DNA of 64,000 nt, taken from positions 368,938-432,937 of the forward strand of contig CAVVBB010000003.1 of the NCBI GenBank assembly GCA_963746475.1, given 5' to 3'. Source of the stretch: an uncultured delta proteobacterium (lineage in GTDB: Bacteria > Myxococcota_A > Polyangia > Polyangiales > Houyiibacteriaceae). Position numbers and translations under genes: made by a program. The notes under the pieces were generated by a model, which was given only the letters and a program-made list of their open reading frames with translations, ran no database searches and was not told the origin of the DNA. Positions 1-64,000 of this stretch are shown here, in pieces (position 1 is the stretch's first letter; the number at the start of each line of letters is the position of its first letter).

Positions 1-936
1 CTTGCGCTAGCCTTCGTGCTCTCGACTTGGCTGGGGGCCGTCGCCATCGGGCTGGCCAGTCTTCGAGCCCTGCGGGCGCGAGGCATCGAGCTCGCGCCGA
101 GCTGGCGCTTGCCCGCGGAGCTTCGAAGCTATGCCAGACCCGCCTGGGCCGCGGAGCTTCTCATGGAACTTCAGTTCCGATCGGACACGCTGGTGCTCGC
201 ACTCTTCGTCGAGCCCTCACTGGTCGGCATCTACGGCATCGCCAATCAGTTCGGAAACACGGTCCGCTCCCTGCGAGGAACCCTCTCACCGATGCTCACG
301 GCCCTGTTCTCGGACGCGGCGCATCAGACCCAGCGCTCGCGCCTGGCCGGCACATACACCTACGCGACAACGGTCGCGGTGCTCACGCAACTTCCCCTGG
401 TGGCGCTGTTCGCCGTCTACGGCAGGCCGCTGCTCGCCCTCTTTGGGGAGCAGTACGTCGACGGCTATGCGCCCGTGCTGGTGCTGAGCCTGGGCTGGCT
501 GGCGTACAGCTGGCTCGGGAGCGCGGAGCAAGTGATCGGCGGCTATGGACGCAGCGGCTGGTTGCTGAGCTCGACGGCACTGGGTGTCGGCCTGCAGACC
601 GCCCTTCTCTTCACGCTGTGCCCAGTCTTCGGCCTGCTGGGCGCGTCCCTCGCGGTCGTGCTCACGTTTCTCAGCGTTGGCGCCGCCCAGCTCTACCTGA
701 GCTACCGACTGAATGGGAACCGGCTTCCGCTCACCGCAGCCATCCGTGAACCCGCACGGACGCTGCTGGTCTCGGGTGCAGTCACTGGGCTCTTCTTCGC
801 CTCGTTCCCGGTCGTCGACCCCAACTGGCTGCGCGGTGCCATCGCACTGACCGGCTTCACGCTCGCTTACGCCCCGCTCGCCTGGCGCGCATTGCGCACG
901 AACCCAGCCGCCCTGCCCGGGGCGGCCACGCCGTAG
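1..936 (+). CDS. Polytopic membrane protein, MOP/Wzx-type polysaccharide flippase-like, C-terminal part (5' end outside window)
   Basis: The frame is open from base 1, with no stop before the GTG at 16. The product is 306+ aa of near-continuous hydrophobic helices. Stop TAG is at 934-936, 9 nt before a glycosyltransferase gene. Confidence 0.6.
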   Translation, partial: LALAFVLSTWLGAVAIGLASLRALRARGIELAPSWRLPAELRSYARPAWAAELLMELQFRSDTLVLALFVEPSLVGIYGIANQFGNTVRSLRGTLSPMLTALFSDAAHQTQRSRLAGTYTYATTVAVLTQLPLVALFAVYGRPLLALFGEQYVDGYAPVLVLSLGWLAYSWLGSAEQVIGGYGRSGWLLSSTALGVGLQTALLFTLCPVFGLLGASLAVVLTFLSVGAAQLYLSYRLNGNRLPLTAAIREPARTLLVSGAVTGLFFASFPVVDPNWLRGAIALTGFTLAYAPLAWRALRTNPAALPGAATP

Positions 937-945
937 GAGACGACC

Positions 946-2199
946 ATGAAGATCATCGACGTATGTGAATTCTATTCGGAACAGGGAGGCGGCGTACGCA
1001 CCTACGTCCACCGCAAGCTCGAAGAGGGACGCCGTGCCGGTCACGAAGTGCTCATCGTCGCCCCCGGCGCGCAAGACCGCGAAGAGACTCGCCTGGGTGG
1101 TCGAATCCGCTGGGTCGCGAGCCCGCCCCTTCCGCTGGACCCGCGATACCACATCCTGAGCCGGCAGAAGGCCGTGCATGCCGTGCTCGACGCCGAGTCG
1201 CCGGATCTGATCGAAGCCTCTTCGCCCTGGCTCGGTGGCCGCTTCGTCGCGGGATACCAGAAGCCGATACCGCGCACCCTGGTCTTCCATCAGGACGCGT
1301 CGGCGGTGTACCCGCAGACGCTTCTCGACGGCGTCTTCAGCCCGCCTTGGATCGAGCGGATGATCTCGCCCTACTGGCGCTACCTTCAACGATTGAGCTC
1401 CGCGTTCGATCGGACGATCGTGGCCGGAGACTGGCTGAGGGATCGGATCGAGACCTACGGCGTGCAGCGTGCGCATACGGTCCGCTTCGGCATCGAGAAG
1501 TCCCTGTTCTATCCGGAGCGACGAAGCTCGACACTGCGGCGGTCCCTGCTCGCCAAATGCGGGCTAGGCGACGACGCGCGTCTCCTCGTCGCGGTCGGGC
1601 GCCATCATCCCGAGAAGCGCCTCGGAACCCTGATCGAGGCGACCTGGCTCGCGCGCCAGCGCGGACAGAACCTGGGCCTCGTGATCTTTGGCGACGGACC
1701 ACAGCGCGCGCGCATCGAGCGGCAAGCCAGACGCGCGGGCCACGTGCACGTGGCCGGGTTCGCCCGGGACAGAGACGCGCTCGCAGACGCAGTCGCAAGC
1801 GCCGATGTCTTCGTGCACGGAAGCTCGGCGGAGACCTACGGGTTGGTCGTCGCCGAAGCGATCGCCTGCGGTGTGCCGGTCGTCGTTCCGTACGCGGGTG
1901 GAGCCGCGGACCTGACGCGCGACAGTTACGGGGAGACTTATCGTCCCGGCGACGCGACGGGCTGCGCTCTAGCGATCAGCCGCATTCTCGCGCGTGACCC
2001 GGGTTTGCTGCGGGACGGGGCTTTGCACGGCCGGGAGCAGGTCGTTCGAGACGTCCGCGAACACTTCACCGAGCTCTTTGCGACTTACGAGCAAATCATC
2101 GAGACAGGGAGACAGGATGCACAAAATCGCATACTTCGTGCACGGCCGAGGCAAGGGACACGCCAGTCGAACCAGGGTGGTTCTCGCCAAGCTGCGTGA
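946..2199 (+). CDS. Glycosyltransferase, family 4 (GT-B, group 1) like
   Basis: ATG at 946 is preceded by AGGAGA. The N-terminus MKIIDVCEFYSEQGGGVRTYV and the C-terminal ...VHGSSAETYGLVVAEAIACGVPVV (E-x7-E-type region) are typical of GT4 enzymes. Confidence 0.85.
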   Translation: MKIIDVCEFYSEQGGGVRTYVHRKLEEGRRAGHEVLIVAPGAQDREETRLGGRIRWVASPPLPLDPRYHILSRQKAVHAVLDAESPDLIEASSPWLGGRFVAGYQKPIPRTLVFHQDASAVYPQTLLDGVFSPPWIERMISPYWRYLQRLSSAFDRTIVAGDWLRDRIETYGVQRAHTVRFGIEKSLFYPERRSSTLRRSLLAKCGLGDDARLLVAVGRHHPEKRLGTLIEATWLARQRGQNLGLVIFGDGPQRARIERQARRAGHVHVAGFARDRDALADAVASADVFVHGSSAETYGLVVAEAIACGVPVVVPYAGGAADLTRDSYGETYRPGDATGCALAISRILARDPGLLRDGALHGREQVVRDVREHFTELFATYEQIIETGRQDAQNRILRARPRQGTRQSNQGGSRQAA

Positions 2200-3145
2200 A
2201 CGCTACCGCGTCCGAGCGTTTTGCGGCGGTGAAGCCTGGGCGATGCTGCAAGACCTTCCCGAAGTCGAACCCGTGCTGAGCTGCGTCCCCGGACCGCGCA
2301 TGCTGCCGAGCTTTGTAGCCCGAACCGCACAAGACCTGCGCGAGCTGCACCAGTGGGCACCCGATCTTCTCGTGAGCGACGGCGACGCCCCGTCCATTCA
2401 CGCCTCCCGCGCGCTCCGGATCCCGAGTGTGGCCGTGGGACACGGCCTGATCTTCCAGCACGCCGAGCTCGGCACTCGTTTGCCTTGGCGGAAGCATTGG
2501 CGCGAAGTGGCCAACGCGATGAGCAGCTCCTGGCCTGCGCAGCGACGAGTGGCGGTGCACTTCGCGCCGGCCGAGCCGCGCACCCGCGGAACGATCCTGG
2601 CGCGCCCAGACTTGCCCGACACCCTGCGCCCGAGCGTGCGTCGAGAAGACTTCGTGCTCGCCTACTTCCGGGACGACAACGGCTCGGAGCTCATGGCTCG
2701 GCTGGTACGGCGGGGGCATCGTGTGTTGTGCTTCGGTCGCAGCACGCGGGTCCCGAGCGGCGTGGAGGTTCACGCGCCGAGCGTCCATGCATTTGGAGAA
2801 GCGCTCGGGCGCTGCCGGGCCGTGGTCGGCTCCGCAGGAAACCATCTGCCCGCCGAGTGCGCCCTGCTCGGACTGCCCATGCTCGCCCTCTATCGCCGCG
2901 GCGATGCGGAGCAGGAGATGAACGCACGCCTCGTGGAGGCCGGGGGCATCGGTGTGGCTTCGATGTTCGAGCAGGCCTCAGGCGAGCTGCTCCGACGGTT
3001 CGAAGCCGAGCTCGATCGATCCCGACAAAACTTGGCGGACAAAACGCAAGCCATGACCCCCGCATCCGTCGCCATCCCTCGAGTCATCCGCGATGAGCTG
3101 AACGGGGACACGCGCCTGACCGACATCGCCCTGGCCCACTGCTGA
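2117..3145 (+). CDS. Glycosyltransferase, MurG/UDP-glycosyltransferase-like GT-B fold
   Basis: The internal ATG at 2117 gives MHKIAYFVHGRGKGHASRTRVV, a G-rich loop typical of the MurG-like N-terminus. The track ORF starts at 1994, but its first 41 aa look like read-through. The gene overlaps the upstream GT4 tail by 83 nt. Confidence 0.65.
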   Translation: MHKIAYFVHGRGKGHASRTRVVLAKLRERYRVRAFCGGEAWAMLQDLPEVEPVLSCVPGPRMLPSFVARTAQDLRELHQWAPDLLVSDGDAPSIHASRALRIPSVAVGHGLIFQHAELGTRLPWRKHWREVANAMSSSWPAQRRVAVHFAPAEPRTRGTILARPDLPDTLRPSVRREDFVLAYFRDDNGSELMARLVRRGHRVLCFGRSTRVPSGVEVHAPSVHAFGEALGRCRAVVGSAGNHLPAECALLGLPMLALYRRGDAEQEMNARLVEAGGIGVASMFEQASGELLRRFEAELDRSRQNLADKTQAMTPASVAIPRVIRDELNGDTRLTDIALAHC

Positions 3146-3159
3146 GATCGAGGATACCG

Positions 3160-5622
3160 ATGAGACGCTCTTACCTGCTCTTGGCCCTGGCGGTGACCCT
3201 GTCACTCGGCGGAGCTGCGCTCGCGAGCCGCTTGCAACTCGACTCACGAATCGAAGCGCTTCTTCCGAGCGACTCGCCGTCCGTTCGCGCGCTCGGCACG
3301 CTTCGTGCCCGCCTCGGCATCGACGAGCCGCTGACGATTCTAGTCGATTCCGACGACCCGCAGCGGAGCGCCCACATCGTCGATGCACTGGCGGCTGAGC
3401 TGCAGCAGTGGGACGAGACGCAATGGGTGATGACCGAGTACGGCGTGGAAGCACTGATCGACAGGGCCTTGTTCTACGTCGACTACGAGACCTTGCAGGA
3501 GTGGAACGAGCTCGCCGCGGAGGCGATGGACTGGGAGGTCTGCAAGGCCTCGCCTTTCTGCGTGACCATCGCCGACCCGCCCGAGCTCCCGAGCAGCGAC
3601 GAGGTGCGGGAGGCCATCGAGCGTTCCGCGGCCGGCGCGGCGCTCAAGGAGCTCACCGGAGTGGCGTCTCGGCAAACCCCAGCGGCCTCTCCGACGCAAG
3701 GAGGCCAGCGGCTGTGCGATGACAGCGGCCGGATCTGCGCGGTGCAGGCCATGATGAAGGGATCTGCGGGCGACCTCGGCTATGCACAGCACATCAAGGC
3801 CAAGGCCGAGGCGCTCATCGCCGAGCTGAGCCCGGCTGGCAGCGCGAACGCGCGCATCGTCGTCAGCGGTCGGTACCGAAACGCACCACTCGAGCACGAA
3901 ATCACGCGCGCAGACCTGTCGCGCGTCTCGCTCATCGCCTTCGCGGGTCTCATGCTCATCGTGCTCGCCTTCTTTCGGGACCTGCGCGCACTGCTCCAAC
4001 TGAGCCTGCCCGTCCTGAGTGGCCTGGCCGCCAGTCTGGGGCTCATCGCGCTCATTGAACCGAGGATCAATCTCATTAGCGCCTCCGCGCTCGCGATCCT
4101 GGCTGGGATGGGCATCGACTTCGGGATCCATTTGCTCATGCACTTTCGCGCCGCTCGCGCGGACGGGGCGCAGACGCAGACCGCTGCCTTGGACAGCGTA
4201 CGCGGCCTCTGGGTCTCTCTGCTCGTCGCGGGCCTGACCACTGCCTGTGGGTTCGCAGCCCTGGCCATCAGCGACTTTCAGGGCTTCTCTCAGATGGGCT
4301 GGATGGCCTCACTCGGGATCGTCGTGTGCCTGCTTTGGACGCTCGCCAGCTTCCCCGGCCTGATGCTGCTCATTCCCGGAGGCCTCGGACGACGCTTCGA
4401 GGCGCGCGCCGCGCAAAACGGAGCCAGACGCCACTGGGCTCTGGGCGTGCTCCTGCTCGCCTTCATCTGCGTGCCGCTCACTCTGCCCGTGGAGTTCGAA
4501 CGCGACTTCCAAGCCCTTCGGCCGTCGTCGATCAGCCACGGCATCGACTCGGCGAGTGTCATGCGCGCGCGCAAAGGCGTGTCCGTGTATGTGATCGGGG
4601 ACGACCAGGTCTCGGTCGAAGCCGCGCTGGACGCCGACAAGCTCAGCGCGAGCGCCGGCGACGCCCTCGGCCTGAAGCCCACGGTCGTCTCGGCCAGCGC
4701 GCTCTTCACACGCGACGCCGACGCCAAGGCTGCGCTCATCCAGAACATGAGAGACACCCTGGAGCGCGCCCGAAAGAAGGCCGAAGGGCGAGAGGACAGC
4801 GCGCAGCTCGCCGAGCTCGCGGAGTTCGAGCCCTGGCTGGCGGTCGAGGGCAAGCCAGAGCCTTCGCAGCTCCCGCCCTGGCTAGCTTCCGCGCTCGTCG
4901 ACGTCGAGGGCCAGATCGGGCACAGCGGCATCCTCTACCTACAGATGCGTGGCAGCGACGCAGAGGCCATGGAGCGGCTCGCCCGCTGGCTCCAGCAGCA
5001 GCGCGAGGCGCACCCGCAAGTCAGCTTCGCCTCCGCCGAGCCTCTACTCGGCGAAATCACGCCCTCACTCCAACGCGACGCGCCCTTCATCCTGGCGCTC
5101 GTGTTCCTCGGGCTCATCCTGGCCACCGCCCTGGCGAGTCGTTCCTACGCCGTCACGCGGGACGTGGTGCTGGCCACACTGCTGACGGGCTTGCTTCTGC
5201 TCGCGGCCCTGCGGCTGTTCGACTTGAAGCTCCACCTCTACAACCTCTTGGCCCTACCCGTGGTCATCGGCTTGGCCGTGGACGGTGCCGTCCATGTGCG
5301 CTGGGCGCGGACCCATGCAGACCCCGCTCACCGCTACACCGCGTACCGTGCCGTCGCGGCCTCGACGCTCACTTCGCTCGTAGCCTTCCTGAGCCTGCTC
5401 ACGGCGGAGAGTCCCGGTCTACGGTCACTCGGCCTGCTCGGCGCCCTCGGCCTGGCCCTCTCACTGCTGGTGAATCTACTCTGGCTGCGTGACTGGTGCC
5501 CGGTGGAGCCGGCCATGGGCACGGCGTCTGGACGACAGCCGGCAGGAGACCCTGGCCCGCCGGCGACCGGGGCGCAGTTTTCCGACATGGAAACCTTTGA
5601 CAGTCAGGGAGCCACAGGCTAG
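3160..5622 (+). CDS. RND-superfamily / MMPL-type exporter (HpnN-like lipid or glycolipid exporter)
   Basis: 820 aa with an N-terminal anchor. It has two transmembrane bundles, each preceded by a large soluble domain, with internal-repeat motifs ...AGMGIDFGIHLLMHF... and ...VIGLAVDGAVHVRW.... Confidence 0.75.
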   Translation: MRRSYLLLALAVTLSLGGAALASRLQLDSRIEALLPSDSPSVRALGTLRARLGIDEPLTILVDSDDPQRSAHIVDALAAELQQWDETQWVMTEYGVEALIDRALFYVDYETLQEWNELAAEAMDWEVCKASPFCVTIADPPELPSSDEVREAIERSAAGAALKELTGVASRQTPAASPTQGGQRLCDDSGRICAVQAMMKGSAGDLGYAQHIKAKAEALIAELSPAGSANARIVVSGRYRNAPLEHEITRADLSRVSLIAFAGLMLIVLAFFRDLRALLQLSLPVLSGLAASLGLIALIEPRINLISASALAILAGMGIDFGIHLLMHFRAARADGAQTQTAALDSVRGLWVSLLVAGLTTACGFAALAISDFQGFSQMGWMASLGIVVCLLWTLASFPGLMLLIPGGLGRRFEARAAQNGARRHWALGVLLLAFICVPLTLPVEFERDFQALRPSSISHGIDSASVMRARKGVSVYVIGDDQVSVEAALDADKLSASAGDALGLKPTVVSASALFTRDADAKAALIQNMRDTLERARKKAEGREDSAQLAELAEFEPWLAVEGKPEPSQLPPWLASALVDVEGQIGHSGILYLQMRGSDAEAMERLARWLQQQREAHPQVSFASAEPLLGEITPSLQRDAPFILALVFLGLILATALASRSYAVTRDVVLATLLTGLLLLAALRLFDLKLHLYNLLALPVVIGLAVDGAVHVRWARTHADPAHRYTAYRAVAASTLTSLVAFLSLLTAESPGLRSLGLLGALGLALSLLVNLLWLRDWCPVEPAMGTASGRQPAGDPGPPATGAQFSDMETFDSQGATG

Positions 5623-5658
5623 AAGTGCCCTCCTCGAAGGCGAAGCCTTCAAGCCCAA

Positions 5659-5735
<77 letters not shown>

Positions 5736-5770
5736 AAGCCCAGCTCATTCGAGCTGGGCTTTGCTCTTTC
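5736..5770 (+). terminator. Intrinsic terminator hairpin after tRNA-Asp
   Basis: AAAGCCCAGCTC-attc-GAGCTGGGCTTT is a perfect 12-bp stem. It is followed by the T-containing tail gctctttc. Confidence 0.7.
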
Positions 5771-5963
5771 TGGGCCTCGCATCCGGCCGTCCAGCAGTCC
5801 GGCAGTCGAGCTCCGCCGGTAGAGCGACCGGCGCTCCGGGCGGGCACCGCGTCGACTAGCTCCGTCCGCAGTCCCGGCTGAGGAGAGGTCGAGGCTGGTG
5901 CAGGCCTCTTCGTCCCTACTCAAAATCGCTTGCGGAGGGAGGTCCCCAGTGATAGGGAGCCGC

Positions 5964-5984
5964 TATTGATTTTCACTTTCAATA
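5964..5984. promoter_or_regulatory. AT-rich inverted repeat TATTGA-N9-TCAATA upstream of the lipoprotein/imelysin operon (candidate operator)
   Basis: A perfect 6-bp dyad in a locally AT-rich stretch. It ends 17 nt before the ATG at 6001 and just before the CAGGAG Shine-Dalgarno sequence. Confidence 0.3.
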
Positions 5985-6000
5985 TCAGGAGTGCTCCAAA

Positions 6001-7506
6001 ATGAAACCTGTTTGCCTTGTCGTGATGGGAACTCTCGTGCTGTTCGCGAGTCTGGCAGGCTGCGGCGACGACAGCACCCGTAGCGGCGGCCTTGGCGGAA
6101 ACGTAGAGGTCCCGGAGACTTATCAGTTCGAGCGCGACGGCGCTTCGACCGTCGTCCACGACGGACAAACCACGCGCCAGGTCCTCATCGCCGACCTGAG
6201 CGACCTGATGAAGAGCATCAGCGCGGACGTGCTGGCTGGAGAGAACCTGGGTCGCTACGACACGGCGGACGAGGTCTACGCCCTGCTCTTCGCCCTCTAC
6301 TCCGATGGTGCTCTGGCCGACCCCAACCGCGCGATTCCCAGCTTGGTCGCCGAGGGAGACGACACGCTTCAGTCGGTCTACGCCAATCTGGGCGACGCCA
6401 ATTTGAAGGCCAAGCTCGCCGGCAACGATGCCGTGACCGACCACAAAGACTGGGACGGCGACCGACGGGACGACGACCCCGACACGAACGGGGCGCCCCA
6501 ATTCGTCGGCTGGAGTGAGGCGAACCTCGTCATCGACGGCAGCGGAAACACCGGCGAGGTCCGAAGCCCCGAGGCGCTGCTGCTTGGCCTCTTCCACAGC
6601 TTCGCCGACCAGGTCGCCGCCGCTGCGACCGGAAGCTCCCCCTTTCCCATGGACGCGACGCTCCCTCTATACCTGACTCCCGAAGGTCTGGACCTCGCGC
6701 AGCTCGTGCAGAAGTTCCTGCTCGCTGCGGTCAACTTCAGCCAGACGAGCGACGACTATCTCGATGACGACGTCCCAGACAAAGGTCTGCTCGCGCCCAA
6801 CGTGCTGGCTGAGGATGCGAACTACACTCAGCTCGAACACGCTTGGGACGAGGGCTTCGGCTACTGGGGCGCCGCTGCCGACTACAGTGAGTACAGCGAA
6901 GACGAGGTCGCTGGCGAGGGCGGCCGCCCCGAGTACGCCAACGGATACTTCGACAGCGACGACGACGGTCTCATCGACCTGCGGAGCGAGTACAACTTCG
7001 GCGCCTCGGTGAACGCGGCCAAGCGCGACCGCGGAGCCAGCCGGTCGACGGACTTCAGCGCACAGGCCGACCTGGCTTGGAGGACGGGCCGCGCTCTGAT
7101 CACGGACGCCTACGAATCGGGCGACGAAGTCGATCTGGACGCCTTGCGACAGGCACGCCTCGAGGCGCTTCTCAACTGGGAGAAGGCCTACGCGGCCACG
7201 ATGATTCACTACATCAACGAGGTGCTCACGGACATGGACAGCATCGGCGCAGAGTACAGCTTCGCCGACCACGCCAAGCACTGGTCCGAGCTCAAAGGCT
7301 TTGCGCTGAGCATCCAGTTCAACCCCTTTTCGCCGATGTCCGAGGAGGACTTCGGGATCCTCCACGACCGCCTCGGCGACCGACCGGTCGGGGCTTCGCC
7401 CACGAACGCTGAGAACAATTCCACGTATCGCGCGGACCTTCAGAACGCACGCGCCCTGATTGGAGAGACCTATGGCTTCGACTCAGACAACATCGACAAC
7501 TGGTGA
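6001..7506 (+). CDS. Secreted acidic lipoprotein, unknown function (possibly the DUF4856-type partner of imelysin loci)
   Basis: Signal peptide with lipobox LAGC. Asp-rich segments include DDYLDDDVPDKG and FDSDDDGLIDL. It is the first gene of a tightly packed operon. The family name comes from memory of the usual gene neighbourhood and was not verified. Confidence 0.65.
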   Translation: MKPVCLVVMGTLVLFASLAGCGDDSTRSGGLGGNVEVPETYQFERDGASTVVHDGQTTRQVLIADLSDLMKSISADVLAGENLGRYDTADEVYALLFALYSDGALADPNRAIPSLVAEGDDTLQSVYANLGDANLKAKLAGNDAVTDHKDWDGDRRDDDPDTNGAPQFVGWSEANLVIDGSGNTGEVRSPEALLLGLFHSFADQVAAAATGSSPFPMDATLPLYLTPEGLDLAQLVQKFLLAAVNFSQTSDDYLDDDVPDKGLLAPNVLAEDANYTQLEHAWDEGFGYWGAAADYSEYSEDEVAGEGGRPEYANGYFDSDDDGLIDLRSEYNFGASVNAAKRDRGASRSTDFSAQADLAWRTGRALITDAYESGDEVDLDALRQARLEALLNWEKAYAATMIHYINEVLTDMDSIGAEYSFADHAKHWSELKGFALSIQFNPFSPMSEEDFGILHDRLGDRPVGASPTNAENNSTYRADLQNARALIGETYGFDSDNIDNW

Positions 7507-7513
7507 GCCGATT

Positions 7514-8734
7514 ATGCGGCAGCGCTGGAAGAGGGCCGCGCTCTGCCTGTTGCTCGCGACGTCCTTGACCGGATGGAGCGGATGCGGTGGTAGCGGTGAA
7601 GGCGGCCCGGACCCTTCCTGTCTCGAAGGCGACCCGCGTGCGCAGGTCGTGGCCTCCATCGGGCAGTCTCTGATCGTGCCGAGCCAAGAGGCTTTTGCTG
7701 AAAAGGCTGCAGCTCTCGAGAGCGCCCTCCGCACGGCGGCCGCTGCTCCCGAAGATGTGAGCGCGAAAGAAGCCGCGCAGAGCGCGTGGCGCGAAGCCAT
7801 GACTCAGTGGCAGGCCGTCGAGTTGATGCTCGTGGGCCCCGCTCTTCCATCGGACAAGATGGGCGGCCAAAATCTGCGAAGCCAGATCTACAGCTGGCCC
7901 AACACGAGTCTTTGCCTCGTCGACCAGCAGACGGTGCAGGACGGGCACGACGACCCGAACGCTTTGGCCGAGATCGCCGGCGGACCACGTGGCCTGTCCG
8001 TCATCGAGTACTTGCTGTTCACAGACGGCACCGAGCACCACTGCACCCCACTGCACAGCATCAACGAGGTCTGGGAGACGATGCTGGATGAGCTTTCCGA
8101 ACGGCGTCTGGCGTATGCGGCCGCGCTGGCCGAGCTGGCTCGGCAGAGTGCAGACGAGCTCGTCGAGGCCTGGTCACCGGAGGGCGGCAACTTCATTCGA
8201 GAGCTCAGCGATCCCTGTCGGCGCGACTCCGTGTACGGCACCGCCCAGGAGGCGCTCAACGAGATTTCCAACGGCATGTTCTACCTCGACGGCGAGACCA
8301 AGGACATGAAGCTCGGCGAACCGGCCGGCCTCAGCCTGAACGACCCGGACGTCTGCCCGGAGATCGGAACATGTCCCGCGCTTCTGGAGTCCCCCTGGGC
8401 GGAGCACAGCAAGCAGAACGTCGTCGCCAACCTCGAGGCCTTTCAGACGCTGTTTCTCGGTGCGGCGCCGGGCACCGATGAGCCTGGCTTCGACGACCTG
8501 CTCGCCAGCGTGAATGCCGCGGACGTCTCCACGAGCATGAGCTCGGCGATCGCGGATGCCATCGTCGCGGCAGAGGCCATCCCCGGCACCCTGAAGGACG
8601 CGCTCGAGAGCGACTTTGCTGCAGTTCAGGCCGCCTATGACAAGACCAAGAGCGTGACCGATCTGCTGAAGAACGAGTTCCTCTCGGCACTCGACCTCTC
8701 CATGCCCGATCGGGCCGCGGGCGACGACGACTGA
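7514..8734 (+). CDS. Imelysin-like (peptidase M75 / IrpA-like) periplasmic lipoprotein
   Basis: ATG at 7514 gives MRQRWKRAALCLLLATSLTGWSGC (lipobox). The helical two-lobe signature WREAMTQWQAVELMLVGP and GLSVIEYLLF matches the imelysin GxHxxE region, with Ser in place of His. Confidence 0.75.
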   Translation: MRQRWKRAALCLLLATSLTGWSGCGGSGEGGPDPSCLEGDPRAQVVASIGQSLIVPSQEAFAEKAAALESALRTAAAAPEDVSAKEAAQSAWREAMTQWQAVELMLVGPALPSDKMGGQNLRSQIYSWPNTSLCLVDQQTVQDGHDDPNALAEIAGGPRGLSVIEYLLFTDGTEHHCTPLHSINEVWETMLDELSERRLAYAAALAELARQSADELVEAWSPEGGNFIRELSDPCRRDSVYGTAQEALNEISNGMFYLDGETKDMKLGEPAGLSLNDPDVCPEIGTCPALLESPWAEHSKQNVVANLEAFQTLFLGAAPGTDEPGFDDLLASVNAADVSTSMSSAIADAIVAAEAIPGTLKDALESDFAAVQAAYDKTKSVTDLLKNEFLSALDLSMPDRAAGDDD

Positions 8735-8741
8735 GACCGAG

Positions 8742-10154
8742 ATGCTCTCGAAGATCCGCGCGCAGCTCCTGGCACCACGAGACCTCGCTTCGCTGGCGGC
8801 ATACCGCTTCATGTTCGGCAGCTTGCTCTGCCTGAGCAGCCTGCGGTTCCTCTGGAACGGCTGGGTCGAACGCTTCTACGAGCAGCCGAGCTTCTTTTTC
8901 AAGTACTACGGCTTCGCCTGGGTAGAGGTTTTGCCCGCCCCCTGGATGACCGTGGCTTTCGTCACCTTGGCCATCCTCGGGGCGTGCGTGGCCTTCGGTT
9001 TTCTGTACAGATTCTCGATCGTCGCCTTCTTCTTGCTCTTCACCTACGTCGAGCTGATCGACGTCACGAACTACCTGAATCACTACTACCTGGTCAGTCT
9101 GCTCTCTTTGCTGATGTGCTTCTTGCCGCTGAACCGAGCGTACTCCATCGACGCTCGGCTGTGGCCGGAGCGAGCCTCTGCGACCGTTCCGAGCTGGGTG
9201 CACTACCTGCTGCGCTTTCAGGTCGGCGTGGTCTACTTCTTCGCCGGCATGGCCAAGCTACAGCCCGATTGGCTACTGCACGCGCAGCCGCTCGGCATCT
9301 GGCTGGCCTCGCGTACCGAGACACCGCTGCTCGGGCCGCTGCTCAGCCTTCCGATCATGCCTTTCCTGATGAGCTGGGCAGGCTTTGTGTTCGATACCTT
9401 CATCGTGGCCTTCCTGCTGTGGCGCAGAAGCCGCCCCTACGCCTTCGCGGCCGTGATCTCGTTTCACGTCTGCACGCACCTGCTCTTCGTCATCGGGCTG
9501 TTTCCGTTCCTGATGGTCTGTAACGCCACACTCTTCTTCGAGCCGGATTGGCCCGTCCGGCTTTGGAGCCGGCTCAGCGGCAAGACCCCAGAACAGCTGT
9601 CGCACTCCCTCCCGAGGAACCACCGGCCACGCTGGTCCGCATGGGGCGCAACGGCCATCGCGCTTTACTGCCTGGTGCAACTGGCCCTTCCGATGCGCGC
9701 GCTGGCTTACCCGGGCAACGCGCTCTGGAACGAACAGGGCATGCGGTTCGCCTGGCGCGTCATGGTGCGCGAAAAGAACGGCTCCATCCTGTATCGCGTG
9801 CGCTGGCACGGCCGCGACACCGAGCTTCGCGTGCCACCGCGAAAGTACCTGACCGCACACCAGGAACGCGAAATGTCGGGGCAGCCCGACCTGATTCTGC
9901 AGCTGGCCCATCGCATCGCCGAAGACTTCGAAGCCCAAGGTCGGCTGGACGTGCAAGTCCGCGTGGACGCGCTCGTCTCGCTCAACGGGCGCCGAGCAGC
10001 GCCGATGATCGACCCCAACACAGACCTTGCAGCTCAGCGGGACGGCCTCGGTGTCATGAGCTGGATTGAACCGAGCCCGCGCTCGAAACCCTTGCCCGCC
10101 AGTCGAAAACATCGCGAGCAGCGCATAGCGCTACAGGCCCCAGACTCCCCTTGA
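8742..10154 (+). CDS. HTTM domain protein (vitamin K-dependent gamma-carboxylase-like integral membrane protein)
   Basis: The N-terminus LAAYRFMFGSLLCLSSLRFLWNGWVERFY is followed by multiple transmembrane helices and a C-terminal soluble domain. This is the typical bacterial VKGC-like HTTM architecture. Confidence 0.8.
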   Translation: MLSKIRAQLLAPRDLASLAAYRFMFGSLLCLSSLRFLWNGWVERFYEQPSFFFKYYGFAWVEVLPAPWMTVAFVTLAILGACVAFGFLYRFSIVAFFLLFTYVELIDVTNYLNHYYLVSLLSLLMCFLPLNRAYSIDARLWPERASATVPSWVHYLLRFQVGVVYFFAGMAKLQPDWLLHAQPLGIWLASRTETPLLGPLLSLPIMPFLMSWAGFVFDTFIVAFLLWRRSRPYAFAAVISFHVCTHLLFVIGLFPFLMVCNATLFFEPDWPVRLWSRLSGKTPEQLSHSLPRNHRPRWSAWGATAIALYCLVQLALPMRALAYPGNALWNEQGMRFAWRVMVREKNGSILYRVRWHGRDTELRVPPRKYLTAHQEREMSGQPDLILQLAHRIAEDFEAQGRLDVQVRVDALVSLNGRRAAPMIDPNTDLAAQRDGLGVMSWIEPSPRSKPLPASRKHREQRIALQAPDSP

Positions 10155-12716
10155 GCTTAGACGTGACTTCAGCCCGTATCCGAAACGCGCTCTTGCAGAG
10201 CGTTCTAGCCCTCTCACTGATCAGCGCTTGCGCACTGCTGTGGCGCACGCCAGCCGCCCTTGCACAGGAAGAGCGGCCGACGGTCGAGCCGAAGCCGCAA
10301 GGCGCAGCTGAGCCTCCGCCGGCCGGAGAAGCCGCCGCGCCGGCCGGCGCCAGCGATGCCGAGAACCAGGTCCCGGCGGCCCCCGAGGGGTCGGCTGAAG
10401 ATGCCGCGGCTCCGTCCGCGACCGGACCGGACATGCTGGACGAGGAGCTTCGCAGGCTCGACGAAGAAGTCTTTGGCGAGGACGAGCCCGCGGCCCCTGT
10501 AACGCCCACCCCTTTGGCGCCCAACGAACAGGCGGCCAGCAAGACTGAAGGAGCCGTGCCAGAGCTCCGCGAAGTCACCGTACGCTACAAGCCCGAGGAC
10601 ATCTTCCGCATGGGCGGTTCGGTTCAGACCCTCGGCGAGGAACAGCTGCAGAAGATGCAGTACGACGACCCGAACGCCGTCGTCGTGCAGCTCCCCGGTG
10701 TCTACGTCCGCCAGGAAGACGCCTTTGGCTTACGGCCGAACATCGGGATGCGTGGCGCAAGCTCGGATCGGAGCCGCAAGTTGACGCTCATGGAGGACGG
10801 CGTCCTCTTCGGCCCAGCGCCGTATTCTGCGCCCGCGGCATACTACTTCCCCATCATGAACTTCATGACAGGCGTCGAGGTGTTCAAGGGGCCAGCCTCC
10901 ATCCTGTACGGGCCCAACACCGTCGGTGGCGCCTTGAACCTGCTGAGCCGAGAGGTGCCGGAAGAGCCAGAAGGCCAGATGGAGATCGCCTACGGCCGCT
11001 TTCAGTACATCAGGGCCCACCTGCACTATGGCGCCCACAACGACTGGGGTGGCTTCCTCATCGATGGGATTTACCTGGGCAGCAAGGGCTTCAAGGACAT
11101 CGACGGGGACTACGGCACGGACAACACGGGCTTTCAGCGCAGCGAGCTCATGCTGAAGGGGTACGTCAACACCAAGCCGAGCAAGCACGTCTACAACCGA
11201 CTCGAGCTCAAGCTCGACGCTCGGCCGGGAGCGCTCGAACGAAACCTACCTGGGCCTCAGCGACGAAGACTTTCGCGACGACCCCTACAGACGCTACGCG
11301 GCGAGCCAACTCGACAACATGCGCTGGTGGCGAACGGCTGTGCAGCTTCAGCATGACCTGGCAGTCGGAGACCACGTCACACTGCAAACCACGGCCTATC
11401 GGCACGACTTCCAACGAACCTGGGAGCGGCTCAACCAGTTCAGCAGCGAGGTGCCGACGCTGCTGCAGACCGTTACCAACCCCGACGCCTACGGAAACCA
11501 CTACCGAACGCTCACTGGCGAGCAGGACTCTGCCGACAACTTCCCGCAGCCCATCAACCTACAGGTCATCAACAACGAGCGCGACTTCGTCGTGATGGGT
11601 GTTCAGACCAGCCTGCGCGCAGATTTCGACACCGGCGAGCTGGAGCACGAGATCGAATCCGGGCTTCGCTTTCACTATGACTCCGTCGACCGCTTCCACC
11701 CCAACGACGTCTATGCGATGCAAAGTGACCAGCTCGTGTTTCAAGGCGAAGGCGCGCTGGCGACCGACAACAAGGGCGAGGCACAGGCCCTGGCCGGCTA
11801 TCTCATGTATGGCCTGCAGTTCCGCGGCTTCACGGCCAAGCCTGGCATTCGCGTGGAGTACATTCGCACGTTCTTCGAAAACGAGCTGGACCCCGACGAC
11901 ACCAGCCGCGTCAAAGGAAAGCCGCAGATCGTCCCGCTTCCGGGCCTCGGCCTTCAGTACAGCATCACCGACGAAATCGCAGTCCTCGCCGGCGTGCACC
12001 GTGGCTTCAGCCCCGTGTCGCCAGAGAGCCGCGCGCCGGCGGACGGCTCGGGCGACGGTGACTTCGCCGACCCCGAGCTCTCGGTCAACTACGAGGCCGG
12101 CGCTCGGTACGGCACTGAGTCCGGCCTCGCCTTCGGAGAAGTCATCGGCTTCTTCAACGACTACAGCAACATCACGGGCACCTGCACCGGCTCCGCCAGC
12201 TGCGCACCGGACCAGCTCGACCAGCAGTTCAACGGAGGCCGCGCCTTCATCGGCGGCGTCGAGCTGCTCGGCGGCTACACGCTGGTCCTGCCCCGGGAGT
12301 TCGCCATGCCGCTCCGCGGCACGTACACGTATACGAACGCGAGCTTCCGAACGAGCTTCGACTCGGCGGATCCCGTATTCGGAAGCGTGGAGAAGGGCGA
12401 CGAAGTCCCCTACGTTCCGCGCCACCAGTTCAACCTGCAGGTCGGCCTCGAGAAGAGCTTCTGGGCCGTGTACACGACGGGAACCTATTACGGCAGTATG
12501 CGAGAGGGCCAGGTCGTCCCCGGCGGCCAAGACCTCCCGCGCACGGACGACTACTTCGTCCTCGACCTCATGGGCCGCATCCGCTTCGAGCCCATCGAGG
12601 CCTACCTGCGCCTTCAGAACGTCACCAACGCCCAGGCCATCGTCGCCCGGCGCCCCTTCGGCGCACGCCCCAACGCCCCCTTCACGGCGCAGCTTGGCGT
12701 GCAGGTGACGTTCTAG
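10151..12716 (+). pseudogene. TonB-dependent outer-membrane receptor, interrupted by an apparent +1 frameshift near 11220-11231
   Basis: The plug motifs (VVQLPGVYVRQE, NIGMRGASSDRSRKLTLMEDGV) lie in the 10151 frame. The barrel sequence (ERSNETYLGLSDEDFRDDPYRRYAASQLDNMRWW ... terminal VQVTF) continues in the frame of the 11319 ORF, which is open back to about 11190. Confidence 0.75.
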
Positions 12717-12793
12717 TCTGAGTCGTGGCCGTTGGCTCGAGGGCTCATACGCCAGGATTTCCCTCATGATTTTGGGCAACAATTCGCCTTGTT

Positions 12794-12812
12794 GAAAACG
12801 ATTATCAGTGTC
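12794..12812. promoter_or_regulatory. Fur-box-like sequence upstream of tonB
   Basis: GAAAACGATTATCAGTGTC matches GATAATGATwATCATTATC at 15 of 19 positions (hand count). It lies in an AT-rich patch 15 nt before the tonB GTG. Confidence 0.35.
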
Positions 12813-12826
12813 AGGATGCGCTCGCG

Positions 12827-13585
12827 GTGTCCCTCTCGGCGCGATACGGCAGCTTTCTGATTCCTTCGCTGATGATCCATGGGGTCATCTTCAGCGCGCT
12901 GGCCAGCGTGCGTCCGGAGGACGAAAGCGCGCGGGTTCGAACCGTGGAATTCACATTGATCACGGAGCTCGGCGGAGGCCGTCCGGGCAATGACGAGCAC
13001 ATCGGCGACGCCGTGGCGCCGATGCCGGAAACGGAACGAGAGCTCTTCAAAAAGGTGTCGCCGGAACCGAGGAAGGCCCGCAAGCCGCTCGCCATCGCCC
13101 CTGCGCCGACTCCGAAGGAGTCTAGGCAGGATTCCGAACGAGCCAGCACGGACGGCGCCGCGGAAGGTCCGGACGCTCAGGACTCCAAGGCTTCGTCGGG
13201 CGGCGCATCGACGATGTCGGGGAGCGCTGGCAGGGATCCGAACGCCACGGGTTCCGGCTCGGGGCTCGGGGGTCAAGGGGTGGACCGGCGCTCGGCACTT
13301 CGCGCGTGGATTCGGCAGCTTCAACGCGAGGTGAACAAACTCGCGACGCGCAACTATCCGCGAACCGCGGTGCGCATGGGGCTGGAAGGCCGCTTGCGCC
13401 TCGCGCTCATGATCGCCGAGGACGGGACGATCCGTAGCGTGCGACTGCTCACTTCATCCGGCCACGCGGTGCTCGACGAAGCGGCCAGCGAAGCCGTGAT
13501 GCGAATCCGCGTGCCGGCCCCGCCCGCGGAGCTCCAGTGGACCGAGCGCGAAATCCCACTGCCGATTCGCTACAGCCTCAACTGA
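12827..13585 (+). CDS. tonB: Energy transducer TonB
   Basis: N-terminal transmembrane helix, a Pro/Lys-rich spacer (PEPRKARKPLAIAPAPTPKE), and a C-terminal TonB domain (RNYPRTAVRMGLEGRLRLALMIAEDGTIRSVRLLTSSGHAVLDEAA). Confidence 0.85.
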   Translation: MSLSARYGSFLIPSLMIHGVIFSALASVRPEDESARVRTVEFTLITELGGGRPGNDEHIGDAVAPMPETERELFKKVSPEPRKARKPLAIAPAPTPKESRQDSERASTDGAAEGPDAQDSKASSGGASTMSGSAGRDPNATGSGSGLGGQGVDRRSALRAWIRQLQREVNKLATRNYPRTAVRMGLEGRLRLALMIAEDGTIRSVRLLTSSGHAVLDEAASEAVMRIRVPAPPAELQWTEREIPLPIRYSLN

Positions 13586-13622
13586 GCGCCGAGCGAGGAC
13601 CGGACAGCCAGAGCCCTGCGCG

Positions 13623-14297
13623 TCAGTCGTGGTCGCCCGCAGCCGCGGCCTCCGCCGTCGAACCTGCTCCGGTGGCATAGAGCTTCACGGCCTTCTGATA
13701 TTCGGCAGAATCTGGCGAAACGGCTGTCCACTCCCCTTCGAGCTGCTCACACTGACGCTCGAACGACGGGTCGTCGATGGCCGTCTTCGGGTTGTAGTAC
13801 TTGTACGTGACGAGGACTTTGCCGATCGTCGCGTACTCCCTCATGAAGGCCCGCTCTTCCTCGCTCATCTCCTTCGGCGGGGCGGCGCCGAGCGGGACCT
13901 CGTAGCTGCACTGGGACAGTGCCGGGCGGTCACGAAAGCTGTCATCGCAGCCGTTTGGGACGAACTCCTTTTCGTCGTCCCACCTAACCAGCACTTTCGC
14001 GAACAAGCCCTTCAGGATTTGCAGCTGCCCCTCGGCAAGGGGCGTCTCCTGGGTCGAGGGAACCACCATCTGGATGCGGGTGCAGCGGCTGAGCCCTTCC
14101 GCGCTAGCGTCGGAGAGCTCGACCGCGGGACCGGTCCAACCTTCGAGCTCGACGAGCGCATGCGTCGCCTCGGAAGGCTTGAGCGGGGCTTGCCTCTGCG
14201 CCGACGGCGCCTTTGAAGCCGCGGCCTCGGAAGCCGGCCCCTCTTGGCTCTTACTGCAAGCGCTCAGGCAGAGCGTCAGGATCAGCAGGTATCGCAT
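13623..14297 (-). CDS. Lipoprotein, unknown function
   Basis: The internal ATG at 14297 gives MRYLLILTLCLSAC (lipobox). The longer track ORF (to 14699) runs antisense into trpE and is rejected. Confidence 0.7.
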   Translation of the reverse strand: MRYLLILTLCLSACSKSQEGPASEAAASKAPSAQRQAPLKPSEATHALVELEGWTGPAVELSDASAEGLSRCTRIQMVVPSTQETPLAEGQLQILKGLFAKVLVRWDDEKEFVPNGCDDSFRDRPALSQCSYEVPLGAAPPKEMSEEERAFMREYATIGKVLVTYKYYNPKTAIDDPSFERQCEQLEGEWTAVSPDSAEYQKAVKLYATGAGSTAEAAAAGDHD

Positions 14298-14346
14298 GAA
14301 ACGGAGTTTACCAGACGGAGGACCGGGCTCGCAGCTTATGCGCCCT

Positions 14347-15842
14347 CTATCCGCGATGGCTCTGGAGTGCGACCAGGCCGGCCCTGGCCTTGTTGACGGT
14401 CTCCTCGTACTCCTTGTCTGGGTCGCTTGCCTCGACAATCCCAGCCCCCGCCTGAAGCCAAACCTCACCATCCCGCTCGACGATGGTCCGGATCGCGATG
14501 GCCACGTCCATGTTCCCATCGAAGCCGATGTAGCCGACCGCGCCCCCGTAGACGCCGCGCCTCTCGGGCTCGAGCTCTTCGATGATCTGCATGGCGCGCA
14601 CTTTGGGCGCGCCGCTGAGGGTGCCTGCCGGGAAGGTCGCGCGGAGCACGTCGAGGGCGTCCCGGCCGGGCGCGAGCTCACCGACCACGTTCGAAACAAT
14701 GTGCATGACGTGCGAGTAGCGCTCGATGATCATGCGGTCGGTGACCCGCACGGTTCCCGGCTGGCTGATGCGACCGACGTCGTTTCGGCCGAGGTCGACG
14801 AGCATGACGTGCTCGGCCCGTTCCTTGGGGTCGGCCAGAAGCTCTTCGGCGATCTCGGCGTCCCGTGCCTCGGTCTCTCCGCGCGGGCGGGTGCCGGCGA
14901 TAGGCCGGACCTGGGCCTCTCCGTCCTCGAGCCGGACGAGTGTCTCGGGGCTGGCGCCCGCGATAACCCGGTCGGGCAAGCGCAGGAAGTACATATACGG
15001 GCTCGGGTTGATGACGCGCATGGTCCGATAGATGTCGAACACGTCCGCCTTGCCCAGCGGCACGCGGAAGCGCTGCGACAAGACGACCTGAAAGATGTCT
15101 CCGGCCCGGATGTACTCCTTGGCGCGCTCGACGGCCTCACAAAAGCCGGGACGATCGAACGAGGAAGGTGGCAGGTCTGCGCTGGGCTCGATGCCAGGCG
15201 GATGCAGTCGCGGTGGAAGCGTCGGCTCGTCGAGGCGCTCGAGAGCAGCCTCGATTCGCTTGGTCGCGCGACGGTAGACATCCCGGGGATCCCCGTCAAT
15301 CCGGGCCGGCACCACGACCCGAAGCGTCCCGCGCACATTGTCGAAGATGAGCACCGTGCCGCCGAGCGCGAAGCAGAACTCCCAGTCGTCCTCCCGCGTG
15401 TTGCCCTCACCGACGCTGGGCTCGAAGCTGCGCACGGCGTCGTAACTCACGAAGCCCACGGCCCCGCCCCAGAAGCGCGGCAGCCAGTCGCACACCGGCG
15501 GCTTCCACTCGGCCAGGGTCTCGCGAAGGCGCTCCCAGGGGTCGACGCCGAGCTCCTGCTGGACTTGTCCGCTGACGAGGGTCTCGAAACGATCGGCCAC
15601 CCCACGAACGATGGCGTCCGGATCGAAGCCCACGAAGCTGTAGCGGGCCCACTTCTCCCCCCCTCGACGCTCTCGAGCAGGTAGCTGCCCGGCTGCCGAC
15701 CGACCGTCGCTTGCGCCACGACCGGCGTGATGCGGTCCGCCAGGACCTCCCGAAAAACCGGGATGACGGTGGCCTCGGAGGCGAGGCGCTCAAAGTTTTC
15801 CAGTCGGGGGTAGTATTCGCTCACGGGATTGTTGATTATCAC
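14347..15842 (-). pseudogene. trpE: Anthranilate synthase component I, split by a 1-nt frameshift in a C7/G7 homopolymer (15657-15663)
   Basis: The N-terminal part ...FERLASEATVIPVFREVLADRITPV...GSYLLESVEGG is in one frame. EKWARYSFVGFDPDAIVRG ... GTRPRG ... GAPKVRAMQIIEELE ... YGGAVGYIGF continues in another frame. The start is tentatively the GTG at 15842 (alternative 15824). Confidence 0.85.
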
Positions 15843-15946
15843 CCCGCCCTGCGCTCGCCAAGGGGGGGATGCTTTGACTGGAGCCGGTACCGCAAGCCCC
15901 ACCAGGCCTTCCGTGCTAAGGGTCACGCCTCGCCGAAGGAGAGAGC

Positions 15947-17200
15947 ATGGCCGATCCACATCTCGCGGAAATCGACCCGGAAATCGCGGAATGCATTGCA
16001 AGGGAAACCCAGCGCCAGCACGAGAAGCTGAGGCTGATTCCCAGTGAAAACTACGCCAGCACGGCCGTCATGGAGGCCTGTGGCAGCGTCCTTAACAACA
16101 AGTACTCGGAAGGCTACGCTGGGCGCCGGTACTACGAAGGCCAGCAGCACATCGACGAAGTCGAAAGCCTGGCCATCGAGCGCCTCAAGTCCCTCTTCGG
16201 GGTGGACCACGCGAACGTGCAGCCCTACTCCGGCTCCCCGGCGAACCTCGGTGTCTACTTCGCTTTTTGTAACCCCGGGGACACCATCATGGGCATGGGT
16301 CTGCCGAGCGGCGGGCATCTGACCCACGGCTGGAAGGTCTCGATCACCGGCAAGTACTTCAACGCCATCCAGTATGGTGTGCGACCCGACGACCACCTCA
16401 TCGACTTCGACCAGGTCGCTGCGATGGCACGCGAGCACAAACCCAAACTCCTGTTCTGTGGGGCGACGGCGTTCCCGCGCGTCATCGACTTCCCGAAGTT
16501 CGCGGAGATCGCCAAAGAGGTCGGCGCGATTCTCGTTGCCGACATCGCGCACATCTCCGGGCTCGTCGCGGGCGGTGCGCACCCCTCGCCGGTGGGACAC
16601 GCGGAGGTCATCAGCAGCACGACCCACAAGACCTTCCGCGGGCCACGCGGCGGGATGATTCTGTGCGACGAGAAGCACAAGAAGGCCATCGACCGGGCGG
16701 TGTTCCCGGGTCTTCAGGGTGGCCCGCACAACGGCACGACGGCGGGCATCGCCATCGCGGCCAAGCTCGCCGCGACCGATGACTTCAAGCGGTACGCGCA
16801 GGCCATCGTCGACAACGCGCGCACCCTAGCGGACACCCTGCTGTCGCGCGGCTTCGATCTGGTCACAGGCGGCACGGACAACCACCTGATTCTGATCGAC
16901 CTGACCGGCAAAGACGTGCCGGGCAAGGTTGCGGCGCAGGCGCTGGATCGGGCCGGCATCGTCACCAACTACAACTCGGTGCCGTTCGACAAGCGCAAGC
17001 CCTTCGACCCGAGCGGTGTCCGCATCGGCACGCCGGCCATCACGAGCCGCGGCATGGCTACCGACGAGATGAAGCGTCTGGGTCACTGGATCGGCGACGT
17101 CGTCGACAACATCGAGGACGAGGCTCGCATCGCGAGCATCGCGGCCGAGGTCAAAGAGATGTGCGACCAGTTCCCTGCCCCCGGAGTCCCCGCCCCGTAA
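15947..17200 (+). CDS. glyA: Serine hydroxymethyltransferase
   Basis: SENYASTAVMEACGSVLNNKYSEGY and the PLP-lysine motif TTHKTFRGPRGG. GAAGGAGAG Shine-Dalgarno sequence upstream. Confidence 0.97.
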   Translation: MADPHLAEIDPEIAECIARETQRQHEKLRLIPSENYASTAVMEACGSVLNNKYSEGYAGRRYYEGQQHIDEVESLAIERLKSLFGVDHANVQPYSGSPANLGVYFAFCNPGDTIMGMGLPSGGHLTHGWKVSITGKYFNAIQYGVRPDDHLIDFDQVAAMAREHKPKLLFCGATAFPRVIDFPKFAEIAKEVGAILVADIAHISGLVAGGAHPSPVGHAEVISSTTHKTFRGPRGGMILCDEKHKKAIDRAVFPGLQGGPHNGTTAGIAIAAKLAATDDFKRYAQAIVDNARTLADTLLSRGFDLVTGGTDNHLILIDLTGKDVPGKVAAQALDRAGIVTNYNSVPFDKRKPFDPSGVRIGTPAITSRGMATDEMKRLGHWIGDVVDNIEDEARIASIAAEVKEMCDQFPAPGVPAP

Positions 17201-17333
17201 CGCACTGGGCTGGGGCGCGAGTAGACGAGAGGCCCGCGTGGCCCTCGGTGCTGCCTGCCGCGGATGGCCCGCGGCTCAGGCACGCCACTGGTGTTCAGTT
17301 TCTCGCATCGCGCGGCACGGCCTCGCTGCTAAG

Positions 17334-18593
17334 ATGGGTTTGATGGCTTTGCACGGAAAGCAGCTCGTGGTCGGGATTGGCGGTGGCATTGCTGCCTTCA
17401 AGGCCGTGGCCCTGGTGCGCGAGCTCATCCGTCGCGGCGCCGAGGTGCGGGTCGTCATGACCCAGAGCGCGACCCGCTTCGTCGGGCCCATCACCTTTGC
17501 CGGCCTCACGGGCCGGCCTGCGGTCACCGATCTGTGGGCCGAAGACTACGCCGGCGAGGTACACGTCGAGCTCGGGAACTGGGCGGACGCCATGGTCATC
17601 GCGCCGACCACGATGAACCTGCTGGCGCGCGCTGCCAGCGGGCAGGCTGATGATCCGGTCCTGGCGACCCTCGCCTGCGCGCGCGGCCCGGTCTTCTTTG
17701 CGCCGGCGATGCACGAGCGCATGTGGTCACAGCCCGCGACCCGCGCCAATGTGGTCACCCTGCAGAGCCGGGGCGGCATCATGCTCGGACCGGTCACCGG
17801 TGAGCTCGCGAGTGGCGAAGTCGGCGAAGGCCGAATGATGGAGCCGCAAGACATGGCGACCGCCATCGAAGCCGAGCTGACCCTTCCCCGTCGTTCGAAG
17901 GACCTGCAAGGAAAGCGAATCTTGGTCACAGCCGGGCCGACCTACGAAGACCTCGATCCCGTCCGCTTTCTAGGGAACCGCTCGACGGGCCGCATGGGTT
18001 ACGCCATCGCGTCCCGCGCAGCCCGGCGAGGTGCAGAGGTCATTCTGGTCAGCGGACCCGTAGAGCTCGCCCCCCCCGCCGGCGTCGAACGAGTCTCGGT
18101 GCGGTCCGCGCGCGAAATGCACGCCGCCGTGATGCAGCGCTTCGAGTCCTGCAACGTCGCCATCATGACCGCGGCGGTGGCGGATTACCGACCCGAAAAG
18201 ACGGAAAACCACAAGATCAAGAAGACCGCCAAACTCGAGCTCAGTCTGGTCCGCAACCCCGACATCCTGGCGGAGATCGGCCAGCTACGCGCTGACAAAC
18301 CAGAGGTTTTGGTCGGATTCGCCCTCGAAACGCAGGGTCTGGAGGCATCGGCGCGGGCCAAGCTCTCCTCGAAGAGGGCCGACCTGATCGTGGCGAACGA
18401 AGCCTCGGACGGGCTCGGTGGAGACAGCAATCGTGCAATCCTTGTGGATGAACGCGGCTCCACCTCGCTCCCGAAGCTGTCCAAACACGCACTGGCCGAC
18501 GAAATTCTCGACCGAGTCGGGGAGCTTCTGATGCAGAATGCCAACAAGCTCAGCCTGGGTGCCGACGCGCCCAGTGGTGACCCTCCCAACTGA
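17334..18593 (+). CDS. coaBC: Bifunctional phosphopantothenoylcysteine decarboxylase / phosphopantothenate-cysteine ligase
   Basis: The flavoprotein N-terminus is LVVGIGGGIAAFKAVALVREL. The CoaB half has ITAGPTYEDLDPVRFLGNRSTGRMG and AAVADYRP. The start is ATG 17334 or 17343; the track start at 17238 looks like upstream read-through. Confidence 0.93.
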   Translation: MGLMALHGKQLVVGIGGGIAAFKAVALVRELIRRGAEVRVVMTQSATRFVGPITFAGLTGRPAVTDLWAEDYAGEVHVELGNWADAMVIAPTTMNLLARAASGQADDPVLATLACARGPVFFAPAMHERMWSQPATRANVVTLQSRGGIMLGPVTGELASGEVGEGRMMEPQDMATAIEAELTLPRRSKDLQGKRILVTAGPTYEDLDPVRFLGNRSTGRMGYAIASRAARRGAEVILVSGPVELAPPAGVERVSVRSAREMHAAVMQRFESCNVAIMTAAVADYRPEKTENHKIKKTAKLELSLVRNPDILAEIGQLRADKPEVLVGFALETQGLEASARAKLSSKRADLIVANEASDGLGGDSNRAILVDERGSTSLPKLSKHALADEILDRVGELLMQNANKLSLGADAPSGDPPN

Positions 18594-18605
18594 CCGGAGA
18601 AACTT

Positions 18606-19163
18606 TTGACTCGTTCACTGATCGAGATGCTCTTCGCTTGCTTAGACGGGCAGATCTCGAGAGAGGAAGCCCTCGCAAGCTATCGCAGCGCTGAGCACCA
18701 ATTCGGAGTTCGCATCTACGACGACCACGATGCCAGGGTCGCACCAGGCGCGTTCAAACCGCACATGCCCATTTCCGAAGAACGCGTGTGTACGCTCACG
18801 CGCAGCTGGGAGCAGTTCGACCGCGCGCTGGAACCGCTCGGCCGTGGGGCCGAGCGCCAGCTCGTCATTCGCTCCCTGGGCCCCTTCGTCTCCGGCACCG
18901 GCCTGTGGGTGGCGGGTGAGGACCTCGCGACAGACCACCTGTTCATCTTCCGCGCGGGCGAAGTCGGCTCCTGGACGGCCGAGCAATGGGACGACCATCT
19001 CGCCAACTGGGCCGCGGTCAAGCAGTATCAGGGAAGAGAAGACTGGAACCCCGAACGCCTCGTCGCCAAGATGCGCTCCATGCCGCGCTACCCACAATGG
19101 ACGCGGTTGCTTCGCGAGCTCATCAGTGAAGCACGAAGCGCGAGCGGCCGAGGGTCACGCTGA
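18606..19163 (+). CDS. Hypothetical cytoplasmic protein
   Basis: A 185-aa ORF (TTG start; alternative ATG 21 nt downstream) lying 12 nt after coaBC on the same strand. No motif recognised. Confidence 0.5.
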   Translation: MTRSLIEMLFACLDGQISREEALASYRSAEHQFGVRIYDDHDARVAPGAFKPHMPISEERVCTLTRSWEQFDRALEPLGRGAERQLVIRSLGPFVSGTGLWVAGEDLATDHLFIFRAGEVGSWTAEQWDDHLANWAAVKQYQGREDWNPERLVAKMRSMPRYPQWTRLLRELISEARSASGRGSR

Positions 19164-19213
19164 GCCGCCTGCCCGCAGCAGGGTCACGAATCCGGTGCTC
19201 TCGAAGCGAATCT

Positions 19214-20143
19214 TCAGGGTGTGCTTTGCGGTGGGCTCAGCTCGAGCAGCCGAAGTAAGGACTTGCGCTTTGCGACGACCGGCTCCGATTTGTCCGGCGT
19301 CACGAGGACGAAATCAGCCGTGGACTCGGCAGCGGCTTCCACCTCCGGGGTCATCGGCTTGCTGAGATCGAGCGTGAGCTCGCCCTCGAGCTTCATCTCG
19401 TAGCTGCGCAGTCGAAGCTCCTCCTTCGGGTTCAAAGCCGCCGATTGCGGCGCGGCGGTCTGCGTGATCGTGAATTCCAACTTGAACAGGTTTCCTTGCG
19501 CCTCCTGGAGCGTGTAGCGGGTCACCTGGGTCATCCTCGTGCTCCAGATCTGCAGCGGTCGCTTCACTTCCCACACAGCCCCGACACCCACGGGCTCGAC
19601 GGGAAGCGGAATCACGGTCACAGCGGAGCGAACGTTGCCCAGCATGATCAGTACGCGCGGAGGCACATTCTCCTGCGCCCGCGACCAGGGAACCTCAGAA
19701 TCGACGACGAGCCCGCGGTCGTCGATGTCGAAGCGGCCACGCATATTCCGAAGGCCCGCGAGCTCGCTCTCGATCGCTTCGGCATCAGAGGCCGAGGAAG
19801 CCCCAGACTCGAGGATCTTTGCGTCGACGATGCGTAGAATGTAACGGGTCCCTCCCTCAATCGATTGGCTGGGACCCACTTGAACGAGCACGCGCACGCT
19901 CGGCAGCGGGCTCAGACTGCCGTCGACTTCCCCCACGACCTGGGTCTTGCTTACGATGTCGAGCACACCCCGCACCTGAGTGCCCGGAGCAATGTCATAG
20001 CGCAGGAGCGCTCGGGGCTGCTGGCCCGCCGCGAGCAGCTGGACGGGGCCCAGCTCCGGTGCAGGCTTGACCGGAACCTTGTCCTTGGCACAGGCCCCAA
20101 AGGCCAAAGTGAAGGCCGCGAGCACAAGCATTCGATTCGCCAT
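19214..20143 (-). CDS. Lipoprotein, unknown function (paralog of 31696..32754)
   Basis: ATG at 20143 gives MANRMLVLAAFTLAFGAC (lipobox). It shares several collinear motifs with the 31696 protein (see findings). Confidence 0.7.
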   Translation of the reverse strand: MANRMLVLAAFTLAFGACAKDKVPVKPAPELGPVQLLAAGQQPRALLRYDIAPGTQVRGVLDIVSKTQVVGEVDGSLSPLPSVRVLVQVGPSQSIEGGTRYILRIVDAKILESGASSASDAEAIESELAGLRNMRGRFDIDDRGLVVDSEVPWSRAQENVPPRVLIMLGNVRSAVTVIPLPVEPVGVGAVWEVKRPLQIWSTRMTQVTRYTLQEAQGNLFKLEFTITQTAAPQSAALNPKEELRLRSYEMKLEGELTLDLSKPMTPEVEAAAESTADFVLVTPDKSEPVVAKRKSLLRLLELSPPQSTP

Positions 20144-20216
20144 ATGGAGGTCGCCTATAACATAGGCAGGGCGCAATTTCTCGCCGAACTACCGTATACT
20201 GGCCCCGGCCCAGACG

Positions 20217-22358
20217 ATGATGCTCTCTACGAAGGACGCAACAGCAGCCGCCGATAGACGCGGCAGCTCCAACGGACTGCAGGACTCGGGTCGAGTCGAT
20301 GCCGATGACACGCAAGCCGTCGGAAGCGTCGCGCCTTGGCTCGTCGCCCTCGTCTTCACACCGCTCTATGCACTCGCGCTCTTTGCGGGCTTTGCGTTCT
20401 TTCTGACGCCGGAGAGCGTCTCGCCGTTCTGGCCCTCGGCAGGCGTCGCAGCCGCCGCCCTGCTGCTCACGCCGTATCGCCTTTGGCCACTGATCGCGAT
20501 TCTCATCGGGGTCAGCCAGTACGCGGTGGTCAGTTTCGTGCCCGCGTCCTCCGCGATGGCGTTCGTCAACGTGCTCGACGTCGTGGGCCCTGTCGTCGGC
20601 GTCACGCTCTTCCGAGTCTTCCTGGGACCGTCCGTCCAAATTTCGTCGCTGAAGCATGCGCTCGCGATCACGGTTCTGGCGATCGCCGTTTCGGCCGTAA
20701 CTGCGCTGTCCAGCACGTATCGCTTCGTGCATCTGAGTCCGTCTGTCGACTTTCTGTCCGCATGGCAGGTCTGGTGGTTCGGCCATACGCTCGGGGTCGT
20801 CGTCGCGACCCCGCTGATCCTGGCTTGGGTGGAAAATCCTCGGATCGGCGACTTCGAGCTCGGACGAGGGCTCGAGCTCGGCTTCGGGTTCGCCCTGCTC
20901 CTGGCAGCCGGGATATGGGTGCTGGGCGCTTCGCCGGAGCCCTTCACCTCGATCCTCGACTATCCGTTCGTGACGGTCCCGTTGATCATCTGGTTGACGC
21001 TGCGTTTCGACATCCGGGTCGTCACCCTGGCTTCGGCCCTCATCGCCTTCTTCACCGTCTGGAACGCCTCTGAAGGCCGCGGCCCCTTCATGATGACCGT
21101 CGCCGACTCGGTGCAATCCAACATCATTGGCATCCAGGCGTTCCTGGCAACGGTCTCGCTTTCGTCCCTATTTCTGTGCGCTGCGCTGGCCGATCAGCGA
21201 AGAGCGACGGCGGCGAAGGAGCTCCTTCAGCGGCAAGCCGCAGAGGCTCAGAAGCTCGAGCTCGTCGCCCGGCTCGCGGGCTCCGTCGCGCACGACTTCA
21301 ACAACGACCTGACGATCATGATGAGCTGGATCGACTTCCTGAAAGATCGGACGAAAGGCGATCGCGAGCTCGAACGCGCCGTCGGCCAGATCTCCCGCGC
21401 CGCGGACCGAGGGGCCTCCATCACGAACCAGCTCCTGTCGTTCGGGCGAGCCGCCCCTGGACCCAAACAGACGATAAACGTGGCCTCTCTGACGAAAGAC
21501 TGGGAGACGCTCCTTCAACCTCTGTTCCACGGACCCAGACGCCTGGAGGTCACGGCCGACCCCGACGTGGGGTTTGTGCGCGCAGACCCGCACCAGCTCG
21601 AGCAGGCTCTGCTCAACCTCGGGATCAATGCGCGCGACGCGATGCCCAAGGGAGGCACGCTGCGGATCCACGCGTTCCCGATACAGGGAGGCGCAGGAAA
21701 GGCCCGCCGAGTCGGGATTCGCGTGAGCGATGACGGCGAAGGCATGAGCGACGAGGTCCTCGGCCACATCTTCGAGCCTTTCTTCACCACCAAGGAGGAA
21801 GGTCGGGGGACCGGTCTAGGGCTTCCCTCGGTGCATCGCATCGTAAAGGGTCTCGGAGGAACCATCGAGGTGGAGTCTGCGCCAGGCAAAGGCACTCACT
21901 TCCAGATCAGCCTGCCCGCAGCCGAGGCGGCGCCAAAACCGGTGTCGACGCTGCAAACCTCCACCGAGCCTGTGACGGAGACGATCTTGGTCGTCGACGA
22001 CGACGATGGGGTTCGCGAGGCGGTCTCGCTAACGCTCGAGAGCGGAGGTTACACGGTACTTCCGGCCACCAACGGCACCGAAGCCCTGGCCGTCATGAAA
22101 GACCACGCAGACATCGTCGACCTCGTCATCACCGATCTAAACATGCCCGAGAAGGGCGGCGAAGCGCTGATCGACGATCTATGGAGGGAGCGCCCCTCGC
22201 TCCCCGTGCTCGTCGTGAGCGGATACTCCTCGAGCGACGACGCCGAAGCGCTTCCAGAGCAGATTCAGTTCGTGCCCAAGCCCTTCTCGGCCAAGGTGTT
22301 GCTCACTTGTGTGCGCGAGGCGCTCGACAGCCGCCGACCCAGCAAGCTGAGCGCCTGA
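20217..22358 (+). CDS. Hybrid sensor histidine kinase / response regulator with N-terminal MASE1-like membrane domain
   Basis: The N-terminal ~300 aa form a polytopic domain. H-box SVAHDFNNDLTIM; N box LNLGINARDAM; G boxes DDGEGM and GTGLGLPSV. C-terminal receiver with VVDDDD ... DLVITDLNMPEKGG ... KPF. Confidence 0.9.
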   Translation: MMLSTKDATAAADRRGSSNGLQDSGRVDADDTQAVGSVAPWLVALVFTPLYALALFAGFAFFLTPESVSPFWPSAGVAAAALLLTPYRLWPLIAILIGVSQYAVVSFVPASSAMAFVNVLDVVGPVVGVTLFRVFLGPSVQISSLKHALAITVLAIAVSAVTALSSTYRFVHLSPSVDFLSAWQVWWFGHTLGVVVATPLILAWVENPRIGDFELGRGLELGFGFALLLAAGIWVLGASPEPFTSILDYPFVTVPLIIWLTLRFDIRVVTLASALIAFFTVWNASEGRGPFMMTVADSVQSNIIGIQAFLATVSLSSLFLCAALADQRRATAAKELLQRQAAEAQKLELVARLAGSVAHDFNNDLTIMMSWIDFLKDRTKGDRELERAVGQISRAADRGASITNQLLSFGRAAPGPKQTINVASLTKDWETLLQPLFHGPRRLEVTADPDVGFVRADPHQLEQALLNLGINARDAMPKGGTLRIHAFPIQGGAGKARRVGIRVSDDGEGMSDEVLGHIFEPFFTTKEEGRGTGLGLPSVHRIVKGLGGTIEVESAPGKGTHFQISLPAAEAAPKPVSTLQTSTEPVTETILVVDDDDGVREAVSLTLESGGYTVLPATNGTEALAVMKDHADIVDLVITDLNMPEKGGEALIDDLWRERPSLPVLVVSGYSSSDDAEALPEQIQFVPKPFSAKVLLTCVREALDSRRPSKLSA

Positions 22359-22375
22359 ACGAGGCGCTCCCGCGC

Positions 22376-23920
22376 TCAGTACCAGCCGCCAATCCCGAGT
22401 GAGACCGCTCGGTAGCCGCGCGCGAAGTCGAGTGCCGTGCTGATCTGCCAAAGGTAGTCCTCGGGCCACAGCCCAAACACGTCCCACTTCAGCACGCGAA
22501 CATCGGCCCCGAAGGTTCCGTGCCAGCGAGCCTCGGACGCCGCGAAGCGACTCGGTTCCATGTACGTGCCAGCTCGAAGCTTCATGCGCTTTGGCCAGGC
22601 CTCCGTCTCGACGCCGATTTTTGGAGAAACGGTGATGTTCTGGCCCGAACGCTGCACTGTCTGAAAGATGAAGGACTCGACTCCGACCCCTTCTCGAACG
22701 CGCCCAGTGATCTGCAAGTCGGTGGTAACCAGGAAATACCAGCGCGGCCACTCGTTCCGATACCGCTCTCGCAAGGTCTTCCAGGCTGCATATTTGATGT
22801 CTTTGCGCTGCTGATCCACGCGGTCGTATTTCTGCGCATAGCGGCCCCGCACCTTTGCCAGGCAGGCCTCGACCTCGGGTCCGCCACGGGCCCGGACCGC
22901 AGAGAGCTCACGCTCCTCCGCGTCGCGCGTCTCGGCCTCGCGTCGCGCCAGGCGCGCCAAGTCCTCGGCAGCCAGCTCCTCGGCCTGAATCCAGGGCGGA
23001 TTCGTCGGACGCGGACCAAACTGGTACGCAAACCCGACCGAGCCCGTGTGCGGAAGCTCGGTGTTCTTGGGCAGGTAGATTCCAGCGACGACGATGTTCC
23101 CATCCTCGTCGACCTCGGCGTTACCGCGCCGCTGCCCGCCTGTATCGATGCTCGGATAGAACGAGGCCCCGAGGCGATAGCGCTTTCCATGGGGTCGAAA
23201 CATGACGCCCAGCTCCGAGCCCACGCCGAGCGCGGCGTATGCCTCGTCGTCTTTTCCGAGCGCTTTTTCACCCACGAGAATGCGTTCCCGCAGTAAACGA
23301 ACGCCCGCGCCGAGGATCAGCTGCCCATCCAAGAAGCCGTAGCCGAGCTGGATGTGAAACGTCGTGAACCGCAGGCGCAGCCGGTCCTGCTCACCGGTCG
23401 ATGGGTTCGTCAGACCGTCGAGTGTGACTCGCTGAGAGTCGATCGTAAGCCCCAGGCCGAAGTTCCACATCTGCCAGTACGCGCCAGGGATGAAAAACAG
23501 GAACTCCGCGTCATCCCGCGTGCTCGGATCCCCGCCGGTCACGTTCCCGCTGTTGTAGAAGTCCCCCGTATCAAACGGATACGTGACGCCAAAAGCGAGC
23601 CAGTAGTCATACCAATCGGGCCACTGCGGACCTCTCCAGGCCACCGCCGCCGGGTTCTGTAGCCCCCCTTCGACCCCCTCGGCAATGGCGGTCGCCGCAC
23701 CGGAGAGTCCCGTCACGCGCGAAGTGCTGATGACCGGGCCACGGGAGAGATCCACCGTGTAGTCAGAGGTCGTGATCGGGGCGCCGTCTGGACCGAGTTG
23801 CGCGCGCGCCACGCGCGTCGAACCCAACATGACTAGCAGCGCCCCAGTCACCACGGCTGCTCGCACGCAGCCCACCGAGCTCAGAACCCCTCCAGCAACA
23901 CGACCCGCGGTGTACTGCAT
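22376..23920 (-). CDS. Outer-membrane beta-barrel protein (FadL/PorV-like N-terminal motif) with a charged helical insertion
   Basis: Signal peptide ...RVARAQ, alternating beta-strand pattern, and terminal ...SLGIGGWY. The motif GLSGAATAIAEGVEGGLQNPAAVA is present. About 90 aa form a Glu/Arg-rich insert. Confidence 0.7.
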   Translation of the reverse strand: MQYTAGRVAGGVLSSVGCVRAAVVTGALLVMLGSTRVARAQLGPDGAPITTSDYTVDLSRGPVISTSRVTGLSGAATAIAEGVEGGLQNPAAVAWRGPQWPDWYDYWLAFGVTYPFDTGDFYNSGNVTGGDPSTRDDAEFLFFIPGAYWQMWNFGLGLTIDSQRVTLDGLTNPSTGEQDRLRLRFTTFHIQLGYGFLDGQLILGAGVRLLRERILVGEKALGKDDEAYAALGVGSELGVMFRPHGKRYRLGASFYPSIDTGGQRRGNAEVDEDGNIVVAGIYLPKNTELPHTGSVGFAYQFGPRPTNPPWIQAEELAAEDLARLARREAETRDAEERELSAVRARGGPEVEACLAKVRGRYAQKYDRVDQQRKDIKYAAWKTLRERYRNEWPRWYFLVTTDLQITGRVREGVGVESFIFQTVQRSGQNITVSPKIGVETEAWPKRMKLRAGTYMEPSRFAASEARWHGTFGADVRVLKWDVFGLWPEDYLWQISTALDFARGYRAVSLGIGGWY

Positions 23921-23994
23921 AGCCTAGGTTCTTGTCTCCTGCAGGCTCAGGTATCGCATCAGGGACACGTCGAGGGCCTCGGGCGCCGAAGCGG

Positions 23995-25629
23995 TCAGTT
24001 CCCTTGGGGCTCCGTCGTGGGCTCTGGCATGACCGGAGGGCCGGGCACTTCCTCAGCACCCCTCGTCCCCGACGGCTCCGACGGCTCCGACGGGGTCGCC
24101 TGCTCGGGCGTTTGAGCTTCCTGAGGCAGGGTCTTCTTCTCTTTGAGCTCTTCCTTAACGACCTTCGCGGCCTTGCCCACGTCGCCTCCGATGGAGATGA
24201 TGAAACTGCGGTCCTTGATGTTCACGCGGCGGAACCCCTGGTTGCCGGCAAGCGCCTCCTCACGGACGTCGATGCCGTTCCCAGTGCCCTTGCCCCAAAG
24301 GCCACTGAAGCCAACGGACAGGCCGCGCTCTTCTTTGTGGCCGCCCACAGAGGCGCTGAAACCATAGCGGTCGACACCCGACGTCGCACGGACTTCGCTA
24401 CTCGTGCCCGAAACTGATGGCGCGGCCGACCGATCGGTGAGGAAACCGAAGCTGGTGTAGAGCCACGGCGTGATCTCGATCGCCGTGCCGACCGAGACGT
24501 TCCAGACGAAGTCCCGCTTCGTGCTCGTGTCGAGCAGCACGCCTTCGCTCTGCAGTCTCCCCGGGGCCTGGGGAACATTTTCAGCGATGGAGCCGGACTT
24601 GACGGGCCCAACCAGCTGCAAGTCCGCGGCCACGACCGCCCGTTTGCTCATGACCCAGCTCGTGCCGAGCCGGAGCTCCCAGGGCGTCGGGTTATTCGCC
24701 TTGAAGCCCTCCCCGTCGAGAAAGTACGAGTCCGAAGGCGCCGGATCGAGCCGGGCGTCGACGTCAGACAGCTGTGCACGAAGGTCAGCCTTGCCACCCA
24801 TGGGAATGCCCGGTGTCTGAAACATCACACCGAGGCGCCAATGCTCGCCGAAGAGCTGCATCACGCCGAGGCGAAAGATCATGTTCCAGGCGTTCATGTC
24901 GAACTGCGTGGTGCGGTTGATCTGACGAGCGTCCAAGTAGTGCGGAGGCGAAGTCCGCTCCGGGTCCGGGTCCGAGTCCGGCCGGCCGCCAAAGGCAAAG
25001 GAGATGTTCTCGTTGTGCCTCAGCACTCGGTTGTTGGCGAGCGCTGTTATGCCGATGGACGTATTCTTGCGGAAGCGCCAACCGACACCGGCCGCGATGA
25101 ACGTGTTTCGGTCGATCTGGCCGAACTCGATGCTGTTGGTTCGCCCTAGCGCGTCGGCGACTTGAATGTCTCCTGACAGCTCCTCGTTGTAGGTCTGAAA
25201 GGCCGAAATTGCTACCTGCACGACCTTGCTGCCGCCGATCTTTTTCTTGCCCAGAGCGAAGCTCGCTACCGCGAAACCGGGCAGCGTGGGGGTCGACTTG
25301 ATGGTGAAGTCCTCAGTGGAGACCGGTCCAACGACAGCATCTTCGATCTTCAGCCGGCGGATGACGCCGAGTGACAAGCTACCTTGCAGCAGCTTGGGTT
25401 CCAGCAACGGTAGGCCCGCGGGATTGAACCAAATCGCCGCGCCATCGGCCGCATAGCCCGTGTACGCCGACGCCATGCCCCGTGAACGTTCGCCCAGTTG
25501 GAGCGTTTGATAGTGCGTCGAGTCGGCGAGCGCCTCGTTGGGAAGTGTGGTGAGAAGACAAGAGCACATCCAAGCGAGCCCGAGCCCGAGCGACGCGCCC
25601 TTTCGTATGCAAAGCATCTCGGTGGCCAT
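23995..25629 (-). CDS. Outer-membrane transport protein, OMPP1/FadL/TodX-like, with Pro/Glu-rich C-terminal tail
   Basis: The internal ATG at 25629 (or 25617) gives a signal peptide. The motif GERSRGMASAYTGYAADGAAIWFNPAGL is typical of the FadL family. The upstream 149 aa of the track ORF are Arg/Pro-rich read-through. Confidence 0.7.
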   Translation of the reverse strand: MATEMLCIRKGASLGLGLAWMCSCLLTTLPNEALADSTHYQTLQLGERSRGMASAYTGYAADGAAIWFNPAGLPLLEPKLLQGSLSLGVIRRLKIEDAVVGPVSTEDFTIKSTPTLPGFAVASFALGKKKIGGSKVVQVAISAFQTYNEELSGDIQVADALGRTNSIEFGQIDRNTFIAAGVGWRFRKNTSIGITALANNRVLRHNENISFAFGGRPDSDPDPERTSPPHYLDARQINRTTQFDMNAWNMIFRLGVMQLFGEHWRLGVMFQTPGIPMGGKADLRAQLSDVDARLDPAPSDSYFLDGEGFKANNPTPWELRLGTSWVMSKRAVVAADLQLVGPVKSGSIAENVPQAPGRLQSEGVLLDTSTKRDFVWNVSVGTAIEITPWLYTSFGFLTDRSAAPSVSGTSSEVRATSGVDRYGFSASVGGHKEERGLSVGFSGLWGKGTGNGIDVREEALAGNQGFRRVNIKDRSFIISIGGDVGKAAKVVKEELKEKKTLPQEAQTPEQATPSEPSEPSGTRGAEEVPGPPVMPEPTTEPQGN

Positions 25630-25721
25630 CGACCGGAAGGTACACCAGGCTCCACTAGGCTGTCTCGGGTCTTGCGCGCCGTTGACCTGAAGTTTTTGCC
25701 GCGCTACCTGGGAATCATTAG

Positions 25722-26441
25722 ATGCCCCAGGACTACCGACATTGGTCACCCCTATTCTTCGCGGCCGTGCTGCTCTTCGCCGCTGGCCACTATGGTTTCG
25801 CGGCGAGCCCGGGAGCCGCGCAGGAACACGGGCCGCAGCCGGTCGAGACGGCACACGAGACGGCAGCGGCCCAGCCTGTGTATTCGAGCCCCAAGGGCCG
25901 CCCACCCCTCGCGAGAACATCGGCCGAGGCCGCCGATGAGCACGGAGAGCATGCTGAGCACGCTGAGCACGAGGGCCACCTGAGGAACGCCATTGGTTTG
26001 GGCTTCGCCTATGCGGCGCAGTGGGTACGGGAAGAAGAGAACCAGGGAACCACCCAGAGCCTCTTCGGCTTTTCACTCCTCTACGATCGCATACTCATCC
26101 CCTCACATCTGGGGATCTCGATTCGAAAGCCGTTTCTCTTTGCTGGCGGCCGCTTCGATTCGCCCCTGGACGTCGTCCTCGAGGGTCTCTTGGAGCGCAA
26201 GCACTGGGAATTCTTCCTGGGCGTGGGTGTGACCCTAAACCTGCGCGCTTTTCAGCGCGAGATGGAGGGCGAGGCCGACGGCGTCAAGCTTTCGTTCGGT
26301 ATCCCCGTAGTGACGGGGGTGAACCTGCTAATTGCTCGTCATTGGTCGGTACAGATGGAAGTCGGCTACGGCTGGACGGTCACCAAAGAACCGGTCAACC
26401 ACGGGTTGAACACCCTCCTGACCGCGCTCTACCACTTCTAA
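25722..26441 (+). CDS. Secreted His-rich protein with small beta-barrel-like C-terminal domain
   Basis: Signal-like N-terminus, a His/Glu cluster DEHGEHAEHAEHEGH, then alternating strands ending ...LLTALYHF (aromatic C-terminus). Confidence 0.65.
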   Translation: MPQDYRHWSPLFFAAVLLFAAGHYGFAASPGAAQEHGPQPVETAHETAAAQPVYSSPKGRPPLARTSAEAADEHGEHAEHAEHEGHLRNAIGLGFAYAAQWVREEENQGTTQSLFGFSLLYDRILIPSHLGISIRKPFLFAGGRFDSPLDVVLEGLLERKHWEFFLGVGVTLNLRAFQREMEGEADGVKLSFGIPVVTGVNLLIARHWSVQMEVGYGWTVTKEPVNHGLNTLLTALYHF

Positions 26442-26568
26442 TCGCAGCCGATGTCGTCGGTGGTTTGCACGGAGCTGCACACGGCGCACACTGGGCCGGC
26501 TCATCGCGCCCCGAACAGCCGGTCATCCAGCGCCCAGCGAGCCGATCTGATATAGGCTCGACCCACGT

Positions 26569-27513
26569 ATGAAGAGACTTCTGAAGGAACCGCTGGTCCA
26601 CTTTCTTCTCGCCGGGGCGGGGTTGTTCATCCTCTTTGGGCTCGTCGACGGCGGCCGAGACGAGCCAGACGCCACTGTCGTGCGGGTCGACGAGCCTGCG
26701 CTGCTCGAGTTCGTCCAGTACAGGATGAAAGCCTTTGAACCTTCGCTGGCAAAGAAGCGCCTCCAGGCTTTGTCGGACGAAGAGCGGCAGAGACTCATCG
26801 ATGACTTCATCCGCGAGGAGGTTCTACACCGGGAGGCTCTCGCCCTCGGCCTGGACCGCGAGGACTACGTCATTCGTCGACGCCTGGTTCAAAAGCTGGA
26901 GTTCATCACCGAAGGTTTCGCCGAAGCGGCGATCCAAGTCGACGAGCCGGCTCTGCAGCGGTACTTCGACGCGCACCGCAAAGACTATTACGTCGAGCCC
27001 TACGTGACATTCACGCACGTGTTCTTCGACGCAGAAAAGCATGGCCGTGAAAAAGCACTAGAGCTCGCCAAGTGGGAGCTTGCGATGCTCAATGCAAAGC
27101 GGGTTCACTTCAGCGATGCGCCTAAGCACGGAGACCGTTTTCTCTATCACTTGAACTACGTCGAGCGGACTCCCGAATTCGTCGCGAGCCACTTCGGTGG
27201 GCCGATGGCGAAGGCCCTGTTCGAGCTGCAGCCCGATGAGCAGACTTGGCGAGGTCCCTTCGAGTCGCCGTATGGGGCGCACCTGGTGATGCTCACGAAT
27301 CGGGAGCCAGGGCGTGACGCAGAGCTTGCCGAGATCCGAGGCCGAGTGCTCGAGGACGCCCGCCGGGCCCTGATTCGCGAGCAAACCGAAGAGGCTATCC
27401 AGCAAATCGTGGGCAGCTACGAGGTCCAGGTCCGGTACCCGCCACCGCCTTCGGCGAACGCGAGCAGGTCCGAGCCGCTGGGCGGCGATGCAGCCGCGCA
27501 GGGCGGACCGTGA
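26569..27513 (+). CDS. Membrane-anchored parvulin/SurA-like peptidyl-prolyl isomerase family protein
   Basis: N-terminal transmembrane helix LVHFLLAGAGLFILFGLV. The chaperone-like helical region is followed by ...GPFESPYGAHLVML, resembling the PpiC-type fold. Its stop overlaps the next start (GTGA). Confidence 0.6.
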   Translation: MKRLLKEPLVHFLLAGAGLFILFGLVDGGRDEPDATVVRVDEPALLEFVQYRMKAFEPSLAKKRLQALSDEERQRLIDDFIREEVLHREALALGLDREDYVIRRRLVQKLEFITEGFAEAAIQVDEPALQRYFDAHRKDYYVEPYVTFTHVFFDAEKHGREKALELAKWELAMLNAKRVHFSDAPKHGDRFLYHLNYVERTPEFVASHFGGPMAKALFELQPDEQTWRGPFESPYGAHLVMLTNREPGRDAELAEIRGRVLEDARRALIREQTEEAIQQIVGSYEVQVRYPPPPSANASRSEPLGGDAAAQGGP

Positions 27514-28517
27514 GCCGCTGCCTCATCGGGACTCTGGGCGGGCTCCTACTGACGCTGGCGCTGCCCGCGCTCGGCCGGGCCCACGAAAGCCGCCCCCTCT
27601 ACATTGAAATCGAGGAACGCGCGCCGAGTCAGTTCAGCGTCCAGTGGCGGACCCCTCCTTCCGTGCCCTCCGGTAACGCCCCCGACGTGCAGCTCCCCGC
27701 GCACTGTGAGCTACTTCAAGGGCACGCAGGGCATCGACGCGTGTACCAGTGCGCCGAGGAACTGGCTGAGGACCAGGTGGCCGTCCGCTACCCAGCCTTC
27801 AACCCATCCATCTCGACCCTTCTCCGGCTGACCTGGTATTCGGGAGAGACGCATACAGTGCTCGGCTCGCCCGACCAAAGCACGCTGAGCATCCCCGCCA
27901 AAGAGAGCCGCGCTGGGGTGGCGCGCCAGTATCTGCGCCTCGGGGTCCGACACATCCTCACAGGGTACGACCACCTTCTGTTTCTAATTTGCCTGCTGCT
28001 CATCGCGGGGACCGGGCGCCGTATCTTTTGGACCATCACCGGTTTCACCTTGGCGCACTCCTTGACGCTGGTGCTGAGCGCTTTGGGCTGGGTGCGCGTG
28101 CCCGTGGCCCCAGTGGAAGCCAGCATCGCGCTCAGCATCGTCTTCGTGGCCTCGGAGATCCTGCGTGGCGACCGCACCAGCCTCGCTTACCGGCACCCCA
28201 TTGCGGTCTCGAGCGCGTTCGGCCTGCTGCACGGCTTCGGCTTCGCCTCTGCGCTGAGCGAAACCGGTCTGCCACAGACGGAGATCCCCGCTGCGCTCTT
28301 GTTCTTCAACCTCGGTGTCGAGATCGGGCAGTTACTCTTCATCCTCGGCTTGATCCTCGCGTACCAGCTCATCAAACGCGCCGCCTCAGCGGCGGGCCTG
28401 TCGACCGAGGTCCTGACGGAGCGCTTGTCTCGAATGCAAAAGCCACTGCTCTATGTAGTCGGCTCCCTGGCCTCGTTCTGGATGCTGCAGCGAATCGCCT
28501 CGTTTTGGACTGGCTAG
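27510..28517 (+). CDS. HupE/UreJ-family metal (Ni/Co-type) permease with ~140-aa N-terminal periplasmic extension
   Basis: HILTGYDHLLFLICLLL, FTLAHSLTLVLSALG, LLHGFGFASAL and FNLGVEIGQLLF are HupE/UreJ hallmarks. The predicted signal cleavage site GRA|HE leaves an N-terminal His. Confidence 0.85.
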   Translation: MSRCLIGTLGGLLLTLALPALGRAHESRPLYIEIEERAPSQFSVQWRTPPSVPSGNAPDVQLPAHCELLQGHAGHRRVYQCAEELAEDQVAVRYPAFNPSISTLLRLTWYSGETHTVLGSPDQSTLSIPAKESRAGVARQYLRLGVRHILTGYDHLLFLICLLLIAGTGRRIFWTITGFTLAHSLTLVLSALGWVRVPVAPVEASIALSIVFVASEILRGDRTSLAYRHPIAVSSAFGLLHGFGFASALSETGLPQTEIPAALLFFNLGVEIGQLLFILGLILAYQLIKRAASAAGLSTEVLTERLSRMQKPLLYVVGSLASFWMLQRIASFWTG

Positions 28518-28577
28518 TTTCGCAACTCAGTCGCTCCGAATGCACCCGCAAGCGCCTCCTATGCTAGCCTCCCCGCC

Positions 28578-29573
28578 ATGCGCAAGCTTGGAATCCTCCT
28601 CGCGCTGGTCCTCGCCCTGAGCGCCTGCGCCTCCTCCAAATCCGCGACCAAGACGCCCCAGAGCAGCATCGGAGCGGGCGTCAGCGTCGAAACCATGCGC
28701 CCCTCCGAGGCTGCGCAAGTTCTGAAGGAGTTTCGAACCGCCTATGGCTTCGACCGCCCGAATCCCCCGGACCCGAACATCAGCAGCATGGCCCAGGTCC
28801 TGGACATCATCCTTCACGACCAGGTCGCCTACTATGATGCGGCACGGCAGTTCACGGCAGGCAAGACCGGCGCCGAAGCCCTGACCATCCGCGCCTACCT
28901 CGAGCTTTCCGAGGCCGAGGCCCTGCTGACCGCGGCCAACATCCTGGACGCGCAGCGCGCCGAAGACCTGCTTGAGCTCCGACAGCTACAGCAGCCGCGA
29001 GCTCTGTCCGACGCCGACGAAAGCCGTAAGGCCGCCGAAGCGCAAGCCATCGCCTCGCTGCAAACCGAGACAGAGGACTTCCGCAAGGCGATCCGTGCGC
29101 TCCGCGTGCTTTCCGTCGAACCGATGAACGCGGGCGGCGATCTCGCCAACCAAGCCATCGATCGTGACCCGAACCTGCAGCTCAGCTACCTGGCCAAGGC
29201 GATGTACTTCCGCATGACCACCGAGTGGCTCGAGTTCGATCGCATGATGAAGTACGCGGACGACATCGCTGCGGACCCGGCGGTGCGCACCTACCTGCGC
29301 GGCATGGAGGCCTACGAGCGCTACACGGACCGTGAAAGCGCGAAGAAATTGCTCGAGGAAGCCCTCCTCAAGAACCCGGAGCTCGTGCGGGCCCAGGCCA
29401 ATCTCGTACTCATCGAAACCGATATCGCGGACAAGTACGCGGCCTTGCAGAAGCTCAAAGCCATGAGCCCAAACCACCTGGTGGTTGACCTAGCCGGCAA
29501 GTACATCGAGAGCGAATACGAAACCGCGATGGAGCTTCGTGGGCGGACCCAGCCCGCCCAAACGAGCCCCTGA
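28578..29573 (+). CDS. Lipoprotein, helical-repeat (TPR-like?) protein of unknown function
   Basis: MRKLGILLALVLALSAC lipobox; the remainder is predicted helical. Confidence 0.7.
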   Translation: MRKLGILLALVLALSACASSKSATKTPQSSIGAGVSVETMRPSEAAQVLKEFRTAYGFDRPNPPDPNISSMAQVLDIILHDQVAYYDAARQFTAGKTGAEALTIRAYLELSEAEALLTAANILDAQRAEDLLELRQLQQPRALSDADESRKAAEAQAIASLQTETEDFRKAIRALRVLSVEPMNAGGDLANQAIDRDPNLQLSYLAKAMYFRMTTEWLEFDRMMKYADDIAADPAVRTYLRGMEAYERYTDRESAKKLLEEALLKNPELVRAQANLVLIETDIADKYAALQKLKAMSPNHLVVDLAGKYIESEYETAMELRGRTQPAQTSP

Positions 29574-29587
29574 GCTTGAGGCGCTTC

Positions 29588-29911
29588 TTAGGGCGGCACG
29601 GGCCGGAGCTCGACCTTGACCGTGGTGACACCGGGGGCGAGCTCGAGCTCTACGTCGCTCGGGAAGTGATCATCGGCCTGCACGGTCATCAGGTGGACGC
29701 CCGGTGCGAGCCTCTTGGGTTCCACGGCGAGGACCTTGGCACGGCCAAAGTAGTGGCCATCGACGTATACTGACGCACTGGAAGGCACCGCGACAACCTT
29801 CAGCTCGGCATGCTGGGTCGGGACCTGCGTCTGTTCCTTCACGCAGCCGAAGCCACACAGGAAAGCCGCGGCGCAACACGCCAGCGCGCCGACCCTGTGC
29901 ATCATTCCCAC
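29588..29911 (-). CDS. PEGA-domain lipoprotein
   Basis: Lipobox LCGFGC. PEGA-like [24 protein letters not shown]...[16 protein letters not shown]. Candidate starts at GTG 29911 / ATG 29905 / ATG 29902 overlap the guaA stop (ATGATG). Confidence 0.7.
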
Positions 29912-31446
29912 TCGATGGTCGAGGGCGGCTTGGACGAGATGTCGTAGCAGACGCGATTGCAGCCGCGAACCTCGTTGATGATGCGCGTGGAAATGCGCGC
30001 GAGCACCTCGTGCGGAATTCTCGACCAGTCGGCGGTCATGCCGTCACGCGAATCGACGGCGCGGACGGCGATCACGTAGTCATACGTGCGCTCGTCGCCC
30101 ATCACACCCACCGTGCGGACCGGCAGAATTACACAGAAGGCCTGCCAGATCTTGTCGTAAAGATCGGCCGCTCGGATCTCTTCTTCGAAGATGGCATCGG
30201 CCTCGCGAAGGATGTCGAGCTTCTCTCGGTCGATGGTTCCGGGACAACGCACCGCGAGCCCGGGGCCAGGAAACGGATGCCGCCAGAGAATGTCGTGGGG
30301 CATGCCCATGGCCTCACCGACCTCACGCACCTCATCCTTGAACAAGAGACGCAGCGGCTCGACGAGCTCCAGGTGCAGGTGCTCTGGCAGGCCGCCCACG
30401 TTGTGGTGGCTCTTGATCACCGCACTCGGTCCCTTGAAAGATAGGCTCTCGATGACATCCGGATAAAGGGTTCCCTGCACGAGGAAGCGCGCGTCCTCGA
30501 TTTTTTCCGCCTCCCGCTGAAACACATCGATGAAGACGCTGCCGATGATCTTGCGCTTCTGTTCGGGGTCGCTCACCCCCTGCAAGGCCCCCAGGAACTC
30601 TTCTGCGGCATCGACGTGGATCAACTTGAGCCCAAACTGATCACGGAAAGTGTGCACCACGCTTTGGGCCTCGTCTTTCCGCAAGAGACCGTTGTCGACG
30701 AAAATGCAAGTGAGACGGTCCCCAATGGCCTTCTGGACCAGCATCGCCGCCACGGATGAGTCGACGCCACCGGACAGGCCGCAGACCGCCGAGGCCTCAC
30801 CGATCTGCGCTCGAACGCTCTGAACTGCCTGATCGACGAAAGAGCCAGCGGTCCAGTTGGGCTTGCATCCGGCGACCTCGAACAGAAACGCACGAAGCAT
30901 CTCGACGCCACGCGGCGTGTGCGCCACCTCGGGATGGAACTGCACGCCGAAGATCTGCCGCTTCAGGTTGGCCACCGCCGCGAAGGGGCTGTTCGGCGTG
31001 CGCGCGATGACCTCGAAGCCATAGGGAAGCTTCTCGACCCGATCCCCATGGCTCATCCACACATCGAGGTGGCGACCCATCCGAAACCCGTGCAGAAGCC
31101 CCTCTGGCTTCATGACTTCGAGCCGAGCCGGGCCGTACTCGCGCTCATTGGCGCGCTGCACCTTGCCCCCCAGCAAGTGACTGAGAAGCTGCATTCCGTA
31201 GCAAATACCCAGCACAGGCACTCCGAGGTCGAACACCGCCGGGTCGATGGTCGGCGCGCCCTCAGCGAATACGCTTGCCGGTCCGCCGCTCAGAATGACG
31301 GCCCTCGGCTTCAACTCCCGAACGGTCGACATCGGCACCGTACAAGGCTGAATCTCACAGAAAACGTGTTGCTCCCGGATCCGCCGCGCGATGAGCTGCG
31401 TGTACTGCGAGCCGAAATCGACTATCAAAACCCCGTCGTCAAGCAT
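29902..31446 (-). CDS. guaA: GMP synthase (glutamine-hydrolysing)
   Basis: GATase motif GICYGMQ, PP-loop SGGVDSSV, and C-terminus ...KPPSTIEWE. Confidence 0.97.
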
Positions 31447-31695
31447 CTTCGGCGGGATCTATCACGCCCCAAACCGAGCTACCAACCCCGAAGCCCGTTT
31501 TCGGCCGTCCGCGGGGAAACTGGACGCCAAAGATATCCGCAGGGAGCCTAGCTCGTCTCCTCTCTTTGGCACCGGCGCAGGCCAAGAGCCCTAGCCTGCT
31601 GGCCACCGCAGCGAGGCGAGGCCGACGCCCGGCCCGGCCAAGCCACGTGTAAGACAGGCGGAACCTCGAAAATCCGGCCCAGGCTGAAGGCCGGA

Positions 31696-34288
<2,593 letters not shown>

Positions 34289-34317
34289 TTACGGGCGCAT
34301 TCTTACACTTCGTGCAC

Positions 34318-34632
34318 TCAGTAGCTGCGGGGGAGTTTTTCGAGATCGACCTGGTCCAAGGCGAAGCGAATGAGCCCACTACGGCTGATTTTGCGGTGCC
34401 CCTGCTCCTTGAGCTCGGCCACCATGGCATCCAGGCGCGCCAGATCCTCCTTGTAGAGAGAGATGCAGATTACCTCATAGTGAAGGTCCTCCTTCTTCTT
34501 GGCCTTGCGAACCCGCTTTTTCTTGGCGGGTACCTTGGTAGCGCCCTCTCGATAGAAGGTGTCCCGTAGGACCGCGCTGACCTCGTCATTGTCGAGAACC
34601 GCGTTCACTCGTTCTGCGTTGCGCTTGCTCAT
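34318..34632 (-). CDS. Small ribbon-helix-helix-like DNA-binding protein with Lys-rich N-terminal tail (ParG/omega-like)
   Basis: 104 aa with tail KKKRVRKAKKKE. VICISLYKEDLARLDAMVAELKEQGHRKISRSGLIRFALDQ fits a beta-alpha-alpha RHH pattern. GGAAGGGG Shine-Dalgarno sequence; 12 nt downstream of the ParA-like gene. Confidence 0.65.
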   Translation of the reverse strand: MSKRNAERVNAVLDNDEVSAVLRDTFYREGATKVPAKKKRVRKAKKKEDLHYEVICISLYKEDLARLDAMVAELKEQGHRKISRSGLIRFALDQVDLEKLPRSY

Positions 34633-34644
34633 GCTGACCCCTTC

Positions 34645-35733
34645 CTACGAAGCCGCTGGAAACCTGGAGACGTCGTTGCTCGGGACGACGACCTGGGCAG
34701 TTTGTTGAACCGGCTCTGCCGCGAGCTTCGCGACGAGGCTCATGTAGTCCTCGGCACCGTGGCTGTTCGGCGCGTGCTCGAAAATCGTCTTCCGGGCGCT
34801 CGGGGCTTCGCGCAGCTTCGTATTGATGCGAATCGGGTCGTAGCAGCGCTCCCCAAAGTGCTCGCGCAGGGTCGCCAGCGCGTCACGGGAGATTCGGTTG
34901 CGCTTGTCGAAGAACGTGGGCAGCACGCCCAGGAGCTGCACGTCGTGCTGCAGCAGCTCGTGGACGTTTCGGACCGTACGCAGCACTTGCTTGACGCCAA
35001 CCAAGGAGAGGTAGTCGCAGGCGACCGGAACCACGAGACTGTCTGCGTAGACCAGGGCGTTCTGGTTCATCAGCGAAAGGGCCGGAGCACAGTCGATGAC
35101 CACGGTGTCGTAGTCGCGGCAGGCATCCCCGAGGCGCTCGCGCATGATGCGGTCGCGGTTGGGCCGCTCAGCCAAAAAGAGCTCGGCAGCCGCCAGCAGC
35201 TCGTTGGACGTCAGTACGTCGAGCCCGCTGCGAACGGGAATCGCTGCCTCGGACGGATGCGCCTGGTGCACGAGCACGTGATAGAGGGTCTTCTGTCCTC
35301 GAATCCCGAGAGAGGCCCCGACATTCCCCTGACCGTCCGCGTCGATGAGAAGCACGCGTTGACCGGCTTCAGCCAGACCGGCGGCGATGTTGATAGAGGT
35401 GGTCGTCTTGCCGGTACCGCCCTTGTGATTGAAGACGGCGATCCGCTTGGGACGGGCCCTGCCGAGATCCACGCTACTCTTGCGACCCTCCTCCGTCTCA
35501 CGGCAGGCCGTGGAGCAGAAGTACTCGCGTACACCATCGCCCACCCGAACCTGATACGGAAACTCGAGCTCGAAGCTCTTGCCGCAAGCATCGCAGCAGA
35601 CGCCGCCCTGTGACAGCAGCCGCTGCTGGCAGGCGGTCGAGCAGATGTAGATGTACTGCCCGTCCTCCTCGCGCACCTGATAGCGAAAACGAACCTCGAA
35701 CGGATTTGAACACACGTGACAGGTCGAACCCAT
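34645..35733 (-). CDS. ParA/MinD-family ATPase with two N-terminal TRASH-type zinc-finger repeats
   Basis: Deviant Walker A KGGTGKTT at aa 104-111, with [10 protein letters not shown]. The N-terminus carries C5-x2-C8-x22-C31-x3-C35 and C47-x2-C50-x22-C73-x3-C77 within a duplicated F-E-x-x-F-x-YQVR...CSTAC repeat. Confidence 0.85.
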
Positions 35734-35957
35734 GAACCCCCCAGTTATCGAAGTGCTTCTTGAACGCTTGAATCAGAACTGGTTCGAGCCGTCAAAAAAG
35801 ACGACGCGCAAACGCGTTCGATCGAATGGAAGCGGGAAAAACGGGGCTCAGAAGGTCTCTGGGAGACAATTCGCTCTCAAAGCGCAGACTTGCTCTTCCT
35901 CATGTGTGCGCTTCCAAGGGCATCGCCGGTAACGAGTGCCCGAGGCACGCATAGGAG

Positions 35958-37049
35958 GTGCGTACAATGCGAGCGGTCTACATCCCAAAGTACGGCAAAC
36001 CGGACGTCCTAGAGGTACGCGAGACGCCAACTCCCGAGCCTGCACGAGCTGAGGTTCGGATCGCGGTGCGGGCCGCCGGCCTGAACTTCGCCGACGTGAT
36101 GGCGCGACAGGGGCTCTACCCCGACGCCCCGAAGCCGCCCATGGTCATGGGCTACGAAGTAGCGGGGCGGATAGACGCCGTGGGGTCCGGAGTGACCTCA
36201 TGGCGCGAAGGAGACCGGGTCTGCGCCCTAACCCGCTTCGGCGGTCACGCCGACACGGTCCTCGTCCCCGAGCGGCAATGCTTCACGCTTCCCGCCGCGA
36301 TGTCCTTCGCCGAGGGCGCGGCCTTGCCCGTCGACTACCTGACGGCTCATCACATGCTGCACCGGGTGTTCCGCGTGCGTTCGGGCGATCACGTATTGGT
36401 GCATCAGGCTGCCGGCGGCGTCGGCACCGCGGCCGTGCAGATCTGCCAATCGGTCGAGGGCCTCACTACCTACGGCACGGCGTCGGGCCCCAAGCATCCT
36501 CACGTCAGGAAGCAAGGCTGCGACCACGTCATCGACTATCGAACTGAGGACTACGAAGCGGTCATCAACGAGCTCAACCATGGTCGCGGTCTGGATCTGG
36601 TGCTCGACGCGCTGGGCCCCAGCGACTGGCGCAAAGGCTACCGACTTCTTCGTCCGAGCGGGATGCTCATCGCCTTCGGCTGGGCGTCGCTCAACAAGGG
36701 AGGTCGCCGCAAGCTACCGCACGTGCTGACAGAGCTCACGAAGACGCCCTTCTTCCTCCCGGTCCAACTGATGAACGACAACAAGGCCGTAGCTGGGGTC
36801 AACATGGGCCGGCTGTGGAACTGGCCCGAAATGATCCGTGAAGAGATGCACCAGCTCATGGCGCTCTACGAGCGAGGGTTCATCCCGCCACACATCGACA
36901 AGGTCTTCCCCTTGGAGGAAGCGGCGCAGGCTCATACATACCTCGAGCAAGGGAGAAACGTAGGGAAGGTCTTGCTCGCCCCGGATAGTGACCCCAGGGC
37001 GGCGGGCTCGAGCGACGGTATTTTTGAAGTTGGCGCAAGTCTTGCTTAG
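35958..37049 (+). CDS. Zinc-type/MDR quinone oxidoreductase (VAT-1-like)
   Basis: MRAVYIPKYGKPDVLEV..., AGLNFADVMARQGLY, and the nucleotide loop VHQAAGGVGTAAVQ. Confidence 0.85.
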   Translation: MRTMRAVYIPKYGKPDVLEVRETPTPEPARAEVRIAVRAAGLNFADVMARQGLYPDAPKPPMVMGYEVAGRIDAVGSGVTSWREGDRVCALTRFGGHADTVLVPERQCFTLPAAMSFAEGAALPVDYLTAHHMLHRVFRVRSGDHVLVHQAAGGVGTAAVQICQSVEGLTTYGTASGPKHPHVRKQGCDHVIDYRTEDYEAVINELNHGRGLDLVLDALGPSDWRKGYRLLRPSGMLIAFGWASLNKGGRRKLPHVLTELTKTPFFLPVQLMNDNKAVAGVNMGRLWNWPEMIREEMHQLMALYERGFIPPHIDKVFPLEEAAQAHTYLEQGRNVGKVLLAPDSDPRAAGSSDGIFEVGASLA

Positions 37050-38003
37050 ATGGCAGGAAAAATGAGTCACATCGCCCCACTCAGAACGATCCTGAAGTCC
37101 TCCGATGTAGAGGATCCCGTGAACATCTACCTGCACCGGACGCTGGCCTATGGCTTCGTGCGAGCGGTGTACCGAACCCGCATCACCCCTGACATGATCA
37201 CCCTGCTCACCGTGATCCCAGGGCTGCTGGCGGGTGCGATGTTCCTATGGGGAACGCGCGGCGCAATGGTTGCGGGCGGTCTTCTTCTGTGGAGCTCCGC
37301 AATCTTGGACGGCGCGGACGGTCTGCTCGCGCGCGCCAAGAACATGAGCTCGGTGTACGGCCGCGCACACGACGCCCTGGCCGACGTGATCGTCGCCGTC
37401 CTGACGGTTTTCCCTGCATTTTTGCATGTCTACCTGAGCACTCGGCAGAGCATCTATCTGTGGCTGATGCTCCCGACCATCGGGCTCGCGGCGATTCACA
37501 TGTCGCTCTACGACTTCTACAAAGAGCTCTATTTGCGCGCCACCAAGCCTGGCCGAAAGATCGAAGATGTGGGCGAAACCGAGCTTCGTCAGCTTTCGGA
37601 GGCGGCTGCCAACCCGATCAGCCGCTTGGCCATCAACCAGATTCTTCTCCCGGTGAGCCAGCGTCAGCAGCGCCTGCTCAGCTGGATGAACCCCGTCGCC
37701 TGGACCCAAAGCCGGACGCTCGAGAGCAACGAGCAGGTCGCGCAGGTCTACCGAAAGCACAACCTCGGCCCGATGCGACTTTGGACCGTGATTTCCTCGG
37801 CCCCGCACTCTTACCTGATCTCCATCTGCGCCATCGCGGACCGTCTGGATATCTATTTCTGGGTTCGCCTGGTCGGCATGAACGTGATCATGCTCGTCGC
37901 CATGATCTGGCAGCGACACACCACGGAAGCCACGAACAGGGAGCTCCAGAAGCTCGAAGACGTCGAAGAGCACCGCATCCCAGCCCTGCACGCAGCCGCC
38001 TGA
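37050..38003 (+). CDS. CDP-alcohol phosphatidyltransferase family membrane protein
   Basis: Complete motif DG-x2-AR-x8-G-x3-D-x3-D (DGLLARAKNMSSVYGRAHDALAD). The start ATG directly abuts the upstream stop (TAGATG). Confidence 0.85.
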   Translation: MAGKMSHIAPLRTILKSSDVEDPVNIYLHRTLAYGFVRAVYRTRITPDMITLLTVIPGLLAGAMFLWGTRGAMVAGGLLLWSSAILDGADGLLARAKNMSSVYGRAHDALADVIVAVLTVFPAFLHVYLSTRQSIYLWLMLPTIGLAAIHMSLYDFYKELYLRATKPGRKIEDVGETELRQLSEAAANPISRLAINQILLPVSQRQQRLLSWMNPVAWTQSRTLESNEQVAQVYRKHNLGPMRLWTVISSAPHSYLISICAIADRLDIYFWVRLVGMNVIMLVAMIWQRHTTEATNRELQKLEDVEEHRIPALHAAA

Positions 38004-38058
38004 GCGGGGCCCGCGCCGTCAAAGAGACGTCGCCACGCTGCAAACGTTTCAGACTCTT

Positions 38059-38100
38059 GTGTGAATCATCTACCACAATCGGCGTGGCTACAATTCACAC
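38059..38100. repeat. Imperfect long hairpin / inverted repeat GTGTGAAT...ATTCACAC in an AT-rich convergent intergenic region
   Basis: GTGTGAAT (38059-38066) and ATTCACAC (38093-38100) are a perfect 8-bp inverted repeat. They enclose an inner CCAC-aatcggc-GTGG stem. A third degenerate copy, TGAATTACACA, is at 38108-38118. Confidence 0.5.
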
Positions 38101-38291
38101 TGTTGTCTGAATTACACATGCCTAGCTGGGGAAATTAACCCTGCGTCGGACGAGCGGATCGCCGTCAAAAGCGACCCAAGCCCAGCTCGGCGAACGAGCT
38201 TTTCACCCTCCGGCCGCCACGGAGCCCCGGAGCGACCGTGGAAGCGGCGCGGGGGCGAGCGGCCGCCAGACGCCGCCAACACTCTAGTACG

Positions 38292-40199
38292 TCAAACGTC
38301 GAGCTCTAGTGCCTCGGCCTGGGGCGCACGCTCCATGATGAAGTCGAACCGCGCCGACGGATCCTTGCCCATCAATTCGCTGAAGACCCGGTCCGCCTCC
38401 AGCTCCCCCCCGACCATCACGCGCAGGGCCCGTCGGTGGCTCTTGTCGAGCGTAGTCTCCCGAAGCTCGTCGGCGGTCATCTCACCGAGCCCCTTGAACC
38501 GGCTGATCTCGACCTTGGCGTTCCCGCGCGCCTCGGAGATGATGCGCTCGCGTTCTTCGTCGTCGAGCGCCCAGTGAACCTCTTTACCGATGTCGATGCG
38601 GTACAGAGGCGGCTGGGCCAGATATACATGACCGGCCCGTACCAGCGCAGGCAGCATACGGAAAAAGAACGTAAGCAGCAGCGTGGCGATGTGATGCCCG
38701 TCGCTGTCGGCGTCCATCAAGAGAAAGATTTTTCCGTAGCGAAGCTTGTTGATGTCGAAGTCCTTGCCGATACCGCAACCAAGCGCGCTCACGATGTCCT
38801 GCAGCTCGCGGTTTCCCATGATCTGTGTCTGAGTCGCACGCTCGGCATTCAGGACCTTGCCGCGAAGGGGAAGGATCGCCTGGGTCTTGCGGTCCCTGCC
38901 CTGTTTGGCGTTGCCGCCCGCGCTGTCGCCCTCGACCAGGAACAACTCGGACTCGCCCGGATTCGTGCTCGAGCAGTCGGCGAGCTTGCCCGGAAGGTTC
39001 AGCCGATGGCTGACGGCCGTCTTGCGCTGAATCTGCTGGCTGGCCGCACGGCTGGCCGCGCGAGCCCGCGAGGCGATGACCACGCGTGACACGATGGACT
39101 CGGCCGAAGTCTTGTTCTGGTGTAGCCAATGCTCGAACGCGGTCCGAATGGAAGTCTCGAGCTGAGCGGTGATCTCCGGGTTGTTGAGCCGGTCCTTGGT
39201 CTGCCCCTGGAACTGAGGTTCTTGCACGTAAACGCTGACGATGGCGACCAGACCCTCGCGGATGTCGTCCGCGGTGACCTTCACACCCTTGGGCACCAGC
39301 TTGTGGGCGTCCATGTAGTTGCGAAGGGCCTTGGCGACGCCCTGTTTGAATCCATTTTCGTGGGTGCCGCCGGAGCCGGTCGGGATGCCGTTGGCGTAGC
39401 TGCGAATCACCTCGTCCGTGGCCTCGGTCCATCGAAGGGCCAACTCGAAGCGCGGCTCTTCCTCGTGATCCACGGTGAATGCTTCGGGATGCACCGAGGG
39501 CTTCCCGCGTTCGGCGATGAACTTCTCGAGGAAGTCGACGATGCCGCCGGGATGCTCGAACTCCGCCTTTTCCTGGGACCTCTCGTCGACGAAGACGATT
39601 TTCAGACCGCGATGCAGATAGGTCTTCGATTCGAGCCGCTCACGGACGCGGTTCAGATCAAAGGAGGCCTTCTTGCCGAAGATGTCCGTGTCGGGACGAA
39701 AGTGGATGCTGGTGCCGCGCTTGCTGGTCTTGGTGCCCTTCTTGAGCTTGCCCGTCGGCTTGCCTCGAGCGTAAGTCTGCTCATAGGTGACACCGCCTCG
39801 CCAGACGGTCGCGCTCAGCTCGGTCGACAGCGCGTTGACGACGGAGGAGCCCACACCGTGCAGGCCGCCTGCGACTTGGTAGTTTTTCCCTTCGAACTTT
39901 CCCCCGGCATGCAAGGTGGTGAGAATGAGCTCCAGCGCGGAGCGCTTGTACTTGGGATGAATGTCGACTGGAATGCCCCGACCGTTGTCGGTGACCGTCA
40001 CGCCCCGATGGTCGCGGTCCAGGACGACTTCGATACGGCTGGCGAACCCGTTGATGGCCTCGTCGACACTGTTGTCCAGGAGCTCCCACAGGAGGTGGTG
40101 ATAACCGTTGGCATCGGTTCCGCCGATGTACATGGCCGGCCGCTTGCGAACGGGCTCGAGCCCTTCCAGCACCTCGATGTCTTTGGCCGTGTAAGCCAC
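38292..40199 (-). CDS. parE: Type IIA topoisomerase subunit B, ParE (topo IV)-like
   Basis: 635 aa, lacking the long GyrB insertion. GHKL N-terminus [16 protein letters not shown]; Toprim motifs EGDSAGG and PLRGKVLN. The GTG start shares 1 nt with the upstream stop. Confidence 0.85.
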
Positions 40200-42559
40200 T
40201 AGTCCTCCGGAAAGCTTGGGATTTCGGGTTCTTGGTACACTTGGGCCTCGACCTTGCCACGGGTGAACAGCTGAAAGCCTTTGCCTCCGCGTGAGACCGC
40301 TTCGTACTTGCGGCGCGTGATGCGGTAGTCGCTCCCACCTTCGCGTTTCACGACGAGGGCATCGTCGTCGTACCCGAGCACCTTGGCCGCGACGAGCTCG
40401 TCACCCTTGGCAAGCTTGATGAGCATGACTCCTCGGCCCGGACCCGACAGCAGCGAGACCTCGTCGGTCGAGCAGAGCAAGGCTCGCCTCTGCCGGCTGA
40501 CGCAGGCCACGCAGTCGTTCGCGTAGACGGCCCCCACATAGATGACCTCGTCCCCCGGCTTGGGGCGCGTGAACTTGCGCCCGGTTCGAGTGCTGGGTTC
40601 ACGATGTCCGCGCAAAGAGAAAAGAAGCGACAGCCCGCCGCGCGTGACCGCGATGGCGTACGGTTCCTCCGGCTCCTCGGCCCCCTCGGTTGGCGGCGGC
40701 ACCTCGAAGAACCGGGGATCGAAGCCGATGGCCGCGACGACTCGCTCACCGTCGGCCATCTTGAACAGCGTCTGAAGGGGCGTGCCGTGCCCCGTCGTGG
40801 CAGGGATGTCGACGATGCGGCTGACGTAGCAGACCCCCTGGTTGCTGAAGAAAGCGACCGAGCTCCGGGTGGAGCCCGCCAGAACGGCAAGCACCTGGTC
40901 CCCCTTGCGAAGCCGGGTCGAGCCGACATCCTTGACCCGCTGCTGCCGCTTCACCCAGCCCTGCCGGGTCACGACCACCATCGCGTCTTCCTCGACGATG
41001 AAGTCCTCCGCGTCGAACTCGGGCTCGTCGAGCTTGGCAACGATCCGCGTACGTCGGGGGTCGGCATAGGCGGCGCTGACCTCTTCGAGCTCGGCACGAA
41101 TCAGCTTCCAGCGGGCGGACTCGCTCTTCAGCAGGCGTTGCACCCTGCGGGCCTCCGTCTCCTTCTCCTGTAGCTCCTCGCGGATGATGAGAATCTGCAG
41201 CTTGGCCAAGCGATACAGCTTGAGCTCCAGAATGGCGTCGGCCTGCAGCTCGTCGATCTCGAAGCGCGCGATGAGCTTCTTGGCGGCGTCCTGCTTGCCC
41301 TCGGAGCGGCGAATGATGCGAATCGCCTCATCCAGGGCGTCGAAAATGGTGACGAAGCCTTCGAGGATGTGAATTCGCGCCAGGAGCTGGTCGAGCTCGA
41401 ACTGCAAGCGCTTGGTCACGACCTCCATGCGGAAATCGAGGAAGTACCTGAGAATCGCCTTCAGCCCGATCCGCTGGGGCGCCGCGATCTCGGGGTGCTC
41501 GGTCGGAATCAGGCAAGTCAGGTTGACCTGGATATTCGTCTGAAGCGGGGTGTGTTTGTAGAGGTACGCCATGATCATCTGAGGATCGGCGTCTTTCTTC
41601 ATCTCACAGACGATGCGGCAGTCGTCAGTGCTCTCGTCCCGCACGTCGATGAGCGCCGGCAAGCGCTTTTGGATGATGACTTCGGCGATTTTCTCGACCA
41701 CCGCGCGGCGCTCGACGGCGTAGGGAATCGAATTGATGATAATCAGCGGGTTGCCACGCTCGGGGCGCTCGCTCTTCCACTGCCCTCGAAGCTTGAGCGA
41801 GCCTTGCCCCGTCTCATAGGCCGCAGCGATCTCCTCGCGCGAGCTCACGAGCTCGCCGCCCGTCGGGAAGTCCGGTCCCTTGACGAACTTCATGAGCTGC
41901 TTGGTGCTCAAATCTCCGTCGATGAGGGCCACCGCGGCTCGCACCACCTCGACCAGGTTGTGTGGCGGAATCGACGTGGCCATGCCGACCGCGATGCCCT
42001 GTGAGCCGTTGACGAGAAGGTTCGGGAAGCGAGCGGGCAGGACGATCGGCTCGAAGAGACGGCCGTCGTAGTTCGGACGAAAGGCGACCGTCTGCTTGCC
42101 GAGCTCGCCGAGCAACTCGTCGGCGAGCTTTTGCAAGCGCGCTTCGGTATAGCGCATGGCCGCCGCGGCATCGCCATCCGGAGAGCCGAAATTGCCACGG
42201 CCGTCCACCAGCGGCTGCCGCATGGCGAAGCTCTGCGCGAGCCGAACCAGAGCGTCGTAGATAGCCGTGTCCCCATGTGGATGGAACTTGCCCATCACGT
42301 CGCCGACGATGGCCGCCGACTTGCGATGCTTGACGTCACTGCGCAGGCGCAGCTCGTTGTACATCGTGTACAAGATCCGGCGCTGCACTGGCTTGAGGCC
42401 GTCGCGTACGTCGGGCAGGGCCCGGGCCGTGATGACGCTCAGCGCGTAGTTCAGGTACCGTCGCTTCGTCTCTTCGACCAACGAGGCATCTTCGATGCTG
42501 TCGATAGGCAGGTCGATCTGGGGACCCTTCTTGGATTTCTTCTTGCGACTGCGCGCCAT
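40199..42559 (-). CDS. parC: Type IIA topoisomerase subunit A, ParC (topo IV)-like
   Basis: [17 protein letters not shown] and the catalytic Tyr motif [11 protein letters not shown]. No QRRGGKG GyrA-box at the start of the C-terminal domain ([10 protein letters not shown] occupies that position). Confidence 0.78.
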
Positions 42560-42643
42560 TCTCTCCCACTTACACTTTGCTGCGCATGTAGCAGGCCCTG
42601 AAAAGACCGGGCAACTAAAGAGGGGCGCAAACTTCGAATGGTT

Positions 42644-43441
42644 CTAGCTTTGCTCTGTGAGTCCGCGAAAATGATCCAGGACCAGCGCGCCCTGCCCCAG
42701 CGAAAAAGCATGCTCGGCGACCCTGGTCAGCCAAAGCTTGGCGTCGGTGACGGCCTGCAGCAGCGGCTTTCCGAGCGCGAGACGACTCGCGATGGCCGCT
42801 GAAAGCGCGCAACCCGTGCCGTGCGGCACCCGGGGCAGCATCGCGCCGGGAGCCAGCTCGTGAAACTGACCGCCGCTGAGCAGAACGTCGGTGCCGCGAC
42901 TGGGCCCGGTCAGATGTCCGCCTTTGACGAGGACCGCTCGGGCGCCCAGGGACGCGATGCGTCTCGCCGCCTCCCGCGCATCTCCCAGCGTACGGACCTG
43001 CATGTCCGCCAGGACCTCGGCCTCGCTCGCGTTGGGAGTCACGAGCCTAGCTTCGGGCAGCAGCAGGTCTCGCATCGCCTCGGGCAGCCCTGGCTCCGCG
43101 AGCGAAGCGCCGTCGGTCGGCAGGAACACCGGATCGACGATCCAGGGGATGCCGCTCTGGCGAGCCACGTCCGCGAGCTCGCGAACGACCGCAGCCGAGC
43201 CCAGCGCTCCGGTCTTCGCGGCGACTGGGCGCAGGTCCTGAAGGAGCCAGTCGAGCTGGTCGCGCACGAGCTCGGCTCCGAGCGTCTGAAGGGCCCGCAC
43301 CCCCTGCGTGTTCTGAACGGTGATGAGCGCAGGCACCGCCAGGGCGTAGCAGCCATGCGCGTGGATGGTCTTGATGTCCGACTGAAGCCCCGCGCCTCCA
43401 CTGGGATCTGAGCCGGCGACACTGAGAACGAGGGGACTCAT
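42644..43441 (-). CDS. thiD: Hydroxymethylpyrimidine / phosphomethylpyrimidine kinase
   Basis: The internal ATG at 43441 gives MSPLVLSVAGSDPSGGAGLQSDIKT. The C-terminal motif is HGTGCALSAAIA. Confidence 0.9.
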   Translation of the reverse strand: MSPLVLSVAGSDPSGGAGLQSDIKTIHAHGCYALAVPALITVQNTQGVRALQTLGAELVRDQLDWLLQDLRPVAAKTGALGSAAVVRELADVARQSGIPWIVDPVFLPTDGASLAEPGLPEAMRDLLLPEARLVTPNASEAEVLADMQVRTLGDAREAARRIASLGARAVLVKGGHLTGPSRGTDVLLSGGQFHELAPGAMLPRVPHGTGCALSAAIASRLALGKPLLQAVTDAKLWLTRVAEHAFSLGQGALVLDHFRGLTEQS

Positions 43442-43664
43442 TCTTGTAACCCTTCGAGATTTCGGCTGTAAGTCTTCAGTATTGCGAGCCAAAGGTCCAC
43501 GGGAAGCTTCAGGCGATTCCGCATGCCGCCCAGGGCTTTTCGGGCCCTAGGCCCAGTCTAGCTGAGTCCGAGGGCGCCGAGACAGGCTGGCTTTGAGGGG
43601 CTGCCCAGTGTCGGCAGCATGCGAGTGTTGCTGTGTCGACGGCTCTGGGGTACCAAGCGCGATC

Positions 43665-44549
43665 ATGAGCGCCGACTACGCCAAGGACCCGCACCCTCGG
43701 AAACGGATTGCGGTCGGGGACAGCGAGATGTCGTACGTCGACACCGGCGAGGGACCGGTCACGGCGGTCTTCCTTCATGGGAACCCGACATCCTCTTACC
43801 TGTGGCGCAACGTGATCAGCGAAGTTTCGCCCAAGGCCCGCTGCCTGGCGCCGGACCTGATCGGCATGGGGAACTCGGGACCGAGCACGAGCGGATACCG
43901 CTTCGTGGATCACCGTCGGTACCTCGACGCCTGGTTCGATGCCGTGGTCGGGGACGAGCCTGTCTTCCTCGTCATCCACGACTGGGGCTCAGCCCTGGGG
44001 TTCGACTGGGCCAGCCGTCATCCGGAGCAGGTCCGGGGCGTCGTTTACATGGAAGCCATCGTTGCGCCGGTCCCCAGCTTCGATGACTGGCCTCAGGACG
44101 CCCGAAAGATCTTCGAAGCGATGCGCTCGCCCGCCGGCGAGGAGATCATCTTGAAGAAGAATGTGTTCGTGGAACGCATCTTGCCGTCCGCGGTCATTCG
44201 AAAGCTCAGTGACGAAGAGATGGCACGCTACCGCGCACCCTTCTCGGAAGCAGGCGAGGCTCGGCGGCCCACCCTGACCTGGCCGCGCCAGATCCCGATT
44301 GGGGGCGAACCGGCCGACGTCGTCGCCATCGTCGAGGCCTACGGCCAGTGGCTCAGCGGGAGCGAAACCCCGCCCAAGCTCTTCATCAATGCAGACCCGG
44401 GAAGCATCTTGACGGGCCCCATGCGCGATTTGTGCCGGAGCTGGCCCAACCAGGAAGAGATCACGGTCGCCGGCCTGCATTTCATTCAAGAGGATAGCGC
44501 CAACGAAATCGGGCAGGCGACCCTCCGCTTCATCGACAAGAACGCCTAG
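43665..44549 (+). CDS. Haloalkane dehalogenase (HLD-II-like alpha/beta hydrolase)
   Basis: ATG at 43665. HGNPTSSYLWRN (Asn, Trp), VIHDWGSALG (nucleophile Asp plus Trp), YMEAIV (Glu) and GLHFIQEDS (His) give the full Asp-His-Glu plus Asn-Trp pentad pattern. Confidence 0.88.
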   Translation: MSADYAKDPHPRKRIAVGDSEMSYVDTGEGPVTAVFLHGNPTSSYLWRNVISEVSPKARCLAPDLIGMGNSGPSTSGYRFVDHRRYLDAWFDAVVGDEPVFLVIHDWGSALGFDWASRHPEQVRGVVYMEAIVAPVPSFDDWPQDARKIFEAMRSPAGEEIILKKNVFVERILPSAVIRKLSDEEMARYRAPFSEAGEARRPTLTWPRQIPIGGEPADVVAIVEAYGQWLSGSETPPKLFINADPGSILTGPMRDLCRSWPNQEEITVAGLHFIQEDSANEIGQATLRFIDKNA

Positions 44550-44551
44550 CC

Positions 44552-46402
44552 TTGTCTGCGCCTTACGTCAGCACGGCCCTCCGGGAACGGGCCCGCCGAA
44601 CTCGACCGCCTAGCTCACACGAAGACGTGCTGCGCTGGCGGGAGCCCATGATCGGAGTGCTCCGAGCCCTCGATGCGTTGCTGCGCGACCCGAGCACGCC
44701 GGCGGGTCCCTTGCCGTTCGACCTGCTCCGGCAGGTCCTGCGACGCTTTCCGCGCGATGGCGGAGGCTTCTTCTCGACCAGTCAGCTCCTCGCTGGCTTC
44801 CGGGCCTTCCATGAGGAAGCCGGTATCGAAGTCTCGGAGGAGGCTTTCGTCGGCCGGCTCCGGTTCCGCCCGACGCGAACCCGAAGTGGCGTGGCTCCGG
44901 TGGCGGTGTTCACAAAGCCCTATCCTTGCCCTGGCAAGTGTGTGTTCTGCCCCAATGACGTGCGCATGCCCAAAAGCTACCTCTCGGACGAGCCCGGTGC
45001 ACAGCGCGCGGAGGACAACCAGTTCGACCCGTATTGGCAGACCTGGATGCGACTGGCTGCGCTGCACGCGACCGGACACCCCATCCACAAGGTCGAGCTC
45101 ATCATTCTGGGCGGCACTTGGAGTTTCTACGCGCCCGCGTACCAGCGCTGGTTCGTCAGGCGCTGCTTCGATGCCCTCAATGATTTCGACGGCTCGAGCG
45201 AGCCGAAGAGCCGCCCCGCGCCTAATCCCTTCGAAACGCTCAGCCGGCACGTGGACGGCCGCACCCTGAAGAAGAGCTACAATCAGCAGGTTTCCGGGAG
45301 ACTCCGGGAGGTCTACGGCGGACAGCTCGTCTCCGAGGAGGAGCAAGCGGGCTGGGACGACATCGAGCAGGCCCATGAGCGCAACGAGACCGCCCACCAT
45401 CGCTGCGTCGGCCTGGTCGTCGAGACCCGGCCAGACGAAATCGATGTCGACTGCGCGACGAACCTACGCCGGCTCGGCGTCACCAAAGTCCAGCTCGGCA
45501 TCCAGAGCCTGAATGACGCCGTCTTGCTCGCAAACAAGCGCGGACACGACAGTGACTGCACGCGGGAGGCCGCGAGCCTGCTGCGCCGCTTCGGGTTCAA
45601 AATCCAGGCCCATTGGATGCCCAACTTGCTTGGTTCGACCCCGGTCGACGACCGCTGCGACTACGACGAGCTGTTCACAGACCCGGCCCTTCGACCCGAC
45701 GAGCTCAAGATCTATCCCTGCAGCCTGGTCGAGAGCGCGGAGTTGATGCAGTTCCACGAAAGCGGTCAATGGCGGCCCTACTCGCGCGAAGAGCTGCTCG
45801 GCGTGCTGTCCCACGCGCTACGAACGACACCCCGATATTGTCGCCTCAGCCGCGTCGTCCGCGACATTCCAGGAACCGATATCGTGCGGGGTAGCCGAAA
45901 CGGCAACCTCCGCGAAACGGTCGAGGCACGCCTGCAAGACCGGGGCATCCGGCGTCGGGACATTCGAAGCCGTGAGGTGCGCGGCAGCGCCGTCGACCCG
46001 CAAACCCTGTCTTTGCGCCGGACCCACTATCCGACGGCCAGTGGCGAGGAGCTCTTCCTCGAGTGGGTCACGCCGCAAGACCGCATCGTCGGCTTCCTCA
46101 GGCTTTTTCTACCCCGGGAGCCGGCGCCCCTGGCGGAGCTTCGAAGCAGCGCGCTCATCCGCGAAGTCCACGTCTACGGCCTCGCCCTGAACCTCGGCAC
46201 GAGAGACGCCGAGGCCGCCCAGCACCGAGGCCTCGGCCGTGCGCTGATCGAGCAGGCCAGTCACGCCGCGGCTGAAGCCGGCTTCGACCGTGTCTCGGTG
46301 ATCTCCGCCATCGGTACCCGCCCTTACTACCGCGCCCTGGACTTCGAAGACGGCCCTCTTTACCAGCACAAGAGAACTCGTCTCCAGCCGACGAAGGGCT
46401 GA
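44552..46402 (+). CDS. Elp3-like radical SAM / GNAT acetyltransferase (tRNA U34 modification enzyme homolog)
   Basis: Radical-SAM cluster CPGKCVFC (CxxxCxxC), KVELIILGGTWSFY, and a C-terminal GNAT motif HRGLGRALIEQA. TTG start at 44552 (alternative ATG at 44648). Confidence 0.85.
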   Translation: MSAPYVSTALRERARRTRPPSSHEDVLRWREPMIGVLRALDALLRDPSTPAGPLPFDLLRQVLRRFPRDGGGFFSTSQLLAGFRAFHEEAGIEVSEEAFVGRLRFRPTRTRSGVAPVAVFTKPYPCPGKCVFCPNDVRMPKSYLSDEPGAQRAEDNQFDPYWQTWMRLAALHATGHPIHKVELIILGGTWSFYAPAYQRWFVRRCFDALNDFDGSSEPKSRPAPNPFETLSRHVDGRTLKKSYNQQVSGRLREVYGGQLVSEEEQAGWDDIEQAHERNETAHHRCVGLVVETRPDEIDVDCATNLRRLGVTKVQLGIQSLNDAVLLANKRGHDSDCTREAASLLRRFGFKIQAHWMPNLLGSTPVDDRCDYDELFTDPALRPDELKIYPCSLVESAELMQFHESGQWRPYSREELLGVLSHALRTTPRYCRLSRVVRDIPGTDIVRGSRNGNLRETVEARLQDRGIRRRDIRSREVRGSAVDPQTLSLRRTHYPTASGEELFLEWVTPQDRIVGFLRLFLPREPAPLAELRSSALIREVHVYGLALNLGTRDAEAAQHRGLGRALIEQASHAAAEAGFDRVSVISAIGTRPYYRALDFEDGPLYQHKRTRLQPTKG

Positions 46403-46403
46403 C

Positions 46404-47222
46404 TCAGGGCTTTGGAGCCTGTCGCTTACAGTCCTGGGGCTGGGCCTGGTCGTAGAGCCGCCGGGCCTCCGAAAGGTGCCGCTCCAGGTTACTGATTCGG
46501 CTGTCGTGCGCGGGATGGGTGGAGAGCCATTGTGGAGGCTCACCCTTCGAGTGGCTCTTCATGTTCTCCCAGAGTTCGATGCTTGCGCGGGGGTCAAAGC
46601 CTGCCTGGGCCATCAGGCGTTGACCGACCTCATCCGCCTCGTTCTCGTGTTTGCGGCTAAACGGAAGCATGACCCCGTATTGGGCGCCGATGCCCAGACC
46701 CCCAACGATGAGGTCGCCGTAGCCAGTCCCGGCGGCACCCACCGCGATCGAGCCAATCTGAACCGCGCCGTCGGCCATGAGCCCCTGAGACACCCGCTCA
46801 TTGCCGTGCTCGAGGAGCACGTGTCCGACCTCGTGCCCAATGACCGCCGCAAGCTGGTCCGGCGTCTGCGCGATCTCGAGCATGCCGGTGTGAACCCCAA
46901 TTTTGGCTCCCGGAAGCGCAAAGGCGTTCGGCGTCGGGTCCTCGAACACCACGACCTCCCACTCCGTGCCCTCGGGCGCGTACTGCGCGGGGATCACATC
47001 GACGATGGCATCGGCCACGCAGCGCACGTAGGCGTTCGTCTCGGGCTCGGCTTGGACGCTCCCCTTCTCCTTGAGGTCTGCAAACGCCGCGATCCCCATG
47101 GCGTTCATCTTGTCGTCGGAAATCATGTTGAGCTGACGCCGGCCGGTCATGGTCGTTGCGCAGGACGCAGCAAGCACGGCCATGATCGAGACGACGAACG
47201 CCGAAAAATGCAAGCGAGTCAT
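46404..47222 (-). CDS. M48-family zinc metallopeptidase lipoprotein
   Basis: The internal ATG at 47222 gives MTRLHFSAFVVSIMAVLAASC (lipobox). HExxH is present as GHEVGHVLLEH, followed by ...ENEADEVG. Confidence 0.85.
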   Translation of the reverse strand: MTRLHFSAFVVSIMAVLAASCATTMTGRRQLNMISDDKMNAMGIAAFADLKEKGSVQAEPETNAYVRCVADAIVDVIPAQYAPEGTEWEVVVFEDPTPNAFALPGAKIGVHTGMLEIAQTPDQLAAVIGHEVGHVLLEHGNERVSQGLMADGAVQIGSIAVGAAGTGYGDLIVGGLGIGAQYGVMLPFSRKHENEADEVGQRLMAQAGFDPRASIELWENMKSHSKGEPPQWLSTHPAHDSRISNLERHLSEARRLYDQAQPQDCKRQAPKP

Positions 47223-47312
47223 ACAGCGCCCAGAGTCTAGCGTGCGGCCTGTGCCAGCGCACTGGACAGGGAAGCAGGCCATGCGTTCGAGCACCGGCCG
47301 TGAGACTGCTAG

Positions 47313-48332
<1,020 letters not shown>

Positions 48333-48474
48333 GGGAAAGCCGCTCTGCGAGGCACTCGACCCTGCCAAAGACGGGTCGGACTCCCTAAATCGGGGGCGCG
48401 TAGCCGACCAGCGCTTGCTCGAAGGTCCCCTGCATGTCAAGGAAGCAGCTCGCCGACTCTAGGAGAAGCCCCGA

Positions 48475-48732
48475 ATGTATCGATGTGAGCTGTGCAATCG
48501 CGTTTCGCGCCCGGGAGAACGAGCCTCGAAGGTCGTCATCGAGCGCCGCCCTACCGAATACCCGAGCCGCGGCAAAGCACAGCGCCAGCGCACCGGGCGC
48601 AAGGCCAAGCACCAGGACGACCCGGGCGGCGCCGGCTACGAAATCGCCAAGGAGGCCTTGGCCTGCCCGGTCTGCGCCGAGGGCATCCTCGCGAAGGAAG
48701 CCGCGGAAGCGGAAGCCGAAGCGGCCCTCTGA
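48475..48732 (+). CDS. Small zinc-ribbon protein (two CxxC pairs), unknown function
   Basis: 85 aa with CELC near the N-terminus and CPVC near the C-terminus, a basic middle region, and an AEAEAEA tail. It lies 60 nt upstream of a ZIP-like transporter gene. Confidence 0.5.
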   Translation: MYRCELCNRVSRPGERASKVVIERRPTEYPSRGKAQRQRTGRKAKHQDDPGGAGYEIAKEALACPVCAEGILAKEAAEAEAEAAL

Positions 48733-48792
48733 ACCCCTGCATATGACTCTGCCGCGGCCAAGCTCGGCGCGGAACCGTGATATGGCGATCGG

Positions 48793-49491
48793 ATGATTTG
48801 GCCGGTCGCGATTGTCCTAGGCTCCGTCGCCGCGGGAGCCGCTCTCGGGCTGCTGGCCCCGGGCCGTGGGCGCTGGCTCGACGCGGTTCGTACGTTCGCC
48901 GTGGTTTCCTCCGTGGCGGTCGTGGTCGGACGACTGATTCCCGATGCGATACGGGGCGGAGGCCCCTGGGTTCTGTCGGCGGTCGCCGTGGCCTTCCTGA
49001 CTCCCTGGCTGATCGAACGGGTCGCCAAGGAGGACCCGGAGCACGACCACTCATCGACGATGGGGCTGGAGCTCAGCTACTGGGGCCTGATGATCCACAA
49101 GATCGGTGACGGCCTCGCCTTGGGTGCGTTCACCATGGGCGCACATGCAGACCATCACCACGGCGATGTGCTCACCGCCGTCGCCGTGCACTCGGTCCCG
49201 GTGACCGCGCTCATCACCCTGGCCTTCGCCTCTTCGCATGGCGCGGCCTCAGCCGTCCGTCGCGCGATCGGCTTGGCCGCCTTCGGCACCGTGGGCGTGC
49301 TGCTCGCCCGTTACACGGCGCTCGGACACTGGACGGCCGGTGAGCCCTGGATCGAAGCCAGCGTGAGCGGGCTGCTCCTTCATGTCGTTACGCACGACTG
49401 GGCTCACGAGCACGAGCGCCCTGCCCTGCCCGGCTGGCCGCAGGTCATCGCCATCGCGCTGGGCGTCGGCGTGCTTCTGCTCGGACGCTAG
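48793..49491 (+). CDS. ZIP-family (ZupT-like) divalent metal transporter
   Basis: Polytopic protein with HKIGDGLALGAF and His-rich loops (HADHHHGD, HVVTHDWAHEHE). Confidence 0.7.
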   Translation: MIWPVAIVLGSVAAGAALGLLAPGRGRWLDAVRTFAVVSSVAVVVGRLIPDAIRGGGPWVLSAVAVAFLTPWLIERVAKEDPEHDHSSTMGLELSYWGLMIHKIGDGLALGAFTMGAHADHHHGDVLTAVAVHSVPVTALITLAFASSHGAASAVRRAIGLAAFGTVGVLLARYTALGHWTAGEPWIEASVSGLLLHVVTHDWAHEHERPALPGWPQVIAIALGVGVLLLGR

Positions 49492-49555
49492 CGCTCGCGT
49501 TCGGGTCGCGCGCGGAGCCCGCTGAAACCGCAATGCTTGGCGATACGCGAGACCG

Positions 49556-50140
49556 CTAGTCGAGGCTGTCCTCTTCGCGCAGTCGAATCTCGCTCTGATT
49601 CTGCGGATAGAGTCCTCGCTTGTCCCGGTAGAAGGCGCGAATTCGATCCATGTCCGCGCGCATGTCTCCGCTGAGCTCGATGCACGGACCGATGCCACCT
49701 TTCTTGTGATCGAAGTCCAAATACGACAGACACACCGGCACCTTGGCCTCCTTGGCAATGTGATAGAAGCCCGACTTCCAATGGTCCGCGTAAGAACGGG
49801 TCCCGGACACGGGAACCAGAAGGGCCAGCTCGTCGGCTTCCTCGAAGCGCCGGACCATCTGTTCCACGACGCCGGCGCCCTTGCGGCGATCGATCGGTAT
49901 CCCTCCGAGCTCCTTCAGCACACGGCCCATCGGCGGCTTGAACAAGTCGTCCTTGCCCATCCACTGCACGTCGATACCCAGAACGGCGGCCATCGCCAAC
50001 ATGGCCGGGCCGTCCCAATTGCTCGTGTGAGGAGCAGCAATGATCACGTACTTGCGCAGACCAGCCGGTGGCCCCCCCTGGAGCTCCCAGCCCGCGAGGC
50101 GCAAATACGCCCTGCCCAGTCCCGCCCTCAGGCGTCTCAT
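49556..50140 (-). CDS. Lysophospholipid / 1-acyl-glycerol-3-phosphate acyltransferase family protein
   Basis: HX4D motif HTSNWD and PVSGTR. The ATG overlaps the upstream stop (ATGA). Confidence 0.8.
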   Translation of the reverse strand: MRRLRAGLGRAYLRLAGWELQGGPPAGLRKYVIIAAPHTSNWDGPAMLAMAAVLGIDVQWMGKDDLFKPPMGRVLKELGGIPIDRRKGAGVVEQMVRRFEEADELALLVPVSGTRSYADHWKSGFYHIAKEAKVPVCLSYLDFDHKKGGIGPCIELSGDMRADMDRIRAFYRDKRGLYPQNQSEIRLREEDSLD

Positions 50141-52401
50141 CGCTCGCCTCCGAGGTTCGCGGGGCGGACGTCGACGACAATCCCGTTGAGCTGGGCCATG
50201 CCTGAGAAGCGCTCCAACGCCTCTGGCCCGTCGGCAGCCAGAAGATTGACGTTGGCTCCCTCCGTCGTGCGCGCGACGCTCAGTCCGTCGGCCTCCTGAT
50301 GCCCCCAGCCGTGCGGCAGCGCGACGGCCCCAACCATCATCTCCTCACTGAGCCGCACGGGAAGGCGTGTCGAAGCCACCTCACTGCTCACCTCCACCAG
50401 GTCTCCCGTCTGAACCCCGACGCGTTCGCCATCGGCGGGGTTCATGTATAGGTAGTTCGTCCGGCGCTTGCCCTCGACGAAGTGCGGGTGATTGTGCAGC
50501 CAGCTGTTGTGGCTGTGGCTCTCACGCTTGCTGATGAGCTTCAGGCGCCCAAGCTGCGCGCGCTCACGCTCGAAGGCCGCGTCGAGCTTTCGCGCCGCTT
50601 GCAGAAATTCCGCCGGAGCGAGGTCGACGAGGCCATCGTCGGTGACGACACGTTTGCCGAGGAAGTCCTCGCCACCATGGGACTGCATGAGGCGCCCATG
50701 CGGATCGGCGCGCAGTCCATCGAGCGAGCCGAGCTTGAACGCCCGCGCCATCATCGCGAGCATGCGCTCGGTGCTGAAGCCCAGACGGCGTCCCAGCACG
50801 GGCAGCCGGCGCAGGTTCAGCCAGCCGTTGAAGACGCCAGCCATCAGCCGGGAGCCGAAGAGCGAAGAGCCACAAGCCCGTGCGAGCTCGAGCAGAATCT
50901 GGGTTTCGTCCCGCTGCTCAGCCTGCAGCGGAACCACCGCATCGGTGTACTGCGCGTAAGGGACCGGCTGAACCCCCATCAGGGACTGAAACACGAAGGG
51001 CAAGTCGGCGCGTTGGAGCCAACTGCTCCCCGGAAGAATGTAGTGCGCGAGATTGGCCGTTTCGTTGCGGAAGATGTCGATCGACACGAGAAGCTCGAGC
51101 GAGCGAAAAGCCTCTTCGAGGCGCCCATTACTATTGGGAACGCTCAGCAGCGGGTTGCCTGAGAGCACGAAGAGTGCGCGAATCTGCCCTCGACCTGGCG
51201 TCAGAATCTCATCGGCCATGAGCCCGGCGGGAAAGGTATCGGCCACGGAGGGGAGCCCTCCAATGCGGGAGCGGTCCGTGCGCATCGTGTGACCGCCACG
51301 CTTGGCGTGCTTTGGAAAATCGGCGACGTAGCCGTGACCGACCAGCGTCCCGCCGAGCCGGTCGAGGTTGCCGGTCACCGCATTGATGCTCTCGAGGATC
51401 CACATTGCGAGCGTGCCGTGGCTTCCCTGGTTGACCCCGGTCGAGAGCTGCAGGGCCGCACCGTCGGCGTCCAGATAGGTCTGAACCATGCTTTGGAGCA
51501 GGTCCGCGGGGATGCCGGTGACCTCTGCGGTCCGCTCGGCTGGCCATGCCTCGCTCAGGGCGATCAAGGCGTCCAGGCCCTTCATGTACTTGGCCACCCG
51601 AGCGCTCTGCACGCCGCCGCGCCGGACGACCTCATGAAAGAAGCTGAGGAGGAAGTAGACATCCGTGTCTGGACGAATGAACACTTGGGTTCCGAGCTGC
51701 TTGGCGGTTTCCGTGCGGCGCGGGTTCACGAAGAACACCTTGCCCCCGCGCTTTTCGATCGCGCGCAGCCGGCGAATCGGGTCCGGTAGCTGAATGAAGC
51801 TTCCGCGGGACACTGCCGGGTTGGTGCCGATGAGGATTAGGCACTGCGTCCGGTCCACATCGGGAAAGGGCTGAATGAACGGGAAGCCGTAGAGCCTTTG
51901 CGCAGCGGCGAACTTGTTGTTGCAGTCCTGCGAGCCCGTCTGAAAGAGGTTCCTCGAGCCCAAGCCCTGCAAGAAGGCCGCGGTCAGAATGGGCGGCAGC
52001 AAGCTGAAGCTAATGGGGTTTCCGAGGTAAGCCGAAACCGAGTCGCCACCGTGCTCCTGCACCATGCGACGCACCTTCGAGCCAATCTCATCCAGTGCCT
52101 GCGTCCAGCTGATCTCTTCGTATCGGTCGCCAACTCGCTTGAGCGGGACCTGCAGCCTGTCGGGTGAATGGTGAAACTCGTGATAGCGGAGGCCCTTGAT
52201 ACAGGCGTAACCCCGGGTCGCGACATGATGCGGATCCGGCTCGAGCCTGATCACCTGATCGCCGTCCACGGTCGCCTTGAGCCCGCAAGTCGCTTCGCAG
52301 ATGCGACAGAACGTGAACTTCTCTTGGCTTGCCACGAGCGCAGCCTGCCAGGGCCGAGCTGTCCGAACAAGGGCGCTGCGCGAAGCGGCCTCGCTTTGCA
52401 T
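50137..52401 (-). CDS. Molybdopterin (bis-MGD) oxidoreductase family protein, cytoplasmic type
   Basis: N-terminal 4Fe-4S motif CRICEATCGL...ACIKG and no Tat signal. The C-terminal MopB barrel motif is GDLVEVSS. ATG at 52401 with GGGGGAG Shine-Dalgarno sequence is preferred over the track start at 52479, which would overlap the divergent gene. Confidence 0.88.
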   Translation of the reverse strand: MQSEAASRSALVRTARPWQAALVASQEKFTFCRICEATCGLKATVDGDQVIRLEPDPHHVATRGYACIKGLRYHEFHHSPDRLQVPLKRVGDRYEEISWTQALDEIGSKVRRMVQEHGGDSVSAYLGNPISFSLLPPILTAAFLQGLGSRNLFQTGSQDCNNKFAAAQRLYGFPFIQPFPDVDRTQCLILIGTNPAVSRGSFIQLPDPIRRLRAIEKRGGKVFFVNPRRTETAKQLGTQVFIRPDTDVYFLLSFFHEVVRRGGVQSARVAKYMKGLDALIALSEAWPAERTAEVTGIPADLLQSMVQTYLDADGAALQLSTGVNQGSHGTLAMWILESINAVTGNLDRLGGTLVGHGYVADFPKHAKRGGHTMRTDRSRIGGLPSVADTFPAGLMADEILTPGRGQIRALFVLSGNPLLSVPNSNGRLEEAFRSLELLVSIDIFRNETANLAHYILPGSSWLQRADLPFVFQSLMGVQPVPYAQYTDAVVPLQAEQRDETQILLELARACGSSLFGSRLMAGVFNGWLNLRRLPVLGRRLGFSTERMLAMMARAFKLGSLDGLRADPHGRLMQSHGGEDFLGKRVVTDDGLVDLAPAEFLQAARKLDAAFERERAQLGRLKLISKRESHSHNSWLHNHPHFVEGKRRTNYLYMNPADGERVGVQTGDLVEVSSEVASTRLPVRLSEEMMVGAVALPHGWGHQEADGLSVARTTEGANVNLLAADGPEALERFSGMAQLNGIVVDVRPANLGGER

Positions 52402-52452
52402 GGGGACTCCCCCTCGGCCCACAATGGCATCGCAAGCGGAAGGAGTGCACTC

Positions 52453-52722
52453 ATGAGCGCAGACAAGCAAGAGAGCCACGTCAAGAAGGACCTACAGGCC
52501 ACGGTGAACGATCTGAAGAAGCTCGCCGATGAAGTTCGGGTCAAGCTCCATTTGGCGGGCATGGACGCCAAGGACGCCTGGGAGAAGATTCAGCCACGCA
52601 TCGAAGAGTTTGGACAGCGCGTCGACGCGACGGCCGGCGATGTCGACGAGGAGCTGCGCAAGTTAGGCGCCGAGATCAAGGCTCGCCTCAGTAGCATCAT
52701 CGAGAAGATCAAGTCGGCCTAG
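52453..52722 (+). CDS. Small helical protein, unknown function
   Basis: An 89-aa ORF from ATG 52453 with GAAGGAG Shine-Dalgarno sequence. Amphipathic, Lys/Glu/Asp-rich sequence, followed by a hairpin. Confidence 0.55.
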   Translation: MSADKQESHVKKDLQATVNDLKKLADEVRVKLHLAGMDAKDAWEKIQPRIEEFGQRVDATAGDVDEELRKLGAEIKARLSSIIEKIKSA

Positions 52723-52730
52723 GCTCGTTT

Positions 52731-52753
52731 CGGCCTGGACCGGTTCCGGGCCG
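52731..52753 (+). terminator. Stem-loop downstream of the small helical protein gene
   Basis: CGGCCTGGA-ccggt-TCCGGGCCG forms a 9-bp stem including one G-U pair. There is no clear U-tract. Confidence 0.4.
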
Positions 52754-52872
52754 AAGCGGCGCTCCCCACTGGCGGGGGCCCCAAAAACGCCTCGTTCGAC
52801 CGGCTTGAGTGGGTGGCAGCACTTTTTTGTTGCAATTACACCACGTTTATGAACCGAATTCACTTTCGTAAG

Positions 52873-52901
52873 TTGACACCGATAACTGTCATAGTTATGA
52901 G
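52873..52901 (+). promoter_or_regulatory. Sigma-70-like promoter TTGACA-17-TATGAG with internal dyad ATAACT-N5-AGTTAT
   Basis: TTGACA at 52873-52878 and TATGAG at 52896-52901. The dyad spans 52882-52898 inside the spacer and overlaps the -10 element. This is the only strongly AT-rich patch in the neighbourhood. Confidence 0.45.
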
Positions 52902-52922
52902 TGGCACATAAGGAGGTGGATT

Positions 52923-53036
52923 ATGGAAATCCTACTTTTGACGCTCGCCGCGTGGGCCGCCTTCGGAGCTGCTGCTTTGCTGCCGGGCTTCATATCCGCT
53001 CAGTTCACTCGCGGTAGCCTCAGCGCGCACGCATGA
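52923..53036 (+). CDS. 37-aa hydrophobic peptide (single predicted TM helix), below the ORF-track cutoff
   Basis: AGGAGG at 52911-52916 lies 6 nt before the ATG. The product is MEILLLTLAAWAAFGAAALLPGFISAQFTRGSLSAHA. Its TGA overlaps the ATG of the MerR gene (ATGA at 53033-53036). Confidence 0.45.
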   Translation: MEILLLTLAAWAAFGAAALLPGFISAQFTRGSLSAHA

Positions 53037-53839
53037 TCAAGCAGGGCGGCGGCCTCCTGGGGCCGCGACGAACGATGGCAGAGCAAGAAGAGCAGATCTA
53101 CACAATCGACGAGCTCGCCGCGGCGACGGGCGTCTCCAGCAGAACGATTCGGTTCTACCAAAGCAAAGGGGCACTCCCGCCGCCCCAGCGTCGCGGGCGG
53201 AAAGCATATTACGGAGAGCCGCATATAAAGCGGCTCGAGCTGATCGCCAAGCTACAAGACCGCGGACTGCAGATTCGCGCGATCCGCAACCTGTGCGAGC
53301 GCCTCGACGGCGGGCAGTCCTCGCTGGAAGGCTGGCTCGGTTTCGAGGCTCAGCTCCGTAGTCCCTGGAGCGGAGACTCTCCGCAACTGCTCGGCGAAGA
53401 AGAGATGCAAGCCCGGCTCGCGGATCGTCCGCCGGGCCTTCTCGGCGCGCTGTTGCATGCCAACTTGGTCGAACGTCAGTCCGATCGGTACCTGGTTCGG
53501 AGCCCGGCCCTGCTGACCATGGCGCTCACGCTCGAGGAGAACGGCATCGGCGTGGATGCGGCCCAGGAAGCTTCACTGATCCTGACGCGGCACCTGTCCA
53601 AGGCGGCGGCCGAGCTGAGTCGTTATTTCAACGAGGAGGTCGACATGCGCGCCGTCGACGAGGAGGGGCCCGAAGCGCTCGGTCAACTCGTGCAGAACCT
53701 CGGACCCGTAGCGCTCGACGCAGCCAAGGTCATCTTCGCCCGCGAAATGCAGCGCGTGATGGAGCAGATGCTGACCGAAGGACAGGTGGGCCTGCTCGGC
53801 CGCCCGCAACGCGGCAAGCGCGAGCCCGATGAGCGCTGA
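53033..53839 (+). CDS. MerR-family transcriptional regulator with uncharacterised C-terminal domain
   Basis: HTH motif YTIDELAAATGVSSRTIRFYQSKGALPPP followed by the dimerisation helix HIKRLELIAKLQDRGLQIRAIRNL. The alternative start is ATG 53075. Confidence 0.85.
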   Translation: MIKQGGGLLGPRRTMAEQEEQIYTIDELAAATGVSSRTIRFYQSKGALPPPQRRGRKAYYGEPHIKRLELIAKLQDRGLQIRAIRNLCERLDGGQSSLEGWLGFEAQLRSPWSGDSPQLLGEEEMQARLADRPPGLLGALLHANLVERQSDRYLVRSPALLTMALTLEENGIGVDAAQEASLILTRHLSKAAAELSRYFNEEVDMRAVDEEGPEALGQLVQNLGPVALDAAKVIFAREMQRVMEQMLTEGQVGLLGRPQRGKREPDER

Positions 53840-53872
53840 GCGCTGAGGGGGAGCGTCGAAGCGGCCCTCTCG

Positions 53873-54931
53873 CTACCGCAAGTCCAGTAGGATTTTGCCG
53901 CTTCGGCCCGGTTCGGAGGCGAGAGCAAGCGCTCTTTGGATGTCCTCGAGCGCAACGGTCTCTTGCACGGGGCTGCTGAGCACGCCCTGGCCGATGAGCT
54001 TGGCCGCGCTGCGCAGCCAAGACAATCGTTGAAGAACGCTCTGTTTGGCGAGCCAGACGGGCAGGTAGAACCCTTCGATGCGCGTACCGGGCATCATCAG
54101 GTCCCGGGGCTCGAGCGGGATCGGCTGGCCGCTGAGCGTGCCGAAGCAGACCATCTGTCCTCCCGGAGACAGACAGCGCAACGCATCGGATGCGCCGGGG
54201 CCGCCCACGCAGTCGAGCACATACGGGACGCCCTGCCCGGCGGTGAGGTCGCGCACAGCCGCCAGCAGGTCCTGGTCCTCTAGCGCGATCACCTGCTGCG
54301 CACCCGCTTGCTCAAGCCGCTCGGCACCCGCACGACTCCGGACGACGTTGATGACCTCGAAGCCGTCGAGCGTCGCCAGGTTCCGCACCATCTGGCCGAG
54401 GACCGAGCCCGCGGCGGTCTGCAGCAGCCATGCGCCGCGGGGCACACCAAGCACGCTGCGGACGAGCGCCAGCGAAGTCAGCGGATTGACGAAGAACGAG
54501 CAGGCTTGCTCGTCCGCCAGCGAAGACGGCACCGGAAACGCTCGGCGCGCTTCGATCGACGCATACTGGCTCCAGGTCCCGTGGGGCGGGCCGGCCACGA
54601 CGGCCACCCGGCGCCCTAGGAGCCCCTTTCCCAGCAAGCCCGGCCCGGCCGCTTCGACCACTCCGACCCCTTCGACACCGAGCGCGTAGGGAGGTCTCGG
54701 AAAAGGGTCCGCGCCCGGCCTCTCGACTGGATCTGCCGCCTCGTAGTTCCAAAGCATCCGCTCGTAGGCTCCAAGGTACGTCCCCCGGATGTAGTTGAAG
54801 TCCGAGGGATGAACGGGTGCGAGCCTCATGCGCACCAGGAGCCGACCGGGGCCCGGGATCGGCTTGTCCCGTTCCTGCACCTGAACGGTGCCGGCATCGG
54901 TGGAAACAGCAGGAAGCCAGGACGTCTTCAT
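53873..54931 (-). CDS. MDR-family NAD(P)H quinone oxidoreductase / enoyl reductase-like
   Basis: LVRMRLAPVHPSDF... and the nucleotide loop LLQTAAGSVLGQMV. Confidence 0.85.
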   Translation of the reverse strand: MKTSWLPAVSTDAGTVQVQERDKPIPGPGRLLVRMRLAPVHPSDFNYIRGTYLGAYERMLWNYEAADPVERPGADPFPRPPYALGVEGVGVVEAAGPGLLGKGLLGRRVAVVAGPPHGTWSQYASIEARRAFPVPSSLADEQACSFFVNPLTSLALVRSVLGVPRGAWLLQTAAGSVLGQMVRNLATLDGFEVINVVRSRAGAERLEQAGAQQVIALEDQDLLAAVRDLTAGQGVPYVLDCVGGPGASDALRCLSPGGQMVCFGTLSGQPIPLEPRDLMMPGTRIEGFYLPVWLAKQSVLQRLSWLRSAAKLIGQGVLSSPVQETVALEDIQRALALASEPGRSGKILLDLR

Positions 54932-54946
54932 GGTGAGCTCCGAGGG

Positions 54947-55756
54947 CTAGGCCGACTTGGGGCCGCTCAGCCCACTCGGCATCTGGAAGGGCCAGTTCGA
55001 GTCGACCGCGCCGCCGTCGACCCGGAGCATCGTCCCGGTGACCCAGCTTCCCGCGTCCGACAGCAAATACAAGGCTGCCGCGGCGATATCCTCGACCGTC
55101 CCGAGGCGCCCGAGCGGGGTGAGATCTTCAATCTTCTTCTTCAGCGATGGATCGGCCGTAACCATGGCGAGGGCGTCCGTCTCCGTCGCCCCCACGGCGA
55201 TGGAGTTGACCCTGATGTGAGGCGCCCACTCGTGTGCGAGCAGCTTGCCCATGTGGACCATGGCCGCTTTCGCGGTCCCATAGGAAATGAAACCGTGGTC
55301 GACGATGTGGGCGAGCGCCGAGGCGATGTTCACGATCGCACCGTGCCCTCGTTCGGCCATCGAAGGCGCGAAGGCACGCGATAAATGAAGGGCGGTCGTC
55401 ACGTTGAAATGAAAGGCGTGCTCGAAATCCTTGTCGCTCACGGACAGAGCGGGGCCGGGCAGCGAGCCACCGACGTTGTTGACCAGAAAGTCCACGCCAC
55501 CGAACTCCTCGAAGGTGCGGGCGATCAGCGCGTCGAGCTGGGCCGTGTCGAGGGCATCGGTGGGCACGACGAGGGCACGACGGCCGAGCGACTCGATACG
55601 TCCGGCCACCTTGCGCAGGGTGTCTTCCCGCCTGGCAGCGAGGACGACGTCGGCCCCGGCCTCGGCGAGCGCAATGGCGATTCCGCGTCCAATCCCGCGA
55701 CCGGCGCCGGTCACGACGGCGACGCGATCCGTCACTTTGAAGCGTTCGAGAATCAT
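54947..55756 (-). CDS. Short-chain dehydrogenase/reductase (SDR)
   Basis: The internal ATG at 55756 has GGAAGGAAA Shine-Dalgarno sequence. Motifs TGAGRGIGRGIA, NNVG and the catalytic YGTAKAA. Confidence 0.92.
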   Translation of the reverse strand: MILERFKVTDRVAVVTGAGRGIGRGIAIALAEAGADVVLAARREDTLRKVAGRIESLGRRALVVPTDALDTAQLDALIARTFEEFGGVDFLVNNVGGSLPGPALSVSDKDFEHAFHFNVTTALHLSRAFAPSMAERGHGAIVNIASALAHIVDHGFISYGTAKAAMVHMGKLLAHEWAPHIRVNSIAVGATETDALAMVTADPSLKKKIEDLTPLGRLGTVEDIAAAALYLLSDAGSWVTGTMLRVDGGAVDSNWPFQMPSGLSGPKSA

Positions 55757-55835
55757 CTGGGTTTCCTTCCGCGTTATCAGCCGCTCTGCTGCGGCCAGCT
55801 TGCGCAACCGAGGTCAGCCCCATAGAGGAGGGGTC

Positions 55836-56495
55836 TTGACCCGGCAGACCGCAGCCTTCTTCGACCTAGACCGGACGTTGCTCGACGTCAACAGCGCTGC
55901 GCTGTGGGCGAAGCACGAGCTGCTCAGCGGAAACATCTCGACTCTGCAGTTCGGAAGAGCGCTGCTTTGGAACGTCCTCTACCACCTATCCCTGGCCGAC
56001 GTCGAGCAAGCGCTGAACCGAGCGGTGCAGCACTACGAGGGACGTCACTACGACGACCTGCAAGAAGAGACGCGGCGCTGGTTCGACAGCGTCGTGGCCC
56101 AGCATCTTCGGCCGAAGGCCCACTGCGCGCTCCGCGCACACAAGCAGCAAATGCACCCACTCGTGCTGCTGACCAGCGCCTCGAGCTTCGAGGCCAGCGT
56201 GGCCGCCTCGGCGTGGGAGCTCGACGCTTGGCTCGCCAATGACTTTCCCACCGACCCTGAGGGTCGCTTGCTCGGGACGCTCGAGACGCCGATCTGCTAC
56301 GGCCCGGGCAAGGTCACGCACGCGACACGCTGGGCGGAGGCCAACGGGGTGGAGCTGAGCCAGAGCTATTTCTACTCGGACTCCTACTCCGACCTTCCGA
56401 TGCTGGAGGCGGTGGGGCATCCTCGCGTGATCAGTCCCGACCCCCTACTCAGGCGAGCGGCTCGCAAACGAGGCTGGCCGATTCTGGACTGGTGA
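55836..56495 (+). CDS. HAD-IB family hydrolase (SerB-like/phosphatase)
   Basis: TTG at 55836 after GAGGAGG. Motif I is FFDLDRTLL; later motifs are LLTSAS and YSDSYSDLPMLE. The long track ORF (from 55431) runs antisense to the SDR gene. Confidence 0.8.
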   Translation: MTRQTAAFFDLDRTLLDVNSAALWAKHELLSGNISTLQFGRALLWNVLYHLSLADVEQALNRAVQHYEGRHYDDLQEETRRWFDSVVAQHLRPKAHCALRAHKQQMHPLVLLTSASSFEASVAASAWELDAWLANDFPTDPEGRLLGTLETPICYGPGKVTHATRWAEANGVELSQSYFYSDSYSDLPMLEAVGHPRVISPDPLLRRAARKRGWPILDW

Positions 56496-56661
56496 AACGG
56501 GGCGCTCGAGAGCCCGCGTTCAAGCTAAGGGGGTGACCTGGATGGCCGGCGATATGGCTATCACGCTACCGGCTCTAGCCCGTATGGCTTCCGGCGACGC
56601 GGAGCCTCCGGCTTGGGCTTGCGCGAGCTCGCTTCGCTGTGCACCTTAGGGGGCTAGAACC

Positions 56662-57210
56662 ATGCACCCCTGGCACGACGTCTACATCGATGAAGATCAG
56701 ATCGACACCGTTTTTCCGGTGGTCATCGAAGTGCCCATGGGCAGCAAGAACAAGTACGAGCTCGATAAGGAAAGCGGCCTGCTGCGCCTCGATCGTGTTT
56801 TGTACAGTGCGGTGCACTACCCGGCGAACTACGGCTTCGTTCCGCGGAGTTTCTGTGACGACGGCGACCCCTTGGACGTGCTCGTCATCGGCCGAGGCCC
56901 CGTCGTTCCCCTGACCATCATCGAAGCCCGTGCAATCGGCGTGATGCGCATGCGAGACGACAAGGGAATCGACGACAAGATCATCTCCATCAGCGAGCGC
57001 GATCCCGAGTACGCTGACATCCGAGAGTTGGACGATCTCGCCGACCATCGCCTGCGCGAGATTCAGCGGTTCTTCGAGGACTACAAAGTGCTGGAACACA
57101 AGGAAGTCATCGTCGAAGGCATGCAAGGCCGTACGGAAGCCGTGACGATCCTCCGTGAATCGCTGAGCCTTTATCGACAGCTTCGCCGCGGCGAGCTCGG
57201 CGTGAAATAG
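56662..57210 (+). CDS. ppa: Inorganic pyrophosphatase (family I)
   Basis: VIEVPMGSKNKYELD, YPANYGFVP and DGDPLDVLV. Confidence 0.96.
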   Translation: MHPWHDVYIDEDQIDTVFPVVIEVPMGSKNKYELDKESGLLRLDRVLYSAVHYPANYGFVPRSFCDDGDPLDVLVIGRGPVVPLTIIEARAIGVMRMRDDKGIDDKIISISERDPEYADIRELDDLADHRLREIQRFFEDYKVLEHKEVIVEGMQGRTEAVTILRESLSLYRQLRRGELGVK

Positions 57211-57290
57211 GGGCACGACGACTTGCCCCGCTGCGAGCCCTTGAATAGGGTACGCGCACACACTGCACATTGTGGGGAAAGGCAAGTGTC

Positions 57291-58067
57291 ATGAAAGCAA
57301 GCATGAAAGGACTGGTCATCGCGAGCAGTCTTGTGATGTTGAGCGCCTGCTCGCACACGAAGAAGGACATGAAAGCCGCGAACGCGCGCATTACAGAGCT
57401 CGCGACTGAAAGCTCGACGCAAGCGCAGCTTCTAGAGGCCTGTAAGCAGGACCGCGAGAAGCTCAACAGGCTCGTCGCCGGCTACACGGCCGACAGCGCC
57501 AAGACCGAAGACCAAATGAAATCCTTGGAAGTGGCCCTCGAAGAGGCGGCCGCGCGCGAGGCCAATGCGCAGCGCCGACTCGCCGAGTACCGCTCGATGC
57601 TCGAGCAGCTCAACAGCATGATCGACGCGGGTCAGCTGCAGGTCCGGATCGAGCGCGGCCAGCTGGTCGTCGCGCTGCCCGAAGCGGTGCTGTTCCCGAG
57701 TGGCAGCGCCCAGCTCAAAAAGGACGGGGAGAAAGTCCTCGCGCAGATCGCGCCGGTCCTCGTGAGCTTGAAGGGCCGAAACTTCCAGGTGGCTGGCTTC
57801 ACCGACAACGTTCCAATTCACACCAAGCGCTTCCCATCCAACTGGGATCTATCGGCCGCCCGCGCGGTCGAAGTGACCGAGCTACTCATCGAGTACGGAA
57901 TGCCTGCTGAGCGCGTTTCGGCTGCGGGCTACGGGGAAACGCACACGGTTGCGAGCAACGACACGCCGGAAGGCCGTGCGCAGAACCGGCGCATCGAGAT
58001 CGGTCTGCTGCCCAATCTCGACGAGCTGCCCGACCTGTCGACCCTCGAGAACGGCAACTCGAAGTAA
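57291..58067 (+). CDS. OmpA/MotB-domain lipoprotein with N-terminal coiled coil
   Basis: Lipobox MLSAC. The OmpA-like C-terminus is FQVAGFTDNVPI...NWDLSAARAVEV...GRAQNRRIEI. Confidence 0.88.
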   Translation: MKASMKGLVIASSLVMLSACSHTKKDMKAANARITELATESSTQAQLLEACKQDREKLNRLVAGYTADSAKTEDQMKSLEVALEEAAAREANAQRRLAEYRSMLEQLNSMIDAGQLQVRIERGQLVVALPEAVLFPSGSAQLKKDGEKVLAQIAPVLVSLKGRNFQVAGFTDNVPIHTKRFPSNWDLSAARAVEVTELLIEYGMPAERVSAAGYGETHTVASNDTPEGRAQNRRIEIGLLPNLDELPDLSTLENGNSK

Positions 58068-58095
58068 GGGAACGCACGAGATCGCCGCGCGATCG

Positions 58096-58130
58096 AAAAC
58101 GCCCCGTTGCCTTGGCGACGGGGCGTTCGT
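58096..58130. terminator. Strong bidirectional terminator hairpin between convergent ompA-like and phosphatase genes
   Basis: AACGCCCCGTTGCC-tt-GGCGACGGGGCGTT forms a 14-bp stem with one mismatch. It is flanked by A-rich sequence upstream (cgaaaa) and T-containing sequence downstream (cgtgttcgtg). Confidence 0.7.
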
Positions 58131-58153
58131 GTTCGTGGGGCTGCAAAATGCGC

Positions 58154-58945
58154 TCAGCCGTCGAGCAGCTCAGCCCTCAGCCGCTCCTGCTCCGCCTCGC
58201 CGAAGCCCAAGGACTCGCTCAGGTAGGCTTGCACGCTGCCGTGCTCCCGAACCATCTCTTCCCTGGCGGCGTTGATGGCCGCGGGATCGACGAAGAACAG
58301 GGCTCGAATGACGGTCAGGTCGAGGTCTTCCACGGGCACTCCACGCGCCCGCGCAGCGGTCGATGCGATCATCTCGAGATAGCGCTCGTTTTCGCTTTCG
58401 CGATAGGGGTTGGACAGCAGGTAGTCCTCCACGATGTCATCCCAGGAGACGCCCAAAGCGGAAAGGACGAGCGCCGAGGCAAAGCCGGTGCGGTCCTTGC
58501 CTTGGGTGCAGTGAAAGACAAGTGGCCGGTTCGCGGGATCCGACACGACACGCATGAACTGCGCGAACGCGGCCCCCGCCTCATTCGCGAGCTGTCGGTT
58601 GATGCGGACGAGCAGGTCGGAGGGTACTTTGGAGAAATCACCCTCGAGAAGCGGGGGAATGATCTCGGCCACCAGATTTCCAGACGCGACCGGAATCGAC
58701 AGGAGCTCGATTCCGTCAGAAAGCAACGGCTCGCCGAAAAACGAAATCTCGGGCTCGGAACGCAGATCGACGACGGTCTTCAGCCCTAGATCGGCCAATG
58801 TTACCTGGTCCGCCGGGCTGAGCTTATTGAGCTCTCCCGAGCGGTAAAGCACTCCCCAACGAACGGTACGACCGTCGCAAGATGAATACCCACCCAGGTC
58901 ACGGAAGTTGGGCTGGCCCTCCAAGGGGATACGTCTCTGGCTCAT
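58154..58945 (-). CDS. Protein-tyrosine phosphatase-like (Y_phosphatase3-type) protein
   Basis: CX5R P-loop HCTQGKDRTG and N-terminal NFRDLGGY. Confidence 0.8.
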   Translation of the reverse strand: MSQRRIPLEGQPNFRDLGGYSSCDGRTVRWGVLYRSGELNKLSPADQVTLADLGLKTVVDLRSEPEISFFGEPLLSDGIELLSIPVASGNLVAEIIPPLLEGDFSKVPSDLLVRINRQLANEAGAAFAQFMRVVSDPANRPLVFHCTQGKDRTGFASALVLSALGVSWDDIVEDYLLSNPYRESENERYLEMIASTAARARGVPVEDLDLTVIRALFFVDPAAINAAREEMVREHGSVQAYLSESLGFGEAEQERLRAELLDG

Positions 58946-59027
58946 CTCGACTCTGCCCTAGCACAGGCATCTTCGGCTTGTAAGACGGAGCCGTTCGGCA
59001 TAAAGACCGGACAATCGAAGCTGCTCT

Positions 59028-60026
59028 ATGATGCCCGCCCCAAAAACGCTAACACGGATTCACGACCTGCAAGACAGCGCAACCGAAGACCCGAAAGTCT
59101 CCATCGTCGTCCCCGGCCTCAACGAGGCCGACAGTATGCCGACCTTAGCCGCCGAAATCCGGTCGGCCCTCGGTACCGATACGCCGTATGAACTCATCTT
59201 CGTAGACGACGGCAGCACGGATGACAGTTGGCAAGTCATTCAGCAGCTACACGAGCAGGACCCCTCGGTGCAGGGTATCCGCCTGCGCAAAAACTTCGGC
59301 AAAGCCATGGCCCTTTCGGCTGGTTTCGACCGTGCCCGGGCAGACGTCGTCGTCATGATGGACGCCGACCTACAGGACGACCCCGCCGACCTACCCAAGA
59401 TGCTCGAGCAGCTCGACCAAGGGCTCGATGTGGTCGTCGGCTGGAAGGTCGACCGCAAAGATCCACTCAACCGACGGGTCTTCTCGTTACTCTTCAACAA
59501 GACCGTCGGTGTCGTGACAGGCACGCGTCTTCACGACATGAACTGTGGCTTCAAGGCCTATCGGCGAGACGTGCTGAAGTCGATCCCCATCTACGGCGAC
59601 TTGTTTCGCTTCATTCCGGCGCTCGCGGCCTGGCAAGGCTTCGTCGTCGGCGAGATGCCGGTCCACCACAGAGCGCGTCAGCACGGACGGTCCCGCTACG
59701 GGCTCGAGCGGATACTGCGTGGGTTCTTCGACCTGCTGAGCGTGGCTTTCCTAACTCGGTACTTGCGTAAGCCGATGCACCTGTTCGGCATGCTGGGTCT
59801 CCTGTTCTCCATCCTCGGAGTCGGCATCTGCGGCTATCTGTCCGTGCTTTGGATGATGGGCGAAGCCATCGGCTCTCGACCGATGCTGCTGCTCGGCATC
59901 CTGCTTATCCTGGTCGGCGCGCAATCCTTTTCGCTCGGCCTCATCGGCGAGTTTCTTACTTTTCAGTACCACCGGAAGCACGAGCCGGAACGTCTTCCCA
60001 TTCGTGAGGTCACCGGTGACCCATAG
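59028..60026 (+). CDS. GT2 polyprenyl-phosphate glycosyltransferase (GtrB/ArnC/Dpm1-like) with two C-terminal TM helices
   Basis: VSIVVPGLNE, FVDDGSTDDS and the DxD motif MDADLQDD. The C-terminal segments are hydrophobic. Confidence 0.9.
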   Translation: MMPAPKTLTRIHDLQDSATEDPKVSIVVPGLNEADSMPTLAAEIRSALGTDTPYELIFVDDGSTDDSWQVIQQLHEQDPSVQGIRLRKNFGKAMALSAGFDRARADVVVMMDADLQDDPADLPKMLEQLDQGLDVVVGWKVDRKDPLNRRVFSLLFNKTVGVVTGTRLHDMNCGFKAYRRDVLKSIPIYGDLFRFIPALAAWQGFVVGEMPVHHRARQHGRSRYGLERILRGFFDLLSVAFLTRYLRKPMHLFGMLGLLFSILGVGICGYLSVLWMMGEAIGSRPMLLLGILLILVGAQSFSLGLIGEFLTFQYHRKHEPERLPIREVTGDP

Positions 60027-60067
60027 GGACACGCCCTCCGTCGAAGGCTGCGCCCGGTAAACAGTCC

Positions 60068-62110
60068 ATGCGCAATCCAGTGTCCGAGCCGAACCGGCAC
60101 CGCGGGCCGAGCTGGCAGCGGCTACCAGAGGCGCTGCGTTCCTGGGCCGTGCTTTTTGTCGTTTTGGGCTGGCTTCCAGGGGTGGTCTCAGCCTCCTGGC
60201 TCATGCACGCGGGCAAGACCTTCACGCTTGGCAAAGAGCTCAGCGTCACCCTGACCCAGTCCGAGCGCTATGTGTCGCTGCTCGCGGGTCTCGCGTCCCT
60301 CACGACCTTGGCCATCGTGTACGCCACGACGCTGCGAATACGGCGCAGGCGTAACCCGGCACTGGCGGCGAACAGCTGTTTTCGCTCACTCAATCGCCAG
60401 CTCCTTTGGATTGCCGCTCTCCCGTTCCTCGGCCTCCTCTACACGACGCCCTTCGAAAGCAGTCATCCCGAGCTCAACCTGAGCTTGATCGCGATCACGG
60501 TCGCGATTCTCTGCACCTGGTTCTACGGCATCTCAGGCCCATCGCCTGGGTTCGCGGCCTTCCCTGTGAGTCCGTCATCGGACGCCGCGGCAGCCTCCTG
60601 GCGCGACAAGGCGGGACCCTGGCTGCTCGTCGGCGCGATGGGCTGCGTGTACGGACTTTGGCTGAGCCACTTGTCCGTGCTCGACCACAGAACTTTCCAG
60701 ACCGATAACTTCGACCTCGGCATCTACCACAACATCTTCTGGAACTCGACGCATGGCGATTTTCTCGGTTGCTCCTTTTGCCGTGGCGGCAAGCACTACT
60801 CGGCTCATTTCGACCCCATTCTTTGGATCCTGAGCCCGCTTTACCGCTTGAGCCCGCAAGCCGAAACTCTGCTCCGCCTTCAGTCCTGGTGGCTGGCCCT
60901 CGGGGGGATTCCTCTGTTCTTGTACGCGCGTCGTTGCCTCGGGCACGTCTGGTGGGCCTGCGCGGTCGTGGCTGCGTACTATCTCACGCCTGCGCTGCAG
61001 GGCGCCAACATGTACGACTTCCACTCAATGACGCTGCTGGTGCCCACGGCGATCTGGATGGTCTACTGCCTCGACGCGGACAAGCCCTGGGGATACGCCG
61101 CGGCCTTCGTGCTGCTCTTGCTAACCCGCGAGGACATGGCCTTACTGGCCTGCTTCATCGGCCTCTACGCCATTTTGACAGGGCACAGGAAACTCGGCGC
61201 CATCACGATCGCCGTCTCCCTACTCTACTTCGCAGTCGTCAAGGGCATCGTCATGTCGCCCGGACGAAACTTGCCGAGCGACACAAAGGCCCACTCCTAC
61301 ACTTGGTACTACGGTGAGATGATCCCTCATCGAACAGAGGGGGCCGCAGGGCTCATCGTGACAGCGCTCAGCGACCCGATGGCCACGCTCCTGGTGATCC
61401 TGAGCAAGCCGAAGCTGCTCTACGCCCTCAAGCTGTTGCTTCCTCTGCTCTTTCTTCCGCTTTTCGGAGGAAAGAAGCGCGTGCTGATGCTTTACGGACT
61501 TGCGTTCATCGCTCTGGCGAGTCGGAACGCCGTATATTCGACCCATTTCCAATATTCCTGTCTGCTGATTCCGTTCTTGCTCCTCTCGGTTCCCGACGCA
61601 GTGGTGGCTCTCAAGGACGCGCGCTGGCCAGAGCTCTGGCGGCTGGACCGGGGCCGGCTTCAGAAGGCGCTTCTCGCGGGCGTGGTCGCTTCGAGCGCCC
61701 TGATGGCCGCCGAGTACGGCGTGGCAGCCCAGAACTCGTCGATTCGAGCGGGCTACAACAAAGTGCAATGGAGCGCTTCCGACGAGCAGCAGGCTCGTTT
61801 CGAATCCTTCCGGGTCTTCTCGCAAAACATTCCGCGGGATGCCGTCGTGAGTAGCACCCGTCATCTCGGTCCACATCTGGCAAACCGAGCGCAGATCCAC
61901 GAGTGGCCCAAAGTGGGGAACGCCGAGTACATCCTGCTCGACCGCGGGGGAAAGCGCCACGCCAAGTATCGGAAGATTCTGAAGATGAAGATGTTCGAGG
62001 TGATCACCGAGTCCCCGGACTTCGTGCTTCTGCGTCGAATCGAGCCGAGCTCGGACGCTGCCCGTCGAGCCCCCAAAGACACACAGCGACTCCCGAAAAC
62101 GCATCCGTGA
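60068..62110 (+). CDS. Large polytopic membrane protein, DUF2079-like (GT-C-type glycosyltransferase candidate)
   Basis: 680 aa with 12 or more transmembrane helices. It has the motif DNFDLGIYHNIFWNSTHG...HFDPILWILSPLY and a C-terminal soluble domain. Confidence 0.7.
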   Translation: MRNPVSEPNRHRGPSWQRLPEALRSWAVLFVVLGWLPGVVSASWLMHAGKTFTLGKELSVTLTQSERYVSLLAGLASLTTLAIVYATTLRIRRRRNPALAANSCFRSLNRQLLWIAALPFLGLLYTTPFESSHPELNLSLIAITVAILCTWFYGISGPSPGFAAFPVSPSSDAAAASWRDKAGPWLLVGAMGCVYGLWLSHLSVLDHRTFQTDNFDLGIYHNIFWNSTHGDFLGCSFCRGGKHYSAHFDPILWILSPLYRLSPQAETLLRLQSWWLALGGIPLFLYARRCLGHVWWACAVVAAYYLTPALQGANMYDFHSMTLLVPTAIWMVYCLDADKPWGYAAAFVLLLLTREDMALLACFIGLYAILTGHRKLGAITIAVSLLYFAVVKGIVMSPGRNLPSDTKAHSYTWYYGEMIPHRTEGAAGLIVTALSDPMATLLVILSKPKLLYALKLLLPLLFLPLFGGKKRVLMLYGLAFIALASRNAVYSTHFQYSCLLIPFLLLSVPDAVVALKDARWPELWRLDRGRLQKALLAGVVASSALMAAEYGVAAQNSSIRAGYNKVQWSASDEQQARFESFRVFSQNIPRDAVVSSTRHLGPHLANRAQIHEWPKVGNAEYILLDRGGKRHAKYRKILKMKMFEVITESPDFVLLRRIEPSSDAARRAPKDTQRLPKTHP

Positions 62111-62137
62111 TAGACGACTGACCCGCGCCGGACGGGG

Positions 62138-64000
62138 CTAGCGCCTGAAGTAGAGCTCCAGCTTGCTCTTGCGGCCCGGATTGATCTGTCTGCGGGCCGC
62201 TCCGAGAATGAAGCCCGCGTCCGAAACCTCGGTTGCCAGTTTGCGAGCGCACTTGGGGTCGAGGACGGCGAACTCCGCCCTGTCGACGAGTGGCTCGATT
62301 TCCTCCTCGTCGGCCGAGACCAAGGGGTCCGGGAACCGTCGTCGCTCCGGCCCGAAGACCGGCGTGGTCATCTGCGAAAGGGCGTACAGCCCGGAAGCGT
62401 ACGTGTCGCCACAGCCAAAGAACGCGACCTCGCCATATGGCGTCTCGGCGGGGCGTGTGTCGGGCATACGCCCAATTCGATGGCGACCTACCCTCCGTCT
62501 GTCGGCGGTGTGCTTGAGCGCGAAGTCGAAGAACACGAGGTCGCCCGCGATCGAGTCCCAGCCCTTGGACTGCGGATGCTCCCAGACCAACTGCGTCACC
62601 CCGAGGTCCCTGTAGAGGTCCCACAGCTCAGCTGGAGAGCGAAGCCGCCCGTAGCTGATCCCGAACTGCCAGCCGCCCCAATCGGACGTCGTCGCTCGCG
62701 AAAGGCCGAGGTGAACGTGATTGTCGTGGAGCAGGACCTTTGCATCTTCGGGAAGCGCATCGCGGACCCGAGTCCATGTCTTGAACACGTCGAGCCGTTC
62801 CTCATAGCGCTTCGCGTAACCGGCCGACAGGAGATCGTTCACGCGCTTGATCGGAGACTTGATCATCGCGTGTGATTGCAGGAAGTACACGTCTCCGCCG
62901 ATCACGAGCTGCGTGGCGATGAGCGCGGCGAGGGTGATTCTGGCGGCCCAGCCGGTGTCCCAGAGCCGAATGATGAGAGCCGCAGTCACGGCCGCCATCC
63001 AAGGCATCAGCGTTTGAAGGTACCGGTCTTGGTGGTGAATCCAGAACCAGGTGCAGATGGCGACTTGGGTCAAAATGACCAGCAGCCAGAGGCGCTTTGC
63101 TTTCCTAAGAAACGGCAAGCAAAGCAGCAGCAAGGTGTACAACGAACCGAAGACCGGAACGCTGCCGTGATACCGTGCATAGTCGTGTGGAACGAAGGAA
63201 AACGATAGCGATACCCCGAGGGTCTTCAACAGGCCCGCCCAGTCTCGGCTCGGCCGCCAGAACTGATAGTCCTTGTAGCCCCATTCGAAGAGCGCGGCGG
63301 CGTCTTGGGTCCAGGGCCTTGGCGTGAAGTGCTCGTGCAAAGACGGGTAAAGCGGATCGCCATACCAGACCCAATTGCGCAGCCAAAAGAAGGCCGTCGC
63401 GCCGAGGGCAACGGCTGTCGCCGCGACCGGACCCTTCCATGAGATGCGGCGCTCACGGACCGCACGCCACAGGAAGACGGCAGCGATGATCAGCACCGGC
63501 CCTGGCACCAGCAACATCCCAGCGGTGAGCTTCGGCATGGCTGCGCCGGCCATCATCAACGCGAGCAGCGCTAGGCGCCCGGGTGCCAAGCTCGGCACCG
63601 ATCGCAGCATCATGACGAAGACCGGAAGCGCGAAGAGCGCCGCGATGTGATCCGCCCCCCCCGCAAGGCTGGAGTCGTAGAGCAATACCCCTGGAAAGAG
63701 AAAGCGGGCCGCCCATGAAGCGCTGGCGCGCGCCCCGGGAACCAGCAAACGCACCGCTGGCGGTATCATGGCGAGCGTCCAGACGAAGCAGGTCAGCTCC
63801 ATGTGCGCGGCTAGCTCTACCTGATCGAACAGGGTCACACCGGGCAGCAGAAACGCCCAGGTGAAGAGCATGCTCGCCAGGTGCGGATTGGTCGCAACCG
63901 TCCATCCCTCCGCGAAACGCGGAATGAACCCGAGGTGCGCATACTGCTCGGCGAGCGCGAGATGCTTCCAACGAGCGTCGAACTGAACGTTCTCCGGCGT
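62138..64000 (-). CDS. Polytopic membrane protein, GT-C/ArnT-like candidate; 5' end outside window
   Basis: By hand translation, the frame upstream of the ATG at 63871 stays open to base 64000 (...FDARWKHLALAEQYAHLGFIPRFAEGW...). The N-terminal transmembrane domain is followed by a ~200-aa C-terminal soluble domain. Confidence 0.6.
   Translation of the reverse strand, partial: TPENVQFDARWKHLALAEQYAHLGFIPRFAEGWTVATNPHLASMLFTWAFLLPGVTLFDQVELAAHMELTCFVWTLAMIPPAVRLLVPGARASASWAARFLFPGVLLYDSSLAGGADHIAALFALPVFVMMLRSVPSLAPGRLALLALMMAGAAMPKLTAGMLLVPGPVLIIAAVFLWRAVRERRISWKGPVAATAVALGATAFFWLRNWVWYGDPLYPSLHEHFTPRPWTQDAAALFEWGYKDYQFWRPSRDWAGLLKTLGVSLSFSFVPHDYARYHGSVPVFGSLYTLLLLCLPFLRKAKRLWLLVILTQVAICTWFWIHHQDRYLQTLMPWMAAVTAALIIRLWDTGWAARITLAALIATQLVIGGDVYFLQSHAMIKSPIKRVNDLLSAGYAKRYEERLDVFKTWTRVRDALPEDAKVLLHDNHVHLGLSRATTSDWGGWQFGISYGRLRSPAELWDLYRDLGVTQLVWEHPQSKGWDSIAGDLVFFDFALKHTADRRRVGRHRIGRMPDTRPAETPYGEVAFFGCGDTYASGLYALSQMTTPVFGPERRRFPDPLVSADEEEIEPLVDRAEFAVLDPKCARKLATEVSDAGFILGAARRQINPGRKSKLELYFRR

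What the first reader, a model, noticed from the sequence alone, without database searches (positions are those of the whole stretch)
6001..13585. TonB-dependent uptake locus built around an HTTM (vitamin-K-carboxylase-like) membrane protein and an imelysin-like lipoprotein
**Operon layout.** Five same-strand genes have 7-110 nt gaps or overlaps. In order they are an acidic lipoprotein (6001), an imelysin-like lipoprotein (7514), an HTTM polytopic protein (8742), a TonB-dependent receptor (10151, with a TTGA start/stop overlap with the HTTM gene), and TonB (12827).

**What is known.** Imelysin/IrpA/EfeO-M75 proteins are implicated in iron uptake. Bacterial HTTM proteins are homologs of the eukaryotic gamma-glutamyl carboxylase and have no established function.

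**Inference.** Tight coupling of an HTTM enzyme to an outer-membrane receptor and two secreted Asp/Glu-rich lipoproteins suggests a periplasmic modification or redox step tied to metal or ligand import. One possibility is modification of the acidic lipoprotein to create a metal-binding site. The mechanism is undescribed.
Basis: partly seen in the sequence, partly recalled or inferred. Interest (0 to 1): 0.62.

Follow-up and report, generated by a model that had tools for sequence, protein, structure and literature searches.

The report
Iron-regulated uptake operon with vitamin-K-carboxylase-like enzyme
A conserved gene cluster that looks iron-starvation-controlled couples an outer-membrane importer to a periplasmic imelysin-like lipoprotein, which carries an almost invariant acidic tail, and to a bacterial relative of the human vitamin-K-dependent carboxylase, giving that enzyme family a testable role in bacteria.

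Summary
The locus is real. Pfam identifies DUF4856 lipoprotein (6001-7506), imelysin lipoprotein (7514-8734), HTTM plus VKGC-lumenal enzyme (8742-10154), TonB-dependent receptor and TonB (12827-13585).

- **Frameshift.** The receptor is split by one extra G near 11216. An independent assembly has it intact (850 aa), so this is probably an assembly error.
- **Synteny.** In 81 related loci, imelysin sits directly upstream of HTTM in 75 of 76 evaluable cases. A receptor is adjacent in 68 of 71. DUF4856 is present in only 29 of 72 and is often replaced by a DUF5122 propeller lipoprotein.
- **Regulation.** Fur-box-like operators precede the operon and tonB. They are enriched upstream of relatives (26 of 28 loci versus 0.05 expected). 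The same four genes are iron- and Fur-regulated in Riemerella.
- **Enzyme.** The catalytic Lys, His and quinol pocket of human GGCX are conserved in 121 of 121 proteins. The propeptide clamp is absent.
- **New findings.** This imelysin subfamily ends in D-x-D-COOH (147 of 150 cluster representatives). In four marine gammaproteobacterial loci, a fatty-acid-hydroxylase-type oxygenase replaces HTTM.

The iron link is supported. DUF4856 as the HTTM substrate is not; imelysin is the better candidate. The mechanism remains untested.

The parts
5961..5983 (+). Fur-box-like operator (ATTGATTTTCACTTTCAAT; two overlapping 15-mers shifted by 6 nt), 18 nt upstream of the DUF4856 start codon
   Evidence: It is the only match in the window to its own 19-mer with up to 3 mismatches. 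The core TTGATTWTCAYTTTCAA is conserved exactly upstream of the same gene in 9 related loci. It has 4 mismatches to the Fur 7-1-7 consensus. Such sites occur upstream in 26 of 28 related loci, against 0.05 expected per 430 nt.
6001..7506 (+). DUF4856 lipoprotein (501 aa, lipobox LAGC, pI 4.1): the accessory, variable component
   Evidence: Pfam PF16148, E 5e-18. The AF2 model has pLDDT 89.8, is mostly helical, and has no PDB neighbour at E<0.4. It is present in 29 of 72 HTTM loci. All 42 aligned homologues end in Trp.
7514..8734 (+). Imelysin-like (Peptidase_M75) lipoprotein, 406 aa, with the GxxxxE variant of the imelysin motif (G160...E165)
   Evidence: Pfam E 8e-35. The AF2 model has pLDDT 92. 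Foldseek top hits are 4ecg, 3pf0, 7xrx and EfeO. It is adjacent to HTTM in 75 of 76 loci.
8720..8731 (+). Codons for the extreme C-terminal tail G-D-D-D-COOH of imelysin. The subfamily consensus is G-D-N-D.
   Evidence: 78 of 79 loci end D-x-D, as do 147 of 150 representatives of 50%-identity clusters. The tail lies beyond the Pfam domain match, which ends at residue 377. Mean pLDDT of the last 6 residues is 63, against 95 or more before them.
8742..10154 (+). HTTM / vitamin-K-dependent gamma-carboxylase-like polytopic membrane enzyme, 470 aa. The catalytic Lys172 codon is 9255-9257 and the His114 codon is 9081-9083.
   Evidence: Pfam HTTM E 4e-82 and VKGC_lumenal_dom E 3e-43. phmmer to human GGCX structures gives E 1e-36. 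The equivalents of K218, H160, V210, A214, F286, F294 and F299 are conserved in 121 of 121 proteins.
10151..12716 (+). TonB-dependent receptor (FecA-like by NCBIfam). It is interrupted in this window by a 1-nt insertion at about 11216. The likely start is GTG 10163.
   Evidence: Plug and barrel domains fall in two ORFs. The extra G is seen against L082, L001 and L002. The repaired ORF is 850 aa. An intact 850-aa gene is present in the independent assembly.
12793..12813 (+). Second Fur-box-like operator (TGAAAACGATTATCA plus an overlapping site shifted by 6 nt) in the receptor-tonB gap
   Evidence: It is the best match to TGATAATNATTATCA in the whole 64-kb window, with 2 mismatches. The sequence is shown.
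12827..13585 (+). TonB (252 aa)
   Evidence: Pfam TonB_C E 1e-17 and NCBIfam tonB_Cterm. It is found in the cluster only in the closest clade, 9 of 81 loci.

Best explanation
**What it is.** This is a TonB-dependent iron-acquisition module that looks Fur-type (iron-starvation) controlled.

**Conserved core.**
- A FecA-like outer-membrane receptor.
- A periplasmic imelysin-like lipoprotein ending in an almost invariant acidic tail, ...G-D-N/D-D-COOH.
[quoted passage not shown] It keeps the catalytic lysine, the histidine and the hydroquinone pocket. It lacks the propeptide-binding clamp of the animal enzyme.

**Accessory parts.** The DUF4856 lipoprotein is interchangeable and is probably a ligand-capturing partner of the receptor. 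TonB, under its own Fur-like box, energises the receptor in this lineage.

**Proposed working (inference).**
1. The receptor delivers Fe(III), free or weakly chelated, to the periplasm.
2. Imelysin binds it there.
3. The HTTM enzyme uses (mena)quinol plus O2 at the periplasmic face of the inner membrane to act on or with imelysin. It fills the slot that EfeB or cytochrome-c-peroxidase-type enzymes occupy in other imelysin systems.

**The specific step I favour (about 0.3).** The enzyme uses quinol-driven carbanion chemistry on an acidic residue of imelysin. The flexible D-x-D tail is the prime candidate. The result would be carboxylation to a malonate-type chelating residue that holds or strips iron.

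**Shown here:** gene identities, synteny, conserved catalytic residues, the conserved tail and the Fur-like operators. **Shown elsewhere:** iron and Fur regulation of the orthologous cluster. **Inferred:** the substrate, the chemistry and the route across the inner membrane.
For: **Identities.** Pfam and NCBIfam assignments.

**Synteny in 81 loci, the best of at least 574 species-representative genomes that carry a relative.**
- Imelysin is directly upstream of HTTM in 75 of 76 evaluable loci.
- A receptor is within the cluster in 68 of 71.
- The taxa include Myxococcota, Bradymonadales, Binatia, Nevskiales-like Gammaproteobacteria, Planctomycetota and Bdellovibrionales.

**Regulation.**
- The operator ATTGATTTTCACTTTCAAT is conserved exactly in 9 close loci.
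- More distant loci carry canonical Fur boxes such as TTGATAATCATTATCAA at the same place.
- 26 of 28 loci have a site with 4 or fewer mismatches upstream, against 0.05 expected.
- The best Fur-like site in the window precedes tonB.
- Riemerella RAYM_09779-09794 (receptor, VKGC, imelysin, hypothetical protein) rise by log2 2.1-3.1 without iron and by 1.4-1.9 in a fur mutant (PMC5609570).

**Enzyme competence.**
- The alignment to human GGCX has E 1e-36.
- Functional residues were taken from the cryo-EM paper.
- The equivalents of K218, H160, V210, A214, F286, F294 and F299 are invariant in 121 of 121 proteins. Those of N159 and G259 are conserved in 120 of 121 and W223 in 119 of 121.

**Imelysin as the partner.**
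- The genes lie 7 nt apart here and overlap in relatives.
- The D-x-D-COOH tail is present in 78 of 79 loci and 147 of 150 cluster representatives.
- The tail lies beyond the Pfam domain match and is predicted to be flexible.

**Precedent for Asp as a substrate.** MloH acts on an aspartyl residue.

**Possible inner-membrane route in a relative.** A divergently transcribed ABC transporter (periplasmic binding protein, permease, ATPase; domain set reads as FbpABC-like) lies next to the operon in L085.
Against: - No experiment shows any protein modification.
- The enzyme lacks the C-terminal half of the animal lumenal clamp that binds the substrate propeptide.
- Three residues of the human Glu pocket are changed and fixed in this subfamily: Y395 to M, N158 to L, and R436 to E.
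- The D-x-D tail is equally conserved in four gammaproteobacterial clusters that have no HTTM. Those carry a fatty-acid-hydroxylase-type oxygenase instead.
- That oxygenase's His boxes are predicted to face the cytoplasm, by a crude positive-inside count. The tail may therefore serve the receptor or bind metal directly, rather than being an enzyme substrate.
- The Leptospira VKGC orthologue was reported to epoxidise vitamin K without detectable carboxylase activity (Rishavy et al. 2005, from my own knowledge, not re-read here).
- No inner-membrane permease is encoded in the window.
- The receptor is frameshifted in the window as given.
Confidence: 0.6

Rival explanations
1. **Redox-partner model.** The HTTM enzyme does not modify a protein. 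It is the oxidant- or electron-handling partner of imelysin, like EfeB (DyP peroxidase) or the cytochrome-c-peroxidase-like proteins of other imelysin operons. It would link the membrane quinol pool and O2 to a redox step on iron. That step could be oxidation of Fe(II) for binding by imelysin, or reduction and release of Fe(III) from an imported chelate.
For: - Xu et al. [quoted passage not shown] Here HTTM fills that slot.
- In Marinobacter, Shewanella, Ferrimonas and Pseudoalteromonas loci the slot is filled by another membrane O2-dependent enzyme of the FA_hydroxylase family. This suggests the shared requirement is oxygen or electron chemistry rather than carboxylation as such.
- The quinol pocket is fully conserved while the Glu pocket is altered.
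Against: - No member of the VKGC/HTTM family is known to act on a metal ion, and no metal site is evident.
- The conserved equivalents of N159 and H160 bind a substrate carboxylate in the human enzyme.
- The model does not explain the invariant tail.
Confidence: 0.25
2. **First reader's model.** HTTM modifies the acidic DUF4856 lipoprotein to create a metal-binding site.
For: - DUF4856 is very acidic (17.8% Asp+Glu, pI 4.1).
- It has many invariant Asp, Glu and His residues.
- It is encoded in the same operon here and in the closest relatives.
Against: - DUF4856 is detected in only 29 of 72 HTTM loci.
- In Myxococcus, Sorangium, Spectribacter and others its place is taken by an unrelated DUF5122 beta-propeller lipoprotein.
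- DUF4856 also occurs in clusters that lack HTTM altogether.
- An obligatory enzyme-substrate pair would not be this separable.
Confidence: 0.06
3. **Small-molecule model.** The enzyme acts on an imported organic ligand rather than on a protein. It would carboxylate, epoxidise or otherwise transform a siderophore-like or carboxylate chelate brought in by the receptor, in order to free the iron. MloH acts in the same way on a small-molecule aspartyl intermediate.
For: - MloH is a precedent for a non-protein substrate.
- The propeptide clamp is absent.
- The receptor is FecA-like by NCBIfam, and FecA transports ferric citrate.
- The altered Glu pocket points to a substrate other than a Gla domain.
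Against: - No biosynthetic genes for a ligand lie in or next to the cluster in the window or in the relatives inspected.
- The strict coupling to imelysin and the invariant tail remain unexplained.
Confidence: 0.1
4. **Different-cargo model.** The module imports something other than iron, such as another metal or a quinone/vitamin-K-like compound used by the enzyme. The Fur-like boxes would then belong to another Fur-family regulator (Zur, Mur or PerR).
For: - The window's operator differs from the Fur consensus at 4 of 14 positions.
- Fur-family boxes resemble one another.
- One relative has a copper-binding MopE-domain gene downstream.
Against: - Several relatives carry canonical Fur boxes.
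- The Riemerella cluster responds to iron and to fur deletion.
- Imelysin and EfeO relatives are iron-linked.
- An ABC transporter with an FbpABC-like domain set is adjacent in L085.
Confidence: 0.05

Closest known systems
[quoted passage not shown]
   Same: - Homologous over residues 9-445 (E 1e-36).
- Both Pfam domains are present.
- The catalytic Lys (K218 equivalent), H160, N159 and the naphthoquinone and isoprenyl pocket residues are conserved.
- By homology the active site faces the non-cytoplasmic side.
   Different: - 470 aa versus 758 aa.
- It ends at about human residue 505, so the second half of the propeptide-binding clamp is missing.
- Y395 is M, N158 is L and R436 is E.
- It has no Gla-domain substrates.
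- It is encoded in an iron-regulated uptake operon.
[quoted passage not shown] 2018, as cited)
   Same: - A bacterial HTTM enzyme with a demonstrated carboxylase role.
- It acts on an aspartyl residue rather than glutamyl.
   Different: - MloH sits in a polyketide/non-ribosomal-peptide antibiotic cluster and acts on a small-molecule intermediate.
- It has a fused region corresponding to DUF5819.
- It was not compared by sequence here.
Riemerella anatipestifer RAYM_09779-09794 (PMC5609570)
   Same: - Four contiguous genes are annotated as TonB-dependent receptor, vitamin-K-dependent gamma-carboxylase, imelysin lipoprotein and hypothetical protein.
- They are induced by iron restriction and in a fur mutant.
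   Different: - It belongs to a different phylum (Bacteroidota).
- The genes are only listed in a table and were never analysed as a system.
- I could not obtain the sequences, so the tail and the DUF4856 identity are unchecked there.
Imelysin-peroxidase iron systems: EfeUOB, P. aeruginosa PA4370-PA4373 (ICMP), V. cholerae VC1264-1266, Leptospira LIC10711-10714
   Same: - An imelysin-fold protein is present. The top structural matches are 4ecg, 3pf0, 7xrx and EfeO.
- They are Fur or iron regulated.
- Imelysin is paired with an oxidant-handling enzyme.
   Different: - There is no EfeU permease, no DyP peroxidase and no di-haem peroxidase.
- The partner enzyme is a membrane quinol/O2 enzyme.
- A TonB-dependent receptor is part of the core.
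- The imelysin has the GxxxxE variant of the motif and a subfamily-specific D-x-D tail.
- The Leptospira imelysin cluster is of the thiol-oxidoreductase type, not HTTM.
HTTM-DUF5819 predicted complex (bioRxiv 10.64898/2026.08.19.745780)
   Same: It is another bacterial HTTM protein predicted to work with a dedicated partner protein encoded next to it.
   Different: - The HTTM architecture is different (HTTM plus a DCC1-like domain).
- The partner is different.
- There is no receptor, no imelysin and no iron context.

Membership tests
HTTM / vitamin-K-dependent carboxylase family | Significant match to the HTTM membrane domain and the VKGC lumenal domain | tested here: met
   PF05090 E 3.7e-82 and PF22777 E 2.7e-43, both far above the curated cut-offs. 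phmmer to human GGCX gives E 1e-36 over residues 9-445.
HTTM / vitamin-K-dependent carboxylase family | Catalytic base Lys218, plus His160 and the hydroquinone-binding pocket | tested here: met
   K172, H114, V164, A168, F241, F249 and F254 are invariant in 121 of 121 subfamily proteins. N113 and G214 are conserved in 120 of 121 and W177 in 119 of 121.
HTTM / vitamin-K-dependent carboxylase family | Glu pocket (N158, N159, H160, Y395, R436) and the propeptide-binding clamp (to about residue 730) as in animal GGCX | tested here: not met
   Only the N159 and H160 equivalents are kept. Y395 is M, N158 is L and R436 is E. The protein ends at about human residue 505. It is a family member but not an orthologue in substrate recognition.
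HTTM / vitamin-K-dependent carboxylase family | Quinol epoxidase and/or carboxylase activity | not testable with these tools
   This needs biochemistry.
Imelysin-like (Peptidase_M75) superfamily | Pfam match and the two-domain helical imelysin fold | tested here: met
   PF09375 E 8e-35. The AF2 model has pLDDT 92. Foldseek hits 4ecg, 3pf0 and 7xrx at E 7e-9 to 3e-7 (TM-score 0.62-0.66 on the query, 0.63-0.82 on the target), and then EfeO.
Imelysin-like (Peptidase_M75) superfamily | GxHxxE functional motif | tested here: not met
   The window has G160-L-S-V-I-E165 and relatives mostly have G-L-D-A-L-E. The His is replaced, as in the GxxxxE variant family that Xu et al. 2011 describe.
TonB-dependent receptor | An N-terminal plug and a 22-strand barrel in one polypeptide | tested here: inconclusive
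   Both domains are present but lie in two reading frames in the window. Relatives and an independent assembly have them intact.
EfeUOB-type iron transporter | An EfeU/FTR1 permease and an EfeB DyP peroxidase encoded with the M75 protein | tested here: not met
   None of the operon genes or flanking ORFs scanned with Pfam in the window, nor the genes of the related loci with precomputed Pfam hits, matches FTR1 or DyP.
Fur regulon | A Fur-box operator at the promoter and iron/Fur-dependent expression | tested here: inconclusive
   Fur-like boxes lie at 5961-5983 and 12793-12813 and are enriched upstream of relatives. Expression evidence exists only for the Riemerella orthologues. No binding or expression data exist for this organism.

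The most novel reading that the evidence does not exclude
A bacterial vitamin-K-dependent-carboxylase homologue post-translationally carboxylates the invariant C-terminal Asp-x-Asp tail (or another acidic residue) of its periplasmic imelysin partner. The substrate is a protein and the cofactor is menaquinol plus O2. The product would be a protein-borne, malonate-type Fe(III) chelator that takes iron from the TonB-dependent receptor. This would be the first vitamin-K-dependent protein modification in bacteria and a new principle of iron capture.
Probability: 0.22. Interest if true: 0.9.

Novelty: new variant of a known kind. Interest (0 to 1): 0.68.

Why it matters
**An open question becomes testable.** Bacterial homologues of the vitamin-K-dependent carboxylase have been known for two decades. 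Outside one antibiotic pathway they have no physiological role.

This locus and its relatives place one large subfamily in a defined context. At least 574 species-representative genomes carry a relative, and the imelysin partner subfamily has about 580 protein clusters at E<=1e-30. The context is an uptake module that looks iron-starvation controlled, with one constant protein partner that carries an invariant acidic tail.

A single experiment addresses the question: mass spectrometry of that partner with and without the enzyme.

**It also widens the picture of imelysin systems.**
- The peroxidase partner can be replaced by two other kinds of membrane O2-dependent enzyme.
- A TonB-dependent receptor can be part of the core.

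**Practical relevance.** The cluster occurs in a veterinary pathogen (Riemerella) and in myxobacteria used for natural-product discovery.

Tried and rejected
- **DUF4856 as a hidden imelysin paralogue.** Profile-profile comparison aligned only the signal peptides. The confident AF2 model had no PDB neighbour below E 0.4. phmmer against PDB found nothing. Rejected.
- **The Leptospira VKGC orthologue sitting in the LruB imelysin cluster.** LIC10712 is a thiol oxidoreductase of the peroxidase type, so that cluster is the classical kind. Rejected as a link.
- **Genome-context statements in Xu et al. 2011.** That paper mentions neither TonB nor HTTM.
- **Sigma-70 promoter scan of 5600-14000.** No site was found. 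This is uninformative for this GC-rich organism.
- **Terminator scan.** The only convincing site is the hairpin after tRNA-Asp (5734-5763), which marks the upstream boundary.
- **Taxonomy of the D-x-D-tailed imelysin clusters through cluster names.** No organism names were returned.
- **Bacteroidota sequences.** They could not be fetched. The tail and the DUF4856 identity of the Riemerella genes are therefore unverified.
- **Complex prediction of enzyme plus imelysin.** It is not possible with the single-chain tool.
- **Chance adjacency of the five genes.** Rejected on the synteny counts.

Full report
**1. What is in the sequence**

The region holds same-strand ORFs at 6001-7506, 7514-8734, 8742-10154, 10151-11356 plus 11319-12716, and 12827-13585. 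Pfam assigns them as follows:
- DUF4856 (E 5e-18)
- Peptidase_M75/imelysin (E 8e-35)
- HTTM (E 4e-82) plus VKGC_lumenal_dom (E 3e-43)
- TonB-dependent receptor Plug and barrel
- TonB_C (E 1e-17)

NCBIfam places both receptor halves nearest to FecA-type and siderophore receptors, well below the equivalog cut-offs. Both lipoproteins are acidic: 17.8% and 15.8% Asp+Glu, with pI 4.1 and 4.2.

A tRNA-Asp (5659-5735) followed by a strong hairpin (5734-5763) marks the upstream boundary. Downstream genes are on the other strand. The other large ORFs scanned in the window are ordinary chromosomal genes: glycosyltransferases, coaBC, topoisomerase subunits and a molybdopterin oxidoreductase.

**2. A correction: the receptor is frameshifted here**

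The receptor occupies two frames. Alignment with three relatives shows one extra G at about 11216. Removing it restores ...LKLTLGRERSNETYLGLSDEDF... and an 850-aa ORF.

The window's DUF4856 protein is 100% identical to a protein from a 627-kb public contig. An independent Logan assembly of read set ERR12037369 carries that identical DUF4856 protein and the other four genes at the same lengths, with an intact 850-aa receptor that starts 8 nt after the HTTM stop. The frameshift is therefore most likely an assembly error or a minor variant. The receptor start is probably GTG 10163 rather than the TTG at 10151.

**3. Synteny**

A scan of one genome per species found at least 574 genomes with a relative of the HTTM protein. 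The best 80 loci were fetched. With tblastn of the window proteins against these loci plus L001:
- Imelysin lies directly upstream of HTTM on the same strand in 75 of 76 evaluable loci.
- A related receptor is in the cluster in 68 of 71. It is downstream on the same strand in 52, divergent upstream in 14 (the Myxococcaceae layout) and convergent in 2.
- DUF4856 is present in 29 of 72.
- TonB is present in only 9, all in the closest clade.

Where DUF4856 is missing, the slot holds a DUF5122 beta-propeller lipoprotein in Myxococcus, Sorangium, Spectribacter and L031. The taxa include Myxococcota, Bradymonadales, Binatia, Nevskiales-like Gammaproteobacteria, Planctomycetota and Bdellovibrionales. 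Precomputed Pfam calls on other contigs show the same order.

The conserved core is therefore receptor, imelysin and HTTM. DUF4856 is an interchangeable accessory.

**4. Regulation**

An AT-rich palindrome, ATTGATTTTCACTTTCAAT (5965-5983), sits 18 nt before the first start codon. It has no other match in the window. Its core is conserved exactly at the same place in nine related loci, whose DUF4856 and imelysin proteins are mostly only 50-64% identical to the window's.

More distant loci carry canonical Fur boxes there, for example TTGATAATCATTATCAACA and TTGATAATCATTATCAATATCAAT. Sites with 4 or fewer mismatches to TGATAATNATTATCA occur within -400 to +30 of the first gene in 26 of 28 loci. 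The rest of the same loci give 0.05 per 430 nt.

The best such site in the whole window (TGAAAACGATTATCA, 2 mismatches, 12793-12807) lies in the gap before tonB, with a second site shifted by 6 nt. This suggests that tonB has its own iron-controlled promoter.

In Riemerella anatipestifer the contiguous genes RAYM_09779-09794 are listed among Fur-regulated genes. They are annotated as TonB-dependent receptor, vitamin-K-dependent gamma-carboxylase, imelysin lipoprotein and hypothetical protein. Their log2 ratios are 2.1-3.1 under iron restriction and 1.4-1.9 in the fur mutant with iron (PMC5609570). That paper does not discuss the cluster.

**5. The enzyme**

The protein aligns with human GGCX over residues 9-445 (E 1e-36). 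I used the residue roles from the cryo-EM study (bioRxiv 10.1101/2025.02.09.637231) and an alignment of the window protein with 120 homologues.

| Group | Human residue | Window equivalent | Conservation |
|---|---|---|---|
| Catalytic base | K218 | K172 | 121/121 |
| Substrate carboxylate / quinone pocket | H160 | H114 | 121/121 |
| Substrate carboxylate | N159 | N113 | 120/121 |
| Quinone pocket | V210, A214, F286, F294, F299 | V164, A168, F241, F249, F254 | 121/121 each |
| Quinone pocket | W223 | W177 | 119/121 |
| Quinone pocket | G259 | G214 | 120/121 |
| Glu/Gla pocket, changed | Y395 | M334 | M in 115/121 |
| Glu/Gla pocket, changed | N158 | L112 | L in 121/121 |
| Glu/Gla pocket, changed | R436 | E377 | E in 121/121 |

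The protein stops at about human residue 505, so the second half of the propeptide clamp is absent.

My reading is that the quinol/O2 chemistry is retained and the substrate differs from animal Gla proteins. From my own knowledge, not re-read here, the Leptospira orthologue was reported to epoxidise vitamin K without detectable carboxylase activity (Rishavy et al. 2005). MloH is a bacterial orthologue that carboxylates an aspartyl residue of a small-molecule intermediate.

**6. The imelysin partner and its tail**

The AF2 model (pLDDT 92) matches solved imelysin-fold proteins: 4ecg, 3pf0, the ICMP structure 7xrx, and EfeO. The functional motif is the GxxxxE variant (G160...E165), without the His.

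The extreme C-terminus is almost invariant.
- 78 of 79 loci end D-x-D, and 69 of them end GDND. The window has GDDD.
- A whole-library phmmer search found 580 50%-identity clusters at E<=1e-30. Of the best 150 representatives, 147 end D-x-D.
- In an alignment with 39% mean column identity, D404 and D406 are among only 13 invariant columns.
- The tail lies beyond the Pfam domain match, which ends at residue 377 of 406.
- Its predicted confidence drops to 63 after 95 or more. That is what one expects of a flexible peptide that docks elsewhere.

**7. A second, unexpected variant**

DUF4856 homologues in Marinobacter, Shewanella, Ferrimonas and Pseudoalteromonas sit in clusters of DUF4856, imelysin, receptor and an FA_hydroxylase-family protein (PF04116, a His-box di-iron membrane oxygenase). 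These clusters have no HTTM. Their imelysins keep the tail, SAGDND or AAGDGD.

HTTM is thus replaceable by another membrane O2-dependent enzyme. A crude positive-inside count puts the hydroxylase's His boxes on the cytoplasmic side. By homology, the GGCX-type active site faces the periplasm. This argues against both enzymes modifying the same periplasmic residue, and I cannot explain the replacement fully.

No paper in the library holds 'imelysin' together with 'HTTM' or with 'sterol desaturase'.

**8. How it most likely works**

Firmly supported: this is an iron-starvation uptake module with receptor, imelysin and a catalytically competent VKGC-type enzyme as its core.

Inferred:
- The receptor brings Fe(III) into the periplasm.
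- Imelysin, like its EfeO and IrpA relatives, binds the iron.
- The enzyme takes the place of the peroxidase partner that Xu et al. found with almost all imelysins.
- Transfer across the inner membrane is not encoded here. One relative has a divergently transcribed ABC transporter with an FbpABC-like domain set next to the operon.

For the enzyme's step I favour action on imelysin itself, at about 0.3. The family's only established chemistry is carbanion formation next to a carboxylate. The equivalents of the human residues that hold the substrate carboxylate (N159, H160) are kept. The two genes are translationally coupled. The partner offers an invariant, flexible, carboxylate-rich tail.

The main rival, at about 0.25, is a redox-partner role without protein modification. 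That model fits the hydroxylase replacement better.

**9. Novelty and verdict**

- The iron link and the HTTM coupling are supported.
- The proposed substrate is not.
- The cluster type is widespread and appears once in a published Fur-regulon table, but it has not been described as a system in the literature I could search.
- I class it as a new variant of a known kind: an imelysin-type, TonB-dependent iron system with a new class of enzyme partner.
- Its value is that it makes the function of bacterial vitamin-K-carboxylase homologues directly testable.

Noticed in passing
window 11216 (within 10151-12716): A single extra G splits the TonB-dependent receptor into two reading frames. An independent assembly of ERR12037369 has the gene intact at 850 aa, so this is probably an assembly error in the source contig.
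   Followed up: yes
L084 5685-11821; L088 1605-8020; L089 1674-7993; L090 1617-7987: In Marinobacter, Shewanella, Ferrimonas and Pseudoalteromonas the same DUF4856-imelysin-receptor module carries an FA_hydroxylase-family membrane oxygenase instead of HTTM. The imelysin keeps the GDND/GDGD tail. The reason for this enzyme swap is unexplained.
   Followed up: partly
L032 6070-7800 (-); L060 5559-7274; L031 6016-7572; L071 5900-7522 (-): Where DUF4856 is absent, a DUF5122 beta-propeller lipoprotein occupies the accessory-lipoprotein slot next to imelysin and HTTM. One of these has a collagen-like N-terminal repeat.
   Followed up: partly
window 6001-7506: All 42 aligned DUF4856 homologues end in Trp, and the window protein and four gammaproteobacterial homologues end ...N-W. 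The family has many invariant Asp, Glu and His residues (for example D251, D252, D255, H280, D283, E284, H403), which may form a metal site. The confident AF2 model has no structural neighbour in the PDB.
   Followed up: partly
L085 3139-6977 (-): An ABC transporter (periplasmic binding protein, double permease, ATPase with a TOBE domain), whose domain set reads as FbpABC-like, is transcribed divergently from the DUF4856 operon in one relative. It is a candidate inner-membrane route that is missing from the window.
   Followed up: no
window 5659-5763: tRNA-Asp (GTC) is followed by a 13-bp terminator-like hairpin directly upstream of the operon's promoter region. The same tRNA and hairpin precede the operon in the closest relative, L082.
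   Followed up: partly
window 3160-5622: An MMPL/RND transporter most similar to the hopanoid transporter HpnN and the sterol transporter BstA, well below the equivalog cut-offs, lies upstream of the tRNA.
   Followed up: no
window 13623-14219 (-), 22376-23920 (-), 23995-26076 (-): One short ORF just downstream of tonB on the opposite strand and two large ORFs have no Pfam match.
   Followed up: no
window 8742-10154: The window's HTTM protein had no 100% match in the 5.8-billion-protein search (best hit 88%), although the neighbouring DUF4856 protein did. The Logan contig does list a 470-aa HTTM gene. This is probably a limit of the word-index candidate selection.
   Followed up: no

Follow-up and report, generated by a model that had tools for sequence, protein, structure and literature searches.

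ParA/MinD ATPases organize chromosomes, plasmids, carboxysomes, chemoreceptor arrays, and division sites. In the type Ib partition systems, such as ParF-ParG of TP228, delta-omega of pSM19035, and the ParA with a 101-aa partner encoded on IncF/IncI enterobacterial plasmids (an uncharacterized pair identified in this analysis), only a few nucleotides separate the ATPase gene from a downstream gene for a partner of ~100 aa, which combines a flexible N-terminal tail with a C-terminal RHH-like domain, and short repeats are found upstream of the ATPase gene. A similar arrangement appears in a two-gene locus of the window (the whole 64-kb stretch of DNA that was analyzed), which encodes an ATPase with two N-terminal zinc fingers, referred to here as ParA-zf, and a 104-aa partner. 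In contrast to the type Ib plasmid systems, this pair is chromosomal and vertically inherited and has only one or two palindromic boxes. Further, ParF consists of ~210 aa (~200 to 230 aa, with no N-terminal extension), whereas ParA-zf has 362 aa, its Soj-like core being extended by 95 aa that carry the zinc fingers. At the sequence level, the partner does not detectably resemble either ParG or omega.

Among chromosomal systems, ParA-zf resembles Soj/ParA-Spo0J/ParB-parS in its core sequence and retains the deviant Walker A motif and a basic residue where Soj contacts DNA. However, it has the additional N-terminal double zinc finger, and its partner, only 104 aa long and devoid of HTH and CTPase domains, is thus not a ParB; no match to ParB models of Pfam or NCBIfam was found in the downstream gene. 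Type Ia ParAs (P1 ParA and F SopA) carry an N-terminal DNA-binding extension of ~100 aa before Walker A. ParA-zf likewise has ~100 aa in front of this motif, which, by analogy, might confer sequence-specific DNA binding or autoregulation, but this extension is made of two tethered zinc fingers, not a winged HTH, and the partner is RHH-like, unlike ParB/SopB. The orphan pairs PomZ-PomXY, McdA-McdB, PpfA-TlpT, and MipZ-ParB also consist of a chromosomal ParA-like ATPase and a dedicated, architecturally unrelated activator; in the pair described here, the partner is small and RHH-like. To our knowledge, PomXY has been reported from Cystobacterineae only, and identity of ParA-zf with PomZ was rejected on the basis of the gene neighborhood, as the large coiled-coil/scaffold genes pomX and pomY do not flank it. 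Neither a zinc-finger ParA nor this fusion came up in full-text searches of the literature, in line with the preliminary description, which knew of no characterized example, and no other case of zinc fingers on the ATPase was found among the described orphan cargo-positioning ParA-like ATPases.

The ATPase gene and its core map as follows:

34645..35733, minus strand: ParA-zf gene, a 362-aa ORF encoding a ParA/MinD-type ATPase with an N-terminal double zinc finger
34714..35448, minus strand: Soj-like ATPase core (aa 96-340), including D131/D133, D214, and K306
35401-35424, minus strand: deviant Walker A motif KGGTGKTT (aa 104-111)

The classic deviant Walker A motif, recognized earlier from the sequence, was confirmed at these residues. 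Assignment to the ParA/MinD class is based on the KGGxxGK[ST] motif with its signature lysine, the Walker A'/B aspartates, and profile matches above the curated thresholds, namely, to the Pfam families AAA_31 (E-value 1e-48; 166 bits, cut-off 27) and CbiA (E-value 2e-22; 80 bits, cut-off 25.4). The score against the NCBIfam equivalog ParA_partition, 91.6 bits, is below its cut-off of 180. The nearest solved structure is that of Thermus thermophilus Soj (1wcv; E-value 9e-50), and HpSoj (6iub) is matched with an E-value of 2.5e-31, so that, as judged from sequence comparison, chromosomal Soj is the nearest relative of the core. Residues K104, K109, T110, D131, D133, and D214 are invariant in all 81 sequences, and the site aligned with the third residue of the Soj N-V-R motif is occupied by Lys or Arg in 78 of them. 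With its catalytic and DNA-contact residues intact, ParA-zf would be expected to dimerize upon ATP binding and to bind the nucleoid non-specifically. More than 120 orthologues with at least 64% identity were found, all in assemblies of Myxococcota/Polyangiales/Sandaracinaceae; there is no ParA paralogue within the 64-kb window.

The extension that precedes this core contains two similar units:

35629..35721, minus strand: zinc-finger unit 1 (aa 5-35), C-x2-C-x22-C-x3-C (CHVC...CSTAC), with four Cys residues that are invariant or at least 90% conserved
35503..35595, minus strand: zinc-finger unit 2 (aa 47-77), C-x2-C-x22-C-x3-C (CDAC...CSTAC), Pfam zf-FCS (PF06467)

Both units had been proposed in the preliminary description as a duplication with the TRASH spacing (C-X2-C-X19-22-C-X3-C), and both proposals were borne out. 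The local alignment of the two units scores 95, versus 21 ± 4.4 for shuffled sequences (none of 2,000 shuffles scored as high), indicating an internal duplication. All eight Cys ligands are conserved across 74 orthologues, with the last Cys of unit 2 replaced in a few of them by His, which is also a zinc ligand. Unit 2 matches zf-FCS, which we take to be a member of the TRASH clan, at aa 45-78 (26.0 bits; gathering cut-off, 22.4), as do 30 of the 92 cluster representatives of the N-terminal domain; unit 1 alone does not score against this family, although the duplication clearly relates it to unit 2. In the AlphaFold model of the finger region (pLDDT 75), each unit forms a β-hairpin, strands, and a helix that begins at the C-S-x-x-C motif (aa 33-41 in unit 1). 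The top low-rmsd local structural matches are to ribosomal eL24/Rlp24 (3.3 to 3.6 Å over 43 to 46 columns), with probabilities of up to 0.94 but E-values of at least 0.18. Thus modeled, the N-terminal ~80 aa appear to be a tandem zf-FCS/TRASH-type finger with an eL24-like local fold, and to that extent the main structural interpretation holds. All features listed in the preliminary description were located at the positions given there, and none of the three outcomes that it named as contradicting its reading was obtained. The C-x2-C-x22-C-x3-C pattern and the F/Y-C-S-x-x-C signature are shared with the TRASH/zf-FCS (MYM-type)/YHS/eL24 superfamily; unlike these relatives, the fingers of ParA-zf are tandem, fused to ParA, and acidic, and have a conserved motif of their own, F-R-Y-Q-V-R-E/P-Y-Q-V.

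TRASH and YHS domains have been proposed as metal sensors (PMC4626032), and, given the TRASH-type spacing, the preliminary description suggested that the ATPase of ParA-zf may be gated by metal. In such a scheme, the two units would reversibly bind copper or another metal and thereby switch ParA activity. This suggestion found no support, and we consider such a switch very improbable. The best-matching family, zf-FCS, and the eL24-like fold are both structural zinc modules, the ligand pattern looks structural and tolerates the Cys-to-His swap, and no metal-homeostasis genes are found near the pair. Besides, the linker between the fingers and the ATPase varies from ~10 to ~230 aa between homologues, a range not easily squared with an allosteric gate. 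Overall, the fingers form an acidic region (net charge, −4), which speaks against non-specific nucleic acid binding. The fingers would be two structural-zinc TRASH/FCS modules on a flexible N-terminal tether, and their most likely role is to bind, from this tether, a specific DNA target or a protein, not to sense metal.

The partner is encoded directly downstream:

34318..34632, minus strand: partner gene, a 104-aa ORF 12 nt past the ParA-zf stop codon
aa 1-50 of the partner: N-terminal tail, disordered in the AlphaFold model, bearing the conserved helix D..EV..VL...FY
aa 51-104 of the partner: RHH-like domain, consisting of the HYxVICISxY strand, a helix (aa 61-77), the GHRKISRS loop, and a second helix (aa 84-94)

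The ORF begins 12 nt past the ParA-zf stop and has, as described earlier, its own Shine-Dalgarno sequence (GAAGGGG). Its protein product had been likened to ParG on account of a Lys-rich flexible tail and a β-α-α pattern. The architecture of the AlphaFold model agrees with this assignment (a disordered tail, an extended segment, and two helices, pLDDT ~90), but the RHH assignment itself stays below formal thresholds: Pfam RHH_1 is matched by 113 of 120 family members, always sub-threshold and with a best E-value of 0.0026, and no RHH family reaches its curated threshold. As for the tail, the stretch AKKKRVRKAKKK is indeed present at aa 36-47, and there are basic residues within the first ~10 aa, but neither the Lys-rich linker nor the basic tail nor R23 is conserved in a divergent subfamily (“FRYQMEE”). 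The features listed above for the tail helix and the RHH-like domain recur across subfamilies. The side of the strand that is predicted from the sequence to face DNA carries V, C, and S; it is not basic, in contrast to most RHH operator readers.

Remote relatives of the partner are scarce. A single-sequence search retrieved ~400 homologues and a profile search 3,181 at an E-value of ≤1; the latter brought back the same close family, with no annotated remote relatives, and no Pfam domain is assigned among the homologues listed. Nearly all 3,181 of these public entries are annotated as “hypothetical protein.” A Foldseek search of the PDB with the monomer model yielded only four random matches (E-value >8), comparison of the partner profile with PDB sequences gave no RHH protein, and the repressor matches in PHROGs are at noise level. 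A helix-turn-helix assignment in place of RHH was considered, as Pfam family Phage_Mu_Gp27 matches 116 of the 120 members (best E-value, 6.5e-5). It was not adopted because the region before the helices is extended rather than helical and because the alignment spans the helix-loop-helix only, but it remains a caveat.

Plasmids contain two matches, both weak, the better of which is a 101-aa gene (tblastn E-value = 2) that overlaps the 3' end of a gene for a 208-aa ParF-like ParA. This 101-aa family is found on ~1,500 enterobacterial plasmids, adjoins a ParA gene in nearly all rows listed, and displays weak matches to RHH_8 and the ParD antitoxin. Comparison of the two profiles by hhalign gave a probability of 92.7% over 44 columns, covering strand-helix-GHRxxxRS-helix; the accompanying E-value is not independent, as the 101-aa protein had been picked as the best tblastn match. 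By sequence comparison, then, this small partner of ParF-like plasmid ParAs appears to be the sole detectable outside relative of the partner of ParA-zf.

The activators of cargo-positioning ParA-like ATPases act via a short N-terminal peptide (PMC7993993), and by analogy the partner of ParA-zf is expected to do the same. It would be a ParG-like adaptor with a dimerizing C-terminal RHH-like domain, and its N-terminal tail would probably make contact with the ATPase to stimulate hydrolysis, in the manner of ParG, omega, McdB, and PomX.

The two genes are tightly coupled. The ParA gene lies directly upstream of the partner gene in 78 of 79 informative genome loci, mostly with a gap of 9 to 14 nt, which is the synteny anticipated in the preliminary description; in the FRYQMEE subfamily, the partner is present in all 48 metagenome loci that have room downstream. 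In the window, the neighbors of ParA-zf are the 104-aa partner, guaB, an oxidoreductase, and a CDP-alcohol transferase, with guaB downstream on the same strand, as previously noted (TIGR01302, 618 bits). The earlier statement that there are no plasmid, phage, or replication genes nearby stands with regard to integrase, transposase, and replication genes, but genes for a type IIA topoisomerase are located 2.5 kb upstream, so that the notion of nothing DNA-related in the vicinity needs to be softened. In many relatives, the topoisomerase genes directly adjoin ParA-zf.

The relationship of the partner to a plasmid type Ib family might suggest that the pair is the remnant of a partition cassette from an integrated plasmid or mobile element. 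We give this explanation almost no weight. The GC content around the pair is flat (~62%), no integrase, transposase, or replication gene is found nearby, the same chromosomal neighborhood is retained in dozens of species, no homologue of the finger domain was found on plasmids, and the core is Soj-like rather than ParF-like. A mobile-element origin was rejected on the basis of the flat GC, the conserved synteny, and the lack of finger-domain homologues on plasmids. The informative loci examined, those of the FRYQMEE subfamily included, all come from Polyangia-type assemblies (soil, sediment, and sludge myxobacteria), and complete MAG chromosomes with the pair are available as well (CP070713.1 and OZ245758.1).

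The conserved linkage with topoisomerase A/B in many Polyangiales is one of several observations consistent with a role in positioning a protein cargo or the division site, in the manner of PomZ/PomXY, MipZ, or McdAB. The partner would then be an adaptor and not a centromere binder, and the fingers or the partner would recognize a protein complex, e.g., the divisome or the neighboring type IIA topoisomerase. The absence of basic DNA-reading residues from the partner strand fits this scheme, and the long flexible tether of ParA-zf suggests a hook. MYM/FCS fingers are known protein-interaction modules, which also favors it. A plant FCS-like finger is one such module (PMC4047054). Still, we consider a protein-cargo positioner unlikely, as the FRYQMEE subfamily no longer shows the topoisomerase linkage, no gene that might encode the cargo adjoins the pair throughout, and the palindromes conserved upstream of ParA-zf speak for specific DNA binding by some component.

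These palindromes and the other elements in the upstream region are as follows:

35750..35759, no strand assigned: operator-like palindrome GAAGTGCTTC, 17 to 26 nt upstream of the ParA-zf ATG
near 35761-35770: degenerate second copy of the palindrome, ~12 bp further upstream of GAAGTGCTTC
35767..35795, minus strand: tentative promoter, with a −35 element TTGACG (35790-35795), a 17-nt spacer, and an extended −10 element TG-n-TTCAAG (35767-35772)
35794..35817, minus strand: terminator-like hairpin ACGCGTTTGCGCGT followed by a T-run

At least one GAAGNNCTTC box (with at most one mismatch) is present within 170 nt upstream of ParA-zf in 68 of 75 loci, mostly at positions −27 to −32 and −42 to −44. 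Pairs of boxes are spaced by exactly 12 bp in 32 cases, and other spacings are rare. The conserved trait of the boxes is their self-palindromy, not complementarity between them, and no Rfam RNA element was found upstream of ParA-zf. The 64-kb window contains six copies of GAAGNNCTTC, versus 1.6 expected, but no phased pair outside the ParA-zf promoter, and within ±6 kb there is no array, only the one or two boxes, whereas typical type Ib centromeres contain more. The TTTTTTGAC element and the block downstream of it are almost invariant in at least 45 orthologous upstream regions. The promoter is tentative: a sigma-70 consensus scan of the region upstream of ParA-zf called none, and the proposed hexamers are weak. 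In relatives, the terminator-like hairpin stands after the topoisomerase B gene that immediately precedes ParA-zf.

In the most likely scenario, the RHH-like domain of the partner would bind those GAAGNNCTTC palindromes that lie over the promoter of its own operon, which would provide for autoregulation and possibly for a centromere-like anchor. The overlap of the palindromes with the tentative promoter and the 5' UTR, in one or two boxes with no array, would also suit a pair that is purely a transcriptional regulator, with the RHH protein repressing its own operon, and perhaps guaBA, and ParA-zf serving as an ATP/ADP-dependent co-repressor that has no cargo and acts through an N-terminal DNA-binding extension, like type Ia ParA/SopA. 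The extension of ParA-zf is about the size of the type Ia DNA-binding domain, and in close relatives guaB follows the pair within ~110 nt. However, the pair persists where guaB is 5 to 6 kb away or missing, as is the case in the FRYQMEE subfamily and in distant relatives; the FRYQMEE subfamily keeps the pair even though it has neither the gyrB-like nor the guaB neighbor. In addition, the finger region is acidic, and a complete, conserved Soj-type ATPase with Lys or Arg at the DNA-contact position seems costly for a mere co-repressor. We regard a purely regulatory role as unlikely.

Our preferred reading, to which we assign a probability of roughly 0.55, is that of a chromosomal, vertically inherited, Polyangia-specific two-gene ParA/MinD-type module, which consists of a Soj-like zinc-finger ATPase and a ParG-like autoregulating adaptor/activator. 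It builds on the established domain identities, conservation, gene coupling, and cis element of the pair. By analogy, the ATPase and its partner most likely work together as in the type Ib partition systems of plasmids, and we infer a positioning function for the pair. It combines features that are usually separate, namely, a Soj-like chromosomal core, a small type Ib-like partner, and an N-terminal extension, the last of which sits where type Ia ParAs hold their DNA-binding domain but here comprises two fingers and a variable tether. Owing to the small size of the proteins and the defined candidate operator, the function of the pair is directly testable.

With each ParA/MinD pair that has been newly characterized, another way has come to light in which one ATPase cycle can be coupled to cargo. 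We consider it possible, though not likely, that ParA-zf represents a new ParA/MinD class, in which target recognition is built into the ATPase by a tethered pair of fingers rather than being wholly borne by the adaptor, and that the pair is a Polyangia-specific spatial organizer of a chromosome-related process. If so, the candidate cargo would be a chromosomal locus, the neighboring type IIA topoisomerase, or the division site, and the last of these would give the pair a division-site role in myxobacteria that appear to be devoid of PomXY.

The preliminary description had reported here a ParA-like protein with a deviant Walker A motif and a duplicated finger, followed 12 nt downstream by a small gene with its own Shine-Dalgarno sequence and then by guaB, and each of these points holds. 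The 362-aa ATPase (ParA-zf) carries KGGTGKTT at aa 104-111 and the pattern C-x2-C-x22-C-x3-C exactly twice, at aa 5-35 and 47-77, and guaB (TIGR01302, 618 bits) lies 3' of the pair on the same strand. The genes of the region are as follows.

34645..35733, minus strand: ORF of 362 aa, ParA-zf
34318..34632, minus strand: ORF of 104 aa, the partner, starting 12 nt past the ParA-zf stop with GAAGGGG ahead
31696-32754, plus strand: lipoprotein-like ORF of 352 aa with a lipobox-like LSLGCS near its N-terminus, between guaA and guaB
35958-38003, plus strand: quinone-oxidoreductase-like and CDP-alcohol phosphatidyltransferase-like genes, between the topoisomerase genes and ParA-zf
38292-42559, minus strand: genes for both subunits of a type IIA topoisomerase, A of 786 aa and B of 635 aa, passing NCBIfam subfamily cut-offs (PRK05561 and PRK05644)
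44552-46402, plus strand: bacterial Elp3-like radical SAM/GNAT protein (TIGR01211, 455 bits vs the cut-off of 350)

The pair is followed by guaB (IMP dehydrogenase), which in the gene calls of other assemblies starts ~107 nt past the small gene, then by the divergent lipoprotein-like ORF and guaA. That ORF has no NCBIfam match, and most relatives lack a similar gene between guaA and guaB. The topoisomerase subunits fall below every gyrA, gyrB, parC, and parE equivalog cut-off. Both genes in the 35958-38003 stretch are absent from this site in the closest relatives, so the stretch appears to have been inserted into a conserved block in this lineage specifically.

ParA-zf matches Pfam AAA_31 (E = 1e-48) and CbiA, and its nearest solved relatives are the chromosomal Soj proteins of T. 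thermophilus (1wcv, E = 9e-50) and H. pylori (6iub, E = 2.5e-31); ParF-type structures match much more weakly (4dzz, 1.8e-7). No variation occurs among 81 orthologues at the signature lysine, at the lysine and threonine of the P-loop, or at D131/D133 and D214. In 78 of the 81, K or R occupies the site that aligns with residue three of the Soj N-V-R motif, which we take to be the arginine that binds DNA non-specifically (R189 in B. subtilis Soj). With catalytic and DNA-contact residues intact and Soj proteins as relatives, ParA-zf is a Soj-like ATPase that is complete and presumably active. It falls short of the NCBIfam ParA_partition equivalog cut-off (91.6 vs 180 bits) and is thus no ordinary chromosomal ParA.

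The two finger units align with a score of 95 (21 +/- 4.4 in 2,000 shuffles), which marks them as a true duplication. Pfam zf-FCS, the MYM-type finger, recognizes unit 2 (26.0 bits; cut-off, 22.4); we take this family to belong to the same TRASH clan as YHS and ribosomal L24e. The eight ligands are retained across 74 genome orthologues, the last Cys being replaced by His in one clade. Modeled by AlphaFold from 30 aligned sequences, aa 1-95 reach a pLDDT of ~75-83 across both units, each of which is predicted as a knuckle, short strands, and a helix starting at C-S-x-x-C. A Foldseek search of the PDB with this model gave no significant E-value; the sole low-rmsd local matches, likewise without significance, were eL24 and its paralogue Rlp24 (3.3-3.6 A, 43-46 columns, probability 0.5-0.94). 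An exhaustive, profile-free search with aa 1-95 against 1.84 billion cluster representatives yielded only 92 clusters, at least 38 of them with a ParA domain and 30 with a zf-FCS match; a few long eukaryote-like multi-C2H2 proteins were set aside as background. All named members come from Myxococcota, Polyangiales, or Polyangiaceae assemblies and bear only the generic labels “ParA family protein” or “AAA family ATPase.” With 8 K/R against 12 D/E, the finger region is acidic, and the linker to the Walker A motif varies from ~10 aa in the window to ~60-230 Pro/Ala-rich residues in the divergent “FRYQMEE” subfamily of metagenome loci. We read the fingers as a structural-zinc module on a flexible tether. 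The preliminary description had proposed that metal may gate the ATPase; a structural-zinc module on so variable a tether speaks against such gating and would serve more readily as a hook for binding than as an allosteric switch gated by metal.

Homologues of the partner number ~400 in a single-sequence search and 3,181 in a profile search (E <= 1); those among the matches listed are all ~100 aa long without a Pfam domain, and nearly all are labeled “hypothetical.” The few other labels include the JGI names of P0168, P0220, P0381, and P0382 (“tRNA G10 N-methylase Trm11” or “predicted AAA+ superfamily ATPase”), which for a protein of ~100 aa are evidently wrong. The close family is invariant at V18, V21-L22-R23, and F26 in the N-terminal part and at H51-Y52, V54-I-C-I-S58, Y60, and E62...L64...D68...V71...L74-K75...G78-H-R80...S83-R-S85...L87-I-R89...A91-L-D93 in the C-terminal part. 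Partners of the divergent subfamily lack the Lys-rich linker and R23, and the core conserved with them included is D..EV..VL...FY followed by HYxVICISxY..DL..LD..V..LK..G....RSALIR.AL. This core includes a predicted strand:

34456-34482, minus strand: predicted beta-strand HYxVICISxY (partner aa 51-59), invariant in both subfamilies, including Cys56

Basic or polar residues of the kind that usually read DNA in ribbon-helix-helix (RHH) strands are missing from it, and the Cys56 pair could lie close together in a dimer. In the AlphaFold monomer the protein is disordered up to ~aa 50, except for a low-confidence helix at 15-26; an extended segment and helices 61-77 and 84-94 follow (pLDDT ~90), as might be expected of an RHH subunit modeled without its dimer mate. 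Pfam RHH_1 aligns in register with 113 of 120 members, below threshold (best E = 0.0026), and Phage_Mu_Gp27 with 116 of 120 over the helix-loop-helix region only.

The most informative test of the partner was a tblastn search of 72,556 plasmids, which gave only two weak matches. The stronger of the two (E = 2, aa 55-102) falls in a 101-aa hypothetical gene of an IncFII plasmid; this gene shares 4 nt with the end of the gene for a 208-aa ParF-like “ParA family plasmid-partitioning ATPase.” The family of the 101-aa protein is found on 1,506 plasmids, adjoined by a ParF-like ParA gene in nearly all matches listed, and shares the partner's layout: M-R-N-R..., a variable tail, and ...VSISL.EENL..ID..I.....SG.xRVNRSDVVRAAV. 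Both RHH_8 (E = 0.03) and ParD, an RHH antitoxin (E = 1.1), match it weakly. In hhalign, the partner profile matches this family with 92.7% probability over 44 columns, with an E-value that is not independent, the plasmid protein having been chosen by its similarity to the partner. The genomic context is independent of that selection and unlikely to arise by chance. This resemblance and the ParA-adjacent context lead us to regard the partner as an adaptor of the ParG kind (type Ib-style), probably with an RHH domain, at a probability of roughly 70 to 75%.

Scanning 185,579 species genomes with a pattern from the partner alignment gave 80 loci, 78 of them labeled as MAGs of Myxococcota type (Polyangiales, Sandaracinaceae, “Myxococcales,” or “delta proteobacterium”); the other two are titled “uncultured proteobacterium” and “uncultured Coxiellaceae bacterium.” A ParA gene lies directly 5' of the partner in 78 of the 79 loci with upstream sequence (two cut by a contig end, one with the finger region partly masked), mostly at a gap of 9-14 nt. 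The sole exception, locus L038 on a 2.78-Mb MAG chromosome (CP070650.1, 4800-6300), has a masked N-run abutting the partner, and could stem either from genuine gene loss in a reduced genome or from an artefact of assembly or masking. About 45 loci share the order topoisomerase B, ParA-zf, partner, guaB, guaA; more distant relatives have the same flanks 3-6 kb off, with unrelated insertions between. A metagenome scan for “FRYQMEE” fingers gave 80 further loci (L089-L168), with ParA cores 57-65% identical to that of the window. The partner is encoded in all 48 of those with a complete core and >450 nt downstream (hmmsearch E = 1e-25 to 1e-32); none has the topoisomerase or guaB within 4 kb. ParA-zf and the partner are therefore a self-standing two-gene unit; their linkage to the topoisomerase and guaBA is a conserved synteny whose significance is uncertain. 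A mobile remnant is an improbable alternative; plasmid searches found no real homologue of either the finger domain or the partner, GC content is flat (~62%), and nothing suggests a genomic island at the pair.

The ~95-nt spacer that separates ParA-zf from the gene upstream varies, except for a near-invariant block, TTTTTTGAC-N17-TTGAACCACTTCAGGAAGTACTTCGATAAC, containing self-palindromic GAAGNNCTTC decamers (boxes) fixed at -27..-32 and -42..-44 from the ATG. At least one decamer (<=1 mismatch) is present in 68 of 75 upstream regions, and the 12-bp spacing is exact in 32 box pairs, other spacings occurring in five pairs only (in 864 kb of loci and window together).

35750-35759: proximal box GAAGNNCTTC, perfect in the window, where the distal box is degenerate

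The boxes overlap a weak, tentative promoter (TTGACG, 17 nt, TG-n-TTCAAG) and the sequence immediately downstream of it; a consensus scanner did not call this promoter. The upstream element has no Rfam match, and no centromere-size repeat array occurs within +/- 6 kb. Five more decamers are found in the window (3253, 12452, 14838, 22245, and 32050), none forming a 12-bp phased pair; the total of 6, against 1.6 expected, was reached in only 1 of 100 shuffles. Upstream of “FRYQMEE” genes there is a similar -35-like box, AAAAnTTGGCCC, and a different conserved inverted repeat, TTGCTTCGCGATGGCGAAGC, again built of CTTC/GAAG (~90 nt before the start in L118, for example), which suggests that the operator co-evolves with the pair. 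Autoregulatory operators of such appearance are found in ParG, omega, and type Ia ParA systems; by this analogy the phased palindromes look like one, with the RHH-like partner or the fingers as candidate binders. On a narrower and less likely reading, the pair would be a regulator only.

In this system an intact ATPase of the Soj type carries two conserved fingers (Cys4, rarely Cys3His) on a tether of variable length; it is obligately linked to a small protein with relatives among plasmid ParA partners, and phased palindromes sit at the promoter. Full-text literature searches turned up no account of a zinc-finger ParA or of the pair, and its labels in public databases are generic. Its components are of known kinds; what is new is their combination: a Soj-like core, a partner of type Ib character, and, at the place of the HTH in type Ia ParAs, tethered TRASH/FCS fingers. 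An ATP-bound ParA-zf dimer would bind the nucleoid, and a partner dimer would bind the palindromes, repress the operon and, so anchored, may itself be the “cargo”; positioning of a protein cargo or of the division site is a less likely alternative. The N-terminal tail of the partner would stimulate ATP hydrolysis, and the fingers would bind a further target.
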